In this document: positions 1-26,432 of the stretch, one piece after another
How the letters are laid out: each line of letters opens with the position of its first letter
How positions within the stretch are numbered: position 1 is the first letter of the stretch
Assembly (NCBI GenBank): GCA_964403755.1
Contig: CAYOHO010000001.1
Span: 1-26,432 of the forward strand
Direction: 5' to 3'
Length of the DNA: 26,432 nucleotides
Source: an uncultured Oscillospiraceae bacterium
Lineage (GTDB): Bacteria; Bacillota; Clostridia; Saccharofermentanales; UBA5734
Program-made: the position numbers and the translations under genes
The notes under the pieces: generated by a model
What the model was told of the DNA's origin: nothing
The model's input: the letters and a program-made list of their open reading frames with translations, nothing else
The model's database searches: none

Positions 1-810
1 GTTGGCCGCCGCCGGCAGCGCCATCGTCAGAGCCGGCACTGTCAGCATCAGGCCGCGGAATCCGGCCAGCCACATCGCGAAAGTCGTGACCAGCGGGATG
101 CCGGCGAGGCGCAGGAAGGCCAGCACATAGACCCGCCTGTCGCCGATGAAGTCGCGAATCGAGATGCTGGCCGTAAGCAGGCCGACTGTCAGCATGCCGA
201 CCGGGGACAGGCAGGCAGCCAGCGAGTCGATCGTATTCTTGACCGGCGCCGGGAAGCGGATCTGGAAAACCATGACCATCACCGCCACAAGCAGGGCAAT
301 GATCGGCGGGTTGAGGAACACATCCTTCAGGGTTGGCTTCTCGCGGGCGCCCTCGCCACGCTGCATGATCACAGTGCCCAGCGAATTGAACATGAAGCGC
401 ATGACCAGGACGAACATCGTCATGTAGAACAAGCCCTTGTCGCCGTAAACGGCCGTCAGGATGCCGACGCCGACGAAGCCGAAGTTGGAGAACATCAGGG
501 AGAAATAGACAATGTTCGAGGAGGGGATCGTCATCCGGAGCAGCCGCACGATCCCGAAGGCCAGGACAAAGGCAGCGCTGACGATGATCGCGCCGGCCAC
601 AACCAGAATCGATGCCTCCTGGAGCATCTGGGCCGTAACCGGCGCCGAGAACGACTTGATGATCGATGCCGGGAAAAACACCGAGATGCAGACCCAGGAC
701 AGAAACTGGGTGACGGCCCGGCTGGAGTAGCCCAGCCTGGCAATCAGGATGCCGATCGCCATGATGATGAACAGGGGCGTGATCTGCTGGAGAACGACAA
801 AAACACTCAT
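1..810 (-). CDS. AEC (auxin efflux carrier / membrane transport) family transporter, 3' end cut by the window edge
   Basis: Not in the ORF track because it runs off the edge. Manual translation from ATG at 810 gives MSVFVVLQQITPLFIIMAIGILIARLG...FSNFGFVGVGIL...NPPIIALL...MALPAAAN, hydrophobic throughout, with the AEC-type motifs N-x-G-F-x-G, NPP and PAAAN. Confidence 0.85.
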   Translation of the reverse strand, partial: MSVFVVLQQITPLFIIMAIGILIARLGYSSRAVTQFLSWVCISVFFPASIIKSFSAPVTAQMLQEASILVVAGAIIVSAAFVLAFGIVRLLRMTIPSSNIVYFSLMFSNFGFVGVGILTAVYGDKGLFYMTMFVLVMRFMFNSLGTVIMQRGEGAREKPTLKDVFLNPPIIALLVAVMVMVFQIRFPAPVKNTIDSLAACLSPVGMLTVGLLTASISIRDFIGDRRVYVLAFLRLAGIPLVTTFAMWLAGFRGLMLTVPALTMALPAAAN

Positions 811-816
811 GCGGGT

Positions 817-846
817 ATGATAGCATTCCTGATCGCGGATGGACAA
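817..846 (-). promoter_or_regulatory. Candidate sigma70/sigmaA promoter for the AEC gene (TTGTCC-18 nt-TATCAT, with extended -10 TG); predicted +1 falls on the ATG
   Basis: The minus strand reads TTGTCC atccgcgatcaggaatgc TATCAT acccgc ATG. There is no Shine-Dalgarno sequence at normal spacing. Confidence 0.55.
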
Positions 847-874
847 GGCTTCGCGGCGCCTTCCGGATGCATGA

Positions 875-905
875 GGCCGCCGGCCAGATTGCCCGGCCAG
901 CGGCC
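875..905. other. GC-rich stem-loop downstream of the AbgB-like gene, with no U-tract
   Basis: ggccgccggcc (875-885) and ggccagcggcc (895-905) pair over 11 bp, with one G-U pair on the minus-strand RNA. Confidence 0.4.
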
Positions 906-918
906 AGCGGCAGGCTTT

Positions 919-2352
919 TCAGTGCGGCTGAACTGTCAGCGGCACCGGGTTGCGGTAGGTCTTGCCGCCAAGGTTCTTCACATGTTCGGCCTTGGCAGCA
1001 GCCAGCAGCTCCGGGTCCTTCAGAAGATCATAGGCGGTCATGGCAATCGCCTTGGCGGCTGACAGCATGCCTTTCATGGCAACGGACGAGAGGCCGGCCG
1101 ACACCCATTGCCAGGAATGGGCAGCAGTCCCATAAGGCATGCATCCGCCGATCATCTGAACGGTCGGCGCAAACCAGCTGGGATCGCCCACATCCGTTGA
1201 TGCGGTCATCAGCTTGGGCGGGAAGGTCAGCTCCACCAGTCCTTCCTGCACGGATCGGGCGCTGAGCGCATCGATCTCCTCCGGGCTGGCGGACGGGAAA
1301 TAGCGGCGGGTCTTCTGGCGGAGCGACTTGATGACCGATTCGCTCAAGGTGCTCCGGTACTGGGCGTAGTCTTCCCGTTCCGCGTCGGAGACCTTCATCG
1401 GGTAGATCCGCTGCATGTTGGCATACATGGCGCTGGCCAGGGTCCGGTTGACGATGAAGTTCGCGCAGGCGCCATCCCACTGGATATCGACCTCGGTCTC
1501 CGTCATCATGGCAGCGCCGCAGGCGATCTTGAAGACACGCTCGTAGATCTCCTCCATCTCCTCAAGGCCGGGGGCCCGCACGAAATAGTGCAGGCGCGAC
1601 GTTGCCTGGACGACATTGGCGGCGGTTCCGCCAGCATCGAGGAAGGCATAGTGGATTCGGGCGTCGTCGATGATGTGCTCGCGGAGAAAATTGACGCCGA
1701 CATTCATCAGCTCGGCGGCATCGAGCGCACTGCGGCCCATTTCCGGCGCGCCTCCGGCATGGGCGGCCGTCCCCTTGAACGTGAAGTAGAACTGGCTGAC
1801 CGCCAGGGTTGCCTGGTCCCAGAGGCCGTTCGTATCCCAGGGGTGCCAGGTCAGGTAGGCATCCTCCCCGCCGAAGACGCCGGCGCGGGCCATGAACGCC
1901 TTGCCATAGCCGCTTTCCTCTGCCGGGCAGCCGTAAAGCCGGATCGTTCCCGGATGGCCGCTCGCCTCGAGGTACTGCTTGATCCCGATTGCGCCGGCCA
2001 CGGCGCCGATGCCCAGCAGATGGTGGCCGCAGCCATGGCCGCTGCCGCCATCGGTCAGCGGCTTCTTCTCGTGCACGCCCGCTTCCTGGCTCAGGTTGGA
2101 CAAGGCGTCGAATTCCGCCAGGATGCCGATGACCGGCTTCCCTGAGCCGTACTCGGCCAGAAACGCATGCTCCATGCCGGCCAGGCCGGTCTGAAGCCGG
2201 AAGTTCTCGCTTTCCAGCAGCGCCTTGACGTTCCGGGTCGATTCGGGCAGGTCGAAGCGCAGCTCCGGGGTGTTCCAGATCTGCCTGCTCAGGCTGATGT
2301 ACGTTTCCCGGCTGTCCTCGATGGCTTGAATGATCTGGTCCTTGACGTCCAT
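919..2352 (-). CDS. M20D family amidohydrolase, p-aminobenzoyl-glutamate hydrolase subunit B (AbgB)-like
   Basis: 477 aa. Motifs AEFDAL, GHGCGHHLLG, GCPAEESG, TWHP, AAHAGGAPEMGRSALDAAELM, STDVGD and AHSWQ. A GAAAGGA ribosome-binding site lies upstream. Confidence 0.9.
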   Translation of the reverse strand: MDVKDQIIQAIEDSRETYISLSRQIWNTPELRFDLPESTRNVKALLESENFRLQTGLAGMEHAFLAEYGSGKPVIGILAEFDALSNLSQEAGVHEKKPLTDGGSGHGCGHHLLGIGAVAGAIGIKQYLEASGHPGTIRLYGCPAEESGYGKAFMARAGVFGGEDAYLTWHPWDTNGLWDQATLAVSQFYFTFKGTAAHAGGAPEMGRSALDAAELMNVGVNFLREHIIDDARIHYAFLDAGGTAANVVQATSRLHYFVRAPGLEEMEEIYERVFKIACGAAMMTETEVDIQWDGACANFIVNRTLASAMYANMQRIYPMKVSDAEREDYAQYRSTLSESVIKSLRQKTRRYFPSASPEEIDALSARSVQEGLVELTFPPKLMTASTDVGDPSWFAPTVQMIGGCMPYGTAAHSWQWVSAGLSSVAMKGMLSAAKAIAMTAYDLLKDPELLAAAKAEHVKNLGGKTYRNPVPLTVQPH

Positions 2353-2437
2353 GGCCGAATCCTTTCCCCCTTGGGCGGTGCGATGTCCTGCCGGTCCGGC
2401 AGCGACGGCGGCGGGCGGGCTTGTCCGACAGGCGCCT

Positions 2438-3364
2438 TCAGGACGGCCTGTCTGTCTCCCCCATCCTGGTCATCAGGCTTTTCCGGTACTTGACCGGTGA
2501 CTGTCCCATTTCACGCTTGAAGCATTCCGTAAAGTAGCTGCTGCTGCCAAATCCGACCTGCTGGGCAATATCCGAGATGCACAGGTCCGTTGACGACAGA
2601 TACATGAGGCTTTGCGAGATCCGGTACTGGATCAGGTACTCGAAAGGCGTCAGGTCGAGGACACGCCGGAACAGGCGGCAGCATTCGCTGCGGCTGATAT
2701 GGATCGAATCGGCAATGTCCTTGAGTGTCAGGGGTTCGGCATGGTTCGCCTGGATGCAGCTCACCATCTTGCGGATCTTGATCCGGTTCTCAAAGGAGAT
2801 CCGGCGGCACGTCTCGATCTTCTCCCGGTTGTGCTGGATCAGCAGCTGCCACATCTGGCTGATGCAGCATTTCTGGCCCAGCTCGTAGCCGAACTCATGG
2901 CGGCGCTCCAGGGCGATGAGCTGCTCGACGAGCGCACAGAAGTCGCGGTGCCAGCCGGACGGGCCGGTCAGCGGAATGAAGGCCAGGTCAACGGAATTGA
3001 GAACCGGGTAGACATAGTCAAGATAGATGCTGCTGTCCATCTGGCCATAGATCAGGCCGGGATGGAAATTGACGCTTATGTAGACGCTGTCGGTCTGGTC
3101 CGGAAGCAGAACCGCCTCGTGCAGGCAGCAGCTGTTGATGAACAGGGCCTGTCCCTGACCGATCAGGGCCTCTGTTCCGTCGCCCCGGAACAGGACACGG
3201 CCTTTCGTGACGTAGGAAATCTGGATGCCGTCATGCCAGTGGCGGATCGCATTGATCCGGGAGTCAGCCACCTGCTGCTCGTCGAATGATAGCGGGAAGC
3301 TGTCCGTCATGTATTCGGACGGTTCCCGCTGGTTGCTGTCGATGACGATTGGCCGCAGCTTCAT
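2438..3364 (-). CDS. AraC family transcriptional regulator (N-terminal cupin plus C-terminal double HTH)
   Basis: Start placed at MKLRPIV (3364, GGAG upstream) rather than the track start at 3430. Cupin motif HWHDGIQ and AraC HTH signature LKDIA...SRSECCRLF...ISDIAQQVGFGSSSYFTECFKREMGQSPVKYRK. Confidence 0.92.
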   Translation of the reverse strand: MKLRPIVIDSNQREPSEYMTDSFPLSFDEQQVADSRINAIRHWHDGIQISYVTKGRVLFRGDGTEALIGQGQALFINSCCLHEAVLLPDQTDSVYISVNFHPGLIYGQMDSSIYLDYVYPVLNSVDLAFIPLTGPSGWHRDFCALVEQLIALERRHEFGYELGQKCCISQMWQLLIQHNREKIETCRRISFENRIKIRKMVSCIQANHAEPLTLKDIADSIHISRSECCRLFRRVLDLTPFEYLIQYRISQSLMYLSSTDLCISDIAQQVGFGSSSYFTECFKREMGQSPVKYRKSLMTRMGETDRPS

Positions 3365-3407
3365 GGCACTCCGCTCCGTTCTGGCCGGAACATCCGGCCG
3401 GTTCCGT

Positions 3408-4685
3408 TCAGAACCGCACGAGCCGGTCAAGCCGGGCCATCTGGCAGCCCGGGTTCAGGCTGTTGACCCGCATCAGGAAATTGAGCTTTTCAATGCGTTC
3501 GCCGGAGCGCGGGCAGCCGTTCTTGAGGAACGGGACGCCCAGGCCGACTGCCAGATCCATGATGATGTCGTCGATCACGCCCCCGGAGCGTCCGGAGGGC
3601 GTCGAGAGCAGGCCCTGGCTCAAGGCATAGGCATGGGCGTCCAGCGCTTCGCTGATCGTGCCGATCTGGTTCGGCTTGAGGATGAACCCGTCGATCGCGT
3701 CCAGGGCATGTGCCTTTTCCAGTCGCTCCCGGCTGGACACCGTGAGGTCGTCGCCAATCAGGAGAGTCCGGTCAAGCTGCCGGTGGGCCAGGGCAAATCC
3801 TTCCCAGTCGTTTTCATCCAGCAGGTCTTCAATGAAGACAAAGTCGAACCGCCTGGAAAGGTCGCGATAGTAGCCGATCAGCTCGGCCGTCTGCCATTGC
3901 CGGCCGTTCAGGTAGTAGGTTCCGGAGGCGGCATCGTACATGGCGCTGGCCGCGCAGTCGAGCGCAAACGAGCATTTGCCGGCGTAGCCCTTGGCAGCGA
4001 GCGCCTCGGACAGGATATCCAGGACCACCGCGGGATCCTCGGAAGGGGCGACCCAGCCATAGGAGCGGCCGACTTTGGCTTCGGAGCCGGTTCGCCGCGC
4101 GATCACCCGGCCGACCTCGGCGAAGGTCCGGACGGCGATCTCGACCGCCTCCTCAATGGCGGCGGCCCGCCAGGGCACGACGATGAACTCGTTGATTGCC
4201 TGCCTGACCGCACCGTTGCTGCCGCCGTTGATCATATTGAACGAGGGTACCGGCACCTGGCGGATCGGGCCATCCGCCAGGTATTCATAGACCGTCCGGC
4301 CGGCGCTTCTGGCAGCAGCGCGCAGGATCGCGACCGACGTGCTGTAGATCGAGTTGCCGCCAAGCCGGTGCTTGTCGGGTGTGCCATCCAGGTCGATCAT
4401 GATCTGGTCAAGCCGGCGGAAGTTGGCTGCATCCTGGCCGACGAGCTCGGGTGCTATGATCCGGTTGACGACGTCGACCGCCTTGTGCACGCCCAGGCCG
4501 TCATACTCGTCCGGATTGCCGTCGCGCAGGATGAAGGACTCATAGGCGCCGACCGATTTGCCCGTCGGTGCGCTGCCGCGCCCGAGCGAGCCGTCATCGG
4601 TAACGACGTCAACCTCGACCATCGGCCGGCAAGCCATGTCGATCAGCTGCCGGGCGGACACCTGCCTGATGATGGATGGTTTCAT
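3408..4685 (-). CDS. Enolase-family protein, a divergent phosphopyruvate hydratase paralog with altered catalytic residues
   Basis: True start is MKPSIIRQ at 4685 (GGAAGGG upstream, ATGA overlap with the kinase stop); 425 aa. It aligns over its full length with enolase: LRDG, DLDGT, NMINGG, LDCAAS, IEDL, GDDL, LKPNQIG, GRSG, LKNG. Several catalytic motifs are substituted (see findings). Confidence 0.9.
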   Translation of the reverse strand: MKPSIIRQVSARQLIDMACRPMVEVDVVTDDGSLGRGSAPTGKSVGAYESFILRDGNPDEYDGLGVHKAVDVVNRIIAPELVGQDAANFRRLDQIMIDLDGTPDKHRLGGNSIYSTSVAILRAAARSAGRTVYEYLADGPIRQVPVPSFNMINGGSNGAVRQAINEFIVVPWRAAAIEEAVEIAVRTFAEVGRVIARRTGSEAKVGRSYGWVAPSEDPAVVLDILSEALAAKGYAGKCSFALDCAASAMYDAASGTYYLNGRQWQTAELIGYYRDLSRRFDFVFIEDLLDENDWEGFALAHRQLDRTLLIGDDLTVSSRERLEKAHALDAIDGFILKPNQIGTISEALDAHAYALSQGLLSTPSGRSGGVIDDIIMDLAVGLGVPFLKNGCPRSGERIEKLNFLMRVNSLNPGCQMARLDRLVRF

Positions 4686-6115
4686 GCCCTTCCTCCAGTC
4701 TCCGCTGCCGGCACATACAGGACGTTGAAGTCGCAGAGGTTCGTGCCGGTATTGCCGGTCAGGATTGTATCGCCGAGGGCGTCGAGGGACTCGAAGCAGG
4801 CATGCCCGCGCAGTCCGGCGCGCAGGTCGATGCCGCTTCCGGAGGCCCGGCGTGCGGTCTGTGAATCCGTGATGCCGCCGGCAACCGACGTGGTGCCGTC
4901 CGTGCCTTCGGAATCGATTGAAAGCAGGCAGGCGCCAGGCACACTGCCGGCGGTGAGCGCAAAGCTGGCAACCATCTCCTGTCCGGGCCCGCCATGTCCG
5001 GCAATCTGCTGATTGTCCAGGATGGTCGTCACAGCCTCGCCGGAGCTCAGCACCAGGCACGGCGCGGAGACCGGATTGCCGTAGGTCTGGATCTCCCGCG
5101 CCAGCGCAGCCATCACCGTGCCGATATCCTTGGCTTCACCGTCCAGGAACGAGCTGAGGATGACGGCCGGGATGCCCATCTCGCCGGCGATCTCCCTGGC
5201 GTAGCGGCAGGAGTCCGGCACGGTGTTGATCAGGTAATAGGTGTTGTCCGGGAAGGCCTTGGGCGTCTCACCCTCCGGGCCGGCGTTCATCAGGTAGTCG
5301 ACGACGGAACGGGGAAGGCGGTCCTCCACCTGGTATTCCCGGATGACGCGGCGGGCATCCTCGAGGGTCGTCTGGTCGGGCCCCATCGGCGTCGCGCGGT
5401 ATCTGGCGTAAGGGACACTGATATCGCCGGTCGGCGGCGAGGCAATCGCATCGCTGATGCCGAATCCGATCAGGGTGCCGCCGCGGCGCTGGATCCGCCT
5501 GGCCAGCATGCCCCCGTTCATCTGCGAGATATGGCGCCGGATGGCATTGATTTCAAAGATGTTGGCTCCGGACTTCAGCATGACATCGGTCGTGTCGATC
5601 TCGTCCTGCAGGGTGATGCCATCGATTGGCAGGCTCATCAGGGCCGAGCTGCCGCCGCTCATCACGACCAGGAACAGGTCATCCGGCCCGCTGGCGTCAA
5701 CGATATCGAGGATTTCCCGGCACGCCTTCATGCCGGTCTCGTTCGGCAAGGGGTGGCCGCCGACAAACACCCGCGTCTTGCGGAAGACATCCGCAGGCTC
5801 GGCAATCTTGACGATTGCGATGCCATCGGTCAGCCAGTCGCCCAGGATCTCGTCAATAGCCATTGCCATCGCATTGCAGGCCTTGCCGGCGCCGATCAGG
5901 TAGACATGGCGCCTGGCCGCCAGATCCCAGCTCCGGTCGCCGATGCGCAGGATCTGGCCGTCCCGGTGAACGATCTGCCGGATCCGCGCGTAGGCATTCA
6001 GGCGGACGAGCGTCCGCTCCACAAGGTCCAGCACGATGCGTCGGGATTCCGTATCCCCATGAGCCGTCAGGCGCTCCCGGTTCTTGATGATTGCAGCCAC
6101 GATATCCTCCCGCAT
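4682..6115 (-). CDS. MOFRL/DUF4147 family kinase (glycerate 2-kinase / TtuD-like), divergent
   Basis: Start placed at MREDIV (6115); 477 aa. Motifs IGAGKA, GGHPLP, SGGSSAL, GANIFEIN, SGEA, GTDG and TGNTGTNLCD match the glycerate-2-kinase fold. Confidence 0.88.
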   Translation of the reverse strand: MREDIVAAIIKNRERLTAHGDTESRRIVLDLVERTLVRLNAYARIRQIVHRDGQILRIGDRSWDLAARRHVYLIGAGKACNAMAMAIDEILGDWLTDGIAIVKIAEPADVFRKTRVFVGGHPLPNETGMKACREILDIVDASGPDDLFLVVMSGGSSALMSLPIDGITLQDEIDTTDVMLKSGANIFEINAIRRHISQMNGGMLARRIQRRGGTLIGFGISDAIASPPTGDISVPYARYRATPMGPDQTTLEDARRVIREYQVEDRLPRSVVDYLMNAGPEGETPKAFPDNTYYLINTVPDSCRYAREIAGEMGIPAVILSSFLDGEAKDIGTVMAALAREIQTYGNPVSAPCLVLSSGEAVTTILDNQQIAGHGGPGQEMVASFALTAGSVPGACLLSIDSEGTDGTTSVAGGITDSQTARRASGSGIDLRAGLRGHACFESLDALGDTILTGNTGTNLCDFNVLYVPAAETGGRA

Positions 6116-6211
6116 CTGCCTTTTCCCTGCCGGAACGGAGTCCGTCTGACAGGCAGGGCTGGCTGATCTGCGCAATATTGCCAGCTCCGGGCCGACAAGC
6201 CCTTCCTTATG

Positions 6212-6240
6212 AAACTAGAAAAGATCAGATGATTTGTCAA
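6212..6240 (-). promoter_or_regulatory. sigma70/sigmaA promoter for the kinase-enolase-araC transcript (TTGACA-17 nt-TAGTTT)
   Basis: The minus strand has a perfect -35 TTGACA (6240-6235), an exact 17-nt spacer and a -10 TAGTTT (6217-6212). Predicted +1 is near 6205, about 90 nt upstream of the kinase ATG. Confidence 0.7.
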
Positions 6241-6370
6241 TCCGTCGTGTGAAATTGTTGATTGGATCAAAATGGTTTCGTTGTATCCGCTTCTTGATTG
6301 TGCAAGTCGACGTGACCAGACGACTTTCGCGTATAAATCCGATCAGCCGGCGCACTTCAGCCATGGTCGT

Positions 6371-6404
6371 CAATATTGTTATAAAATGATGGAAGATTGC
6401 GATA
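6371..6404 (+). promoter_or_regulatory. Candidate operator (imperfect direct repeat at 21-bp spacing) overlapping a possible extended -10 for the rightward operon
   Basis: caatattgttata (6371-6383) and gaagattgcgata (6392-6404) match at 9 of 13 positions. TGtTATAAA lies at 6377-6385 with no consensus -35. Confidence 0.35.
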
Positions 6405-6476
6405 TCTCAGTTTCCCGTTTTCACTTATTTTGATTGTAGAAATATCGTCACCCGTTCAGCAATGTAGGGCACCACC

Positions 6477-7796
6477 ATGAGCCTCACAAGCCTGACTCCG
6501 ACGATTCAGTCATTGGCCTCCGATTTCCTGCCTGACACCATTGACTTCTGCCAGCGCCTCATCCGCAGACCTTCCTTGCCCGGATCCGAAAAGGATGTCG
6601 CCGACGCCTATCTGGCCGAGATGGAAAAGCTTGGCTATGATGAGGTCTTCCGCGATGCCTGGGGCAATGTCATCGGCCTCGTCCGCGGCACCGAGCCCGG
6701 CCCGACGATCATGTACAACGCGCATCTCGACCATGTCGACCCGGGCGACCTGTCTGCCTGGGAAGGCTACGATCCCTACGGCGCAGCCATCGACGAGGCG
6801 GAGATGGAAAACCAGGACCGCGACGCGCTGGAGCGGACCCGTGTGATCCACGGCCGCGCCGCCGCCGACACCAAGGCCGGCGGCGCCTGCCAGGTGTACA
6901 GCGGCGCCATGCTGCTCCGCATGCGGGCCCAGGGCATCCCGATCCGTGGCAACTATCTGTTCACGGCGGTGGTCCTGGAGGAGCCAGCCGAGCAGCTCGG
7001 CATGATCAAGCTGATTGACGAGACGCTCCCGGCCCGGGGCATCGGCTTCGACGGCGTCGTGTCCTGCGAGGCGACCGGCCTGAAGCTCTATCTCGGCCAC
7101 CGCGGGCGCGTGGAAATCAAGGTGACGACCCACGGCCTGTCTTCACACAGCAGTTCACCCTGGCTTGGCATCAACGCCGTCAACAAGGCGACCCGCTTCA
7201 TTGACCGGATCGAGGAAGTGGTCGCCCGGCAGGCGCGCGTCGACGCCGATGTCGGCCGGTCCAGCATCGCCCTGAAGTACATCGACTGCGAGCCGGGCTC
7301 GATGAGCATCGTTCCCGACCGCTGCAACATGATCTATGACCGTCGCTTCATACCCGGCGAGACGGCCGACGACTGCATCAGCCAGATCCAGGAGCTGATC
7401 GGCACCCTGGAGGCCGGCGATCCCCAGTTCAAGGCGACGGTCGCGGTCGCTGCCGAAACGCGCACGTCTTATACCGGACTGTCCCAGAAGGTTGCGAATG
7501 TCAAGCAGGCCTGGAAGATCAGCCCGGAAAATGTCTTTGTCTCACGGGCCGCAGATGCGCTGCAGGCACTCGGCCAGCCGGTCAAGTACGGCTACTGGGA
7601 TTTCGGGACCGACCTGGCTGTTGTCTGCGGCCGGGATGGGAAGCCTGCCATCGGCTATTCGCCGATGCAGGAGTTCTATTGTCACCGGCCGGTCGACAAG
7701 GTGCGGATCGACTACATGGAAAAGGCTCTGGCAGGCTATGCCATGATCCATTTCCATCTCGCCGGTCTCGCGCAGGACGATTTCCAGCTTTCCTGA
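6477..7796 (+). CDS. M20 family metallo-amidohydrolase, YgeY-like
   Basis: 439 aa. Metal-site motifs AHLDHV, GRAAADTK, LEEP, CEAT and CHRP. RGRVEIKVTTHGLSSHSSSP and DRRFIPGET resemble the YgeY/ArgE dimerisation domain, and EMEKLGYDEVFRDAWGNVIG resembles the YgeY N-terminus. Confidence 0.8.
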   Translation: MSLTSLTPTIQSLASDFLPDTIDFCQRLIRRPSLPGSEKDVADAYLAEMEKLGYDEVFRDAWGNVIGLVRGTEPGPTIMYNAHLDHVDPGDLSAWEGYDPYGAAIDEAEMENQDRDALERTRVIHGRAAADTKAGGACQVYSGAMLLRMRAQGIPIRGNYLFTAVVLEEPAEQLGMIKLIDETLPARGIGFDGVVSCEATGLKLYLGHRGRVEIKVTTHGLSSHSSSPWLGINAVNKATRFIDRIEEVVARQARVDADVGRSSIALKYIDCEPGSMSIVPDRCNMIYDRRFIPGETADDCISQIQELIGTLEAGDPQFKATVAVAAETRTSYTGLSQKVANVKQAWKISPENVFVSRAADALQALGQPVKYGYWDFGTDLAVVCGRDGKPAIGYSPMQEFYCHRPVDKVRIDYMEKALAGYAMIHFHLAGLAQDDFQLS

Positions 7797-7977
7797 CTGA
7801 AGCCGGCAGCGCTGATCCGGCAAAGGCGACGGACAGCATGCGGAACGGACAGAAAGGCGGCTGATCGGGCCGGCGTCCGGCACAGGCCGGCAGCCGGCCG
7901 CAGCAAGGAAGCATGGCGAAAGGGGCGATGCAAGGATTCACTGAATCATGCCAAAGCGTTGAAAAGGAGAAGGCTGC

Positions 7978-9102
7978 ATGGATACCAGAATTGAATTCCT
8001 GTACTTGTCCGAGCCGGACACGATTGCCGCCGGCGTAAACGACCGGGCCGCCTGTGTCGATGTCTGCCAGGAAGTGTTCGCGCTTCTGGCCAAAGGCGAC
8101 TACCTGATGGGCGGACCGACACACAACAGCCATGGCATGGGGATCATCTTCCCCAGGCAGACACCCTTCCCGAACATGCCGGTCGCCGGTCCGGACCGCC
8201 GCTTCTTTGCCATGCCGGCATACCTGGGCGGCCGCTTCGACTGCTGCGGCAACAAGTGGTACGGCTCCAACGCCGCCAACAAGGAGAAGGGACTGCCGCG
8301 TTCAATCCTGACGGTCATGCTGAACGACAAGGACACCGGTGCACCCTTTTGCCTCATGTCAGCAAACCTGCTCAGTGCTGCCCGAACCGGAGCCGTCCCG
8401 GGTGTCGGAACCCGACATCTGGCACGCAAGGATGCAGCCGTCCTTTCCCTGATCGGCTGCGGACCGATCAACCAGGCCTGCATGGACCATATCCTGACGC
8501 AGGCTGCCGGCATCAGGAAGGTTATCTGCCATGCCATTCACCAGTCATCGATGGAGCGCATGGCCGCCTATGTGCGGGAAAAGTACCAGATCGAGGCCGA
8601 GGCAAATGCCGACCTCGAGTCAGCTGTCCGGGAATCCGACATCGTTTCGGTCGCGGCTTCCCGGGTGAAGCCGCTGAAGCTCGAGCATGCCTGGCTGAAG
8701 AAGGGCGCCCTGGTCCTGCTGTCAGGGCCCTCGCAGGGCGACGACGACTTCTGGCTGAAGAGCACGGTCGTCTACGACCACATCGGCCTTCACGAGGCCT
8801 ATGTCAGCGAGGCGATCGAGTCGGGCGACCGGGAAGGCTACTATCGCGGCGTCATCGGCGGGCCGATCTATGCCATGATCGATCAGGGCCGGCTGCCCGC
8901 TCTGCAGGACAGCCGCAGCAAGAGCATCGGCCAGATCATCCTTGGCGAGCAGGCAGGCCGCCAGTCGGATGATGAAACCATCATTTTCGTAGCCTGCGGC
9001 ATGGCGGTGTTCGATGTCGGCTGGGGCTACACCGTCTATCAGAACGCGCTGCGCAAGGGCATCGGCCAGAAGCTGCTGCTCTGGGACAAGCCAGCCCTCT
9101 AG
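7978..9102 (+). CDS. Ornithine cyclodeaminase / mu-crystallin family protein, similar to the subgroup annotated 'tyramine oxidase subunit B' (TynB)
   Basis: 374 aa with an AAGGAG ribosome-binding site. FLYLSEPD, DRRFFAMPAYLGG, KWYGSNAANKEKGLPRS, MSANLLSAARTGAVPGVG, Rossmann GCGPIN and C-terminal GMAVFDVGWG are all typical of this subgroup. Confidence 0.85.
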   Translation: MDTRIEFLYLSEPDTIAAGVNDRAACVDVCQEVFALLAKGDYLMGGPTHNSHGMGIIFPRQTPFPNMPVAGPDRRFFAMPAYLGGRFDCCGNKWYGSNAANKEKGLPRSILTVMLNDKDTGAPFCLMSANLLSAARTGAVPGVGTRHLARKDAAVLSLIGCGPINQACMDHILTQAAGIRKVICHAIHQSSMERMAAYVREKYQIEAEANADLESAVRESDIVSVAASRVKPLKLEHAWLKKGALVLLSGPSQGDDDFWLKSTVVYDHIGLHEAYVSEAIESGDREGYYRGVIGGPIYAMIDQGRLPALQDSRSKSIGQIILGEQAGRQSDDETIIFVACGMAVFDVGWGYTVYQNALRKGIGQKLLLWDKPAL

Positions 9103-9217
9103 CCTGAGTCCAGCCGAATCCGTCTGCATCTGTCCGGAGGCGCCTGTCGGCCGCCATGCCGGAAAAGCCATTCAACAGGCACCGCTCAAGAATCAACACT
9201 CGAGAAGGAGTAACAAG

Positions 9218-10090
9218 ATGGCTGTAAAGATCGAAGAAAAAGAGATGGACGAGAAGATCAGTTCTGACTATAGTTTTGTCAGGGACTGGAAATTCCACCT
9301 GATCATCCTGATCGCCTGCATGATTTCCGACAAGATCGGCGCGATCGTCATCCCGGTCTGGGGATCGGTTCGGGTCACGCTGCTTCCGCTGCTGTATTCG
9401 ATGGCCATTGTCACGGCCCTCTACCTGTTCAAGCCCTTCAAGTGGGTCGGCACCAAGAACAACGCTGCCGGCGCCCTGATGATGGGCCTCTCGACGATCC
9501 TGCTGATGGCCAAGCTGGGCTTCACCGTCGGCGCCAACCTGAAGGTCATCTGGGAATCCAGCATTCCGCTGCTGTTCTCAAACCTGGCTGACTCCATGAC
9601 CTGCATCCTGGCCCTGCCGCTGGCCCTGGCGCTGGGCCTGAAGCGGGAGTCGATCGGCCTGACGTTCGCCAACTCCCGCGAGGCGGGCATTGCGATCATC
9701 GAGAACCGCTATGGCGACGGCGCCGAGCTGCGTGGCGTCATCGGCATGTACATCACCGGCACCGTCTTCGGCACGATCACCGTCGGCATCCTGTCCAGCG
9801 TCTTCACGACGACCGGCCTGTTCAGCCTCGAAGCCGTCGCCATGGCAGCCGGCATCGGCTCCGCATCCATGTCCACCGCCGCCATCGGCACGATGGTCTC
9901 GATGTTCCCGGCAATCGAGCAGAAGATCTCCGCCTTTGTCATCGCCTCCAACCTGATCTCCAGCGTCCTTGCCATCTATGTCGGCCTGTTCATCAACCTG
10001 CCGATCACGGAATGGATGTACAAGCGGCTTTCGCCGCTCCTTGGCAAGAAGGCGAAGGCTTCAACAGCACCGGCTAAGGCTGAAGGATAA
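9218..10090 (+). CDS. DUF3100 family membrane protein, large subunit of a putative two-subunit secondary transporter
   Basis: Start placed at MAVKIEE (9218, GAAGGAG upstream); 290 aa, polytopic. Motifs DWKFH, LLPLLY, LGLKRESIG, SRE, RGVIGMYITGTVFG and AMAAGIGSAS. Confidence 0.72.
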   Translation: MAVKIEEKEMDEKISSDYSFVRDWKFHLIILIACMISDKIGAIVIPVWGSVRVTLLPLLYSMAIVTALYLFKPFKWVGTKNNAAGALMMGLSTILLMAKLGFTVGANLKVIWESSIPLLFSNLADSMTCILALPLALALGLKRESIGLTFANSREAGIAIIENRYGDGAELRGVIGMYITGTVFGTITVGILSSVFTTTGLFSLEAVAMAAGIGSASMSTAAIGTMVSMFPAIEQKISAFVIASNLISSVLAIYVGLFINLPITEWMYKRLSPLLGKKAKASTAPAKAEG

Positions 10091-10103
10091 GGAGTGCGGA
10101 AAA

Positions 10104-10565
10104 ATGAGTGTAAAGGCGTTTGCAAAAAATGAAATCCGGGACTGGTTCGCCGGTCTGGCCATCCTGGCCATGATGGGATGCGTCGGCAACTACGTTGGCT
10201 ACAAGGTGCCGATCCTCGACTCGCTTCCGGGCATGCTCATCCTGTTCGTGATCTCGATCGCCGGCCTGTTCGTCACCAAGCTCATTCCCGGCAAAATGCC
10301 GGCCATGCTGTATGTCTCCGTAGTCGCGATCCTTGTGTCGATGCCCTATACGCCCATCGCGGCCATCCTGACGCCCTACGTCAACAAGATCAACCTGATG
10401 GCGATCGTCACGCCGATCCTCGCCTATGCCGGCGTCATTGTCGGCCGTGACTGGGATGCCTTCCGCAAGCTCAGCTGGAAGGCAGTTGTCGTCGGCATCG
10501 TGGTCATCTTCGGCGCCTTCTTCTGGGGCGCGCTGATCGCCGAAGTGCTCATCAAGGTCACCTGA
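10104..10565 (+). CDS. Small membrane protein, probable partner subunit of the DUF3100 protein
   Basis: Start placed at MSVKAF (10104, AAGGAG upstream); 153 aa with about 5 hydrophobic segments. Motif TPILAYAG...D...F.KLSWK.VVV is typical of DUF3100-adjacent proteins. Confidence 0.72.
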   Translation: MSVKAFAKNEIRDWFAGLAILAMMGCVGNYVGYKVPILDSLPGMLILFVISIAGLFVTKLIPGKMPAMLYVSVVAILVSMPYTPIAAILTPYVNKINLMAIVTPILAYAGVIVGRDWDAFRKLSWKAVVVGIVVIFGAFFWGALIAEVLIKVT

Positions 10566-10579
10566 AGGAGGAATCCCGG

Positions 10580-11677
10580 ATGGACAACGGACTATTCCCC
10601 ATTGCCGACGTGGCCGGGACACCCCGTGAAATCGGCCTGCAGCATGGCAGCCTGTTCACAAGGCAGATCGGGAACAGCATCCGGTGCTACCGCGACATCT
10701 TCCATGACTACGCCGGTCTGGAGTGGGAGCGGGCCAAGAAGCTTTCCCGGCGCTACATCGACATCATCGGCGACTACAATCCGGACTACCTGGAGGAGAT
10801 CCGGGGTGTCGCCGAGGGCGCCCGGATGGATTTCGAAGACATCCTGGCACTCAATTCCCGCAGCGAGCTGATGTTTGCCGGCAATCTGCTGGAGCCGCTG
10901 GAAGGCGGATGCACGTCGATCGGCATCACGGCCGAGGCCAGTGCGAACGGCGATGCGATCATTTCCCATAACTGGGACTGGAAGGCGGTCCAGCGGCAGG
11001 CGATGGTCCGGATGCGGATCACGCAGAAGAACGGCCGGCCATCCATGCTGCTGGTCACCGAGGCCGGCATCATCGGCAAGACCGGCTACAACGCCGCCGG
11101 CATCGCGCTGTTCCTGAACGCCTTGTCGACGGATGCGGCCCCGGAAGGCCTGCCGCTGCACATCGCGATGCGCGGGATCCTCGACAGCGAGTCCCTCGTC
11201 CAGGCCCTGCGGGCAGCGACCCGCATGAAGCTGGGCTGCTGCGCGAACTTCCTGATCGGCGCCCGCAATGGCGAGATCGTCGACATCGAGATCGAGAACG
11301 AGGACTTCGATGTCCTCTATCCGGAGAACGGGATCATCGTGCACACCAACCATTTCATCAGCCCGCGCCTGCCGCGCAGCCCGCGGACCGACACCATGAA
11401 ATACAAGGTGCCGGACACGTTTATCCGCCTGTGCCGGGCCAGAAAGCTGCTGGCCGGACAGGCCGGCCGGGTCACGCCGGAGTTCGTGCGCGGCGTGCTG
11501 CAGGACCATGTGGAGGCGCCCAACTGCATCTGCCGCCACGACGATCCGGCCCAGCCGGAAGGCCTGCGCATGTGCTCGGTGTTCTCCATGCAGGTCAACC
11601 TGACCCGCGGCGAGGTGCTGTTCGCAAAAGGCAACCCCTGTGAAACACCCTATGAACCCGTGGCACTGAACTTCTGA
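10580..11677 (+). CDS. C45 family peptidase (autoproteolytic Ntn-hydrolase / acyltransferase, IAT/Tan-like)
   Basis: 365 aa with an AGGAGG ribosome-binding site. G-T-P-x-E-I-G-x-Q-H-G near the N-terminus, EEIRGVAEGA, LALNSRSE, cleavage-site GG/CTS, HNWDW and HTNHF. Confidence 0.9.
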   Translation: MDNGLFPIADVAGTPREIGLQHGSLFTRQIGNSIRCYRDIFHDYAGLEWERAKKLSRRYIDIIGDYNPDYLEEIRGVAEGARMDFEDILALNSRSELMFAGNLLEPLEGGCTSIGITAEASANGDAIISHNWDWKAVQRQAMVRMRITQKNGRPSMLLVTEAGIIGKTGYNAAGIALFLNALSTDAAPEGLPLHIAMRGILDSESLVQALRAATRMKLGCCANFLIGARNGEIVDIEIENEDFDVLYPENGIIVHTNHFISPRLPRSPRTDTMKYKVPDTFIRLCRARKLLAGQAGRVTPEFVRGVLQDHVEAPNCICRHDDPAQPEGLRMCSVFSMQVNLTRGEVLFAKGNPCETPYEPVALNF

Positions 11678-11691
11678 ATCACGGAACGGCG

Positions 11692-11720
11692 GCGGCCGGG
11701 GCATCTGAAGCCCCGGCCGC
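11692..11720. other. Intercistronic stem-loop (11-bp perfect stem, 7-nt loop, no U-tract)
   Basis: gcggccggggc-atctgaa-gccccggccgc, between the C45 stop and the ArgE-like start. Confidence 0.6.
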
Positions 11721-11783
11721 TGTCCTGCCAGGCCAGCCTTCCGGGCTGTGCCTGATCATGATCATCCGCAAGGGAGTCACCGT

Positions 11784-12974
11784 ATGTTTGAAGATGAAGT
11801 CCTGCAACTGACATCCCAGCTCGTCGCGATTGAAAGCACCAACAAGGGCACTTTTGAGGGGGCGGTCGGCCAGTTCATCCAGGACTGGCTCAAGGCCAGC
11901 ACCCACGCCGAAATCAGCACCCAGGAGTTCCTGCCCGGACGCTTCAACGTGCTGGCGACCTATAAGGGGAAGGTGTCGCACCCCAACCTGCTGTATGTCT
12001 GCCACATGGATACGGTCCCGATCGGTGATGGCTGGACGGTCGATCCGTTCCGGACCACCATCCGCGACGGCCGCATGTACGGCCGCGGCACCAACGACAT
12101 GAAGTCCGGCATGGCGGCAGCCATGATCGCGTTCCGCGATATCACCAACGAATTCCATGCCAAGGGCATCATTCCGAAGTACGATTTCATCTTCATCGCC
12201 TCCGGCGACGAGGAAGACGTGATGGTCGGCGCCGACCGGCTCTGCACCAGCGGCGTCGCAACCCGCGACAGCCTGGTGCTCGACATGGAGCCGTCGTTGA
12301 TGTTCAGCGGCAAGGGGATCGAAGACCGCACGGTGGCCATGTTCGGCCACAAGGGCAAGACCTGGTTCGAGATCACGACCGAGGGCAAGACCGCCCATGG
12401 CAGCCTTCCCTACCTCGGCATCGATGCCGTTGCCGCCATGGCCGAGATCATCAGCGAGATCCGCCGTGCGATCGCCCAGTATCCGGAAGATCCGGTGATG
12501 GGCCGGCCGACCGTCTGCTTCGGCCGGATCCAGGGTGGTGTCAACACCAACATGGTTCCGGAAAAGTGCTCGCTCTGGATCGACATGCGGCTGGCACCGC
12601 CGCTGAGCGTCGAATCCTCCAAGCAGCTGGTCGCTGACGCCATCGCCACCGGGATCGCTCGCGTGCCCGGCAGCAGCGGCCATTACAGCTGCTTTGCCGA
12701 GCGCCCCTTCGTGCTGATCAACGAGGACTCCGTGCTGCTGGCGGAGCTGGACAAGGCCTCGCGCCAGGTCTTCGGCAAGCCGTGCAAGGCTGCGGTCTTC
12801 ACCGGCTACACCGACAGCGGCGTCATCGCCGGCAACTGCGGCAACGGCGAATGCATGTCGTTCGGCCCTTCCGGCGACCACTGCCACCAGCCGGACGAGT
12901 ATGTCGACTGCCAGAGCGTCCTCAACTGTCTCGAGGTCTACCGGATCGTCGCCCGCAGCATCCTGGCCGACTAG
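11784..12974 (+). CDS. M20A family metallopeptidase/deacylase, ArgE/DapE-like
   Basis: Start placed at MFEDEV (11784, AAGGGAG upstream); 396 aa. Motifs CHMDTVP, YGRGTNDMKSG, GDEED, MEPS, GKTAHGS, GGVNTNMVP, YTD and CHQPDEYV. Confidence 0.9.
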   Translation: MFEDEVLQLTSQLVAIESTNKGTFEGAVGQFIQDWLKASTHAEISTQEFLPGRFNVLATYKGKVSHPNLLYVCHMDTVPIGDGWTVDPFRTTIRDGRMYGRGTNDMKSGMAAAMIAFRDITNEFHAKGIIPKYDFIFIASGDEEDVMVGADRLCTSGVATRDSLVLDMEPSLMFSGKGIEDRTVAMFGHKGKTWFEITTEGKTAHGSLPYLGIDAVAAMAEIISEIRRAIAQYPEDPVMGRPTVCFGRIQGGVNTNMVPEKCSLWIDMRLAPPLSVESSKQLVADAIATGIARVPGSSGHYSCFAERPFVLINEDSVLLAELDKASRQVFGKPCKAAVFTGYTDSGVIAGNCGNGECMSFGPSGDHCHQPDEYVDCQSVLNCLEVYRIVARSILAD

Positions 12975-13021
12975 CGGCAGGTTCTGCCGAATCCGGCCGC
13001 CGGCCTTCCTTCTAAAAGTCC

Positions 13022-13060
13022 GAAAAGGGCTGCCCCATGATTGACGGGGCAGCCCTTTTC
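13022..13060. terminator. Bidirectional intrinsic terminator between the two convergent blocks
   Basis: Perfect 15-bp inverted repeat gaaaagggctgcccc / ggggcagcccttttc with a 9-nt loop, giving a 4-U tract on each strand. Confidence 0.85.
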
Positions 13061-13106
13061 AGCATCTGATGGAAAGCAGCCGGCCGGAATCGGCGGCCTC
13101 CTGGAC

Positions 13107-14552
13107 CTAAAGCGTCCTGACGCGGATGTGCTTGATGTTGAGGTACTCGTAGAGGCCTTCCGAGCCGTGCTCGTGGCCGAAGCCGCTGGCCTTCCAGCCG
13201 CCGTAGGGGGCATTGATGACGCCGGCGTCGACATTGTTGATCGCGACGTTTCCGGCCTCGATGGCCAGCGACAGGCGGCGGGCCAGGCTGAGGCTCTCGG
13301 TGAAAACGATGGCGGCGAGCCCGTAGACGGTATCGTTGGCCAGGCCGATGACCTCGTCGATGCTGTCGAAGGGCATGACGCCGACAACCGGGCCGAATGT
13401 CTCCTCCTGCATGACCTTCATCGAATGGTCGACGTCGCGCAGGACGGTCGGCTCGAAGAAGTTGCCCTTCGCGAAGCGCTCACCCGCCGGCTTTCGGCCG
13501 CCGCAGCAGATCTTCGCGCCCTTGGCCAGCGCGTCGGCGATGTGGTCCTCGGCGGTGTGCACGCCCTTGGCGGTGCACATCGGCCCGAGGTCGACCTTTT
13601 CGGTGAGGCCGTCGCCGAAGGTAAGCTTCTGCGTCTGGGCGGCGAACTTCTCGAGGAAGGCCTCGTAGATCGGCCGGGCGACGTAGATGCGGTTGACGGC
13701 GATGCAGATCTGGCCCATGTTGCGGAAGCTGCGGCGCACGGCGCCGGCGACGGCCGCGTCGAGCTTCGCGTCTTCGCAGACGATCATCGGCAGGCTGCCG
13801 CCGAGCTCGAGCGACAGGCGCTTGAGGCTCTGGCTCGCCTTGGCCATGATCTGGCGGCCGACCGCCGTGGAGCCGGTGAAGGCGATCTTGCGCACGTCCG
13901 GATGCTCGGCCAGGCGGTCGCCGACGGTGGCGCCGGGACCCGTGATGAGGTTGAGCGCACCGGCCGGAACGCCGGCGGCCAGGACGGCGCGCACGAAGGC
14001 GATGGCGCTGAGCGGCGTCTCCGACGGAACCTTGAGCACAACGGTGCAGCCGGCAGCGAGCGCGCCGCCGACCTTCCACGCCAGCAGCTCGATCGGATAG
14101 TTCCAGGGTGAGATGCAGGCGGCGACGCCGACCGGCTGATAGACGACGTGGCTCTCGATGTCGTTGCCGTCCTCATTGGGGATGATGCGGCCGAAGACGC
14201 GCTCGCCCTCCTCGGCATAATAGGCCAGGATCTGGGCGCCCTTGCGGACTTCACCGGTGGCCTCGGCCAGGGGCTTGCCTTGCTCGCGCGTCATCAGGCC
14301 GGCGATCTCCGCCTGGTTCTCGAGCACGAGCCGGGAGGCCTCGCGCAGGATGCGGCCGCGCTGGAACGGGGTCGTCCTCGACCAGGCCGGGAAGGCCGCC
14401 TTCGCGGCCGCGACGGCGGCATCGACTTCTTCGGCGCCGCCCTTCGGGACGGTGGCGAAGACCTCATTGTCGACGGGGTTGCGGACCTCGATCACCGCGC
14501 CGGACGCGGCGTCGGTCCACTGGCCGTTGATGAGCATCTTTTCCTGGATCAT
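13107..14552 (-). CDS. NAD(P)-dependent aldehyde dehydrogenase (succinate-semialdehyde dehydrogenase-like subgroup); substrate unknown
   Basis: 481 aa with an AAGGAG ribosome-binding site. Motifs PWNYP, KVPSETP, FTGSTAVG, catalytic Glu in LELGG, catalytic Cys in GQICIA, and EETFGP. Confidence 0.92.
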   Translation of the reverse strand: MIQEKMLINGQWTDAASGAVIEVRNPVDNEVFATVPKGGAEEVDAAVAAAKAAFPAWSRTTPFQRGRILREASRLVLENQAEIAGLMTREQGKPLAEATGEVRKGAQILAYYAEEGERVFGRIIPNEDGNDIESHVVYQPVGVAACISPWNYPIELLAWKVGGALAAGCTVVLKVPSETPLSAIAFVRAVLAAGVPAGALNLITGPGATVGDRLAEHPDVRKIAFTGSTAVGRQIMAKASQSLKRLSLELGGSLPMIVCEDAKLDAAVAGAVRRSFRNMGQICIAVNRIYVARPIYEAFLEKFAAQTQKLTFGDGLTEKVDLGPMCTAKGVHTAEDHIADALAKGAKICCGGRKPAGERFAKGNFFEPTVLRDVDHSMKVMQEETFGPVVGVMPFDSIDEVIGLANDTVYGLAAIVFTESLSLARRLSLAIEAGNVAINNVDAGVINAPYGGWKASGFGHEHGSEGLYEYLNIKHIRVRTL

Positions 14553-14625
14553 GGTGGCTTTCTCCTTAGCATGGGCCGGTCGGTGTCAGCGGGCGCCGGC
14601 CGGGCGGTTTTACGGGCGATCGGTT

Positions 14626-15786
14626 CTAGCGGATCTCCGGCAGGAACGAGGTCCCGACCGGGAAGGCGAGCCCGAAGTAGTCGGCGATGGTGGCGGCAAT
14701 GTCGGCGAACGTCGCGCGGGTGCCGAGGTTGACGCCGTGCTTCAGCCTGGGGCCCCAGACGAGCAGCGGTGTGTGCTCGCGGGTGTGGTCGGTTCCCGGC
14801 GTGGTCGGGTCGCAGCCGTGGTCGGCCGTGATCACGAGGATGTCGTCGTCGTGCAGCAGGCCCAGGATCGCGGGCACGTGGGCATCGAAGGCCTCGAGGG
14901 CGCGGGCGTAGCCGACCGGGTTGTTGCGGTGGCCGTACAGCATGTCGAAGTCGACCAGGTTGACGAAGAGCAGGCCGTCGAAGTCCGTGGCGAGGAAGCG
15001 TTCCGTTGCCGCCGTGCCCTCGGCGTTGTTCTTCGTATGGTCGATGCGGGTGATGCCGACGCGGTTGAAGATGTCCTCGATCTTGCCGACGGCGATGACG
15101 TCCTTGCCGGCTGCCTTGAGCGCGTCGAGCACGGTCGGCCCGGGCGGGTCGATCGAAAAGTCGCGCCGGTTCTCGGTGCGGACGTAGGCGCCGGACGTGC
15201 CGGTGAACGGGCGGCAGATGATGCGGCTGACGGTGTCGTCGCCCATCATCAGGGCCCGGGCAATGCGGCAGATCTCGTACTGGCGCTCGAGCGGGATGAC
15301 GCTCTCGTGCATGGCGATCTGCATCAGGCTGTCGGCCGAAAGGTAAACGATCGGGTAGCCGGTGCGCACATGCTCGTCGCCGAGCACCTGGATGATCTCG
15401 GTGCCCGATGCCGGGTAGTTACCGATCACCTTCGTGCCGATGCGGCGCTCCAGCTCGCTGATGATGCGCGGCGGGAACGAGTCGCCGAACACGGGGTACG
15501 GCTTCTCCATGACCAGGCCGGCAATCTCGAAGTGGCCGGTCGTCGTGTCCTTGGCGCAGGAGCGCTCGATGCATTTCCCGTAGGCGCCGGTGGGGGCGTC
15601 CACGCCCTCGAGGCCGACGCCGTCGATGTTGTAGAGGCCGAGCGACATCATGTTGGGGATCCGGAGGTCGCCAACGTGCTCCTTGATGTGCTTCAGGGTG
15701 TGGGTGCCGGTGTCTCCGAAGTCGGCGGCATCCGGCAGCTCGCCGACGCCGAAGCTGTCGAGGACGATGATGGTAAAGCGTCCCAT
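14626..15786 (-). CDS. deoB: Phosphopentomutase
   Basis: 386 aa. Motifs [66 protein letters not shown] and DHTRE. Confidence 0.95.
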
Positions 15787-15789
15787 GGC

Positions 15790-16752
15790 TCAGCCAGCCT
15801 CCTTTTCGCGGCTCTTCCTCTTCCCGCCCCGGCTGCTGAGCTTGCCCTGCTTGCGCAGCTTCTCGGAGTAGGAGCTGATGGCCAGGGCGACCAGCGCCAG
15901 GATGAAGGGGAACATGCGGATGATCGAGGACGGCATGCCGGTGCTTGCCAGCTCGATGCGGATGCCGATCGCGTCGGCCAGGCCGAAGAGCAGGGTGACC
16001 AGCCAGACGGCGATGGGGTGGGCGGCGCCGAAGACGACGGCCGTGAAGGCGGTGAAGCCTCGGCCCTGGACCATGTTCTCGGAGAACTGGGAGACCATTT
16101 CCGTCGAGAGATACATGCCGGCCAGGCCGCTGAAGGCGCCGGAAAGCAGGACGACCTGCCAGCGGATGCGGTCGGGACGGATGCCGGCCGTGCGCGCGGC
16201 GTCCTCCGACTCGCCGACGGCGCAGATCTTGAGGCCGGCTTCGGTGCGGAAGAGCACGATAAAGGTGATTACGACCAGCAGGATGGCGAAGTAGTCGACG
16301 ATGCTGTGCTTGCTGATGACGCCGCCGATGAAGGGGATCTGGCCGATGAGCGGCAGGTCGATCGGCTCGAGCTTGTGGATGACGGCCGGCTTGAGACGGC
16401 CCTGGACGCTGAAAACCGCCCGCAGGAGGTAGGCCGTGATGCCGAGGCTGAACATGTTGATGGCGATGCCGGCGATGATGGCATTGGCCTTGAAGCGGAT
16501 CACGGAGAGGCCAAACACGGCGCTGAGCAGCAGGCCGGCCAGCATGGCGCCGAGCATGCCCATCCAGACGCTGCCGCCGAACCAGGAGACAAAGGCGATG
16601 CTGGAGAAGGCACCGAAGAGCATGAAGCCCTCGAGGGCAATGTTGAAGACGGCTGCGCGCTGGCAGAGCAGGCCGCCGATCGCCGCCAGGATCAGCGGCG
16701 TCGAGATGCGGATCATCGAGGCAAAGGTGTCGGCGTTGAAGAACTCGTTCAT
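15790..16752 (-). CDS. Nucleoside ABC transporter permease 2 (NupC-like)
   Basis: 320 aa. TPLILAAIGG...FNIALEG, LKICAVGESEDAARTAGI and GRGFTA. ATGA overlap with the upstream permease. Confidence 0.9.
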   Translation of the reverse strand: MNEFFNADTFASMIRISTPLILAAIGGLLCQRAAVFNIALEGFMLFGAFSSIAFVSWFGGSVWMGMLGAMLAGLLLSAVFGLSVIRFKANAIIAGIAINMFSLGITAYLLRAVFSVQGRLKPAVIHKLEPIDLPLIGQIPFIGGVISKHSIVDYFAILLVVITFIVLFRTEAGLKICAVGESEDAARTAGIRPDRIRWQVVLLSGAFSGLAGMYLSTEMVSQFSENMVQGRGFTAFTAVVFGAAHPIAVWLVTLLFGLADAIGIRIELASTGMPSSIIRMFPFILALVALAISSYSEKLRKQGKLSSRGGKRKSREKEAG

Positions 16753-17846
16753 GTCCGGTCTCCTTCCGCTTTCAGGGCTGCGGCATCGGCCTTGCGGCGC
16801 CGCTTGAGCAGGCGCGGCACGGTCATCCGGGCGCTGATGGTGATGATGACGATGGCCATGACGATTTCCGTGACGGCCGACGGCACGTCGGTGACGCGCT
16901 CCATGTTGATGCCGCCGTTCTTCAGCGCGCCGAAGAAGAAGCCGGAGAAGATGACGCCGATCGGATTGTTGTTGGCGAGCAGCGAGACGACCACGCCGTT
17001 GAAGCCGAGGCCCGGGTTGAAGGCAGCCAGCAGGCGGTGCTGGATCGCGGTGACCTCGATCGCGCCGATCAGGCCGCCGATGGAGCCGCTGATCAGCATG
17101 ACCTGGAGCGTGATCCGGTTCGGGCTGATGCCGGCATAATGCGCCAGGGTCGGGTTCGCGCCGACGATCTTGATCTCGTGGCCGATGGTCATGCGGTAGA
17201 AGACGACGGCCAGGATGACGGCGGCGATGAGCGCAATGTAGAAGCCGATATTGGCCTCGGACGGCTGCAGGTAGGCGAGGCGCGGCAGCCAGGTGTTCTT
17301 GCCGAAGAGCGGGCTGGCATTGAGGTTGACGCCGGTGGAGGTGTCGCGCAGCGGACCGATGACCAGGTATTCGATGAAGTTGAGGGCGATGAAGTTGAGC
17401 AGCAGGGTCGAGACGACCTCGTTGGTGTTCAGGTAGACCTTGAGCAGGGCCGGCAGCAGGGCAAACAGGGCTCCGGCCAGCATCGCGGCGATGAAGACGG
17501 TGACGATCGCCAGCGGCGCCGGCAGGTCCGGGATGCGCAGAGCGACAACCGTGGCGGCCGCGGCGCCCATGTAGATCTGGCCGTCGACGCCGAGGTTGAA
17601 CACCTCGGCCTTGTAGGTGACGCAGATCGCCAGGCCGGCCAGGATCATGGGCGTAGCCCAGCGGATGGTGCCGGAGATGTCCGACGTCAGGCCGTCGATG
17701 ATGCCGTTGACGATGGCGGCCATGTCGTACTTCGCGACCGCCAGGAACAGCGACGCCAGCAGCAGCGAGACGGCGATCATGAGAACCTGCCGGCCCACGG
17801 TAAGGGTCGTTTCGCGCAGGACGCGGTTAGGAGCGGCTGGCTTCAT
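16749..17846 (-). CDS. Nucleoside ABC transporter permease 1 (NupB-like)
   Basis: Start placed at MKPAAP (17846), 8 nt after GGAGG; 365 aa. FNLGVDGQIYMG, NEVVSTLLLNFIA, GHEIKIVGANP and GFNGVVVSLLANNNPIG. Confidence 0.9.
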   Translation of the reverse strand: MKPAAPNRVLRETTLTVGRQVLMIAVSLLLASLFLAVAKYDMAAIVNGIIDGLTSDISGTIRWATPMILAGLAICVTYKAEVFNLGVDGQIYMGAAAATVVALRIPDLPAPLAIVTVFIAAMLAGALFALLPALLKVYLNTNEVVSTLLLNFIALNFIEYLVIGPLRDTSTGVNLNASPLFGKNTWLPRLAYLQPSEANIGFYIALIAAVILAVVFYRMTIGHEIKIVGANPTLAHYAGISPNRITLQVMLISGSIGGLIGAIEVTAIQHRLLAAFNPGLGFNGVVVSLLANNNPIGVIFSGFFFGALKNGGINMERVTDVPSAVTEIVMAIVIITISARMTVPRLLKRRRKADAAALKAEGDRT

Positions 17847-19368
17847 GGGTTTCACCTCCCTGTCGATGGGCGCCCATCATGTAGACACCCAGTGTGTTTT
17901 CGTCGAGGTCCTCGCGGCCAAATTCGGCGACGATTTCCCCTTCATACATGACGAGGACCCGGTCGGACAGCGACAGGATCTCGTCGAGCTCGGCCGAGAC
18001 CAGGAAGACTGACTTGCCGCTGTCTCGGGTCTCGATAAGCTTGCGGTGCAGGTACTCGATGGCGCCGATGTCGACGCCGCGGGTCGGCTGCGCCGCAATC
18101 AGCAGCTCGGGGTCGACCTCCAGCTCGCGGGCGAAGACCACCTTCTGCATGTTGCCGCCGGATAGCGTCGAGAGCTTGAAGGTCGGGTCCGGCGTCTTGA
18201 CCATGAAACGGTCGCAGAGCTCCGTCGCCAGCTGCGCCAGGCGCCGCGTGTCGAGGAACTTGTGGCGGCTGTAGGGCCGCTGGTAGTAGCGGTTGAGGAT
18301 CAGGTTGTCCTGGATCGAGCAGGTCTTGGCCGTGCCCATCTTGAGGCGGTCCTCCGGGATGTGAGCCATGCCCAGCTCGCGGCGCCGGCGGACATCGGCC
18401 TGGGTGATGTCCTTGCCGAGGAATGTCACCGTGCCGCCGGTCGGCCGGATCATGCCGGTGATCGCCTCGATCAGCTCGGTCTGGCCGTTGCCCTCGACAC
18501 CGGCAATGCCGACGATCTCGCCGCGCCGGACCTCGAAGCTGACGCCCCGCAGGGCCGGCAGGCCGCGCTGGTTGAGCGCGCTCAGGCCGGCGACCTTGAG
18601 GATGGGCTCCTTTGGGCTGTAGGGCGCGCGCGGGATGTTGAGGTCGACATCACGGCCGACCATCAGGTTCGAGAGCTCATGCATGTTGGTCTCGGCCTTC
18701 TTCACGCGGCCGGTCACGACACCCTTGCGCATGACCGTGATCGTGTCGGTGATGGCCATGACCTCCTTGAGCTTGTGGGTGATGAAGATGATCGTGCAGC
18801 CCTGTTCGCGCAGCTTGCCCATGACCTCGAGCAGCTTCTTGGTCTCGAGCGGCGTCAGAACGGCCGTCGGCTCGTCCAGAATCAGGACCTTTGCCTCGCG
18901 GTAGAGGGCCTTGATGATCTCCACCCGCTGCTTCTCGCCCACCGAGAGCTGGAAGATGCGGGCGTCGAGGTCAACCGGCAGGTTGTACTGCTTCATGATC
19001 CCCTCGATCTTCTGGCGCGCGGTCTTCTCGTCGATCAGGCCGAGGCGGTTCGGCGTGCGTCCGAGGATGATGTTCTGCAGGACCGTCAGGTTGGGCATGA
19101 GCATGAAGTGCTGGTGCACCATGCCGATGCCCGACTCGATGGCCATGAAGGGCGAGGCAATGGCCGTCTCCTTGCCGAACAGCAGGATGCGGCCGGCGTC
19201 GGGACGGGTCATGCCGTAGAGGATGTTCATCATCGTGGACTTGCCGGCGCCGTTCTCGCCGATGAGCCCGTGGATCTCGCCCTCGGCGATCCGGATCGTC
19301 GCATCGTTGTTGGCGATGACGCCGGGATAGAACTTGGAGATGTTGGTCATTTCAACAGCGTAGGCCAT
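17827..19368 (-). CDS. Nucleoside ABC transporter ATPase with two fused nucleotide-binding domains (NupA-like)
   Basis: 513 aa. Walker A GENGAGKS, GMVHQHF, LSVGEKQRVE, ILDEPT, ITHK; second domain AGVEGNGQ, LSGGNMQK, AQPTRGVDIGA. Confidence 0.95.
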   Translation of the reverse strand: MAYAVEMTNISKFYPGVIANNDATIRIAEGEIHGLIGENGAGKSTMMNILYGMTRPDAGRILLFGKETAIASPFMAIESGIGMVHQHFMLMPNLTVLQNIILGRTPNRLGLIDEKTARQKIEGIMKQYNLPVDLDARIFQLSVGEKQRVEIIKALYREAKVLILDEPTAVLTPLETKKLLEVMGKLREQGCTIIFITHKLKEVMAITDTITVMRKGVVTGRVKKAETNMHELSNLMVGRDVDLNIPRAPYSPKEPILKVAGLSALNQRGLPALRGVSFEVRRGEIVGIAGVEGNGQTELIEAITGMIRPTGGTVTFLGKDITQADVRRRRELGMAHIPEDRLKMGTAKTCSIQDNLILNRYYQRPYSRHKFLDTRRLAQLATELCDRFMVKTPDPTFKLSTLSGGNMQKVVFARELEVDPELLIAAQPTRGVDIGAIEYLHRKLIETRDSGKSVFLVSAELDEILSLSDRVLVMYEGEIVAEFGREDLDENTLGVYMMGAHRQGGETHEASRS

Positions 19369-19401
19369 ATGTGCGCTCCTGACTGCCTGCGGCCGGCCGC
19401 T

Positions 19402-20244
19402 TCAGCGGACGACCTGGTGCGGCATGCGGCCTTCCCGGTCCCACTGGGCCAGGATCGTCATGGCTTCGGATGCGGCCAGGCAGGCCTTGGCTTCACCGCC
19501 GTTGTCGCCCCAGCGGTCAAGGACACGGTTCGAGATGACGGACAGGATGGCGCCCATGCGCATGCCGTGGAGATAGCCGACGACATACTGTCCGGAGGTT
19601 TCCATTTCAATGTTGGTGACGCGGGCCGACTGCAGGTCGGGGATGATCTTCTCGGCGAACGACGGCCAGTAGCCGGAGCCATCATCGTTCAGGGGCCTTC
19701 CCTGGCCGATGTAGAAGGAGCCGACGGTATAGCCGAGGCCGAGGCCGTAGCGGAAGCCGAGCCGCTCGCAGGCCTGCATGAGGGCCATCACCACATAGGT
19801 GTTCGCGAAGGCCGGGAACTCGGGCTCGATGTAGGTGGCCGAGGTGCCGTCCTTGCGGATGCAGGCGACCGGGATGATGAGGTCGCCGAGGTCAAAGTCG
19901 GGGACGATGCAGCCGGTCGTGCCGACGCGGATGCAGGTGTGCACGCCGAGCGTGTTGAGCTCGTGGATGCAGATCTCGGAGCTCGGTCCGCCGATGCCGG
20001 TGGAGGTGGCGGCGATGAACATGTCCTTGTACTTGCCGGAGACGGTCTTGTATTCGCGGTAGGAGGCGACCTCCTTGACATCGGTCCAGTCCTTCGCGAT
20101 CTTCAGCGTGCGCTCCGGCGCGCCGGGCAGGATCACATAGGGCGGGACATCGCCGGGCTTCAGCTGCAGGTGGTAGACGCCTGCATTGGCCGCCTTGGGC
20201 GCGGTTGCGCGGTTGACGCTGTCACTGGTCTGGTTTTCGCTCAT
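19402..20244 (-). CDS. udp: Uridine (pyrimidine nucleoside) phosphorylase, NP-I family
   Basis: Start placed at MSENQ (20244, GAGGAGG upstream); 280 aa. YHLQL, PGAPER, REY, STGIGGPS, IRVGTTG, GQGR (uracil-binding Gln-x-Arg of Udp), IEMETS and SNR. Confidence 0.8.
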   Translation of the reverse strand: MSENQTSDSVNRATAPKAANAGVYHLQLKPGDVPPYVILPGAPERTLKIAKDWTDVKEVASYREYKTVSGKYKDMFIAATSTGIGGPSSEICIHELNTLGVHTCIRVGTTGCIVPDFDLGDLIIPVACIRKDGTSATYIEPEFPAFANTYVVMALMQACERLGFRYGLGLGYTVGSFYIGQGRPLNDDGSGYWPSFAEKIIPDLQSARVTNIEMETSGQYVVGYLHGMRMGAILSVISNRVLDRWGDNGGEAKACLAASEAMTILAQWDREGRMPHQVVR

Positions 20245-20266
20245 GGTCGTCCTCCTCATGGATGGG

Positions 20267-20301
20267 CGGCCGCCGGGCAGGGAACGCCGGCCCGGCGGCC
20301 G
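20267..20301. other. Intercistronic stem-loop (12-bp perfect stem) between the BMP gene and udp
   Basis: cggccgccgggc (20267-20278) and gcccggcggccg (20290-20301), with an 11-nt loop. Confidence 0.6.
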
Positions 20302-20334
20302 TCTCTTGTTATGCGTTGTGGTTCGGGGCAGGCT

Positions 20335-20379
20335 GCCATGAAGCTTTGCTTCAGGCCGCCATGAAGCTTCGCTTCAGGC
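20335..20379. repeat. Tandem 22-bp direct repeat (period 23), each copy a small hairpin
   Basis: gccatgaagctttgcttcaggc (20335-20356) and gccatgaagcttcgcttcaggc (20358-20379) differ at one base. Each has the core TGAAGC-TTY-GCTTCA. Confidence 0.9.
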
Positions 20380-20384
20380 GGGGA

Positions 20385-21551
20385 TCACTTTTCGGCCTTG
20401 ATGGTGGCCCAGTTCGGGGTCTTGGTGTCGAAGGCGATCTTCAGGGAGCCGTCCATGATCTTCTTCTCCAGGGCCTTCATGTCGGCGATGGCAGCCGTCG
20501 CGGCGGCGCCGCCGTACTTGGTGTTTTCCTTGGCAAAGCGCTCATAGGAGGTGTAGTCCATGAAGTAGCCGCCGTTCTCGAGGCCGCGGATGCCATGCTC
20601 GCCGACCGGGAACTTGTTCTGGACAGCCATCTGGACGGAGGCGTAGACGGTGTTGCCGAAGCCGATGCCGACGATGCCGGCAAAGTCCTTGGTGGTGCTG
20701 TAGAAGTCGGTGATCTCGCCGGCGACCATGATGCCGGCGGCCTTGGCGGCCTCGACGGCGCCGGCATTGGAGGCGCCGGAGTCGTTCTGGATGAAGTCAA
20801 CGCCCTTGGCGATCATGGCCTTGCCGATTTCCTTGGCCTTGGCAGGATCTTCATAGCTGCCGACATAGGAGAACTCGACGGTGGCATTGGGGTTGGCGGC
20901 CTTGACACCGCGCATGAAGCCGTTGCCTTCGGCATTGGTGGAGAGCTCTTCGGAACCGATCTGCATGCCCACCTTGCCGGACTTGCTGACCTTGGCGGCA
21001 AAGTAGCCGGCCAGATAGAAGGCGGCTTCGCCGTGGAACTCGGTGTCCCAGATGTTGTCGATCTTGGTGCCGCCGACGTTGATGAACTGGAAGATGGCGG
21101 AGAACTTCGTCTTCGGGTATTCCTTGGCGATCAGCTTGGTGGCGTCGCTCATGTACGGGAAGGTGGTGATGATCAGGTCATAGCCAGCCTTGGCCATGGC
21201 GCGGACATCGGCCTCGAAGTTGGCGGCGGAGGCGGACTCGAGCTTCTTGGTGGTGATGCCGAAGTCCTTCTCGGCGCGGGCGAGGCCGGCGGCCATGTCA
21301 TCCATCGGGCCGTTGTCGCCGAACTTCTGGTTGACGACGAGGGCGACCTTCAGCTTGGCCGGGGCAGCGGTCGTTGCAGCCGTGGTGGCGGCCGTGGTGG
21401 CGGCCGTGGTGGCGGCTGTGGTGGCGGCGGTCGTGGCAGCGGAGGTAGCCTTGGTCGTGGCGGCGGTCGTGGTGGCGGCGGTGCCGCAGCCGGCGACCAG
21501 GGTCAGCAGCATGGCCAGGGTCAGGATCAGGGCGAAGATGCGTTTTTTCAT
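20385..21551 (-). CDS. BMP family (PnrA/TmpC-like) ABC substrate-binding lipoprotein
   Basis: 388 aa with an AAGGAG ribosome-binding site. Signal peptide MKKR plus a hydrophobic stretch and lipobox LVAG/C, then a Thr/Ala linker. BMP-like segments EAAFYLAGYFAA, GFMRGVKAANP, YVGSYEDPAKAKE and KGVDFI. Confidence 0.9.
   Translation of the reverse strand: MKKRIFALILTLAMLLTLVAGCGTAATTTAATTKATSAATTAATTAATTAATTAATTAATTAAPAKLKVALVVNQKFGDNGPMDDMAAGLARAEKDFGITTKKLESASAANFEADVRAMAKAGYDLIITTFPYMSDATKLIAKEYPKTKFSAIFQFINVGGTKIDNIWDTEFHGEAAFYLAGYFAAKVSKSGKVGMQIGSEELSTNAEGNGFMRGVKAANPNATVEFSYVGSYEDPAKAKEIGKAMIAKGVDFIQNDSGASNAGAVEAAKAAGIMVAGEITDFYSTTKDFAGIVGIGFGNTVYASVQMAVQNKFPVGEHGIRGLENGGYFMDYTSYERFAKENTKYGGAAATAAIADMKALEKKIMDGSLKIAFDTKTPNWATIKAEK
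21367..21438 (-). repeat. In-frame 12-bp tandem repeat encoding (AATT)6 in the lipoprotein linker
   Basis: The plus-strand unit gccgtggtggcg is perfect at 21379, 21391 and 21403, has one mismatch at 21415, and has degenerate flanking copies. Confidence 0.9.
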
Positions 21552-21755
21552 GGGTGTGCTCCTTCTTTGTTTTTGTCCTTGGCGCTTTGGCCTTGGTTCT
21601 CACAGAGGGACTTTTCGGGGCGGATTGCTTGCGCGGGTCCGTTGCTCTGGCGTCGGGTGCGGTTTCATTTCTGGCGATGGATGAGGCTCTGGCAGTTCAT
21701 CGGGTCATCGGGGAAGTGCTTCCGTGGTTACAGCTGTGCGGGGCGGGCTTGGGCA

Positions 21756-22220
21756 TCAGGGATCGAGCAGTCCGGGGCCGTTGCCTTCCTCCCAGGCAAA
21801 GACCTCCCAGATGTTCTCTTCGTAGTCCTGATAGTAGGCGGCTCGGGAGCCGAAAGGATACGTGGTCGGCGGCATGGCGCAGGCGACGCCGCGGCCGGTC
21901 AGCTCGGCATGGATGGCATCGACGTCGGCCAGCGACGGGACCTTCACCGCGATCATGAAGCGATGGCCGGTGCCGCCGAGGAAACGGGCGTCCATGACGG
22001 TCTCCACGCCCGACTTGGCCCACAGGGTCACGCTCGTGCCCTGGAACTCGAACTCGGCGTAGTTGGCATGTTCGGCGTCAGGCTGCAGCCGCTTGACCCG
22101 GAAGCCGAACTTTTCGGTATAGAACTTGAGGGAATTCTCGAAGTCCGTCACGAAAAGGCAAATGTCATTCACCTTGGTGAGCTTTTCGCGTGCATCCATG
22201 TCCGTCTGATCATCCTCCAT
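21756..22220 (-). CDS. VOC (glyoxalase / bleomycin-resistance) family protein
   Basis: 154 aa from the track start; an alternative start is MDAREK at 22199. The VOC pattern is present: ICLFVTDFENSLKFYTEKFGF, IAVKV...VDAIHAELTGRGV, PFGSRAAYYQDYEENIWEV. Confidence 0.85.
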   Translation of the reverse strand: MEDDQTDMDAREKLTKVNDICLFVTDFENSLKFYTEKFGFRVKRLQPDAEHANYAEFEFQGTSVTLWAKSGVETVMDARFLGGTGHRFMIAVKVPSLADVDAIHAELTGRGVACAMPPTTYPFGSRAAYYQDYEENIWEVFAWEEGNGPGLLDP

Positions 22221-22234
22221 TCATTCCTGCAGCA

Positions 22235-22312
22235 GCCGGCTGGCCGGGCTGCTGCTTTTGCGCTGCTGATGCCGGCTGGCCGGGCTGCTGCTTTTGCGCT
22301 GCTGATGCCGGC
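22235..22312. repeat. Perfect 36-bp tandem duplication plus a 6-bp partial third copy in the SDR-VOC gap
   Basis: gccggctggccgggctgctgcttttgcgctgctgat at 22235-22270 and 22271-22306, followed by gccggc. Confidence 0.92.
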
Positions 22313-22487
22313 GGGTCCGGCGGAGCCTGCGGGACGGTCGGGGCCGGTGCGGCCGGCCGGTCCGGTGCCTGCTGGCTGAGGTTCTGCAGAGTCTTGTGGC
22401 GGAAGCGGGCGGCCGCATTCTGCCGGGCGGCCTGCCGGGATCCGGCGGGCACGGAGCCGCCACCCGGCTTCCTTCGCCTGGCGCCGC

Positions 22488-23282
22488 TCATTGGCGGGTG
22501 ACGCCGGCGTCGACGTTGATGGCCTGGCCGCGGATCAGGATGGCGGCATCCGAGGCCAGGAAGGTCACGATCCGGCCGACCTCGACGGGCTGGACGAGCC
22601 GGCCGAGCTGGGGCGGTCCCCAGGTGCGGCGGAGGTCATCGATGCTGGGCTTGTCTTCCGGAATCCGGGCGATGGTTTCCTCCATGCAGTAGCGGAGCAT
22701 TTCCGTGTCCACCCCGCCGGGGCAGACGGCATTGACGTTGATGCCGGCAGCGGCCAGCTCGAGCGACAGGCTCTGCGTGAGGTTGATGACGGCCGCCTTG
22801 GAGGCGTTGTAGTGGGCCTGCCCCGGGAAGCAGACCTTGCCGGCATTGGAGGCGATGTTGATGATGCTGCCGGTGCAGCCGGCTTGCTGGAGTCGGGCGG
22901 CAAAGCGCTGGCAGCAGCGGAAGACGCCGGTCACGTTGACGGCAAAGACGCGTTCCCACTGGCTGCCGGAAATCTCCTGCAGGTCCTGCATGCGCGTGAT
23001 GCCGGCGTTGTTGACCAGGATGTCGGGCTCGCCGAGGCGGGCCGCGGTCTCGGCGAATGCCGCCGCGACACTGGCGTCATCCGTGACGTCGAGTGTCACC
23101 GGCAGGACATCCAGGCCCCGGGCGGCCAGGTCGGCTGCTGCCGACTGCAGGGCGTCGGCCCGGATATCGGCGATGGCGACCCGCGCCCCGGCCTGGCCGA
23201 GCGCCAGGGCGATGCCGCGGCCGAGTCCGCCGCTGCCGCCGGTGATGAACGCCACGCGTCCTTTCAGGCTGGTCATGTCCAT
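22488..23282 (-). CDS. Classical SDR oxidoreductase, predicted NAD(H)-preferring
   Basis: 264 aa with a GAAAGGAG ribosome-binding site. TGGSGGLG, Asp at the end of beta2 (IADI), NNAG, IASNAG, YNASK and NAVCPG. Confidence 0.93.
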   Translation of the reverse strand: MDMTSLKGRVAFITGGSGGLGRGIALALGQAGARVAIADIRADALQSAAADLAARGLDVLPVTLDVTDDASVAAAFAETAARLGEPDILVNNAGITRMQDLQEISGSQWERVFAVNVTGVFRCCQRFAARLQQAGCTGSIINIASNAGKVCFPGQAHYNASKAAVINLTQSLSLELAAAGINVNAVCPGGVDTEMLRYCMEETIARIPEDKPSIDDLRRTWGPPQLGRLVQPVEVGRIVTFLASDAAILIRGQAINVDAGVTRQ

Positions 23283-23293
23283 GGATGCTCCTT

Positions 23294-24148
23294 TCAGTAG
23301 GCGGGGGCGAGCGTGACGCCGCCGTCCGCGGTCAGGGTCTGCCCGGTGATCCAGCTGGCCAGCGGTGAGGCCAGGAAGAGGCAGATGTTGCCGATATCAG
23401 CCGGCTGCCCGGCCCGGCCGAGCGGCGCCCGGGCGATGAAGCGCTCGCGCCAGCCCGGAACGTAGACATCGAGCAGCGGGCTGTCGATGAGTCCCGGCGC
23501 GATGGCGTTGACCCGGATCCGGCGCGGCCCGAGCTCCACGGCCAGGGAGCGGGTCATCATCTCGATGCCGGCCTTCGAGGCACCGTAGTGGATGGCGTTG
23601 GCCAGCGGGGTTGTGCCGTTGATCGACGAGATCGAGATGATCGCGCCGCCGGCCGGGGCGCTGGCAGCGACTGAGCCGGCCGTGGTTCCGGCCGTGGTGC
23701 CGGCCGGGGCGGCGCCTTCCGGGGCGCCGGCCATGTGGCGGGCCGCCGCCTGGGAGCAGAAGAAGCAGCCGCGCAGGTTCGTGTCCAGCACCCGGTTCCA
23801 GGAGGCGGCGTCGACATCGAAGAGGGGCTTGCCGTCGCTGTGCACGCCGGCGTTGTTGACCAGGACGTCGATGCGGCCGAAGCGGGCGGCGATGGCCGCC
23901 ATGACGGCGGTGCACTGCCCGGGGTCGGACTGGTCGAGCGCAAATGCTTCGGCGTCGCAGCCCAGGGCGGCCAGTCCGGCCAGGACATCCGACGCTTCAT
24001 CGGCGTGTGTGCAGTATGTGATCGCCACCGAGGCGCCGGCGAGGGCGAACCGGCGGGCGATCCCCGCGCCCATGCCCTTGCCGCCGCCCGTCACCACCAC
24101 GGTCTGGCCAGAAAAGTCAAGCATCTTGAGGATCTCTTCCTGGATCAT
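23294..24148 (-). CDS. Classical SDR oxidoreductase, predicted NADP(H)-preferring, with an Ala/Gly/Thr/Pro insertion
   Basis: Start placed at MIQEEI (24148, GGAGGAG upstream); 284 aa. TGGGKGMG, no acidic residue after beta2, NNAG, ISS, YGASK, NAIAPG and ITGQTLTADGG. Confidence 0.92.
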   Translation of the reverse strand: MIQEEILKMLDFSGQTVVVTGGGKGMGAGIARRFALAGASVAITYCTHADEASDVLAGLAALGCDAEAFALDQSDPGQCTAVMAAIAARFGRIDVLVNNAGVHSDGKPLFDVDAASWNRVLDTNLRGCFFCSQAAARHMAGAPEGAAPAGTTAGTTAGSVAASAPAGGAIISISSINGTTPLANAIHYGASKAGIEMMTRSLAVELGPRRIRVNAIAPGLIDSPLLDVYVPGWRERFIARAPLGRAGQPADIGNICLFLASPLASWITGQTLTADGGVTLAPAY

Positions 24149-24175
24149 CCTGTCTCCTCCCATCACCCTGGACGG

Positions 24176-25498
24176 TCACGCCAGCGCGGCGGCAACCCGC
24201 TCAGAGGTTTCGCTGACCCGGGCGCGCAGCGCCTCCAGGTCGAGGGTCATCAGCCGGCCCCGCTCGACGACCCGGCGTCCGCCGACCAGGACATCGGTCA
24301 CGTCGCGGCCGGTGGCGGCATAGACGACGCTCGACGTGACATTCTCGAAGGCGCCGAGGCGCAGCGGCGTGAGGTGGGCCCGGGCAGCATCGATCAGGAT
24401 GAGGTCGGCGCGCCGGCCTTCCGCGATGCTCCCGGCATCATCGCCGAGTCCAAAGGTGCGGGCGCCGTTGATGGTCGCCATGTCGAGCACATCGGTGACC
24501 TTCAGGCTGCGGATGCCCGAGTTCACGGTATGCAGCAGCATCATGCCCTTCATCTCGCGGAACAGGTCGCTGCTGTTGTTCCACATGGCGCCGTCGGTGC
24601 CGAGACTGACGCAGACGCCGGCGCGGACCATCTCGGGGATATGGGCGATGCCGTCGGCGATCTTCATCTCGCAGAGCGGCGTGTTGACGACCTTGACGTC
24701 ATGCGCGGCCAGCAGTTCGATATCGCGGGGCGTTGTCCAGACAACATGCGAACCGATCAGCCGGTCCGACAGGCAGCCGCAGTCGGCCAGGTACTCGACC
24801 GGCGTGCGGTCATAGAGCCGGCGGATGCGCTCAATGCGCCAGTCCGTCTCGGCAAGGTGGCAGGTCAGCAGGGCATCGAGCCCGCGGCGCTTCGCCTCGA
24901 CACGCTGCAGCAGTCCGGCCTCGAAGTCCTCCTCCGAAAGGCCGCCGATCACCGGCACCAGGCCCTGGCTGCGGGCCCGTCCGGCCAGGGTGGCCAGTTC
25001 CGCGTCCGAGAGCAGCTCCTGGGGACGGGAGAACTCATAGCGGATGTCCTCGGTCAGGGCGCCGCCGATGCCGACAGCCGTCATGGCCTCGGCAGAGCGC
25101 TCGCCCAGGCCCCAGAACATGTTCTCATTGATGAAGGTGGTTCCGGCCAGCAGCGCCTCGCAGTAGGCCAGCTGGCGGGCATGGAAGCGGTCGTCGTCGC
25201 TGATGAGGGTAGAGAACCAGCCGGTGGCGGCAAAGCGCTCGTTCTGCTCCTGCAGGGTCAGGTCATCGCCGAGGCCACGGGCGAAGGTCATGTCGCCGTG
25301 GCAGTGTCCATTGAACAGGCCGGGCATGAGGATGCTCCCGCTGGCGTCGATGCGCTCGGCAGCCTCGCCGGGCGCAACCGGCCGCTCGCCGACATAGGCG
25401 ATGCGCCCATCGGCGATGCCGACGCTGCCGATGAACGGGACATAGCCGTTGTGCTGCGACAGGATGATGGCTCCATTGATGGCGGTCGAAAGCGGCAT
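24176..25498 (-). CDS. Amidohydrolase-superfamily metal-dependent deaminase (MtaD/SsnA/cytosine-deaminase-like group); substrate unknown
   Basis: 440 aa with a GGAGGA ribosome-binding site. MPGLFNGHCH (HxH), CHLAE, GSHVVW, LGTDG, ATINGARTFG, GSIAEGRRADLI and DVTDVLVGGR. Confidence 0.88.
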   Translation of the reverse strand: MPLSTAINGAIILSQHNGYVPFIGSVGIADGRIAYVGERPVAPGEAAERIDASGSILMPGLFNGHCHGDMTFARGLGDDLTLQEQNERFAATGWFSTLISDDDRFHARQLAYCEALLAGTTFINENMFWGLGERSAEAMTAVGIGGALTEDIRYEFSRPQELLSDAELATLAGRARSQGLVPVIGGLSEEDFEAGLLQRVEAKRRGLDALLTCHLAETDWRIERIRRLYDRTPVEYLADCGCLSDRLIGSHVVWTTPRDIELLAAHDVKVVNTPLCEMKIADGIAHIPEMVRAGVCVSLGTDGAMWNNSSDLFREMKGMMLLHTVNSGIRSLKVTDVLDMATINGARTFGLGDDAGSIAEGRRADLILIDAARAHLTPLRLGAFENVTSSVVYAATGRDVTDVLVGGRRVVERGRLMTLDLEALRARVSETSERVAAALA

Positions 25499-25599
25499 CT
25501 GGATTCCTCCATGCGGTCGGATGGATGCGGGGCTGGTTCAGGTCGGGCCGGGTTTCCGGTGGGCGGACGCCGTCTGCGTGCGTCCGGCGGGATCATGCC

Positions 25600-26432
25600 T
25601 CAGTAGGCGGCCGCGTAGATGGCGGCGACATCTTCCGCGTAAAGAGGACGGAAGAAGCCGACCGGGCCGGAGCGGCAGGTGCTGCGGGCCAGGGCCTCCA
25701 GCTGGGCGCGGTCCTCGATCTTCAGCTCGCGCAGCGTCAGGGGCATGCCGAGCGTGCGGAAGAAGGCCGTCATCTGCTCGATGCCACGCCGGGCGGTCCG
25801 CTCCGGATCATACGGGTCGATGTCGACATCGAAGACGCGGCTGGCGAACTGGACGAAGCGCGGCAGGCGGTCGCGGTAGACATGGGTCGCCAGGGCCGGC
25901 AGCAGGACGGAGATCGTCTCGCCATGGACGGCATTGAACGTGCCGCTGAGGGGGGCGCCGATCATGTGGCAGGCCCAGTCCTGGTTGCGGCCGGTGCCGA
26001 CGAGGCCGTTATGGGCCAGGATCGAGAGCCACATCAGGTCGGCGCGGGCATGGTAGTCCGCGGGATTGTGCATGACCTTGTCGGCATTGGTGATGATGGC
26101 CTTCATCAGGCCCTCGCAGATGCGGTCGGTGGCCTCGGTCTCGACCGAGGTGGAGAAGTAGCGCTCGGTGACGTGCGAGAACATGTCGACGATGCCCGCC
26201 GCCGTCTGGCGCGGCGGCAGGGTGAAGGTGCGCTCGGGGTTCATCAGCACGAAGGCCGGGCGGTGGATGTCGCCCATGATGTCGAGCTTTTCGCCGGTAG
26301 CGGCATTGGTGATGACCGAGCCGTTGCTGGCTTCGCTTCCGGTCGAGGCGATCGTCATCACGACACCGACCGGCAGGGCCCGGGTGCAGGTGGCCTGATG
26401 GGTGTAGAAGTCCCAGACGTCGCCCTCGTAGG
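25600..26432 (-). CDS. Iron-containing alcohol dehydrogenase (BdhA/YqhD-like butanol dehydrogenase group), 5' end cut by the window edge
   Basis: The frame stays open past the track start (26361) to the edge: YEGDVWDFY...ALPVGVVMTIASTGSEASNGSVITN. Metal ligands are present in DMFSH, CHMI and VHG. Confidence 0.9.
   Translation of the reverse strand, partial: YEGDVWDFYTHQATCTRALPVGVVMTIASTGSEASNGSVITNAATGEKLDIMGDIHRPAFVLMNPERTFTLPPRQTAAGIVDMFSHVTERYFSTSVETEATDRICEGLMKAIITNADKVMHNPADYHARADLMWLSILAHNGLVGTGRNQDWACHMIGAPLSGTFNAVHGETISVLLPALATHVYRDRLPRFVQFASRVFDVDIDPYDPERTARRGIEQMTAFFRTLGMPLTLRELKIEDRAQLEALARSTCRSGPVGFFRPLYAEDVAAIYAAAY

Follow-up and report, generated by a model that had tools for sequence, protein, structure and literature searches.

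A divergent catabolic locus with an OCD-like enzyme, a kinase and an enolase paralogue at its core probably makes phosphoenolpyruvate from a small nitrogen-rich acid

Introduction

What compound is broken down by a locus that places four different amide hydrolases alongside an OCD-like enzyme, a kinase and an enolase-like protein, and do these genes form a real unit? The window considered here, a stretch of 26,432 nucleotides from an uncultured Oscillospiraceae bacterium, raises both questions. A sequence-only reading of it had outlined a route in which conjugates are imported and freed stepwise of their N-substituents, the OCD-like enzyme carries out C-N redox chemistry and a three-carbon backbone enters phosphoenolpyruvate (PEP). 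We find that reading partly supported overall and the observation behind it confirmed: the ten-gene breakdown locus is real and conserved. Gene families were assigned by Pfam and NCBIfam profile searches, with bit scores compared with the NCBIfam cutoffs, and gene neighbourhoods were followed in a survey anchored on the OCD-like gene that covers 80 loci from 80 species.

Results

The interval 919-12974 of the window is one AraC-controlled catabolic locus built from two divergent operons that flank a 361-bp AT-rich spacer. The leftward operon begins with the kinase gene and ends with a TIGR01891-type M20 gene, and the rightward operon runs from a YgeY-like to an ArgE/DapE-like M20 gene. All of the gene families named earlier from the letters alone were recovered by the profile searches:

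1-810, minus strand: AEC/Mem_trans gene, cut (family search)
919..2352, minus strand: M20 amidohydrolase of the TIGR01891 (AbgB/HipO/ILR1) type, 477 aa; TIGR01891 228 bits vs cutoff 154
2438..3364, minus strand: AraC-family regulator, 308 aa; Pfam HTH_18, HTH_AraC, AraC_binding
3408..4685, minus strand: enolase-subgroup paralogue, 425 aa; Pfam Enolase_N and Enolase_C
4682..6115, minus strand: DUF4147 and MOFRL kinase, 477 aa; Pfam DUF4147 and MOFRL
6116..6476, no strand: divergent AT-rich control region; GC 0.47 vs 0.64 for the window
6477..7796, plus strand: YgeY-related M20 hydrolase, 439 aa; NF009555 275 bits vs cutoff 321 (below)
7978..9102, plus strand: OCD/mu-crystallin-family NAD(P) enzyme, 374 aa; NF004848 464 bits vs cutoff 362
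9218..10090, plus strand: DUF3100 integral membrane protein, 290 aa; Pfam DUF3100 222 bits
10104..10565, plus strand: small membrane protein, DUF3100 partner, 153 aa; no Pfam family
10580..11677, plus strand: C45 Ntn-hydrolase/acyltransferase proenzyme, 365 aa; NF040521 255 bits vs cutoff 85
11748..12974, plus strand: M20 ArgE/DapE-like deacylase; TIGR01910 211 bits vs cutoff 218 (just below)

A related metagenomic contig, L102, carries all ten genes in unchanged order at 71-95% amino-acid identity, and subsets of them recur in other phyla, so the idea of a chance collection of peptidase genes fails. The AEC carrier, which had been counted as part of the locus, was not found beside the L102 locus, and it is therefore a neighbour outside the conserved unit. 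A uridine-phosphorylase-like gene, a phosphopentomutase and a BMP nucleoside ABC system also flank the window locus. The shared control region proposed earlier is borne out by the composition of the spacer (47% GC, compared with 64% window-wide) and keeps four blocks in alignment with the L102 spacer: GCGCAATATTGC at 6170-6181, TGATTTGTCAATC at 6230-6242, 6366-6408 and 6416-6445. A consensus promoter scan gave nothing significant in the spacer, and Rfam gave no match for it. The AraC regulator, whose start we set at the ATG (MKLRPIV) in agreement with orthologue starts, joins an AraC_binding/cupin sensor domain to two HTH motifs; the L102 copy is 71% identical, and orthologues of 36-48% identity adjoin the OCD-like, kinase and enolase-like genes in 16 of the 80 loci.

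Those three genes are the functional core of the locus and recur across phyla. The OCD-like gene lies no more than 10 kb from the kinase and enolase-like genes in approximately 67 of the 80 species, which belong to many phyla (Bacillota, Synergistota, Chloroflexota, Acidobacteriota, Planctomycetota, Spirochaetota, Actinomycetota and Pseudomonadota). Kinase and enolase-like proteins are fused in three species (L045, L051 and L079), and in the window the kinase stop codon overlaps the enolase-like start as ATGA. Both members of the kinase/enolase pair recognised earlier are thus present, but the unit to which they belong is a trio with the OCD gene. Most trio carriers are gut or digester anaerobes; the rhizobial and Agrobacterium copies are plasmid-borne and are accompanied by oxoprolinase-like HyuAB and by ABC systems for polar amino acids (opine-type). 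As the earlier reading had supposed, a full-text search of the literature found neither a described pathway that combines these genes nor a publication on the trio.

What is plugged in around the trio changes from lineage to lineage, both in the transporters and in the hydrolases of amides, ureides or lactams; the window adds a DUF3100 permease of two parts, three hydrolases of the M20 family and one of the C45 family. The motifs of these four hydrolases are intact, as had been read: HxD, D-x-K and EE in the two DapE-type M20s (HMD, NDMK and DEE in the ArgE/DapE-like protein, which has 408 aa if translation starts at a GTG and 396 aa if it starts at the ATG of position 11784), GCGHH with PAEES in the TIGR01891-type M20, and, in the C45 protein, GGC110TS aligned on DGC103TT of IAT 2x1d, with the nucleophile Cys110 after Gly109. 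What did not survive was the view of the four hydrolases as the defining feature. At least one hydrolase of the M20, C45, DHPase/HyuA-like or ATP-dependent HyuAB families occurs in 20 of the 80 loci, and the trio is near-universal, whereas the AbgB-type (TIGR01891) M20 stands beside it in none of the 80 species, the C45 protein in two (L001/L095 and L028), the ArgE-like M20 in about seven and the YgeY-like M20 in 12-13. The TIGR01891-type M20, with an 83% identical orthologue at the same position in L102, is a lineage-specific accessory hydrolase. C45 relatives elsewhere lie in unrelated contexts, and in L088 a TRAP system, LarA and an ArgE-like M20 accompany the C45 gene. ArgE/DapE-like orthologues of 46-57% identity occur in L001, L011, L027, L028, L039, L041, L079 and L088, and YgeY-like orthologues of 55-59% identity adjoin the trio in L011, L013, L014, L016, L017, L045 and L079. 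The window's YgeY-like M20 aligns with E. coli YgeY over 96% of its length, at 30% identity, and falls under both NCBIfam cutoffs; as a putative amidohydrolase of N-carbamoyl (ureido) or N-acyl amino acids, it would free the amino acid.

The DUF3100 protein is the large subunit of this two-part permease. It is always trailed by the small membrane protein (10104-10565, without a family match) in L027, L028, L041, L102 and the marine loci L089-L094, with partner identities of 48-57% in the first three, 90% in L102 and 37-39% in the marine loci, and the module of DUF3100 protein, small partner and M20 is kept even in marine relatives that are 32% identical. Transporters found with the trio elsewhere are TRAP systems, Na:alanine symporters, polar amino-acid ABC systems and NCS1 permeases, a range in keeping with a substrate that is small and polar, an acid or an amino acid.

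Aligned to the M. jannaschii and T. brucei enolases, the enolase-like protein of the window keeps the Mg ligands, Lys345, Lys396, Arg374 and Glu168 and has lost Glu211 (Ser), His373 (Gly) and His159 (Asn). The same pattern holds in a table of 65 subfamily sequences: Glu211 is replaced in all 65 (E211S in 64), H373G is found in 65 of 65, H159Y/N and Q167N are further substitutions, D246, E295, D320, K345, K396, R374 and E168 are retained, and every sequence has Tyr at position 212. Loss of Glu211 cuts the activity of yeast enolase by orders of magnitude. Judged by these residues, the subfamily is not a canonical enolase because Glu211, His373 and His159 are lost; the enolate-forming machinery (Mg ligands and Lys345) is kept and the acid catalyst lost. 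We propose that the protein is a lyase that catalyses beta-elimination on a 2-phospho acid different from 2-phosphoglycerate. Orthologues are labelled "enolase" in public records. The kinase is a class II glycerate 2-kinase homologue that, among PDB entries, matches PH0495 and TM1585 best and whose orthologues are 64-76% identical across phyla; it scores far under the glycerate 2-kinase equivalog cutoffs (157 vs 550 bits and 122 vs 670) and may be a 2-hydroxy-acid kinase.

The OCD-like protein belongs to the NF004848 group, under the database name "tyramine oxidase subunit B", and has thousands of homologues of more than 60% identity. Its best PDB sequence match is SbnB (4m54), and an AF2 model (pLDDT 81) has SbnB, archaeal alanine dehydrogenase, P2C reductase and CmnK as top Foldseek matches. 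SbnB, which forms 2,3-diaminopropionate, is thus its nearest characterised relative by sequence and fold, although archaeal alanine dehydrogenase is as near and the SbnB equivalog score lies far below cutoff (172 bits vs 327).

Discussion

Some trio lineages hold full ring-reduction and ring-opening sets that resemble those of the anaerobic urate pathway, which has been described only recently. In the reductive urate pathway YgeY is a ureido-diaminopropionate amidohydrolase that frees 2,3-diaminopropionate (PMC12507026; bioRxiv 10.1101/2025.04.24.650524). NCS1 permease, PreT-like, PreA/UacX-like, HyuA-like and YgeY-like genes share trio operons in L012, L014, L053 and L098/L099, and in L030 the OCD gene is followed by UacX-like, SsnA-like, HyuA-like and YgeY-like genes, with the trio where YgeX would be. 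DpaL-like genes adjoin the trio in four loci, which argues against the trio as a simple DpaL replacement; XdhD, SsnA, HyuA, YgeW and DpaL are all missing from the window.

These hydrolase and urate-type neighbours, the SbnB/CmnK kinship and the transporters point to amide or ureide feeders and a three-carbon diamino acid, from which we infer the substrate and the order of reactions in our best model, a model to which we give a little less than an even chance. N-carbamoyl and/or N-acyl derivatives of a small three-carbon amino acid would be imported and stripped of their N-substituents by the hydrolases, and the freed acid would most likely be 2,3-diaminopropionate, the product of YgeY, with isoserine as an alternative. 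The OCD-like enzyme would then turn the 2-amino group via a 2-imino/2-oxo intermediate into a 2-hydroxyl, giving isoserine, and the kinase would form 2-phospho-isoserine. In the last step the enolase-like protein would take the C2 proton and expel the 3-ammonium, a departure that according to the model needs no acid catalyst, to yield PEP and ammonium. LarA-type 2-hydroxy-acid racemase genes, present in 28 of the 80 loci, fit a 2-hydroxy-acid intermediate. The outline proposed earlier fits all of the findings and is backed by the role of YgeY (PMC12507026), its chemistry staying at the level of a proposal. Several points nevertheless speak against the model, including the low identity of the YgeY-like protein to E. 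coli YgeY and its scores below cutoff, the lack of XdhD, SsnA, HyuA, YgeW and DpaL in the window, the glutamate-dehydrogenase-like gene in 26 of the 80 loci, for which it offers no role beyond ammonium handling, and the ATP neutrality of a three-step route with no obvious gain over a one-step PLP lyase. To our knowledge, no OCD-family enzyme swaps an amino group for a hydroxyl.

The TRAP binding proteins of trio loci also count against it. They are closest to 4p47, 7bbr, 4nq8, 4pdd and 4p9k, entries that name no more than a TRAP DctP subunit or a periplasmic binding protein and that we take to be sugar-acid, pantoate or erythronate binders. They would suit a route for hydroxy- or sugar acids of four or more carbons, which we consider unlikely, in which LarA sets the C2 configuration of the imported 2-hydroxy acid (polyhydroxy or amino-hydroxy), O2 phosphorylation and dehydration by the enolase-like protein give a phosphoenol-2-keto-3-deoxy acid that yields ATP, Tyr212 replaces Glu211 as the acid, the OCD-like protein is an alanine-dehydrogenase-type reductive aminase/deaminase on the 2-oxo acid so formed and the hydrolases only free the acid from conjugates. 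The LarA-like genes and the RpiR-SIS regulators (25 of the 80 loci), an IlvD-type dehydratase and a sugar-phosphate isomerase TIM protein at the Brucella anthropi plasmid locus, the pocket widened beside C3 by H373G and E211S, the invariant Tyr212 and the closeness of archaeal alanine dehydrogenase are all consistent with such a route. It leaves unexplained, however, why the variable partners are almost always amine-releasing amide, ureide or lactam hydrolases and why Na:alanine and polar amino-acid transporters are present, and the minimal locus has no 2-oxo-acid-using enzyme except the OCD-like one. Less probable still is an opine-like route, with the OCD-like enzyme acting as SbnB does: it would oxidatively cleave an N-(carboxyalkyl)-L-glutamate, or make and cleave such an adduct, to 2-oxoglutarate or glutamate that the linked glutamate dehydrogenase recycles, and the kinase and enolase-like protein would handle the other half, a hydroxy acid, from which glutamate may depart as the leaving group. 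The top rank of SbnB by sequence and fold favours it, as do the glutamate-type GPxKGG motif of the dehydrogenase-like gene and its place in the trio operon of Erwinia, Rhizobium and Brucella, the rhizobial and Agrobacterium plasmids, whose HyuAB could open opine lactams, and an enlarged pocket that could take a bulky amine leaving group. Yet gut and digester anaerobes have no known opine source, the SbnB equivalog score is low, the dehydrogenase gene is absent from the window, L102 and the minimal locus L081, and no candidate compound is known.

Some feeder sets look more like those for degradation of uracil or thymine to beta-alanine, and the trio might then be the end module of reductive pyrimidine degradation, a new means of disposing of beta-alanine or 3-aminoisobutyrate. 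L012, L014, L053 and L098/L099 hold the classical set (NCS1 permease, PreT-like and PreA-like proteins, a dihydropyrimidinase-like protein and an M20 carbamoylase) in one operon pair with the trio, a PNP_UDP_1 gene lies near L098, and the uridine-phosphorylase-like gene, phosphopentomutase and BMP system lie beside the window locus. We nevertheless regard this reading as improbable because C2 of beta-alanine bears neither oxygen nor nitrogen and so offers nothing to a glycerate-2-kinase homologue or to an enolase-type mechanism of alpha-proton and beta-leaving group. Moreover, DHO_dh-type reductases also reduce a urate-derived ring (UacX, PMC12507026), and neither a reductase nor an enzyme for ring opening is encoded in the window. 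Least probable of all is an ordinary serine/glycerate entry to glycolysis, with a plain glycerate 2-kinase, a spare functional enolase and hydrolases that are unrelated or chance neighbours. It would account for the TIGR01060 score of the enolase-like protein (336.5 bits, above the cutoff of 300), for the public names and for the true glycerate 2-kinases within the MOFRL family. Against it stand the kinase scores, the linkage of the trio across phyla and the full hydrolase set kept in L102; and PEP formation from 2-phosphoglycerate cannot be assumed because the whole subfamily is without the general acid Glu211 and His373.

The conversion of a C3 amino acid by C2 hydroxylation, phosphorylation and deamination remains our preferred reading. 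PEP is the probable product of the locus and a small, nitrogen-rich acid of three carbons its probable substrate; at its core is a trio of genes that many phyla share and that different lineages surround with different plug-ins.

Organization and boundaries of the locus

The gene set that the sequence-only reading had assigned to positions 919-12974 is present: the 26.4-kb window (64% GC) carries ten genes there in two divergent operons, and the hydrolase catalytic motifs read intact.

Genes of the locus and its left neighbor
6115-4682, leftward operon: DUF4147+MOFRL kinase
4685-3408, leftward operon: enolase-like protein
3364-2438, leftward operon: AraC regulator
2352-919, leftward operon: M20 amidohydrolase, TIGR01891 type
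6477-7796, rightward operon: M20 YgeY-like hydrolase
7978-9102, rightward operon: OCD-family enzyme, NCBIfam group NF004848
9218-10090, rightward operon: DUF3100 membrane protein
10104-10565, rightward operon: membrane partner of DUF3100, 153 aa
10580-11677, rightward operon: C45 Ntn-hydrolase
11748-12974, rightward operon: M20 ArgE/DapE-like hydrolase
1-810, outside the conserved unit: AEC/Mem_trans gene, cut

The kinase stop codon and the ATG of the enolase-like gene overlap in an ATGA at 4682-4685, which implies that the two genes are probably coupled in translation. On a related metagenomic contig (L102) the ten genes keep both their order and their orientation, with 71-95% amino-acid identity. 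Past the TIGR01891 M20 gene, L102 carries MobB and low-GC restriction-modification genes and not an AEC gene. This places the end of the conserved unit at 919 and makes the AEC carrier, which had been counted as the left end of the locus, a neighbor only. At 12000-21434 of L102 the locus, at 56-61% GC, abuts a block at 35-39% GC with genes for an HNH nuclease, DNA methylases and a BpuJI-like protein. The junction marks the boundary of the locus, and the flanks are thereby seen to be mobile or foreign.

The spacer between the operons is 361 bp long with 47% GC. Despite overall divergence from L102, its blocks at 6170-6181, 6230-6242, 6366-6408 and 6416-6445 are kept; they include the palindrome GCGCAATATTGC, TGATTTGTCAATC (two copies in L102) and GTCAATATTGTTATAAAAT...ATTGCGATAT, and are candidate AraC operators and promoters. 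The AraC protein (PF12833, PF00165 and PF02311) has a C-terminal double HTH and an N-terminal AraC_binding/cupin domain, and matched no equivalog. Because scans for consensus promoters and terminators gave no excess over shuffled expectation, the operon boundaries rest on spacing and synteny. Rfam searches of the window and of the intergenic regions were negative for riboswitches and other RNAs.

A conserved trio with variable neighbors

An exact look-up of the window OCD protein matched no other contig. A scan anchored on the OCD-like protein, with one genome per species, matched 257 times; the analysis kept the best 80 loci, at 58-71% identity. These best 80 of 257 come from Bacillota, Synergistota, Chloroflexota, Acidobacteriota (Holophagae), Planctomycetota, Spirochaetota and Actinomycetota, with proteobacterial carriers in Alpha- and Betaproteobacteria and Erwinia, and horizontal transfer among them is evident. 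Cultured carriers include Faecalicatena, Wukongibacter baidiensis and Brucella anthropi (plasmid pOANT01). ORFs of related loci were called mechanically, and clusters were labeled from representatives. Poisson figures for the neighbors are approximate, as they suppose a single gene copy per 3.5-Mb genome and treat the species as independent.

Neighbors of the OCD-like gene among the best 80 of 257 loci, which are phylogenetically non-independent
Within 10 kb of the anchor:
Enolase-like gene: 67/80
Kinase: 67/80 by tblastn, 63/80 by ORF clustering
YgeY-like M20: 12-13/80
ArgE-like M20: 6-7/80
DUF3100 pair: 3/80
C45: 2/80
TIGR01891 M20: 0/80
Near the trio:
TRAP transporters: 31/80, neighbor clustering
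GntR regulators: 29/80, neighbor clustering
LarA-type nickel racemases of 2-hydroxy acids: 28/80
Glutamate-dehydrogenase (GDH)-like genes: 26/80
RpiR-SIS regulators: 25/80
AraC regulators: 16/80

In three species (L045, L051, L079) the kinase and the enolase-like protein are fused into one chain of 895-983 aa with the order DUF4147+MOFRL+Enolase_N+Enolase_C. Given these fusions and the neighbor counts (67/80 versus 0-13/80), the conserved entity is the trio of OCD-like enzyme, kinase and enolase-like protein, and the hydrolases are accessory. The co-occurrence itself exceeds chance, as the ten-gene order kept in L102 and the linkage of the trio across phyla both indicate; what has to be revised is the view of the whole locus as one conserved set, since only the trio is kept while the four hydrolases come and go, the TIGR01891 M20 being found at none of the best 80 of 257 loci. 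Among loci with full flanks, 3 of 48 lack both the kinase and the enolase-like gene. At L002, L004 and L084/L085 an AraC gene is divergent from an OCD-like gene followed by GDH-like and Fe-alcohol dehydrogenase genes, with the kinase and enolase-like genes not within 10 kb; either the trio is split there or this is a second context of the OCD-like enzyme.

The closest relative of the window OCD gene (L081, 73% identity) belongs to a minimal form of the locus, in which enolase-like, kinase and AraC genes are divergent from OCD, DctM, DctP and DctQ. Apart from L102, the architecture nearest to the window is that of L095, from an Anaerolineaceae genome, where M20, enolase-like, kinase and AraC genes are divergent from OCD and a further M20, with C45 adjacent. 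At least 20 of the best 80 of 257 loci add amide-, ureide- or lactam-hydrolysing enzymes of differing families: two M20 types, C45, dihydropyrimidinase/HyuA-like amidohydrolases and ATP-dependent HyuA/HyuB. Rarer neighbors are Na:alanine symporters, NCS1 nucleobase/hydantoin permeases, polar amino-acid ABC systems and AEC carriers.

In three loci (L057, L068, L071; about 9980-13413) the OCD-like gene is duplicated in tandem and a gene for a DpaL-like PLP enzyme comes next; the enolase-like and kinase genes there have an ALDH, an AEC-family carrier and a GntR regulator as neighbors. The tandem arrangement may separate D- and L-substrates. An Agrobacterium, too, has a DpaL-like gene close to its trio. 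On plasmid pOANT01 of Brucella anthropi (L104, 114.5-136 kb), a proteobacterial version of the locus begins with HyuA, HyuB, a TIM-barrel isomerase, a polar amino-acid ABC system, an SDR, an IlvD-type dehydratase and GntR, and continues with kinase, enolase-like, OCD-like, cupin, GDH-like, 4-OT-type tautomerase and pyruvate carboxylase genes. The last of these hints at pyruvate or PEP as the end product.

The enolase-like protein lacks the acid catalyst of enolase

The enolase-like protein has both enolase domains (PF03952, 134 bits; PF00113, 187 bits) and about 40% identity to archaeal and eukaryotic enolases, as read off alignments and not tool-reported. It scores 336.5 bits against a cutoff of 300 for TIGR01060 "phosphopyruvate hydratase", so annotation pipelines will call it enolase. 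Public labels of its orthologues are indeed "enolase" or "enolase C-terminal domain-like protein", and proteins on RefSeq plasmids (H3-H7) are labeled "enolase" in spite of lacking Glu211.

In enolase, D246, E295 and D320 are Mg ligands, K345 is the catalytic base, and K396, R374, E168 and S39 contact the substrate and the second metal. The leaving 3-OH receives its proton from the general acid Glu211, whose replacement cripples the enzyme; H373 contacts the 3-OH and H159 the phosphate. These positions were read from an alignment of the window protein with solved enolases and tallied over 65 members of the subfamily.

Active-site positions in the enolase-like subfamily (yeast enolase numbering)
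D246, E295, D320: conserved, 65/65
K345: conserved, 65/65
K396, R374, E168, S39: conserved in the subfamily
E211: Ser in 64/65
G212: Tyr in 64/65
H373: Gly in 65/65
H159: Tyr or Asn in the subfamily
Q167: Asn in 65/65

In the window protein GDEGG has become GRSYG, SHRSGETED has become SGRSGGVID and GGKHAG has become GGSNGA (E211S, H373G, H159N), and the form SGRSGGV(I/V)x occurs in essentially all 65 members. The subfamily thus shares with canonical enolase (EC 4.2.1.11) the two-domain fold, the Mg ligands, the base K345 and K396, R374, S39 and E168, whereas E211, G212, H373, H159 and Q167 are replaced. Unlike canonical enolase, it is always linked and at times fused to a MOFRL kinase, and it is linked to the OCD-like enzyme. 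Judged by these residues, the gene does not encode a canonical enolase. Since its product stands above the enolase cutoff yet lacks the acid catalyst, the clade likely represents a new enzyme activity accompanied by a systematic annotation error. To our knowledge, the enolase subgroup has been treated as single-function.

Kinase and OCD-like enzyme

The kinase (PF13660, 189 bits; PF05161, 78 bits) shares the DUF4147+MOFRL architecture of the class II glycerate 2-kinases TM1585, PH0495 and T. tenax GK, and aligns over its full length with PH0495 (E 1e-67). It nevertheless falls far below the glycerate 2-kinase equivalog cutoffs (NF041176, 157 bits versus 550; NF040791, 122 versus 670) and, in contrast to those enzymes, belongs to a tight group of its own, with 64-76% identity across phyla, that is tied to the variant enolase.

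The OCD-like enzyme (PF02423, 192 bits) passes a single cutoff, that of NF004848 (464 bits versus 362), a family named "tyramine oxidase subunit B" for which full-text searches returned no supporting literature. It lies below the equivalog cutoffs for SbnB, AlaDH, OCD, BhcD and P2C reductase, scoring 172 versus 327 (TIGR03944), 68 versus 350 (NF005762) and 118 versus 409 (TIGR02371) for SbnB, ornithine cyclodeaminase and archaeal AlaDH, respectively. By sequence and predicted fold its nearest solved relatives are SbnB, then archaeal AlaDH and pyrroline-2-carboxylate reductase, with CmnK lower. With the group of SbnB, CmnK and the archaeal AlaDH AF1665 it shares the Rossmann OCD fold (best sequence match E 8e-32; predicted-fold TM about 0.75-0.85 for the best structural matches), but identity is only ~26%, and it has ~40 extra residues. 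SbnB and CmnK, which are N-(2-amino-2-carboxyethyl)-L-glutamate dehydrogenases and form L-2,3-diaminopropionate, are encoded in siderophore or antibiotic biosynthesis contexts, whereas the context of the OCD-like gene is catabolic. The extra residues include the segment 43-78 (LMGG..HNSHG..FPNMPVAGPDRRF), which is near-invariant across phyla and missing in other OCD-family proteins; AlphaFold modeled it at pLDDT below 50, and it may be a lid or a protein-protein interface.

Hydrolases, permease and right flank

All three M20 proteins have the Peptidase_M20 and dimerisation domains (Pfam) and metal motifs read from sequence (HxD, DxK, EE, or GCGHH/PAEES). Only the TIGR01891 protein exceeds its subfamily cutoff (228 bits versus 154). 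The ArgE-like protein is slightly under that of TIGR01910 (211 versus 218), and the YgeY-like protein is under both of its cutoffs (NF009555, 275 versus 321; TIGR03526, 219 versus 321.5). The C45 protein is well above the NF040521 cutoff (255 bits versus 85), and its predicted self-cleavage/nucleophile Gly-Cys (GGC110TS) aligns with DGC103TT of P. chrysogenum IAT. Two of its three homologue contexts (Ruminococcus sp. OA3 and GCA_003464085) are unrelated to the trio, so C45 is an unreliable marker of it.

The DUF3100 gene is always followed directly by the small membrane protein, and an M20 hydrolase is next in line even in marine relatives at 32% identity; permease and M20 therefore form a module. 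A metagenome scan for DUF3100 gave only six distant marine loci (32-34% identity). In Enterocloster the pair adjoins a PF04199 cyclase/formamidase and an Amidohydro_3 enzyme.

Directly right of the locus, at 13107-21551 on the minus strand, lie an SSADH-like aldehyde dehydrogenase gene convergent with the ArgE-like gene, a phosphopentomutase gene, the genes of a BMP-family ABC transporter (binding protein, ATPase and two permeases) and a uridine-phosphorylase-like gene; as a group they make up a module for taking up and cleaving nucleosides. A PNP_UDP_1 gene is found near the trio in L098 too, and an ALDH in 7 of the best 80 of 257 loci and, in marine loci, downstream of DUF3100+M20. Further right, 22488-26361 on the minus strand encodes a TRZ/ATZ-family amidohydrolase, a pair of SDR oxidoreductases and a cut Fe-alcohol dehydrogenase, for which no tie to the locus emerged. 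The 440-aa amidohydrolase was considered as SsnA or dihydropyrimidinase and rejected, being TRZ/ATZ-type, deaminase-like and below all equivalog cutoffs.

Relation to urate and hydantoin clusters

Two studies from 2025 describe the anaerobic reductive urate pathway, in which ring reduction falls to UacX (DHO_dh family) or YgfK and ring opening to SsnA and HyuA, YgeW or UacY (Amidohydro_3) removes one ureido group, the M20 hydrolase YgeY removes the other and releases 2,3-diaminopropionate, and the PLP lyase YgeX converts this to pyruvate (PMC12507026; bioRxiv 10.1101/2025.04.24.650524). Neither mentions an OCD, enolase or glycerate-kinase homologue (PMC12507026; 10.1101/2025.04.24.650524). The window locus resembles this reductive (2,8-dioxopurine/yanthine) cluster of E. 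coli and Clostridia (XdhD, YgfK/UacX, SsnA, HyuA, YgeW/UacY, YgeY, YgeX) in that a YgeY-type M20 enzyme would take off an N-carbamoyl group and a C3 diamino acid would be brought to the pyruvate/PEP level. Unlike that cluster, the window is without XdhD, the reductase, SsnA, HyuA, YgeW/UacY and YgeX, so that the ring-opening genes are absent; tblastn with the E. coli urate-cluster proteins gave only YgeY-like matches in the window. The window YgeY-like protein is 30% identical to EcYgeY, and by the threshold of 53% identity to characterised YgeY taken from 10.1101/2025.04.24.650524 it is a YgeY-related paralogue and not YgeY. By its gene content the window locus falls outside the reductive urate clusters.

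Relatives of the window locus come closer. L012, L014, L030, L053 and L098 share UacX/PreA-like, SsnA-like and HyuA-like genes with the urate cluster. At L012, L014, L053 and L098/L099 an NCS1 permease and PreT-like, PreA/UacX-like and HyuA-like genes adjoin the kinase and enolase-like genes, all divergent from OCD and a YgeY-like gene. L030 has the order OCD, UacX-like, further genes, SsnA-like, HyuA-like and YgeY-like, with GDH, enolase-like and kinase genes on the other side. At these loci (L012, L014, L030, L053, L098/L099) the trio stands where the terminal enzyme would be, and in comparison with the urate cluster it replaces, or joins, the terminal PLP lyase.

The other useful comparison is with hydantoin/dihydropyrimidine clusters, which combine a permease, a hydantoinase or dihydropyrimidinase and an M20 N-carbamoyl-amino-acid amidohydrolase. 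By analogy, the window has a transporter and carbamoylase-type M20 hydrolases that would deliver a free amino acid, and its relatives have an NCS1 permease and a cyclic amidohydrolase. Unlike hydantoin clusters, the window encodes no ring-opening enzyme, its transporter is the uncharacterised DUF3100 pair, and it has four hydrolases of three families whose product would be handed to the trio. We liken the locus to a hydantoin/ureide-utilisation cluster joined to a kinase/lyase pair that would copy glycerate-to-PEP logic with altered chemistry. The trio is not described in the full-text literature searched, outside which most subscription journals lie, so that earlier work may exist; searches on DUF3100, MOFRL/DUF4147 and "tyramine oxidase subunit B" likewise gave nothing on this gene set.

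Discussion

We hold with good confidence that the trio is fixed, that its amide-hydrolase and transporter front ends are interchangeable, and that its enolase is non-canonical. Far more tentative is the specific route from diaminopropionate via isoserine to PEP. According to this route, the DUF3100 permease would import a small C3 amino acid in N-carbamoylated and/or N-acylated form, possibly as ureido-diaminopropionates from neighboring purine degraders or as plant- or peptide-derived diaminopropionate conjugates, and the M20 and C45 hydrolases would strip the substituents from N2 and N3. The OCD-like enzyme would then oxidize the C2 amine to an imine; hydrolysis of the imine would give the 2-oxo acid, and reduction of this would give isoserine as the 2-hydroxy acid, with LarA, where present, adjusting the configuration at C2. 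After phosphorylation of O2 by the kinase, Lys345 of the enolase-like enzyme would abstract the C2 proton and the protonated 3-ammonium would be expelled, yielding PEP and ammonium. Glu211 and His373 would be dispensable in this proposal because the leaving 3-ammonium is already protonated, and the translational coupling and natural fusion of kinase and lyase fit consecutive steps.

Several observations count against this model, and other routes, each less probable, compete with it. An ordinary glycerate pathway would draw on the same two folds, kinase and enolase, and has to be set beside the low equivalog scores of the kinase and the replaced residues of the enolase-like protein. A sugar-acid route would use Tyr212, present in nearly all members, as the acid; the nearest relatives of the TRAP binding proteins at trio loci, which we take to be sugar-acid binders, speak against the diaminopropionate model, and the amide-hydrolysing front ends are the other side of the comparison. 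The GDH-like gene is unexplained by the model, and an opine-like N-(carboxyalkyl)glutamate route would couple the trio to it; SbnB and CmnK act on a substrate of this kind, though in biosynthesis. Feeder sets that resemble uracil degradation also weigh against the model, and the trio may instead serve in the disposal of beta-alanine. Further points against the diaminopropionate route are the low identity between YgeY and the window YgeY-like protein, the presence of DpaL together with the trio at some loci, and the amino-to-hydroxyl exchange, for which we know of no precedent in the OCD family.

The fullest form of the proposal is that the trio constitutes an undescribed, widely transferred pathway that turns 2,3-diaminopropionate (or isoserine), obtained from ureido/N-acyl conjugates (for example, intermediates formed when purines are broken down anaerobically), into PEP, with the "enolase" acting as an ammonia-lyase on 2-phospho-isoserine and the OCD-like enzyme carrying out a redox-neutral amino-to-hydroxyl exchange. 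We put this forward as an unlikely but consequential possibility: if true, the enolase subgroup would have in this "enolase" its first member to catalyze another reaction, and the exchange would be one unseen before in the OCD family.

Whatever its reaction, an enolase-like clade spread across many phyla carries a risk of annotation error as "enolase" or "phosphopyruvate hydratase". The analysis also gives a testable functional context to three large placeholder families, namely NF004848 "tyramine oxidase subunit B", DUF4147 proteins and DUF3100 permeases, and the locus is a clear case of a fixed catabolic core that takes on exchangeable front ends, both transporters and hydrolases. The trio occurs frequently in Lachnospiraceae, Oscillospiraceae and Synergistaceae of the gut, and in some genomes it is wired to genes for anaerobic urate/pyrimidine ring reduction and ring opening, pathways described only in 2025. 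It may provide a terminal branch, missing or alternative, for the disposal of purines in the gut; if so, this would bear on hyperuricaemia research.

Follow-up and report, generated by a model that had tools for sequence, protein, structure and literature searches.

We analyzed a window of 26,432 nucleotides from an uncultured Oscillospiraceae bacterium (GCA_964403755.1, contig CAYOHO010000001.1, positions 1 to 26,432; "the window" refers to this whole stretch), in which a gene for an enolase-like protein overlaps a gene for a kinase related to glycerate 2-kinase. The genes and features at the locus are as follows.

919..2352 (-), M20 amidohydrolase (TIGR01891 subfamily), downstream of the AraC gene
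2438..3364 (-), AraC-family regulator downstream of the enolase-like gene; the likely start is MKLRP at 3364, whereas the listed ORF starts at a TTG at 3430
3408..4685 (-), enolase-fold protein of 425 aa, of the 'Ser-211/Gly-373' family, predicted to be the last enzyme of the module
3576..3596 (-), SGRSGGV in place of SHRSGET (H373 to G365, E377 to G369, T378 to V370), with R366 and S367 (R374/S375) kept
3675..3677 (-), codon of K337, equivalent to the catalytic base K345, within LKPNQ
4056..4070 (-), GRSYG in place of GDEGG (general acid E211 to S208, G212 to Y209)
4212..4226 (-), GGSNG in place of GGxHA (H159 to N157)
4623..4640 (-), DMACRP in place of DSRGNP
4682..6115 (-), DUF4147+MOFRL kinase related to glycerate 2-kinase, whose stop overlaps the enolase-like start (ATGA); the listed ORF runs to a TTG at 6175, but the likely start is the ATG at 6115
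6116..6476, AT-richer divergent intergenic region between the kinase operon and the M20/OCD operon, presumed to hold the promoters and operators
6477..7796 (+), YgeY-like M20 hydrolase (PRK13004 274.8 bits, below its cutoff of 321; 30% identical to E. coli YgeY)
7978..9102 (+), ornithine cyclodeaminase/mu-crystallin (OCD) family NAD enzyme, whose best solved relative is SbnB
9014..10090 (+), DUF3100 membrane protein, a putative transporter; the true start is probably downstream of the OCD stop
9969..10565 (+), small membrane protein without a Pfam match; the start is probably later than listed
10580..11677 (+), C45 (AAT-like) autoproteolytic acyltransferase/hydrolase
11748..12974 (+), second M20 peptidase of the plus-strand operon

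The protein encoded by 3408..4685 matches Pfam Enolase_N and Enolase_C, and its best solved relative is the M. jannaschii enolase 2pa6 (E 5e-82, 38% identity; 35-38% identity to enolases). The AlphaFold (AF2) model is confident (pLDDT 88.6) and Foldseek aligned it to 2pa6 with a TM of 0.92, which is indicative of the N-terminal capping domain plus modified TIM barrel of the enolase superfamily. From the residue-by-residue alignment (yeast numbering, window residue in brackets), the retained residues are the second-metal ligand S39 (S44), E168 (E166), the Mg ligands D246/E295/D320 (D243/E286/D312), the base K345 (K337), the phosphate clamp R374/S375 (R366/S367), and K396 (K388); the Mg ligands and the base are invariant in the family, and S44, R366, S367, and K388 are invariant or nearly so. 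The original prediction, that this is an enolase paralog which keeps its base, metal, and phosphate residues but has lost the general acid, is confirmed by these alignments, and its coordinates were right to within a few bases. It did not list Q167 to N165, a change that is also invariant in the family. In a comparison of 114 family members with 69 canonical enolases, position 211 is S in 100% versus E in 100%, position 373 is G in 100% versus H in 100%, position 212 is Y in 98% versus G in 100%, and position 167 is N in 100% versus Q in 99%, a pattern far beyond chance. Position 159 is N (69), Y (49), or K (2) in the family. In enolase, H373 and E168 lie around the C3 hydroxyl, and H159 and Q167 of the closing loop contact phosphate and carboxylate. 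No other acidic residue takes the position 211 column; the presence of one there had been named beforehand as grounds for rejecting the idea, and that condition is not fulfilled. The family consensus of the N-terminal turn is DCKCRP, in which C19 and R20 are invariant; the DMACRP of the window is a minor variant shared with its 84% ortholog. Of the other signatures that define the family here (G-x-S-Y-G-[WY], S-G-R-S-G-G-V, N-E-F, K-P-N-Q, and P-R-S-G-E-R), the window has GRSYGW, SGRSGGV, NEF, LKPNQ, and CPRSGER. The 397-402 loop is also rewired relative to enolase.

We then asked whether the gene is decaying and how widely the family occurs. Against the closest, 84%-identical ortholog, dN is 0.096 and dS 0.96 (dN/dS about 0.1), and the family carries dozens of invariant columns. 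It was found in about 295 species-representative genomes across several phyla, Desulfovibrionaceae among the carriers, and on conjugative Rhizobiaceae plasmids. Cultivable carriers include Brucella anthropi ATCC 49188, Paenibacillus rhizosphaerae CECT 5831, and Faecalicatena species; in B. anthropi ATCC 49188 the kinase is WP_011982821, the enolase-like protein WP_011982820, and the OCD-family protein WP_011982819. No canonical enolase lies in any of the 95 loci examined, a comparison that covered the loci and not whole genomes, and an accessory role for the gene beside a canonical eno is only implied by its presence on conjugative plasmids of Brucella anthropi and Agrobacterium and in Paenibacillus/Psychrobacillus. 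The window protein scores above the curated cutoff of the enolase equivalog model TIGR01060 (337.8 versus 300 bits), which is why automated annotation calls it phosphopyruvate hydratase, although this conflicts with the absence of E211, H373, H159, and Q167 from its active site. It gives only sub-threshold matches to the models of other subgroups (MAAL_N 23.6 bits versus a cutoff of 27, only over residues 68-138; MR_MLE_C 24.3 bits versus 29.4), and thus no match above threshold to methylaspartate ammonia-lyase or to the mandelate racemase/muconate lactonizing enzyme subgroups. Among solved structures only canonical enolases were found and no member of this family.

The coupling to the kinase is evident in the window from the 4-base ATGA overlap with the upstream gene; a GGAGGAAGGG ribosome-binding site is also in the sequence. 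A kinase is present in 45 of 46 de-duplicated, well-flanked loci, and in 29 of 95 loci, such as L016, the two are a single fused ORF of about 895 aa. The nearest solved relatives of the kinase are the MOFRL-type proteins PH0495 (deposited as hypothetical) and TM1585 (putative glycerate kinase). Distant members of the same Ser-211 clade also sit directly after a MOFRL kinase or are fused to a phosphoglycerate-mutase-like domain, while two others lie on 2-kb contigs with no informative context. An OCD-family gene accompanies the pair in 38 of 46 loci (83%) and lies in one operon with the fusion in one locus (L013 in our numbering of the 95 loci); the gene order kinase, enolase-like, OCD is found in Rhizobiaceae and Planctomycetota. 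Recurrent neighbours are YgeY-like M20 hydrolases (13 of 46 loci), TRAP transporters, LarA-type racemases (14 of 46), glutamate dehydrogenase, and 2-hydroxyacid dehydrogenases (7 of 46), and amino-acid transporters are frequent. The OCD-family gene and the amino-acid transporters favour an amino acid as the entry compound. Some operons (loci L057, L047, and L062) join an NCS1 permease, a PreT/PreA-like reductase, and dihydropyrimidinase directly to the kinase and enolase-like genes, and other loci carry carbamate kinase with a carbamoyltransferase, HyuA-like genes or hydantoinases, an XDH-like enzyme, or YgeV-like regulators. Ureido- or ring-cleaving genes are present in 17 of 46 loci, and no ygeX homolog was found in any of the 95.

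From these observations, we propose that the gene encodes the last enzyme of a conserved three-enzyme catabolic module made up of an SbnB-like OCD-family NAD enzyme, a DUF4147/MOFRL kinase, and the enolase-fold lyase. In this view, the kinase would phosphorylate the 2-hydroxyl of a small 2-hydroxy acid, and the enolase-like protein would bind the resulting 2-phospho acid as enolase binds 2-phosphoglycerate, with carboxylate and phosphate on two Mg2+ (D243/E286/D312, S44), R366/S367, and K388. K337 would remove the C2 proton, and instead of an E211-protonated hydroxide the enzyme would expel a C3 substituent that needs no such acid, yielding phosphoenolpyruvate (PEP). Our preferred substrate is 2-phospho-isoserine, giving PEP and NH4+; the cyclodeaminase-like enzyme would convert 2,3-diaminopropionate to isoserine in a redox-neutral step, and the diaminopropionate would be released by YgeY-like, carbamoyl- or hydantoin-cleaving hydrolases. 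The analysis itself establishes the fold, the retained and lost residues, purifying selection, the coupling and fusion to the kinase, and the neighbour statistics, whereas catalysis, the substrate, the leaving group, the product, and the cyclodeaminase reaction are inferred. We consider it somewhat more likely than not that this is a non-enolase enzyme acting on the 2-phospho product of its partner kinase, but the specific isoserine/ammonia reading is doubtful, and the proposal as a whole is tentative.

The mechanistic interpretation in the original prediction, an intact enzyme that may still deprotonate C2 of a 2-phospho acid but eliminate a different C3 group (amine/ammonia, thiol, or sulfite) to give PEP, or act as an epimerase, is therefore only partly supported. 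That the gene is not a pseudogene is supported, the substitutions are confined to the C3/leaving-group side, and a 2-phospho acid substrate is strongly backed by the pairing or fusion with the kinase. The ammonia option gains indirect support from the YgeY-like and SbnB-like neighbours and the ring-opening amidohydrolase operons: the product of SbnB is diaminopropionate (TIGR03944 also matched the OCD protein), and YgeY cleaves albizziin to diaminopropionate (bioRxiv 10.1101/2025.05.19.654654). The loci with carbamate kinase and a carbamoyltransferase, hydantoinases, an XDH-like enzyme, or YgeV-like regulators, and the lack of a ygeX homolog in the 95 loci, are further pointers to diaminopropionate. 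Methylaspartate ammonia-lyase, although of a different subgroup and not acting on a 2-phospho acid as proposed here, shows that a Mg-stabilised enolate can expel an ammonium group beta to the bound carboxylate without a general acid. Nevertheless, isoserine and 2-phospho-isoserine are not known bacterial metabolites, and in the literature searched no paper combines enolase with isoserine or enolase-like with MOFRL, none contains phosphoisoserine or isoserine kinase, the two papers on the reductive uric-acid pathway do not mention enolase, glycerate kinase, or cyclodeaminase, and one hit combining OCD, glycerate kinase, and enolase (the Spironucleus genome) was irrelevant; we found no paper on the family. 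The amino acid to hydroxy acid reaction has no precedent in the cyclodeaminase family, only about a third of loci carry ureido- or ring-cleaving genes, and the YgeY-like M20s are only about 30% identical to E. coli YgeY. The frequent glutamate dehydrogenase neighbour is not specifically explained, the family-invariant R20 and E216 remain unplaced relative to the active site, the very wide distribution argues for a common substrate, and several contexts fit glycerate better.

The chief rival, less likely in our view but not excluded, is that the protein is still a 2-phosphoglycerate dehydratase in a serine/glycerate-to-PEP route, in which the cyclodeaminase-like enzyme would make glycerate from serine and the kinase would make 2-phosphoglycerate. 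It could act on D-2-phosphoglycerate with a substitute acid (Y209 or E216), or be a mirror-image enolase for (2S)-2-phospho-L-glycerate in which K337 becomes the acid and a residue on the former E211 face (possibly Y209) the base. The TIGR01060 score, the closeness of the kinase to glycerate 2-kinases, LarA of the lactate-racemase group, which includes a glycerate-preferring racemase (PMC11770544), TRAP binding proteins nearest to hydroxy/sugar-acid binders, the 2-hydroxyacid dehydrogenases, and a sugar ABC transporter and glycosidase preceding the module in Rhizobium tumorigenes all favour it, and serine and glycerate are common enough to explain the wide distribution. By inference, a cyclodeaminase-type hydride-return mechanism would give the L-hydroxy acid from an L-amino acid, which would explain why a dedicated kinase and 'enolase' are needed. 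However, E211 and H373 are invariant in canonical enolases, the yeast E211Q variant is reported to lose about 10^5-fold activity, and both positions are uniformly non-acidic here. For D-2-phosphoglycerate the housekeeping enolase would make the gene redundant, yet it is retained or fused in essentially every locus; the mirror-image mechanism is conjecture with no base demonstrated, and the YgeY-like, hydantoinase, and dihydropyrimidinase neighbours are not explained. Proton transfer without elimination, i.e., a racemase, epimerase, or tautomerase of a 2-phospho-hydroxy acid (for example L- to D-2-phosphoglycerate) whose product passes to the housekeeping enolase, is unlikely but also not excluded. 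Loss of the acid would suppress dehydration while the base and the enolate-stabilising metal site are kept, E211Q yeast enolase reportedly still exchanges the C2 proton, and the K337/Y209 pair recalls, by inference, two-base racemases; yet a LarA racemase already present in 14 of 46 loci would make it redundant, no second base is demonstrated, and the replacement of H373 and H159 would not be required for a simple loss of the acid.

An equally unlikely alternative is a PEP-forming lyase for another C3 leaving group, such as sulfite from 2-phospho-3-sulfolactate (a cysteate/sulfolactate route, the reverse of the ComA reaction) or a thiol from 2-phospho-3-mercaptolactate, or for a larger substrate whose C3 carries an extra anionic or polyol group. 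The changes E211 to Ser and H373 to Gly remove negative charge and enlarge the pocket, R20 (whose place relative to the active site is not established) and a shifted Arg (R393) are added, three acidic residues of SHRSGETED are lost, TRAP transporters, 2-hydroxyacid dehydrogenases, and a racemase fit an imported hydroxy acid, and Desulfovibrionaceae are carriers. On the other hand, no sulfite-handling, desulfonation, or sulfur genes recur in the 95 loci, the ureido/hydantoin hydrolase contexts do not lead to cysteate, and minimal operons (AraC, OCD, kinase-enolase fusion) leave no enzymes to process a product larger than C3. For the latter reason C4/C5 or sugar-acid substrates (tartrate, hydroxyglutamate, and aldonates) were ranked low, and lactate/2-phospholactate was rejected for want of a C3 leaving group. 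A different order of steps is very unlikely, in which the kinase phosphorylates a beta-hydroxyl of an amino acid, the enolase-like protein removes the alpha proton and expels phosphate to give an enamine/imine, and the cyclodeaminase-family enzyme reduces the imine, as iminosuccinate and pyrroline-2-carboxylate reductases do. Imine reduction is a known activity of the OCD family (the BhcD and Pyr2C reductase models match), the gene order kinase, enolase-like, OCD noted above is in its favour, the glutamate dehydrogenase neighbour could fit an amino-acid product, phosphate needs no general acid, and removing E211 would relieve charge repulsion; but the fully kept C2-phosphate site (R366, S367, S44, second-metal site) argues for a phosphate on the C2 oxygen, MOFRL kinases are known only as 2-kinases of glycerate, and no candidate beta-hydroxy amino acid is indicated by the contexts. 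Least likely is an inactive or decaying copy, or a purely structural or regulatory pseudoenzyme; three residues that mutagenesis and structural work reportedly tie to enolase catalysis are missing, but the low dN/dS, the invariant columns, the occurrence in about 295 genomes, the 29 in-frame fusions, and the confident model argue against it.

In comparison with enolase (EC 4.2.1.11), the first half-reaction, C2 deprotonation of a 2-phospho acid, is probably the same, but the gene lies not in a glycolytic context but in an inferred inducible catabolic operon. Glycerate 2-kinase plus enolase, as in the serine cycle and the branched Entner-Doudoroff pathway, offers a parallel in which a MOFRL-type kinase makes a 2-phospho acid that an enolase-fold enzyme converts onward, presumably to PEP here, although in the present module the two genes are translationally coupled or fused, the enolase partner has lost the dehydration acid, and an SbnB-like OCD-family enzyme is the third member. 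Under our preferred reading, the module would take the metabolic role of the diaminopropionate ammonia-lyase YgeX at the end of the reductive uric-acid (2,8-dioxopurine) pathway, disposing of the C3 diamino acid released by YgeY-type hydrolases; YgeX is a PLP enzyme that gives pyruvate, whereas this module has no PLP enzyme, spends ATP, and would give PEP, and the link is contextual only. Phosphosulfolactate synthase ComA, of a different fold family, and the enolase homolog of phosphinothricin biosynthesis (carboxy-PEP synthase) exemplify PEP-forming or PEP-consuming addition/elimination at C3 with a non-hydroxyl or modified substrate.

The enolase subgroup is, to our knowledge, usually treated as isofunctional, and because this family passes the curated enolase model, about 295 matches in species-representative genomes and many metagenome proteins risk being annotated as phosphopyruvate hydratase although they lack the dehydration acid; the few members we saw named carry 'enolase' or 'phosphopyruvate hydratase'. 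Metabolic reconstructions of gut Clostridia and Synergistaceae may thus count a glycolytic enzyme that is not one. The pairing or fusion with a kinase and an SbnB-like dehydrogenase defines a compact, testable pathway which probably feeds PEP. If the doubtful isoserine reading holds, with ammonia or an amine expelled from 2-phospho-isoserine or an N-substituted analogue, the family would be the first non-enolase function inside the enolase subgroup proper and a new reaction type in the superfamily. With an isoserine 2-kinase and an SbnB-like 'amino-to-hydroxy' deaminase it would form a PLP-independent route to central metabolism from diaminopropionate, the end product of anaerobic purine and ureido-compound breakdown, and add a new branch to that degradation in many human-gut Oscillospiraceae and Lachnospiraceae, in Synergistaceae, and on Rhizobiaceae plasmids. 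If the mirror-image reading holds, it would be a stereochemically inverted enolase. As to the remainder of the window, Rfam finds no RNA features, the small membrane protein at 9969..10565 accompanies DUF3100 in 5 loci, and the M20 amidohydrolase at 919..2352 holds the same position in the ortholog locus (L004).

The open reading frame at 3408..4685 on the minus strand encodes 425 residues and matches Pfam Enolase_N (2e-39) and Enolase_C (2.9e-55). It also scores 337.8 bits on the NCBIfam enolase equivalog TIGR01060, above the curated cutoff of 300. Its best solved relatives are all canonical enolases, the top one being M. jannaschii 2pa6 (E 5e-82, about 38% identity). An AlphaFold2 model built on a 20-sequence family alignment was confident (pLDDT 88.6, pTM 0.88) and superposes on enolase structures with TM 0.92. 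The original prediction held that this enolase paralog keeps its base, metal and phosphate residues but has lost the general acid, and the observation was borne out in our analysis. From the HMMER alignment to 2pa6 and T. brucei enolase, each of the substitutions claimed there was confirmed (positions of canonical residues are in yeast numbering):

4056-4070, minus strand: GDEGG to GRSYG (E211 to S208)
4212-4226, minus strand: GGxHA to GGSNG (H159 to N157)
3576-3596, minus strand: SHRSGET to SGRSGGV (H373 to G365)
4623-4640, minus strand: DSRGNP to DMACRP

Each residue claimed to be retained was confirmed as well: S44 corresponds to S39, E166 to E168, D243, E286 and D312 to D246, E295 and D320, K337 to K345, R366/S367 to R374/S375, and K388 to K396. 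One change, Q167 to N165, had been missed.

To determine whether these substitutions are peculiar to a single decaying copy, we performed a protein search, which returned more than 120 clusters at 59-84% identity, and compared 114 full-length members with 69 canonical enolases.

Residues that distinguish the family (114 members) from canonical enolases (69 sequences), by yeast position
211: family Ser 100%; canonical Glu 100%
212: family Tyr 98%; canonical Gly 100%
373: family Gly 100%; canonical His 100%
377: family Gly 100%; canonical Glu 93%
378: family Val 100%; canonical Thr 99%
167: family Asn 100%; canonical Gln 99%
402: family Ser 100%; canonical Arg 96%

Both groups share S39, E168, D246, E295, D320, D321, K345, R374, S375 and K396. 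The N-terminal turn (residues 17-20, about 4626-4637) is C-K-C-R in the family instead of S-R-G-N, and it changes together with the 397-402 loop (residues 389-394, about 3504-3521), which goes from T-G-A-P-A-R to N-G-C-P-R-S, although the window protein and its closest ortholog have M-A-C-R in the turn instead. These joint changes might be a rewired contact, possibly a dimer interface, rather than active-site chemistry. Relaxed selection, or a substitute acid in the column of E211, had been named beforehand as evidence against a functional enzyme with altered chemistry, and neither was found. No new Asp, Glu or His appears in the E211 column, the only family-specific acidic invariant nearby in the sequence being E216 (Asp in Rhizobiaceae), eight residues downstream. 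Against the 84%-identical ortholog in locus L004 (one of the homologous loci compared below), dN is 0.096 and dS is 0.96, giving a dN/dS of about 0.10. The gene therefore belongs to a conserved family and is not a decaying copy.

A scan of one genome per species found 295 matching stretches, of which 80 were retrieved. The carriers include Oscillospiraceae (Oscillibacter, Dysosmobacter), Lachnospiraceae (Faecalicatena contorta, F. fissicatena and F. orotica, Mediterraneibacter, Blautia, Enterocloster), Synergistaceae and Cloacibacillus, Treponema, Planctomycetota, Desulfovibrionaceae, Propionicimonas, Thermoleophilia, Paenibacillus rhizosphaerae, Psychrobacillus and Wukongibacter. A tblastn search of plasmids found the family at 51-55% identity on replicons of Brucella anthropi ATCC 49188 (pOANT01, conjugative), Agrobacterium cucumeris, Rhizobium tumorigenes, R. 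jaguaris and Shinella, and these copies carry the same SSYGY, SGRSGGV and DCKCRP signatures. On the conjugative plasmids of B. anthropi (locus L102, pOANT01 115570-140829) and A. cucumeris (locus L103, pO132a), the module is followed by a DMSP-lyase-family cupin, glutamate dehydrogenase, a 4-OT-type tautomerase and pyruvate carboxylase, and is preceded by hydantoinase A/B, an amino-acid ABC transporter, an SDR and an IlvD-like dehydratase, a layout that resembles an opine-type catabolic island. No second enolase lies in the 95 loci that we compared, and plasmid carriage, together with presence in Bacillales whose glycolytic operon includes eno, implies an accessory paralog. Public names for family members are inconsistent ('phosphopyruvate hydratase', 'enolase' and 'enolase C-terminal domain-like protein'), and because the protein passes the curated enolase cutoff this is a systematic annotation hazard.

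In the window, the start of the enolase-like gene overlaps the stop of the upstream gene (ATGA) and is preceded by GGAGGAAGGG. The two genes that flank it are as follows:

4682..6115, minus strand: DUF4147+MOFRL protein, upstream of the enolase-like gene; the mechanically called ORF (4682-6175) extends to a TTG at 6175, but orthologs align from the ATG at 6115 (MREDIV...), which is most likely the start
2438-3364, minus strand: AraC regulator, following the enolase-like gene; the mechanically called ORF (2438-3430) starts at a TTG at 3430, but comparison with orthologs indicates that the gene most likely starts at 3364 (MKLRP...)

The nearest solved relatives of the DUF4147+MOFRL protein are the MOFRL-type proteins PH0495 (deposited as hypothetical) and TM1585 (putative glycerate kinase). 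The divergent operon encodes a YgeY-like M20 hydrolase, an ornithine-cyclodeaminase (OCD)-family protein, DUF3100 plus a small membrane protein, a C45 hydrolase and another M20, and a third M20 lies beyond AraC. The ortholog locus L004 has the same layout.

We then called ORFs in 95 loci, clustered them and de-duplicated the loci at 90% identity, and neighbours were counted among the 46 loci with at least 12 kb of flank.

Neighbours of the enolase-like gene (number of loci out of 46)
Kinase: 45
OCD-family gene: 38
TRAP transporter: 19
LarA-type racemase: 14
YgeY-like M20: 13
Glutamate dehydrogenase: 12
D-2-hydroxyacid dehydrogenase: 7

The glutamate dehydrogenase lies directly after the enolase-like gene and keeps the GPAKGG motif. 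A 429-aa protein with weak DUF362 and Lar_N similarity also recurs near the module in five loci (L011/L012, L028, L034 and L079; for example L011:670-1959) and may be a further nickel-pincer-type or related enzyme. In 29 of the 95 loci (L013-L017, L019, L020, L022, L023, L025, L028, L030-L044, L048, L050 and L052; for example L016:8552-11263), the MOFRL kinase and the enolase-like protein are one ORF of about 895 aa, the kinase half of which is 65-71% identical to the window's kinase. This is a natural fusion that could be expressed as one bifunctional enzyme. In L013 the operon is simply AraC, OCD and the kinase-enolase fusion. The functional unit is therefore OCD, kinase and enolase-like protein.

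A search of representative proteins showed further, more divergent enolase-like groups, which share Ser (or another non-acid) at 211, S-x-R-[SA]-G-G in place of SHRSGE, K-P-N-Q and P-R-S-G-E-R. Several of these, which lack E211/H373 (proteins P0126, P0128, P0130 and P0150), carry an N-terminal phosphoglycerate-mutase-like histidine-phosphatase domain (His_Phos_1), which is another way of coupling the fold to an enzyme that makes a 2-phospho acid. One member (P0124) follows an MR_MLE enzyme and a MOFRL kinase, and another (P0129) follows an MttB-family methyltransferase and a MOFRL kinase, with an amino-acid-type ABC transporter nearby. The loci L098 (5068-11984) and L095 (3643-10922) hold distant members of the Ser-211 clade (42-45% identity) that also follow a MOFRL kinase but have partners other than those of the main family, namely two MttB-family methyltransferases, a branched-chain-type ABC transporter and a Zn-ADH in L098, and an MR_MLE enzyme, a GATase-domain protein and an MFS transporter in L095. 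These may be related pathways for other nitrogen compounds. Pairing with enzymes that make 2-phospho acids is thus ancient in this clade, and the upstream enzymes are mostly nitrogen-compound enzymes.

To predict the possible reaction, we considered the active site together with the gene neighbourhood. Our analysis establishes that the machinery for abstracting the C2 proton and the sites for the C2 phosphate and the carboxylate are intact, that the residues around the C3 hydroxyl are replaced, and that the protein is coupled to a 2-hydroxy-acid kinase, whereas catalysis itself, the substrate, the leaving group and the product are inferences. In this view, the protein would bind the 2-phospho product of the kinase, form the Mg-stabilised enolate with K337, and expel a C3 group that needs no E211-type acid. 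Minimal operons contain nothing to process a larger product, so PEP is the likely product and the substrate skeleton is probably C3. Two independent neighbours point to 2,3-diaminopropionate. The best solved relative of the OCD-family protein is SbnB (8e-32; TIGR03944 2e-50), which releases diaminopropionate, and the adjacent M20 is specifically YgeY-like (274.8 bits, against 123 bits for the next model), YgeY being the enzyme that cleaves albizziin to diaminopropionate in the reductive uric-acid pathway.

Several loci join the module to ureido- or ring-cleaving genes. In L057 (2741-11278), one operon runs from an NCS1 nucleobase-type permease through PreT-like and PreA-like (DHO_dh + 4Fe-4S) reductase subunits and a dihydropyrimidinase (38% identical to E. 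coli HyuA) directly to the kinase and the enolase-like gene, with OCD and M20 divergent from this operon. L047 and L062 are similar, and the arrangement looks like a reductive pyrimidine-type pathway ending in the module. L087 has carbamate kinase, a carbamoyltransferase, hydantoinase A/B and OCD, L056 has an XDH-like molybdoenzyme directly before the kinase, L066, L079 and L080 have YgeV-like sigma-54 regulators, and Synergistaceae loci add a CN_hydrolase. No ygeX homolog was found in any of the loci. Our preferred scheme, each step of which is inferred, is therefore that diaminopropionate would be converted to isoserine by a redox-neutral, OCD-type transient oxidation, that isoserine would be phosphorylated to 2-phospho-isoserine, and that the latter would be split to PEP and NH4+. 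Methylaspartate ammonia-lyase is the precedent in the superfamily for ammonia elimination without an acid.

Nevertheless, this scheme is held loosely, since only 17 of the 46 loci carry any amide-, ureido- or ring-cleaving gene and the YgeY-like proteins are about 30% identical to YgeY, while other contexts fit glycerate. The TRAP binding protein is nearest to hydroxy/sugar-acid binders (4p9k, 4pak and 4pdh), the LarA neighbours belong to the lactate-racemase group, which includes a glycerate-preferring enzyme (PMC11770544), 2-hydroxyacid dehydrogenases recur, and in R. tumorigenes a sugar ABC transporter and a glycosidase precede the module. The main rival reading is a serine/glycerate-to-PEP route, in which an OCD-type hydride return would give L-glycerate from L-serine and the enolase-like protein would be a mirror-image dehydratase, with K337 as acid and perhaps Y209 as base; we hold this with low confidence but cannot exclude it. 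Lesser rivals are sulfite or thiol elimination, a racemase, and a phosphate-eliminating variant in which OCD acts as an imine reductase. The recurrent glutamate dehydrogenase, 5-oxoprolinase-like hydantoinases and a GltS symporter hint that glutamate or 2-oxoglutarate takes part, conceivably as a leaving group, a co-product or an ammonia sink, but no scheme explains this uniquely.

By fold and sequence, the protein is a member of the enolase superfamily and of the enolase subgroup, but it lacks three defining active-site features of enolase proper and we therefore do not classify it as phosphopyruvate hydratase. Our literature and structure searches returned no paper and no solved structure for the family. 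What is new, in comparison with the canonical enzymes, is an uncharacterised and widespread functional offshoot inside a subgroup that, to our knowledge, is usually considered isofunctional, and one that belongs to a compact three-enzyme module. The interpretation offered in the original prediction is supported only in part: a functional enzyme with different C3 chemistry on a 2-phospho acid is well backed by conservation and by the kinase fusion, whereas for the specific substrate ammonia elimination from 2-phospho-isoserine is no more than the leading candidate.

Elsewhere in the window, ARAGORN called a 91-nt tRNA-Asn (19276-19366, plus strand) inside, and antisense to, the ABC ATPase ORF at 17827-19368, which is probably a false positive. 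Rfam found nothing in the window. This ORF lies within a separate cluster (13107-22220) made of genes typical of nucleoside uptake and catabolism plus others, namely an aldehyde dehydrogenase, a Metalloenzyme-superfamily protein (the superfamily that includes phosphopentomutase), two BPD_transp_2 permeases, the ABC ATPase, a PNP_UDP_1 phosphorylase, a Bmp/PnrA-type binding protein and a glyoxalase-family protein. Two SDRs, an amidohydrolase (24176-25498) and a truncated Fe-ADH follow the cluster.

What the first reader, a model, noticed from the sequence alone, without database searches (positions are those of the whole stretch)
4682..6115. Glycerate-2-kinase-like protein with remodelled conserved motifs, coupled to the odd enolase
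Seen: an ATGA overlap (4682-4685) joins the kinase stop to the enolase start. Relative to the recalled MOFRL consensus, GGRNQE becomes GGPGQE (about 4976-4993), RKHLSxxKGG becomes RRHISQMNGG, SDVxGD...IASGP becomes SDAIAS...ATPMGP, GGET becomes SGEA, and DTDG becomes DSEG. The nucleotide-binding GAGKA and SGGSSA motifs remain. Inference: both enzymes of what would be a glycerate to 2-PG to PEP module have shifted at conserved positions, which points to a co-evolved kinase/lyase pair for a glycerate analogue with a different C3 group.
Basis: partly seen in the sequence, partly recalled or inferred. Interest (0 to 1): 0.72.

Follow-up and report, generated by a model that had tools for sequence, protein, structure and literature searches.

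The report
Unassigned kinase–enolase-like pair, mislabelled
This gene encodes a relative of glycerate 2-kinase that, in every related genome examined, sits directly upstream of an enolase look-alike lacking enolase's acid catalyst; together they look like a widespread, unstudied two-step route that turns some glycerate-like acid (not glycerate) into phosphoenolpyruvate, while databases label them as ordinary glycolytic-type enzymes.

Summary
Window 6115..4682 (-) encodes a 477-aa DUF4147+MOFRL protein whose stop overlaps (ATGA) the start of a 425-aa enolase paralogue, and every quoted motif is at the stated coordinates.

Not all the motif changes are special. Pro in place of TM1585 Arg325 occurs in 50 of 139 MOFRL representatives, including the P. 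horikoshii enzyme. Changes specific to this clade are KGG→NGG, an 8-residue insertion, N→G, and the loss of E118, D125, E161 and R347.

The enolase partner keeps the metal ligands, Lys345, Lys396, Arg374 and Ser39. It invariably replaces Glu211, Gly212, His373, His159 and Gln167, which are 73/73 conserved in ordinary enolases.

The pairing is obligate:
- 63 of 63 genome loci have it.
- The reverse search agrees.
- A natural fusion protein exists.
- Pairwise divergence of the two proteins correlates at r = 0.87.

An OCD/mu-crystallin-family dehydrogenase lies within 10 kb in 34 of 37 loci. Variable feeder genes include LarA-type racemase, TRAP transporter, GDH, M20/C45 hydrolases and pyrimidine/purine ring-cleavage genes.

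Best reading: ATP-dependent 2-phosphorylation of a non-glycerate 2-hydroxy acid, then enolase-type elimination giving PEP. The leading candidate, unproven, is 2,3-diaminopropionate → isoserine → PEP. No paper describing the module was found.

The parts
4682..6115 (-). Kinase-like gene (KIN), 477 aa, DUF4147 + MOFRL; member of a discrete clade of class-II glycerate-kinase homologues
   Evidence: Pfam PF13660 9e-56 and PF05161 6e-22. PDB 1x3l 1.5e-67 and 2b8n 2.3e-59. NCBIfam glycerate 2-kinase equivalogs score 158 and 123 bits against cut-offs 550 and 670. Relatives 65-72% identical in at least 8 phyla.
4682..4685 (-). ATGA stop/start overlap coupling the kinase to the enolase paralogue; GGAGGA ribosome-binding site at about 4692-4697
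3408..4685 (-). Enolase-subgroup paralogue (ENO'), 425 aa. Keeps the two-metal site and Lys345/Lys396/Arg374/Ser39; lacks Glu211, Gly212, His373, His159, Gln167
   Evidence: Pfam Enolase_N and Enolase_C. TIGR01060 337.8 bits against cut-off 300. Alignment to 2pa6 and 2ptw. Comparison of 62 family members with 73 canonical enolases.
2438..3364 (-). AraC-family regulator (cupin sensor + HTH), 308 aa from ATG 3364
   Evidence: Pfam. Start refined. Same position in L085. AraC homologue next to the module in 13/68 loci.
919..2352 (-). M20 amidohydrolase (TIGR01891 subfamily), last gene of the - strand unit
   Evidence: conserved in L085
6116..6476 (.). 361-bp divergent intergenic region between the kinase operon and the M20-OCD operon (presumed promoters/operators)
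   Evidence: No sigma-70 consensus, terminator or Rfam element was found.
6477..7796 (+). M20 hydrolase related to YgeY (a beta-ureido/acyl-amino hydrolase), first gene of the divergent operon
   Evidence: NF009555 YgeY family 274.8 bits (cut-off 321). 30% identical to E. coli YgeY. 55-59% identical orthologues lie next to OCD in L008, L011, L023, L025, L041 and L047.
7978..9102 (+). OCD/mu-crystallin-family NAD(P) dehydrogenase, the third constant partner
   Evidence: PF02423 1.6e-56. NF004848 464 bits against cut-off 362. Closest solved relatives are SbnB (4m54) and archaeal alanine dehydrogenase (1omo). Within 10 kb of the kinase in 34/37 loci.
9218..10090 (+). DUF3100 membrane protein (putative transporter)
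   Evidence: PF11299 7.7e-66; start refined; same order in L085, L020, L030, L035, L042
10104..10565 (+). Small (153 aa) membrane protein that always follows DUF3100
10580..11677 (+). C45-family autoproteolytic acyltransferase/hydrolase
   Evidence: PF03417; NF040521 255 bits; conserved in L085, L005, L042
11748..12974 (+). M20 ArgE/DapE-family deacylase, end of the conserved 11-gene block
   Evidence: block boundary from L085

Best explanation
Window 6115..4682 (-) and 4685..3408 (-) encode an obligate two-enzyme module that works like glycerate 2-kinase plus enolase but is not that pair.

Proposed steps:
- Step 1 (inferred from homology): the MOFRL kinase uses ATP to phosphorylate the 2-hydroxyl of a small 2-hydroxy-carboxylate other than D-glycerate.
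- Step 2 (inferred from retained and lost residues): the enolase paralogue binds the 2-phospho-carboxylate through the retained two-Mg2+/Ser39/Arg374/Lys396 site. Lys345 removes the C2 proton. A C3 substituent then leaves that does not need enolase's Glu211/His373 acid machinery. The product is phosphoenolpyruvate, or a substituted PEP, which enters central metabolism and repays the ATP.
- The OCD-family dehydrogenase, often with glutamate dehydrogenase, converts the corresponding 2-amino acid into the 2-oxo/2-hydroxy acid.
- LarA-type racemases with TRAP transporters supply the hydroxy acid directly.
- M20, C45 and agmatinase-family hydrolases, and dihydropyrimidine dehydrogenase / dihydropyrimidinase / SsnA-like ring-cleavage genes, release the amino acid from acylated, carbamoylated or heterocyclic precursors. 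In this window the feeders are three M20 hydrolases, a C45 hydrolase and a DUF3100 transporter under an AraC regulator.

Most likely substrate, in my judgement (about 0.25-0.3 on its own): 2,3-diaminopropionate → (OCD) isoserine → (kinase) 2-phospho-isoserine → (enolase paralogue) PEP + NH4+. This would be a PLP-independent alternative to diaminopropionate ammonia-lyase. The confidence given below is for the general mechanism, not for this substrate.
For: Shown here:
- Fold and family of both proteins.
- Retention in the enolase partner of D246/E295/D320, K345, K396, R374, S39 and E168, with invariant loss of E211, G212, H373, H159 and Q167, each 73/73 conserved in canonical enolases.
- The kinase keeps GxGKA (Lys47), GHP, SGGxSA, RxHxS, GGPxQE, D..GTDG and TGxTGTN. 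It has clade-specific changes and an 8-residue insertion beside the SD...GP substrate loop.
- Pairing: 63/63 loci. Reciprocal check: 5/5 enolase-paralogue loci with upstream DNA have the kinase, against 0/73 canonical enolase loci. Natural 894-aa fusion P0159. Pairwise-identity correlation r = 0.87.
- OCD within 10 kb in 34/37 loci. In two sampled loci with full flanks and no OCD, L043 and L055, the layout is LarA-TRAP-kinase-enolase and GDH is absent too, which fits OCD/GDH acting as a feeder.

For the nitrogen / C3 candidate:
- L009 has NCS1-PreT-PreA (58% to E. coli PreA)-dihydropyrimidinase (TIGR02033 489 > 393) placed between OCD-YgeY-family M20 (NF009555 325.5 > 321) and kinase-enolase.
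- L023 has PreT directly after the enolase paralogue.
- L049 and L086 carry SsnA-like, HyuA-like and PreA/PreT-like genes in the cluster.
- L075 has a YgeX homologue (50%) next to OCD.
- E. coli YgeY makes 2,3-diaminopropionate from albizziin in the reductive urate pathway (10.1101/2025.05.19.654654).
- The OCD partner's closest solved relative is the diaminopropionate-forming SbnB.
- Regulators and carriers typical of amines occur in some loci: MocR, agcS family, SNF family.
Against: - No activity was measured; the substrate is inferred only from context.
- The commonest context (GntR, RpiR, LarA-type racemase, TRAP transporter whose binding protein is closest to sugar-acid binders such as the 4pdd entry) looks like sugar-acid or hydroxy-acid use. 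It would require free isoserine in the environment, for which I found no evidence.
- True PreTA plus dihydropyrimidinase acting on uracil would give beta-alanine, which cannot feed this pair. A 5-N- or 5-O-substituted pyrimidine has to be assumed.
- The enolase partner gains no acidic residue to hold an ammonium group. It loses E211 and E377.
- L075 has both YgeX and the module, so the two are not simply alternatives.
- The proposed OCD reaction (2-amino to 2-hydroxy) has no characterised precedent that I know of.
- TIGR01060 still scores above its cut-off.
Confidence: 0.6

Rival explanations
1. The pair acts on a larger 2,3-dihydroxy acid, for example L-threonate/D-erythronate, 2,3-dihydroxybutyrate or a tartrate isomer. 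The steps would be 2-phosphorylation, then dehydration with Tyr209 or Glu166 replacing Glu211 as the acid, giving a substituted PEP and then a 2-keto-3-deoxy acid. OCD/GDH would reductively aminate that acid. The LarA homologue would be a 2-epimerase.
For: - The TRAP binding protein's nearest solved relatives include sugar-acid binders (4pdd, 4pdh, 4p9k, 7bbr; the ligand identities are from memory).
- LarA homologues, RpiR and GntR/FCD regulators dominate the commonest context.
- Several substitutions enlarge the pocket: H373G, E211S, Q167N in the enolase partner, and N→G beside the Pro in GGPGQE in the kinase.
Against: - It does not explain the recurrent nitrogen-releasing feeders: YgeY-family and other M20 hydrolases, C45, agmatinase family, dihydropyrimidinase/PreTA, SsnA-like, carbamoyltransferase + carbamate kinase, agcS/SNF carriers, MocR.
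- Hydroxide still needs an acid catalyst, and the one used by all enolases is gone.
- OCD is co-transcribed with the feeders rather than downstream of the enolase partner.
Confidence: 0.18
2. They are simply a second glycerate 2-kinase and a second enolase (glycerate → 2-PG → PEP), as current annotation says.
For: - TIGR01060 'eno' 337.8 bits against cut-off 300.
- Database names are 'phosphopyruvate hydratase' and 'glycerate kinase type-2 family'.
- GGPNQE also occurs in P. horikoshii PH0495.
- Glycerate is a known hub fed by serine, ureides and sugar acids. D-2-hydroxyacid dehydrogenases occur in 7 loci.
Against: - E211, H373, H159, Q167 and G212 are 73/73 invariant in sampled canonical enolases and are replaced in 60-62 of 62 family members. 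From memory (Poyner/Reed enolase mutant work), E211Q enolase loses about 10^5-fold activity.
- The kinase scores 158 bits against a cut-off of 550 for the glycerate-kinase equivalog.
- The family forms a separate identity class: 57-62%, against at most 41% to canonical enolases.
- About 76% mean identity across phyla points to a separate, tightly constrained function.
Confidence: 0.08
3. A 'dehydroxylation' trio. The kinase phosphorylates a beta-hydroxyl of an N-substituted or cyclic amino acid (for example a 3-hydroxy-imino acid). The enolase-like enzyme removes the alpha-proton and expels phosphate. The OCD-family enzyme reduces the resulting imine.
For: - It gives each of the three constant genes a role.
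- Phosphate needs no acid catalyst, which fits the loss of E211.
- OCD relatives are imine reductases (Pyr2C reductase 6t3e, iminosuccinate reductase 6rqa).
- The Burkholderia copies sit beside hydroxyproline-type genes.
Against: - The site that holds a C2 phosphate and the second Mg2+ (Ser39, Arg374) is retained.
- The only characterised MOFRL kinases I know of are glycerate 2-kinases, which phosphorylate a 2-hydroxyl.
- LarA-type enzymes and D-2-hydroxyacid dehydrogenases in the clusters point to 2-hydroxy acids.
- L043 and L055 lack OCD within 10 kb.
Confidence: 0.07
4. 3-Sulfolactate (from cysteate) → 2-phospho-3-sulfolactate → PEP + sulfite. This is the reverse of the ComA reaction, performed by an enolase-fold enzyme.
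For: - Sulfite needs no acid catalyst.
- Both sulfolactate enantiomers occur in nature, which would give a racemase a role.
- TRAP and MocR (TauR-like) systems are typical of sulfonates (general knowledge).
- OCD/GDH could deaminate cysteate.
Against: - No sulfite reductase or exporter, or any other sulfonate gene, recurs in 68 dereplicated loci.
- Glu168 is retained next to C3 and would repel a sulfonate.
- It does not explain the pyrimidine/purine ring-cleavage genes.
Confidence: 0.04

Closest known systems
Class-II (MOFRL) glycerate 2-kinase, e.g. T. maritima TM1585 (PDB 2b8n) and P. horikoshii PH0495 (1x3l), followed by enolase
   Same: - Same two folds, same order of reactions (2-O-phosphorylation, then alpha-proton abstraction and beta-elimination), and same likely product class (enol phosphate).
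- The kinase keeps the Lys47 motif GxGKA and most nucleotide/phosphate motifs.
   Different: - The kinase belongs to a separate clade: at most 47% identical to the next 50%-identity clusters and about 35% to typical members. It has NGG for KGG, an 8-residue insertion, and loss of E118/D125/E161/R347.
- The partner lacks enolase's acid catalyst and three other invariant pocket residues.
- Genuine glycerate kinases are not obligately fused or adjacent to an enolase; none of 73 canonical enolase loci had a MOFRL gene.
Reductive urate / 2,8-dioxopurine pathway ending in YgeY and YgeX (2,3-diaminopropionate ammonia-lyase) (10.1101/2025.05.19.654654; 10.1101/2025.04.24.650524)
   Same: - Shares the upstream gene types in some loci: YgeY-family M20, HyuA-like dihydropyrimidinase, SsnA-like amidohydrolase, PreA/UacX-like reductase, carbamoyltransferase + carbamate kinase.
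- Would likewise carry a C3 unit into central metabolism.
   Different: - The described pathway ends with PLP-dependent YgeX giving pyruvate. Neither paper mentions an OCD-, MOFRL- or enolase-type gene.
- Here the end would be PEP, via an ATP-dependent route.
- Most loci with the module lack the ring-cleavage genes.
SbnA/SbnB (staphyloferrin B 2,3-diaminopropionate synthesis)
   Same: The OCD partner's best solved relative is SbnB (4m54, 8e-32; TIGR03944 172 bits). From memory (Kobylarz et al. 2014), SbnB is an NAD-dependent OCD-family enzyme handling a diaminopropionate-containing substrate.
   Different: - The score is well below the SbnB cut-off (172 against 327).
- There is no SbnA partner.
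- The context is catabolic (transporters and regulators), not a siderophore cluster.
Methylaspartate ammonia-lyase (enolase-superfamily C-N lyase)
   Same: It is the known precedent within the superfamily for alpha-proton abstraction followed by loss of ammonia without an enolase-type acid (general knowledge).
   Different: - It belongs to a different subgroup and its substrate has no phosphate.
- The paralogue here is a true enolase-subgroup member; its match to MAAL_N is only 23.6 bits.
Serine → hydroxypyruvate → glycerate → 2-PG pathway of T. maritima (Yang et al. 2008, J Bacteriol 190:1773; cited in PMC3750489; text not held, recalled from memory)
   Same: Same logic of amino acid → 2-oxo acid → 2-hydroxy acid → 2-phospho acid. 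The module here may be the analogue for a beta-substituted alanine.
   Different: That pathway uses an aminotransferase, a D-2-hydroxyacid dehydrogenase, a genuine glycerate kinase and the housekeeping enolase.

Membership tests
Class-II glycerate 2-kinase (MOFRL family, EC 2.7.1.165) | DUF4147 N-terminal domain plus MOFRL C-terminal domain; fold of 2b8n/1x3l | tested here: met
   PF13660 189 bits and PF05161 78 bits; 1x3l 1.5e-67 over residues 25-466
Class-II glycerate 2-kinase (MOFRL family, EC 2.7.1.165) | Lys47 of TM1585 (GxGKA), reported essential (Yang 2008; from memory, paper not held) | tested here: met
   GAGKA at residues 75-79 aligns with AVGKA of 2b8n (K59 with the 12-residue tag = K47)
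Class-II glycerate 2-kinase (MOFRL family, EC 2.7.1.165) | Arg325 of TM1585 (GGRNQE), reported essential (same source, from memory) | tested here: not met
   Pro377 (GGPGQE). However, Pro is found in 50/139 MOFRL representatives and in PH0495, so Arg is not a family-wide requirement.
Class-II glycerate 2-kinase (MOFRL family, EC 2.7.1.165) | PRATT motif D-X(0,2)-G-X(0,1)-D-[GP]-X(4)-[APS]-[ACDGST] (PMC2063504) | tested here: met
   DSEGTDGTTSVAG, residues 401-413
Class-II glycerate 2-kinase (MOFRL family, EC 2.7.1.165) | Score above NCBIfam equivalog cut-offs for glycerate 2-kinase | tested here: not met
   NF041176 157.6 bits against 550; NF040791 122.8 bits against 670
Class-II glycerate 2-kinase (MOFRL family, EC 2.7.1.165) | ATP-dependent formation of 2-phospho-D-glycerate from D-glycerate | not testable with these tools
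   Requires an enzyme assay
Enolase / phosphopyruvate hydratase (EC 4.2.1.11) | Enolase_N + Enolase_C domains; metal ligands D246, E295, D320; base K345; K396; R374; S39 (yeast numbering) | tested here: met
   all conserved in at least 59/62 family members
Enolase / phosphopyruvate hydratase (EC 4.2.1.11) | General acid Glu211 for loss of the C3 hydroxyl | tested here: not met
   Ser208 in the window. Family S 61/62; canonical E 73/73.
Enolase / phosphopyruvate hydratase (EC 4.2.1.11) | His373, His159, Gln167 of the substrate pocket | tested here: not met
   - His373: G 60/60 in the family; canonical H 73/73.
- His159: Y 55 / N 7 in the family (window N157); canonical H 73/73.
- Gln167: N 62/62 in the family; canonical Q 73/73.
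Enolase / phosphopyruvate hydratase (EC 4.2.1.11) | Score above TIGR01060 equivalog cut-off | tested here: met
   337.8 bits against 300. Given the rows above, I read this as a cut-off that lets the paralogue through.
Enolase superfamily (mechanistic superfamily) | Mg2+-stabilised enolate formed by abstraction of the proton alpha to a carboxylate | tested here: inconclusive
   The residues required are all present; the activity was not measured.
OCD/mu-crystallin family (partner gene 7978-9102) | PF02423 domain; NCBIfam NF004848 subfamily | tested here: met
   192 bits; 464 bits against cut-off 362
YgeY family hydrolase (partner gene 6477-7796) | Score above NF009555 / TIGR03526 cut-offs | tested here: not met
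   274.8 bits against 321 in the window. The M20 in the equivalent place in L009 does pass, 325.5 against 321.

The most novel reading that the evidence does not exclude
The module is a previously undescribed, ATP-dependent, PLP-independent route that converts 2,3-diaminopropionate (via isoserine and 2-phospho-isoserine) into PEP + ammonia. That would make the partner the first enolase-subgroup enzyme to break a C-N bond. It would also provide an alternative last stage for anaerobic purine/pyrimidine ring degradation in gut and soil bacteria.
Probability: 0.25. Interest if true: 0.85.

Novelty: new variant of a known kind. Interest (0 to 1): 0.7.

Why it matters
- **Misannotation.** More than a thousand database proteins from gut Clostridia, Synergistota, Coriobacteriia, spirochaetes, Planctomycetota, Burkholderia and actinobacteria are labelled 'phosphopyruvate hydratase' and 'glycerate kinase'. 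The enolase-like one cannot be a normal enolase, so metabolic models that count it as a second enolase or glycerate-kinase step are probably wrong.
- **A ready target for enzymology.** The pair is obligate, sometimes fused, unusually conserved (about 76% mean identity across phyla for the kinase) and evidently spread by transfer as a unit. It has clear, cheap assays.
- **If the nitrogen-linked reading holds**, it adds a missing outlet to the newly described anaerobic urate/pyrimidine pathways of the gut microbiome and extends enolase-subgroup chemistry beyond dehydration.

Tried and rejected
- **Literature.** All ten full-text searches found no description of the module. Terms tried: MOFRL/enolase/OCD; DUF4147; LarA + glycerate kinase; 'tyramine oxidase subunit B'; isoserine; phosphosulfolactate; diaminopropionate + cyclodeaminase; YgeY/YgeW. 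The key mutagenesis paper on TM1585 is not held.
- **Ligand clue from RNA.** An Rfam scan of the window and five loci found no riboswitch upstream of the module. Promoter/terminator and repeat scans of the 361-bp divergent region found nothing beyond chance.
- **Source organism.** Exact look-ups of the window's kinase and enolase paralogue found no record, so the organism stays unknown. The closest syntenic contig is the metagenomic L085 (kinase 84% identical).
- **Adjacent nucleoside-type cluster as a functional partner.** Considered and rejected. The same cluster occurs in Clostridium sp. D5-like contigs without the module within 10 kb, and the module's locus there lacks it.
- **Burkholderia loci.** The simple MocR-kinase-enolase-OCD operon was examined in the hope of a clean clue. 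Its neighbours are hydroxyproline-type genes and sugar transport, which look unrelated.
- **Uracil/beta-alanine as the source substrate.** Rejected on chemistry: beta-alanine has no 2-hydroxyl and no C3 leaving group once deaminated.
- **Malate/aspartate.** Rejected for the same kind of reason: no leaving group on C3.
- **Structure prediction.** Not run. Fold membership is already unambiguous from sequence, and the tools return no coordinates for inspecting the pocket.

Full report
**1. Observation.**

On the - strand an ORF runs from ATG 6115 to TGA 4684..4682 (477 aa). The next ORF starts at ATG 4685..4683, so the four bases ATGA are shared, and a GGAGGA ribosome-binding site lies 6 nt upstream.

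**2. What the two proteins are.**

- The upstream protein has the DUF4147 and MOFRL domains. It aligns over its full length with the two solved class-II glycerate kinases, PH0495 (1x3l, 1.5e-67) and TM1585 (2b8n, 2.3e-59).
- It falls far below NCBI's equivalog cut-offs for glycerate 2-kinase: 158 bits against 550, and 123 against 670.
- The downstream protein has both enolase domains and scores 337.8 bits on TIGR01060, just above the cut-off of 300. Its best solved relatives are genuine enolases at about 37-40% identity.

**3. How unusual the kinase motifs are.**

I compared the window protein with three sets: 83 non-identical subfamily members, the two solved kinases, and 139 full-length representatives of MOFRL clusters at 50% identity.

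- The position of TM1585 Arg325 is Arg in 86 of the 139 and Pro in 50. TM1585 Arg325 and Lys47 were reported essential by Yang et al. 2008; this is from memory, because the paper is not held.
- PH0495, treated as a class-II glycerate kinase (PMC2063504), has GGPNQE. The R→P change is therefore not diagnostic.
- DSEG differs from DTDG only at X positions of the published family motif, which the protein still matches.
- Specific to this clade (roughly 10 of the 139 representatives) are:
  - NGG for KGG (8/139);
  - an 8-residue insertion with conserved Pro/Thr/Asp/Tyr residues in the SD...GP loop (10/139);
  - Gly after the Pro (4/139);
  - invariant loss of E118, D125, E161 and R347.
- The GxGKA (Lys47), GHP, SGGxSA, RxHxS and TGxTGTN motifs are kept. 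My reading is that it is still a kinase, with a rebuilt acceptor site.

**4. The enolase partner.**

A metagenome scan with the partner returned 7 relatives at 46-62% identity and 73 ordinary enolases at 35-41%, with nothing in between. I aligned 62 family members against those 73.

| Yeast residue | Canonical enolases | This family |
|---|---|---|
| Glu211 | E 73/73 | S 61/62 |
| Gly212 | G 73/73 | Y 62/62 |
| His373 | H 73/73 | G 60/60 |
| His159 | H 73/73 | Y 55 / N 7 (window: N) |
| Gln167 | Q 73/73 | N 62/62 |
| Glu of SGETED | E 73/73 | G 60/60 |
| N-terminal DSRGNP | S, G, N each 73/73 | DCxCRP |

Retained in the family are D246, E295 and D320 (metal ligands), K345 (the base), K396, R374, S39 and E168.

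From established enolase enzymology (memory): Lys345 removes the C2 proton and Glu211 protonates the leaving hydroxyl, and E211Q is nearly dead for dehydration but still exchanges the proton. The partner can therefore plausibly bind a 2-phospho-carboxylate on two Mg2+ ions and enolise it. It lacks the apparatus that expels hydroxide, so it should not be called phosphopyruvate hydratase.

**5. Coupling of the two genes.**

- Among 68 dereplicated genome loci carrying a kinase at least 60% identical to the window's, all 63 with at least 1.4 kb of downstream DNA have the enolase paralogue directly downstream on the same strand. The gaps are 0-244 nt.
- In the reverse direction, all five enolase-paralogue loci with upstream sequence have the kinase, and none of the 73 canonical enolase loci does.
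- P0159 is a natural 894-aa fusion: kinase part 68% identical, enolase part 62% identical.
- A more distant kinase clade (46% identity, P0164) is also followed by an enolase-like gene.
- A still more distant MOFRL protein is fused to another enolase-like domain that also lacks E211 and H373 (P0200).
- Pairwise identities of kinase and partner across loci correlate at r = 0.87 (kinase-OCD 0.77). Mean kinase identity is 0.76 across Bacillota, Synergistota, Chloroflexota, Spirochaetota, Planctomycetota, Actinomycetota, Atribacterota and Burkholderiaceae. The genes travel and diverge as a unit.

**6. Neighbourhood.**

An OCD/mu-crystallin-family gene lies within 10 kb in 34 of 37 loci with full flanks. 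It scores 464 bits on NF004848, and its closest solved relatives are SbnB and archaeal alanine dehydrogenase.

Variable companions, out of the same 37 loci:

| Companion | Loci (of 37) |
|---|---|
| RpiR regulator | 25 |
| GntR/FCD regulator | 19 |
| TRAP transporter | 16-17 |
| Glutamate dehydrogenase | 15 |
| LarA-type nickel-pincer 2-hydroxyacid racemase homologue | 13, plus 3 of 'group 22' |
| AraC regulator | 6 |
| M20 hydrolases | 6-7 |

- D-2-hydroxyacid dehydrogenase occurs in 7 of the 68 dereplicated loci.
- In two sampled loci with full flanks and no OCD within 10 kb, L043 and L055, the layout is LarA-TRAP-kinase-enolase and GDH is absent too. This suggests OCD (with GDH) is a feeder from an amino acid, and LarA/TRAP a feeder from a hydroxy acid.
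- In this window, and in the syntenic contig L085 (kinase 84% identical), the block has 11 genes: M20, AraC, enolase paralogue and kinase on one strand; YgeY-like M20, OCD, DUF3100, a small membrane protein, C45 hydrolase and M20 on the other.

**7. Nitrogen-heterocycle link.**

Four unrelated lineages have ring-reduction and ring-opening genes inside the cluster.

- L009 carries NCS1 permease, PreT (45%) and PreA (58% to E. coli), and a dihydropyrimidinase that passes TIGR02033 (489 > 393). These genes sit between OCD plus a YgeY-family M20 (325.5 > 321) and the kinase-enolase pair.
- L023 has PreT (46%) 21 nt after the enolase paralogue.
- L049 has M20, HyuA-like, SsnA-like (420 against 444), NCS1, PreA-like and OCD opposite kinase-enolase-GDH.
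- L086 has OCD, M20, HyuA-like and PreT-like.

Other loci add related genes:
- ATP-dependent hydantoinase A/B, a carbamoyltransferase and carbamate kinase (L036, L063);
- an agmatinase-family gene (L053);
- a molybdenum hydroxylase (L066);
- a YgeX homologue (L075);
- agcS- and SNF-family amino-acid carriers;
- a MocR regulator in Burkholderia.

In the recently described reductive urate pathway, HyuA, YgeW and YgeY lead to 2,3-diaminopropionate, which YgeX converts to pyruvate. Neither of the two preprints I checked mentions an OCD, MOFRL or enolase-type gene.

**8. Mechanism proposed.**

*Shown here:* family membership; which catalytic residues are kept and which are lost; obligate pairing and fusion; constant OCD; variable feeders.

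*Inferred:*
- (a) The kinase phosphorylates the 2-hydroxyl of a small 2-hydroxy acid other than D-glycerate.
- (b) The partner enolises the 2-phospho acid and expels a C3 group that needs no Glu211-type acid, giving PEP or a substituted PEP.
- (c) OCD ± GDH convert the matching 2-amino acid into the 2-oxo/2-hydroxy acid.
- (d) The remaining genes deliver the precursors.

I put about 0.6 on (a)-(b) together.

The candidate that gives every constant gene a job and uses the C3 skeleton of the parent enzymes is this route: 2,3-diaminopropionate → isoserine (OCD) → 2-phospho-isoserine (kinase) → PEP + NH4+ (partner). I put about 0.25-0.3 on it.

Points that do not fit:
- The commonest context looks like hydroxy-acid or sugar-acid use, and the TRAP binding protein is closest to sugar-acid binders.
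- I found no evidence that free isoserine is a common metabolite.
- Authentic PreTA acting on uracil would give beta-alanine, which is useless to this pair.
- The partner gains no acidic residue to hold an ammonium group.
- L075 has both YgeX and the module.

The main alternative is a larger 2,3-dihydroxy acid (tetronates, dihydroxybutyrate, tartrate), with Tyr209 or Glu166 acting as the acid.

**9. Comparison with known systems.**

The module works like glycerate 2-kinase plus enolase.
- The kinase is a member of the MOFRL family, but there is no evidence that it belongs to the glycerate-kinase equivalog.
- The partner is a member of the enolase subgroup. It fails the defining catalytic-residue test for EC 4.2.1.11, even though it passes the TIGR01060 score.
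- Public names are 'phosphopyruvate hydratase' or 'enolase C-terminal domain-like protein', 'glycerate kinase type-2 family / DUF4147 protein', and 'tyramine oxidase subunit B' for the OCD partner. I could find no paper behind the last name.

**10. Verdict.**

The finding is real and non-trivial. Part of the motif argument was based on an over-narrow consensus, and the substrate is still open. I rate it a new variant of a known kind (a kinase + enolase-type lyase module with a new, unassigned specificity). It is of clear interest for enzymology and for gut-microbiome annotation.

Noticed in passing
window 13107-26361 (- strand): A second conserved cluster: aldehyde dehydrogenase, phosphopentomutase-like metalloenzyme, two permeases, ABC ATPase, PNP/UDP-type phosphorylase, Bmp/PnrA binding protein, glyoxalase-fold protein, two SDRs, amidohydrolase, and an Fe-alcohol dehydrogenase cut by the contig end. 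The same set, plus transaldolase/FSA, transketolase and DeoR, occurs in Clostridium sp. D5-like contigs (ATPase 69% identical), away from the kinase-enolase module. It looks like an uncharacterised nucleoside-type utilisation cluster.
   Followed up: partly
P0200 (908 aa) and L088 (kinase P0164, 604-1998; enolase-like gene 1988-3295): Other, more distant MOFRL proteins are also fused to, or followed by, enolase-like proteins. In P0200, read by eye from the sequence rather than from an alignment, the E211 and H373 positions appear to be Ile and Leu. More than one kinase/enolase-like pairing of this sort therefore exists.
   Followed up: partly
window 7978-9102 and homologues (P0136, P0156): NCBI and UniRef name this OCD-family subfamily 'tyramine oxidase subunit B' (NF004848). 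No paper in the library uses that name, and nothing in the gene context suggests tyramine.
   Followed up: partly
window 4626-4640 (enolase paralogue residues 16-20, DMACR) and family alignment: The family replaces the invariant N-terminal enolase motif DSRGNP with DCxCRP: two conserved cysteines, and the Arg shifted by two positions. The window itself has DMACRP. The kinase family also has three conserved cysteines absent from PH0495 and TM1585 (C80, C162, C461). The meaning is unknown.
   Followed up: no
window 9218-10565; L020, L030, L035, L042, L085: The DUF3100 membrane protein is always followed by a roughly 150-aa membrane protein, a likely two-component transporter of unknown substrate. 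It replaces the TRAP system in M20-rich versions of the cluster.
   Followed up: no
L041, L047, L025, L053 (e.g. L047 18422-19708): A 'nickel pincer cofactor-dependent isomerase, group 22' (NF052515, 512 bits) sits in M20-M20-isomerase-OCD arrangements. This is a second, uncharacterised LarA-like enzyme type tied to the module.
   Followed up: no
whole window: The window appears to be an entire 26,432-bp metagenomic contig of about 60-72% G+C. The organism was not identified. The closest syntenic relative is another metagenomic contig (L085). Long antisense ORFs over the real genes (e.g. 3225-5012 +, 4994-6166 +) are high-GC shadows that recur as 'clusters' in the comparative data.
   Followed up: partly
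L003 14054-14221: M-box (Mg2+) riboswitch upstream of an MgtE gene next to the module in the Clostridium sp. D5-like locus; unrelated to the finding.
   Followed up: no

Follow-up and report, generated by a model that had tools for sequence, protein, structure and literature searches.

A putative composite operon for nucleoside uptake and catabolism with conserved accessory enzymes in an uncultured Oscillospiraceae bacterium

The nucleoside operons of Firmicutes include the deoC-cdd-bmpA(tmpC)-nupABC and rnsBACD operons of Lactococcus lactis and Streptococcus mutans. In these operons, a BMP-family lipoprotein and a CUT2-type ABC importer (a double ATPase and two permeases) are encoded together with a co-transcribed nucleoside deaminase and sugar-phosphate enzymes, an arrangement that the locus described here shares. 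It differs from them in having a 440-aa cog0402 amidohydrolase instead of a zinc Cdd, and its contig lacks deoC and carries extra genes for an iron-dependent alcohol dehydrogenase (Fe-ADH), a VOC protein, an aldehyde dehydrogenase (ALDH), and two short-chain dehydrogenases (SDRs).

We analyzed a window of 26,432 nucleotides, which is the entire contig, and found no publication describing this cluster. With a probability of roughly 50%, we read it as a composite operon by which an anaerobic bacterium of the Clostridia type, from wastewater or digesters, takes up and breaks down nucleosides.

Gene order and gene products

The cluster (positions 13107–26432) comprises 12 genes, all encoded on the minus strand, so that transcription runs from 26432 to 13107, in the 5′→3′ order Fe-ADH, amidohydrolase, SDR_A, SDR_B, VOC, BMP lipoprotein, uridine-phosphorylase-like enzyme (UdpL), ABC ATPase, two permeases, DeoB, and ALDH. 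Assignment of gene identities with Pfam and NCBIfam models bore out the co-directional run of at least 12 genes reported in the initial annotation. The next gene after ALDH encodes an M20 peptidase and is convergent with it. The gene order is genuine and not an assembly artefact, because the junctions amidohydrolase/SDR_A, SDR_B/spacer, and spacer/VOC reappear without mismatch in short contigs of independent wastewater runs, and because a related locus (L053) has the identical 12-gene order, with 76–93% protein identity for the 11 genes that were compared head to head; for its Fe-ADH, the comparison was with the L001 copy only.

The first gene (25600–26432; PF25137, PF00465) encodes a BdhA/YqhD-like Fe-ADH. 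Its 5′ end is cut off by the contig end, leaving the C-terminal 276 codons, from 25600 to 26430, and removing the N-terminal ∼110. The best NCBIfam model is PRK15138 (YqhD type), and a full-length orthologue (L049) best matches PDB 7w9x, 1vlj, BdhA, and YqhD. The operon had been thought to run on past the right edge of the window, possibly with more enzymes; since Fe-ADH is the first gene in the closest relatives (it heads the operon in L049–L053), the operon most likely starts there, and no more upstream enzymes are expected. A divergent MerR-family regulator gene lies upstream of Fe-ADH in L049–L052. At the other end, the last operon gene (13107–14552; PF00171, 571 bits) encodes an NAD(P)-dependent, GabD/SSADH-like ALDH that is nearer to succinate-semialdehyde dehydrogenases than to acetaldehyde dehydrogenases (best PDB match 3jz4, E. 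coli GabD, 3e-136; no NCBIfam model reaches its cut-off).

The BMP/PnrA-family substrate-binding lipoprotein (20385–21551; PF02608) has a signal and lipobox (...LVAGCG), the latter read straight off the translation, and a Thr/Ala-rich linker; its gene contains a 12-bp repeat in 8.5 copies (21379–21483). The CUT2-type ATPase (17827–19368), with two ATP-binding domains, matches NCBIfam models of sugar/nucleoside-type ABC ATPases, all below cut-off. Permeases 1 (16749–17855) and 2 (15790–16752), both of the BPD_transp_2 type, owe their assignment to orthology with permeases that carry a Pfam annotation (PF02653 in L001, L045, and L053), and are 87% and 88% identical to their L053 orthologues, respectively. 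The phosphopentomutase DeoB (14626–15786) scores above the cut-offs of both NF003766 (500.7 bits; cut-off 256) and TIGR01696 (471.5 bits; cut-off 341).

UdpL (19402–20259; PF01048, PNP_UDP_1) is an NP-I enzyme with ∼35% identity to E. coli-type Udp and a TIGR01718 score of 207 bits, below the cut-off of 280. Its best solved relatives are the Streptococcus pyogenes uridine phosphorylase (PDB 3qpb) and enterobacterial Udp structures (E 3e-36 to 1e-32). In an alignment to solved uridine phosphorylases, the FYxGQxR, EME, and N-R motifs, the 5′-OH His, and the three phosphate Arg are kept, among them the Gln/Arg uracil contacts and the EME ribose contacts, and UdpL looks canonical in its uracil-, ribose-, and phosphate-binding residues. 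The base, ribose, and phosphate contacts common with enterobacterial Udp are seen directly only in the Yersinia-type alignment. UdpL differs from E. coli-type Udp in having Ser rather than Val adjoining the Asn-Arg motif, and from the solved uridine phosphorylases in forming a separate tight clade, with orthologues 75–94% identical across Clostridia, Treponema, and Synergistaceae.

The cog0402-type amidohydrolase (deaminase/chlorohydrolase; 24176–25498; PF01979, Amidohydro_1) is a probable nucleoside deaminase. Its H65-C66-H67, H214, E217, H251, and D302 are invariant among 120 homologues; the best NCBIfam models are TRZ/ATZ, 5′-deoxyadenosine deaminase, and MTA/SAH deaminase, and the best PDB match is the MTA/SAH deaminase 4f0r (1e-48). 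The enzyme shares the fold and the HxH, HxxE, H, D catalytic set of the MTA/SAH/5′-deoxyadenosine deaminases (Tm0936, Cv1032 = PDB 4f0r, and DadD), which are likewise paired with a nucleoside phosphorylase in their pathways, but it has an H-C-H motif and many family-specific residues, reaches no NCBIfam cut-off, and has a partner phosphorylase of the uracil type instead of the purine type.

The VOC protein (21756–22220; PF00903), of the glyoxalase/bleomycin-resistance fold, likely starts at the ATG at 22199, and its best PDB match is 4mym. Conservation is complete or nearly complete at E56, H86, and E139, which occupy canonical metal-ligand positions, and at N18 and C21 (alignment A1), and the cluster orthologues are 56–82% identical with invariant residues of their own. 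VOC is probably a metalloenzyme and a member of the conserved core.

Both SDRs are of the classical type. SDR_A (23294–24166; PF13561 and PF00106, matching in two stretches) is glucose-1-dehydrogenase-like, and its PDB relatives were found via the L053 orthologue; it has a low-complexity Ala/Gly/Thr insert, of which a 51-bp in-frame length variant was seen in other runs, and a 12-bp tandem repeat at 23675–23706. SDR_B (22488–23282; assigned with Pfam) is acetoin-reductase/polyol-dehydrogenase-like, with N116, S145, Y158, and K162 invariant among orthologues. A 267-bp spacer (22221–22487) separates SDR_B from VOC and contains a 36-bp tandem repeat (22235–22320, 2.4 copies) and a 93-aa ORF without a Pfam match.

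A conserved core and a separate SDR cassette

We surveyed gene neighborhoods in 25 well-flanked species-representative genomes of Clostridia and spirochaetes. Fe-ADH, amidohydrolase, and VOC lie beside UdpL and a BMP-ABC importer in 13–18 of the 25, and the individual counts beside UdpL are 18 for the amidohydrolase, 16 each for VOC and ABC, 15 each for Fe-ADH and BMP, 10 for DeoB, 8 for DeoC, and 6 for ALDH. VOC and Fe-ADH stay beside UdpL through several independent rearrangements and across three phyla, and the amidohydrolase–UdpL adjacency is kept in L006–L008 even though the ABC importer is swapped for another. The nearest relatives (L049–L052) have an identical order except that the SDRs are missing, and the SDR pair was found in none of the 25 genomes. 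The initial interpretation of the extra enzymes is thus supported in part: the amidohydrolase, VOC, and Fe-ADH (18, 16, and 15 of 25) are no chance neighbors, but the SDRs (0 of 25) fall outside the conserved core.

Sister clusters add DeoC (TIGR00126, 151 bits; cut-off 117), a TAL_FSA-like protein, transketolase, and DeoR. In the remainder of the window, the ORFs scanned contain no deoC, pdp, or cdd domains, in agreement with the initial annotation, and neither the contig nor the nearest relatives carry DeoC or another aldolase; the lack of deoC is weak evidence, since this gene is present in cis, along with transketolase and DeoR, in sister clusters. Given these genes, a canonical (deoxy)ribonucleoside route accounts for Fe-ADH, ALDH, and DeoB.

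SDR_A/SDR_B is a cassette separate from the core, set between the amidohydrolase and VOC. The genome-neighborhood search suggested at the outset found the pair recurring in gut and environmental contigs beside BMP-ABC importers and nucleoside-cleaving enzymes. For SDR_B, 30 of 33 related loci have an SDRa-like gene immediately upstream, and a nucleoside gene is near the pair in 15 of 24 loci versus 4 of 16 for more distant SDRs; about a third of the SDR-pair loci have no nucleoside gene nearby. In Dorea (L056), the pair is accompanied by a LacI regulator, BMP-ABC, Cdd, and a uridine phosphorylase of the S. pyogenes type, precisely the L. lactis/S. mutans-type logic. In L058 and L063, PsuG/PsuK follow the same SDR-SDR-BMP-ABC cassette, and in environmental contigs the pair accompanies BMP-ABC, cog0402 deaminases, and NP-I phosphorylases without uracil residues. 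Because the cleaving enzymes differ in base preference, a role of the pair on the sugar is likelier. Of the earlier idea that the extra enzymes act on an unusual base or sugar, the mixed base specificities favor the sugar, but no modified substrate was identified and the UdpL residues are canonical.

Proposed route and alternatives

By homology, the BMP lipoprotein and CUT2-type importer would bring in nucleosides. The amidohydrolase would then deaminate an aminated nucleoside, in the place that cytidine deaminase takes in other Firmicutes operons, a step suggested by a deaminase catalytic set that is intact and by the near-constant presence of UdpL beside its gene. From its conserved residues, UdpL is predicted to phosphorolyze the resulting uridine-type nucleoside to a uracil-type base and (deoxy)ribose-1-phosphate, which DeoB, by family membership, would turn into pentose-5-phosphate. 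The pentose phosphate would enter central metabolism or, with DeoC, give glyceraldehyde-3-P and an aldehyde, which the BdhA/YqhD-like Fe-ADH may reduce and the GabD-like ALDH may oxidize. The SDR pair would most likely carry out NAD(P)-linked oxidation and reduction of the sugar of imported nucleosides, admitting non-standard ones. Much of the gene set is accounted for by ordinary fermentation of (deoxy)ribonucleosides and removal of the aldehydes.

Several observations sit uneasily with so simple a route. It does not predict the enzymes that replace DeoB in Christensenellaceae and Oscillospiraceae variants (a class II aldolase, a PHP phosphoesterase, a DHDPS-like enzyme, and a 2-hydroxyacid dehydrogenase), nor does it provide an aldehyde source for Fe-ADH and ALDH where the contig and its nearest relatives have no aldolase. 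The ALDH is closest to the succinate-semialdehyde type, not the acetaldehyde type; the solved relatives of the amidohydrolase use adenosine derivatives, not cytidine, a poor fit with a uracil-specific phosphorylase; and VOC is left without a step.

A dedicated route for sugar-modified nucleosides, such as 2′-O-methyl ones from rRNA/tRNA or epimeric (arabino/xylo) ones, is conceivable but unlikely. A keto intermediate would allow the SDR pair, perhaps together with VOC, to remodel the sugar, and DERA-type cleavage of the altered pentose phosphate would give an unusual aldehyde, e.g. methoxyacetaldehyde, to be removed by Fe-ADH and ALDH. 2′-O-methylation is found on all bases, and the association of the pair with importers and cleaving enzymes of mixed base specificity, PsuG/PsuK included, fits a base-independent change; such a route would also speak to the conserved trio of Fe-ADH, VOC, and amidohydrolase. 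However, absence of the pair from the core cluster in 25 of 25 species genomes means that the SDRs and VOC are no obligate unit, UdpL is canonical-looking, and a 3′-keto group does not turn 2′-O-methyl into a beta leaving group, so that an unusual enol-ether hydrolysis would be needed. A DERA-like aldolase does cluster with a 2′-O-methyluridine hydrolase (PMC6278475), and 2′-O-methyl nucleoside catabolism is described as largely unexplored, with only O2-dependent demethylases known (PMC12709175).

We regard as improbable an O2-free degradation of the released pyrimidine base, in which the Fe-ADH–amidohydrolase–VOC trio, ALDH, and the Mem_trans exporter of relatives would reduce or oxidize and export a C3 aldehyde, e.g. 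malonic semialdehyde, while UdpL and DeoB handle the sugar only. The amidohydrolase–UdpL adjacency is the tightest link of the cluster, GabD-like ALDHs and YqhD/BdhA-like ADHs act on short omega-functionalized aldehydes, Mem_trans genes follow ALDH (L049, L053) or flank amidohydrolase–UdpL (L006), and the class II aldolase of the variants is from a family including IolJ, which releases malonic semialdehyde. Yet cog0402 enzymes are deaminases or dehalogenases and not pyrimidine ring-openers (the dihydropyrimidinase model scores a weak 42 bits), the core has neither a C5=C6 reductase nor a ureidopropionase, and no known VOC enzyme catalyzes such a step.

Similarly poor are the prospects of Fe-ADH, VOC, ALDH, and the SDRs being a general methylglyoxal/electrophile detoxification set merely co-transcribed with ordinary nucleoside salvage. 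Detoxification of methylglyoxal is known for YqhD-type reductases, ALDHs, and proteins of the glyoxalase fold, fast pentose-phosphate influx provokes its formation in E. coli, and the divergent MerR-family regulator of the nearest relatives is in keeping with this, but the persistence of VOC and Fe-ADH beside UdpL despite rearrangements and across three phyla, the distinct VOC family (56–82% identity), and the specific association of the SDR pair with nucleoside genes argue otherwise. Scavenging of 5′-substituted adenosines (MTA, SAH, 5′-deoxyadenosine) by deamination, phosphorolysis, and aldehyde reduction, along the lines of the DHAP shunt or of the MTA-to-MTI route in Pseudomonas, would suit the relatives that the amidohydrolase matches best among solved structures and NCBIfam models, the closer relatives of those deaminases and the phosphorylases without uracil residues in environmental SDR-pair clusters, and a Fe-ADH that could reduce the acetaldehyde or methylthioacetaldehyde formed, as in the DHAP shunt. 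This reading is very unlikely given that UdpL keeps the uracil-binding Gln/Arg and 5′-OH-binding His, that DeoB, above its family cut-off, requires a free 5-OH, and that domain scans of the window ORFs found neither an MtnA-type isomerase nor a class II aldolase of the fuculose type.

Within the composite nucleoside operon that we favor, the two sets of conserved accessory enzymes may signal nucleoside chemistry not yet described.

Relation to other nucleoside pathways

The described systems for 2′-O-methyl nucleosides use an RK9NH hydrolase and a DERA-like aldolase (PMC6278475) or 2OG-dioxygenase demethylases (PMC12709175). Here, the DERA-type aldolase is shared only by sister clusters, and the cluster has no nucleoside hydrolase and no dioxygenase; base-independent sugar modification may be a shared theme, a hypothetical link. 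Pseudouridine catabolism has the SDR-SDR-BMP-ABC cassette in common (L058, L063), whereas the window has a phosphorylase in place of PsuK and PsuG. Compared with E. coli deoCABD, udp, and cdd, the cluster has no DeoA or DeoD, uses an ABC importer instead of NupC/NupG, and carries extra redox enzymes, but shares the phosphorylase-to-phosphopentomutase logic, with the deoxyribose-phosphate aldolase and DeoR-family regulator present in sister clusters.

Content, integrity and start of the operon

The initial annotation described a co-directional nucleoside operon, which open reading frame listing and translation bear out: 12 minus-strand genes run from 26432 down to 13107. Pfam and NCBIfam matches identify, in order of transcription, an Fe-dependent alcohol dehydrogenase (Fe-ADH; C-terminal 276 codons only, 25600–26430), a 440-aa Amidohydro_1 protein (24176–25498), two classical short-chain dehydrogenases (SDR_A, 23294–24166; SDR_B, 22488–23282), a VOC/glyoxalase-fold protein (21756–22220), a BMP-family lipoprotein (20385–21551), UdpL, a PNP_UDP_1 protein resembling uridine phosphorylase (19402–20259), and a double-domain ABC ATPase (17827–19368). 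Beyond two permeases (16749–17855 and 15790–16752), the same matches identify the phosphopentomutase DeoB (14626–15786) and an aldehyde dehydrogenase (ALDH; 13107–14552). The claimed absence of deoC, pdp and cdd from the window also held among the open reading frames scanned.

The ABC/permease 1, permease 1/permease 2 and permease 2/DeoB pairs overlap or almost touch, and the other intergenic gaps measure 9–125 bp, except for larger spacers between SDR_B and VOC (267 bp) and between VOC and BMP (204 bp). The SDR_B–VOC spacer contains a 36-bp tandem repeat (22235–22320, 2.4 copies, 96% matches), positioned exactly where the SDR genes join the genes conserved beside UdpL (the core), and a 23-bp tandem repeat (20329–20379, 2.2 copies) lies between BMP and UdpL. 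No Rfam family reached threshold, and an uninformative promoter scan returned 0 sites.

The window is the entire 26,432-bp contig, amidohydrolase and SDR_B each being recorded on a single contig; an exact-protein search with the amidohydrolase gave no match that would extend it upstream. Many metagenomes from wastewater, sludge and anaerobic digesters contain near-identical sequence, and the amidohydrolase/SDR_A, SDR_B/spacer and spacer/VOC junctions are spanned mismatch-free by short contigs of independent runs. Another contig, L053, matches the window in all twelve genes and in their order, with 76–93% protein identity to the window for the 11 genes compared directly; its Fe-ADH was compared with the copy at locus L001 only.

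The expectation that the operon continues upstream with more enzymes is probably wrong. Fe-ADH is the first gene in L053, where ∼500 bp of non-coding DNA and unrelated genes precede it, and in L049–L052, the nearest relatives lacking the SDR pair (amidohydrolase 74–75% identical), where a divergent MerR-family gene lies upstream; further upstream enzymes are therefore probably not to be expected, and the part of Fe-ADH missing from the window is likely about 110 codons.

The genes at 919–12974 form a set of their own that seems to serve amino-acid or small-acid metabolism and comprises three M20 peptidases, an AraC regulator, an ornithine cyclodeaminase/mu-crystallin protein, a DUF3100 protein, a C45-type acyltransferase and, on the minus strand, an enolase-like protein (3408–5060) and a DUF4147/MOFRL glycerate-kinase-like protein (4682–6175). 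Conservation of this set beside the operon was not seen in relatives. A reductive pyrimidine route via the M20 peptidases was rejected, as these lie on the other strand, converge on the operon and are not kept beside it in relatives.

A conserved core around UdpL

UdpL has the PNP_UDP_1 fold (PF01048, 93.6 bits; cut-off 25.1) and scores under the curated uridine phosphorylase equivalog (TIGR01718, 207.2 bits; cut-off 280.3), which marks it as a member of a divergent clade. Alignments to solved Udp structures show FYIGQGR, IEMET, SNR and YHL, with R50, R68 and R111 kept. Retained are the FYxGQxR motif, including the Gln and Arg that contact uracil, the ribose-contacting Glu-Met-Glu, an Asn-Arg motif, a His in contact with the 5'-OH and three arginines that bind phosphate. 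We take the roles to be those of Gln166, Arg168 and Arg223 (uracil), His8 (5'-OH), Arg30, Arg48 and Arg91 (phosphate; all E. coli numbering) and Glu-Met-Glu (ribose). One alignment used an E. coli Udp sequence, and the alignment to solved uridine phosphorylases gives the same residues. Judged by these residues, nothing indicates another base or a 5'-modified sugar as the substrate.

DeoB is a phosphopentomutase by two equivalogs (NF003766, 500.7 bits, cut-off 256; TIGR01696, 471.5 bits, cut-off 341.2). The amidohydrolase (PF01979, 150.8 bits) carries every catalytic residue of the cog0402 deaminases (H65/H67, H214/E217, H251 and D302), all invariant in 120 homologues. It belongs to no named NCBIfam family, all 59 of the 59 matching models scoring below cut-off (best 256.8 versus 609), and it lies outside the named equivalogs for MTA/SAH, 5'-deoxyadenosine, guanine, cytosine and 8-oxoguanine deaminases; its nearest solved relative is an MTA/SAH deaminase.

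The VOC protein has the glyoxalase fold (PF00903, 57 bits; cut-off 20.6) and is not a member of the glyoxalase I equivalog (NF050074, 20 bits; cut-off 165). E56, H86 and E139 are conserved, and the first position of the canonical His/Glu/His/Glu metal ligands is occupied by Asn18/Asp19 instead of His. Its cluster orthologues are 56–82% identical and keep an invariant Cys; three of the four canonical ligand positions together with this Cys favour an enzyme over a drug-binding protein. A predicted single-sequence model (pLDDT 57.7) was too poor for metal-ligand geometry.

The BMP protein (PF02608, 141 bits) bears a lipoprotein signal, MKKRIFALILTLAMLLTLVAGCG, in its translation. Ligands of the BMP/PnrA family are nucleosides, and also riboflavin and B6. 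The name "B6 transporter" was rejected for both the BMP protein and the ATPase, whose scores fall far under cut-off; the only named NCBIfam match of the BMP protein is a B6 substrate-binding protein (71 versus a cut-off of 400). Within its gene, a 12-bp repeat (21379–21483, 8.5 copies) codes for an (A-A-T-T)n linker right after the lipoprotein cysteine. Fe-ADH is of the BdhA/YqhD aldehyde-reductase type, and ALDH is closest to E. coli GabD.

A protein search shows UdpL to be a tight family whose members in Clostridia, Treponema and Synergistaceae share 75–94% identity. Scanning species-representative genomes with UdpL gave 39 loci, 25 of which had sufficient flanking DNA for mapping of the window's proteins. 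Beside UdpL stood the amidohydrolase in 18 of the 25 loci, VOC and the ABC ATPase in 16 each, Fe-ADH and BMP in 15 each, DeoB in 10, DeoC in 8 and ALDH in 6. Cultured carriers of the core include Faecalicatena contorta and Mediterraneibacter spp. The order of the core genes varies by lineage, which argues for functional linkage over common descent of one arrangement.

In Lachnospiraceae, Oscillibacter and Treponema the order is DeoC, a 437-aa TAL_FSA-like protein, (DUF1097), VOC, DeoB, Fe-ADH, amidohydrolase, BMP, UdpL, ABC genes, (transketolase) and DeoR, the 229-aa first gene product scoring above the DeoC equivalog cut-off. The 437-aa protein adjoins DeoC as orthologues in Lachnospiraceae and Treponema clusters (L001 2565–3878; L045 2813–4126); it matches TAL_FSA only weakly (40 bits), lacks NCBIfam matches and solved relatives, and may be a novel aldolase or transaldolase. 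The window's nearest relatives carry Fe-ADH, amidohydrolase, VOC, BMP, UdpL, ABC genes, DeoB, ALDH and Mem_trans. DeoB is missing from the versions in Christensenellaceae and one Oscillospiraceae lineage, where two different arrangements combine a class II aldolase with a PHP phosphoesterase, a DHDPS-like enzyme, ALDH and a PGDH-like 2-hydroxyacid dehydrogenase (L021 3735–5596 and 14560–17970; L047 10871–16093). This suggests an alternative route for the sugar phosphate. One of these versions also encodes a pyrimidine-nucleoside phosphorylase. Downstream in the Oscillospiraceae cluster (L047 16484–17394), two more VOC paralogues, 40–43% identical, adjoin HMGL-like, thiolase-like and DUF35-type genes.

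Three loci of a further lineage (L006–L008) keep amidohydrolase–UdpL alone, with Mem_trans transporters on the flanks and RpiB nearby; because the pair is retained even there, it is the tightest link in the cluster. Mem_trans genes (auxin-efflux-carrier family) flank the pair at L006 7525–8634 and 10862–11800 and follow ALDH at L049 20545–21326 and L053 18334–18589; the window has none. Synergistaceae and Family XIII also have UdpL by itself or beside transketolase, suggesting that it is the ordinary uridine phosphorylase of these lineages.

A separate cassette of two short-chain dehydrogenases

The SDR pair was beside UdpL in 0 of the 25 loci, so the SDRs do not belong to the conserved core; they form a separate cassette that recurs as a unit near BMP-ABC importers and nucleoside enzymes. 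We defined the cassette as a pair of neighbouring SDR genes, with at least 44% identity to SDR_B in the second, that adjoins a BMP-ABC importer and/or a nucleoside-cleaving enzyme, and found it in the window, L053, five further loci (L054–L058) and metagenome loci. Pseudoflavonifractor phocaeensis has LacI, SDR, SDR, BMP, ABC, permease and an NP-I phosphorylase; Dorea has LacI, SDR, SDR, BMP, ABC genes, an S. pyogenes-type uridine phosphorylase and Cdd; and a Eubacteriales contig has GntR, permease, SDR, SDR, BMP, ABC, permease, PsuG and PsuK. At L058 6257–14523 and L063 5942–14200, pseudouridine-5'-phosphate glycosidase (PsuG) and pseudouridine kinase (PsuK) directly follow SDR-SDR-BMP-ABC, with a GntR regulator.

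A metagenome scan with an SDR_B alignment gave 80 loci, which we split by identity to SDR_B. An SDR_A-like gene lay directly upstream in 30 of 33 cases at ≥ 44% identity versus 5 of 18 for more distant SDRs, and BMP, an NP-I phosphorylase, a cog0402 amidohydrolase or PsuG lay in the flank in 15/24 versus 4/16. Typical of these loci are the arrangements phosphorylase-BMP-ABC-permeases-SDR-SDR-amidohydrolase (L122) and phosphorylase-SDR-SDR-amidohydrolase (L074, L083). Phosphorylases of environmental SDR-pair clusters are without the uracil-binding Gln/Arg, and the amidohydrolases there resemble 5'-deoxyadenosine/MTA deaminase models more closely. The remaining SDR-pair loci adjoin a ModA-like binding protein and a TOBE-domain ABC protein, in what looks like unrelated synteny in one lineage. 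Since the pair accompanies uracil-type, Cdd-linked, pseudouridine and non-uracil enzymes, we infer that it acts on the feature common to these nucleoside substrates, the sugar.

PDB searches with the SDRs returned generic relatives only. SDR_A contains a low-complexity Ala/Gly/Thr insert (23600–23720, …APEGAAPAGTTAGTTAGSVAASAPAGG…) with a 12-bp repeat, because of which its Pfam match is split in two; its L053 orthologue is 29 aa shorter, and contigs of two wastewater runs have 9 bases in place of 23658–23717, a 51-bp in-frame length variant. No compositional signal points to recent horizontal acquisition of the SDRs: raw GC is high, yet GC3 (0.89–0.90) equals that of the neighbours.

Proposed pathway and relation to known systems

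We give the full mechanistic picture that follows, which covers every gene product but VOC, a probability of roughly 50%, and are far more confident that the locus is a nucleoside uptake and catabolism operon. From family membership or residue conservation, the BMP-ABC system would import nucleosides, UdpL would phosphorolyse them to a uracil-type base and pentose-1-phosphate, and DeoB would act on the latter as a mutase. Genomic context suggests that the amidohydrolase deaminates a cytidine-type nucleoside and feeds UdpL, replacing Cdd, and that Fe-ADH and ALDH remove an aldehyde derived from the sugar. This would be acetaldehyde where DeoC acts, a gene found in cis only in sister clusters. 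Hypothetically, the SDR pair would oxidise and then re-reduce a sugar position of non-standard nucleosides.

Turnover of RNA and DNA makes nucleosides a major shared nutrient in guts, sludge and soil, and to our knowledge the fate of non-standard ones in anaerobes is largely unknown. The operon might instead be dedicated to nucleosides with a modified sugar, 2'-O-methyl nucleosides for example. A DERA-like aldolase has been tied to 2'-O-methyluridine degradation (PMC6278475), which speaks for this reading, and we still consider it unlikely. Catabolism of 2'-O-methyl nucleosides is largely unexplored, the only known demethylases being oxygen-dependent (PMC12709175). Bolder still, and distinctly unlikely, is that SDR_A and SDR_B constitute an O2-free redox editor of sugars and that the Fe-ADH/amidohydrolase/VOC trio marks an undescribed step of anaerobic pyrimidine nucleoside catabolism; the pair would then convert sugar-modified nucleosides to ordinary ribonucleosides usable by phosphorylases or PsuK/PsuG, with 2'-O-methyl nucleosides from RNA turnover as leading candidate substrates and epimeric nucleosides as the alternative. 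We found no published description of this gene combination, the 2'-O-methyl nucleoside papers alone being relevant. That the released pyrimidine is broken down anaerobically to a C3 aldehyde seems improbable, as, to the same degree, does co-transcription of generic aldehyde detoxification genes with salvage genes. Scavenging of MTA, SAH or 5'-deoxyadenosine is hardly credible, because UdpL keeps its uracil and 5'-OH contacts and DeoB is genuine.

On the preferred reading of import, deamination, phosphorolysis, mutase and aldehyde disposal, the core biology is ordinary, and the locus offers two conserved accessory sets that are genuine, widespread and open to testing: the trio, which in Clostridia and spirochaetes is tied to one clade of uridine phosphorylases, and the SDR pair, which tracks nucleoside importers regardless of the base specificity of its neighbours. 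With functions assigned to both, thousands of genes labelled "amidohydrolase family", "VOC family" or "SDR family" would be better annotated, and a route for modified nucleosides that needs no oxygen could come to light; should every enzyme turn out to use canonical substrates, the locus is simply a clostridial counterpart of the deo/cdd/udp system.

Among known systems, the nearest are the deoC-cdd-bmpA-nupABC operons of Firmicutes and, in E. coli, deoCABD with udp and cdd. The window's operon shares their logic of import, deamination, phosphorolysis and mutase, but differs in having a cog0402 amidohydrolase instead of Cdd, a distinct Udp clade, conserved Fe-ADH and VOC genes together with ALDH, and an inserted SDR cassette.
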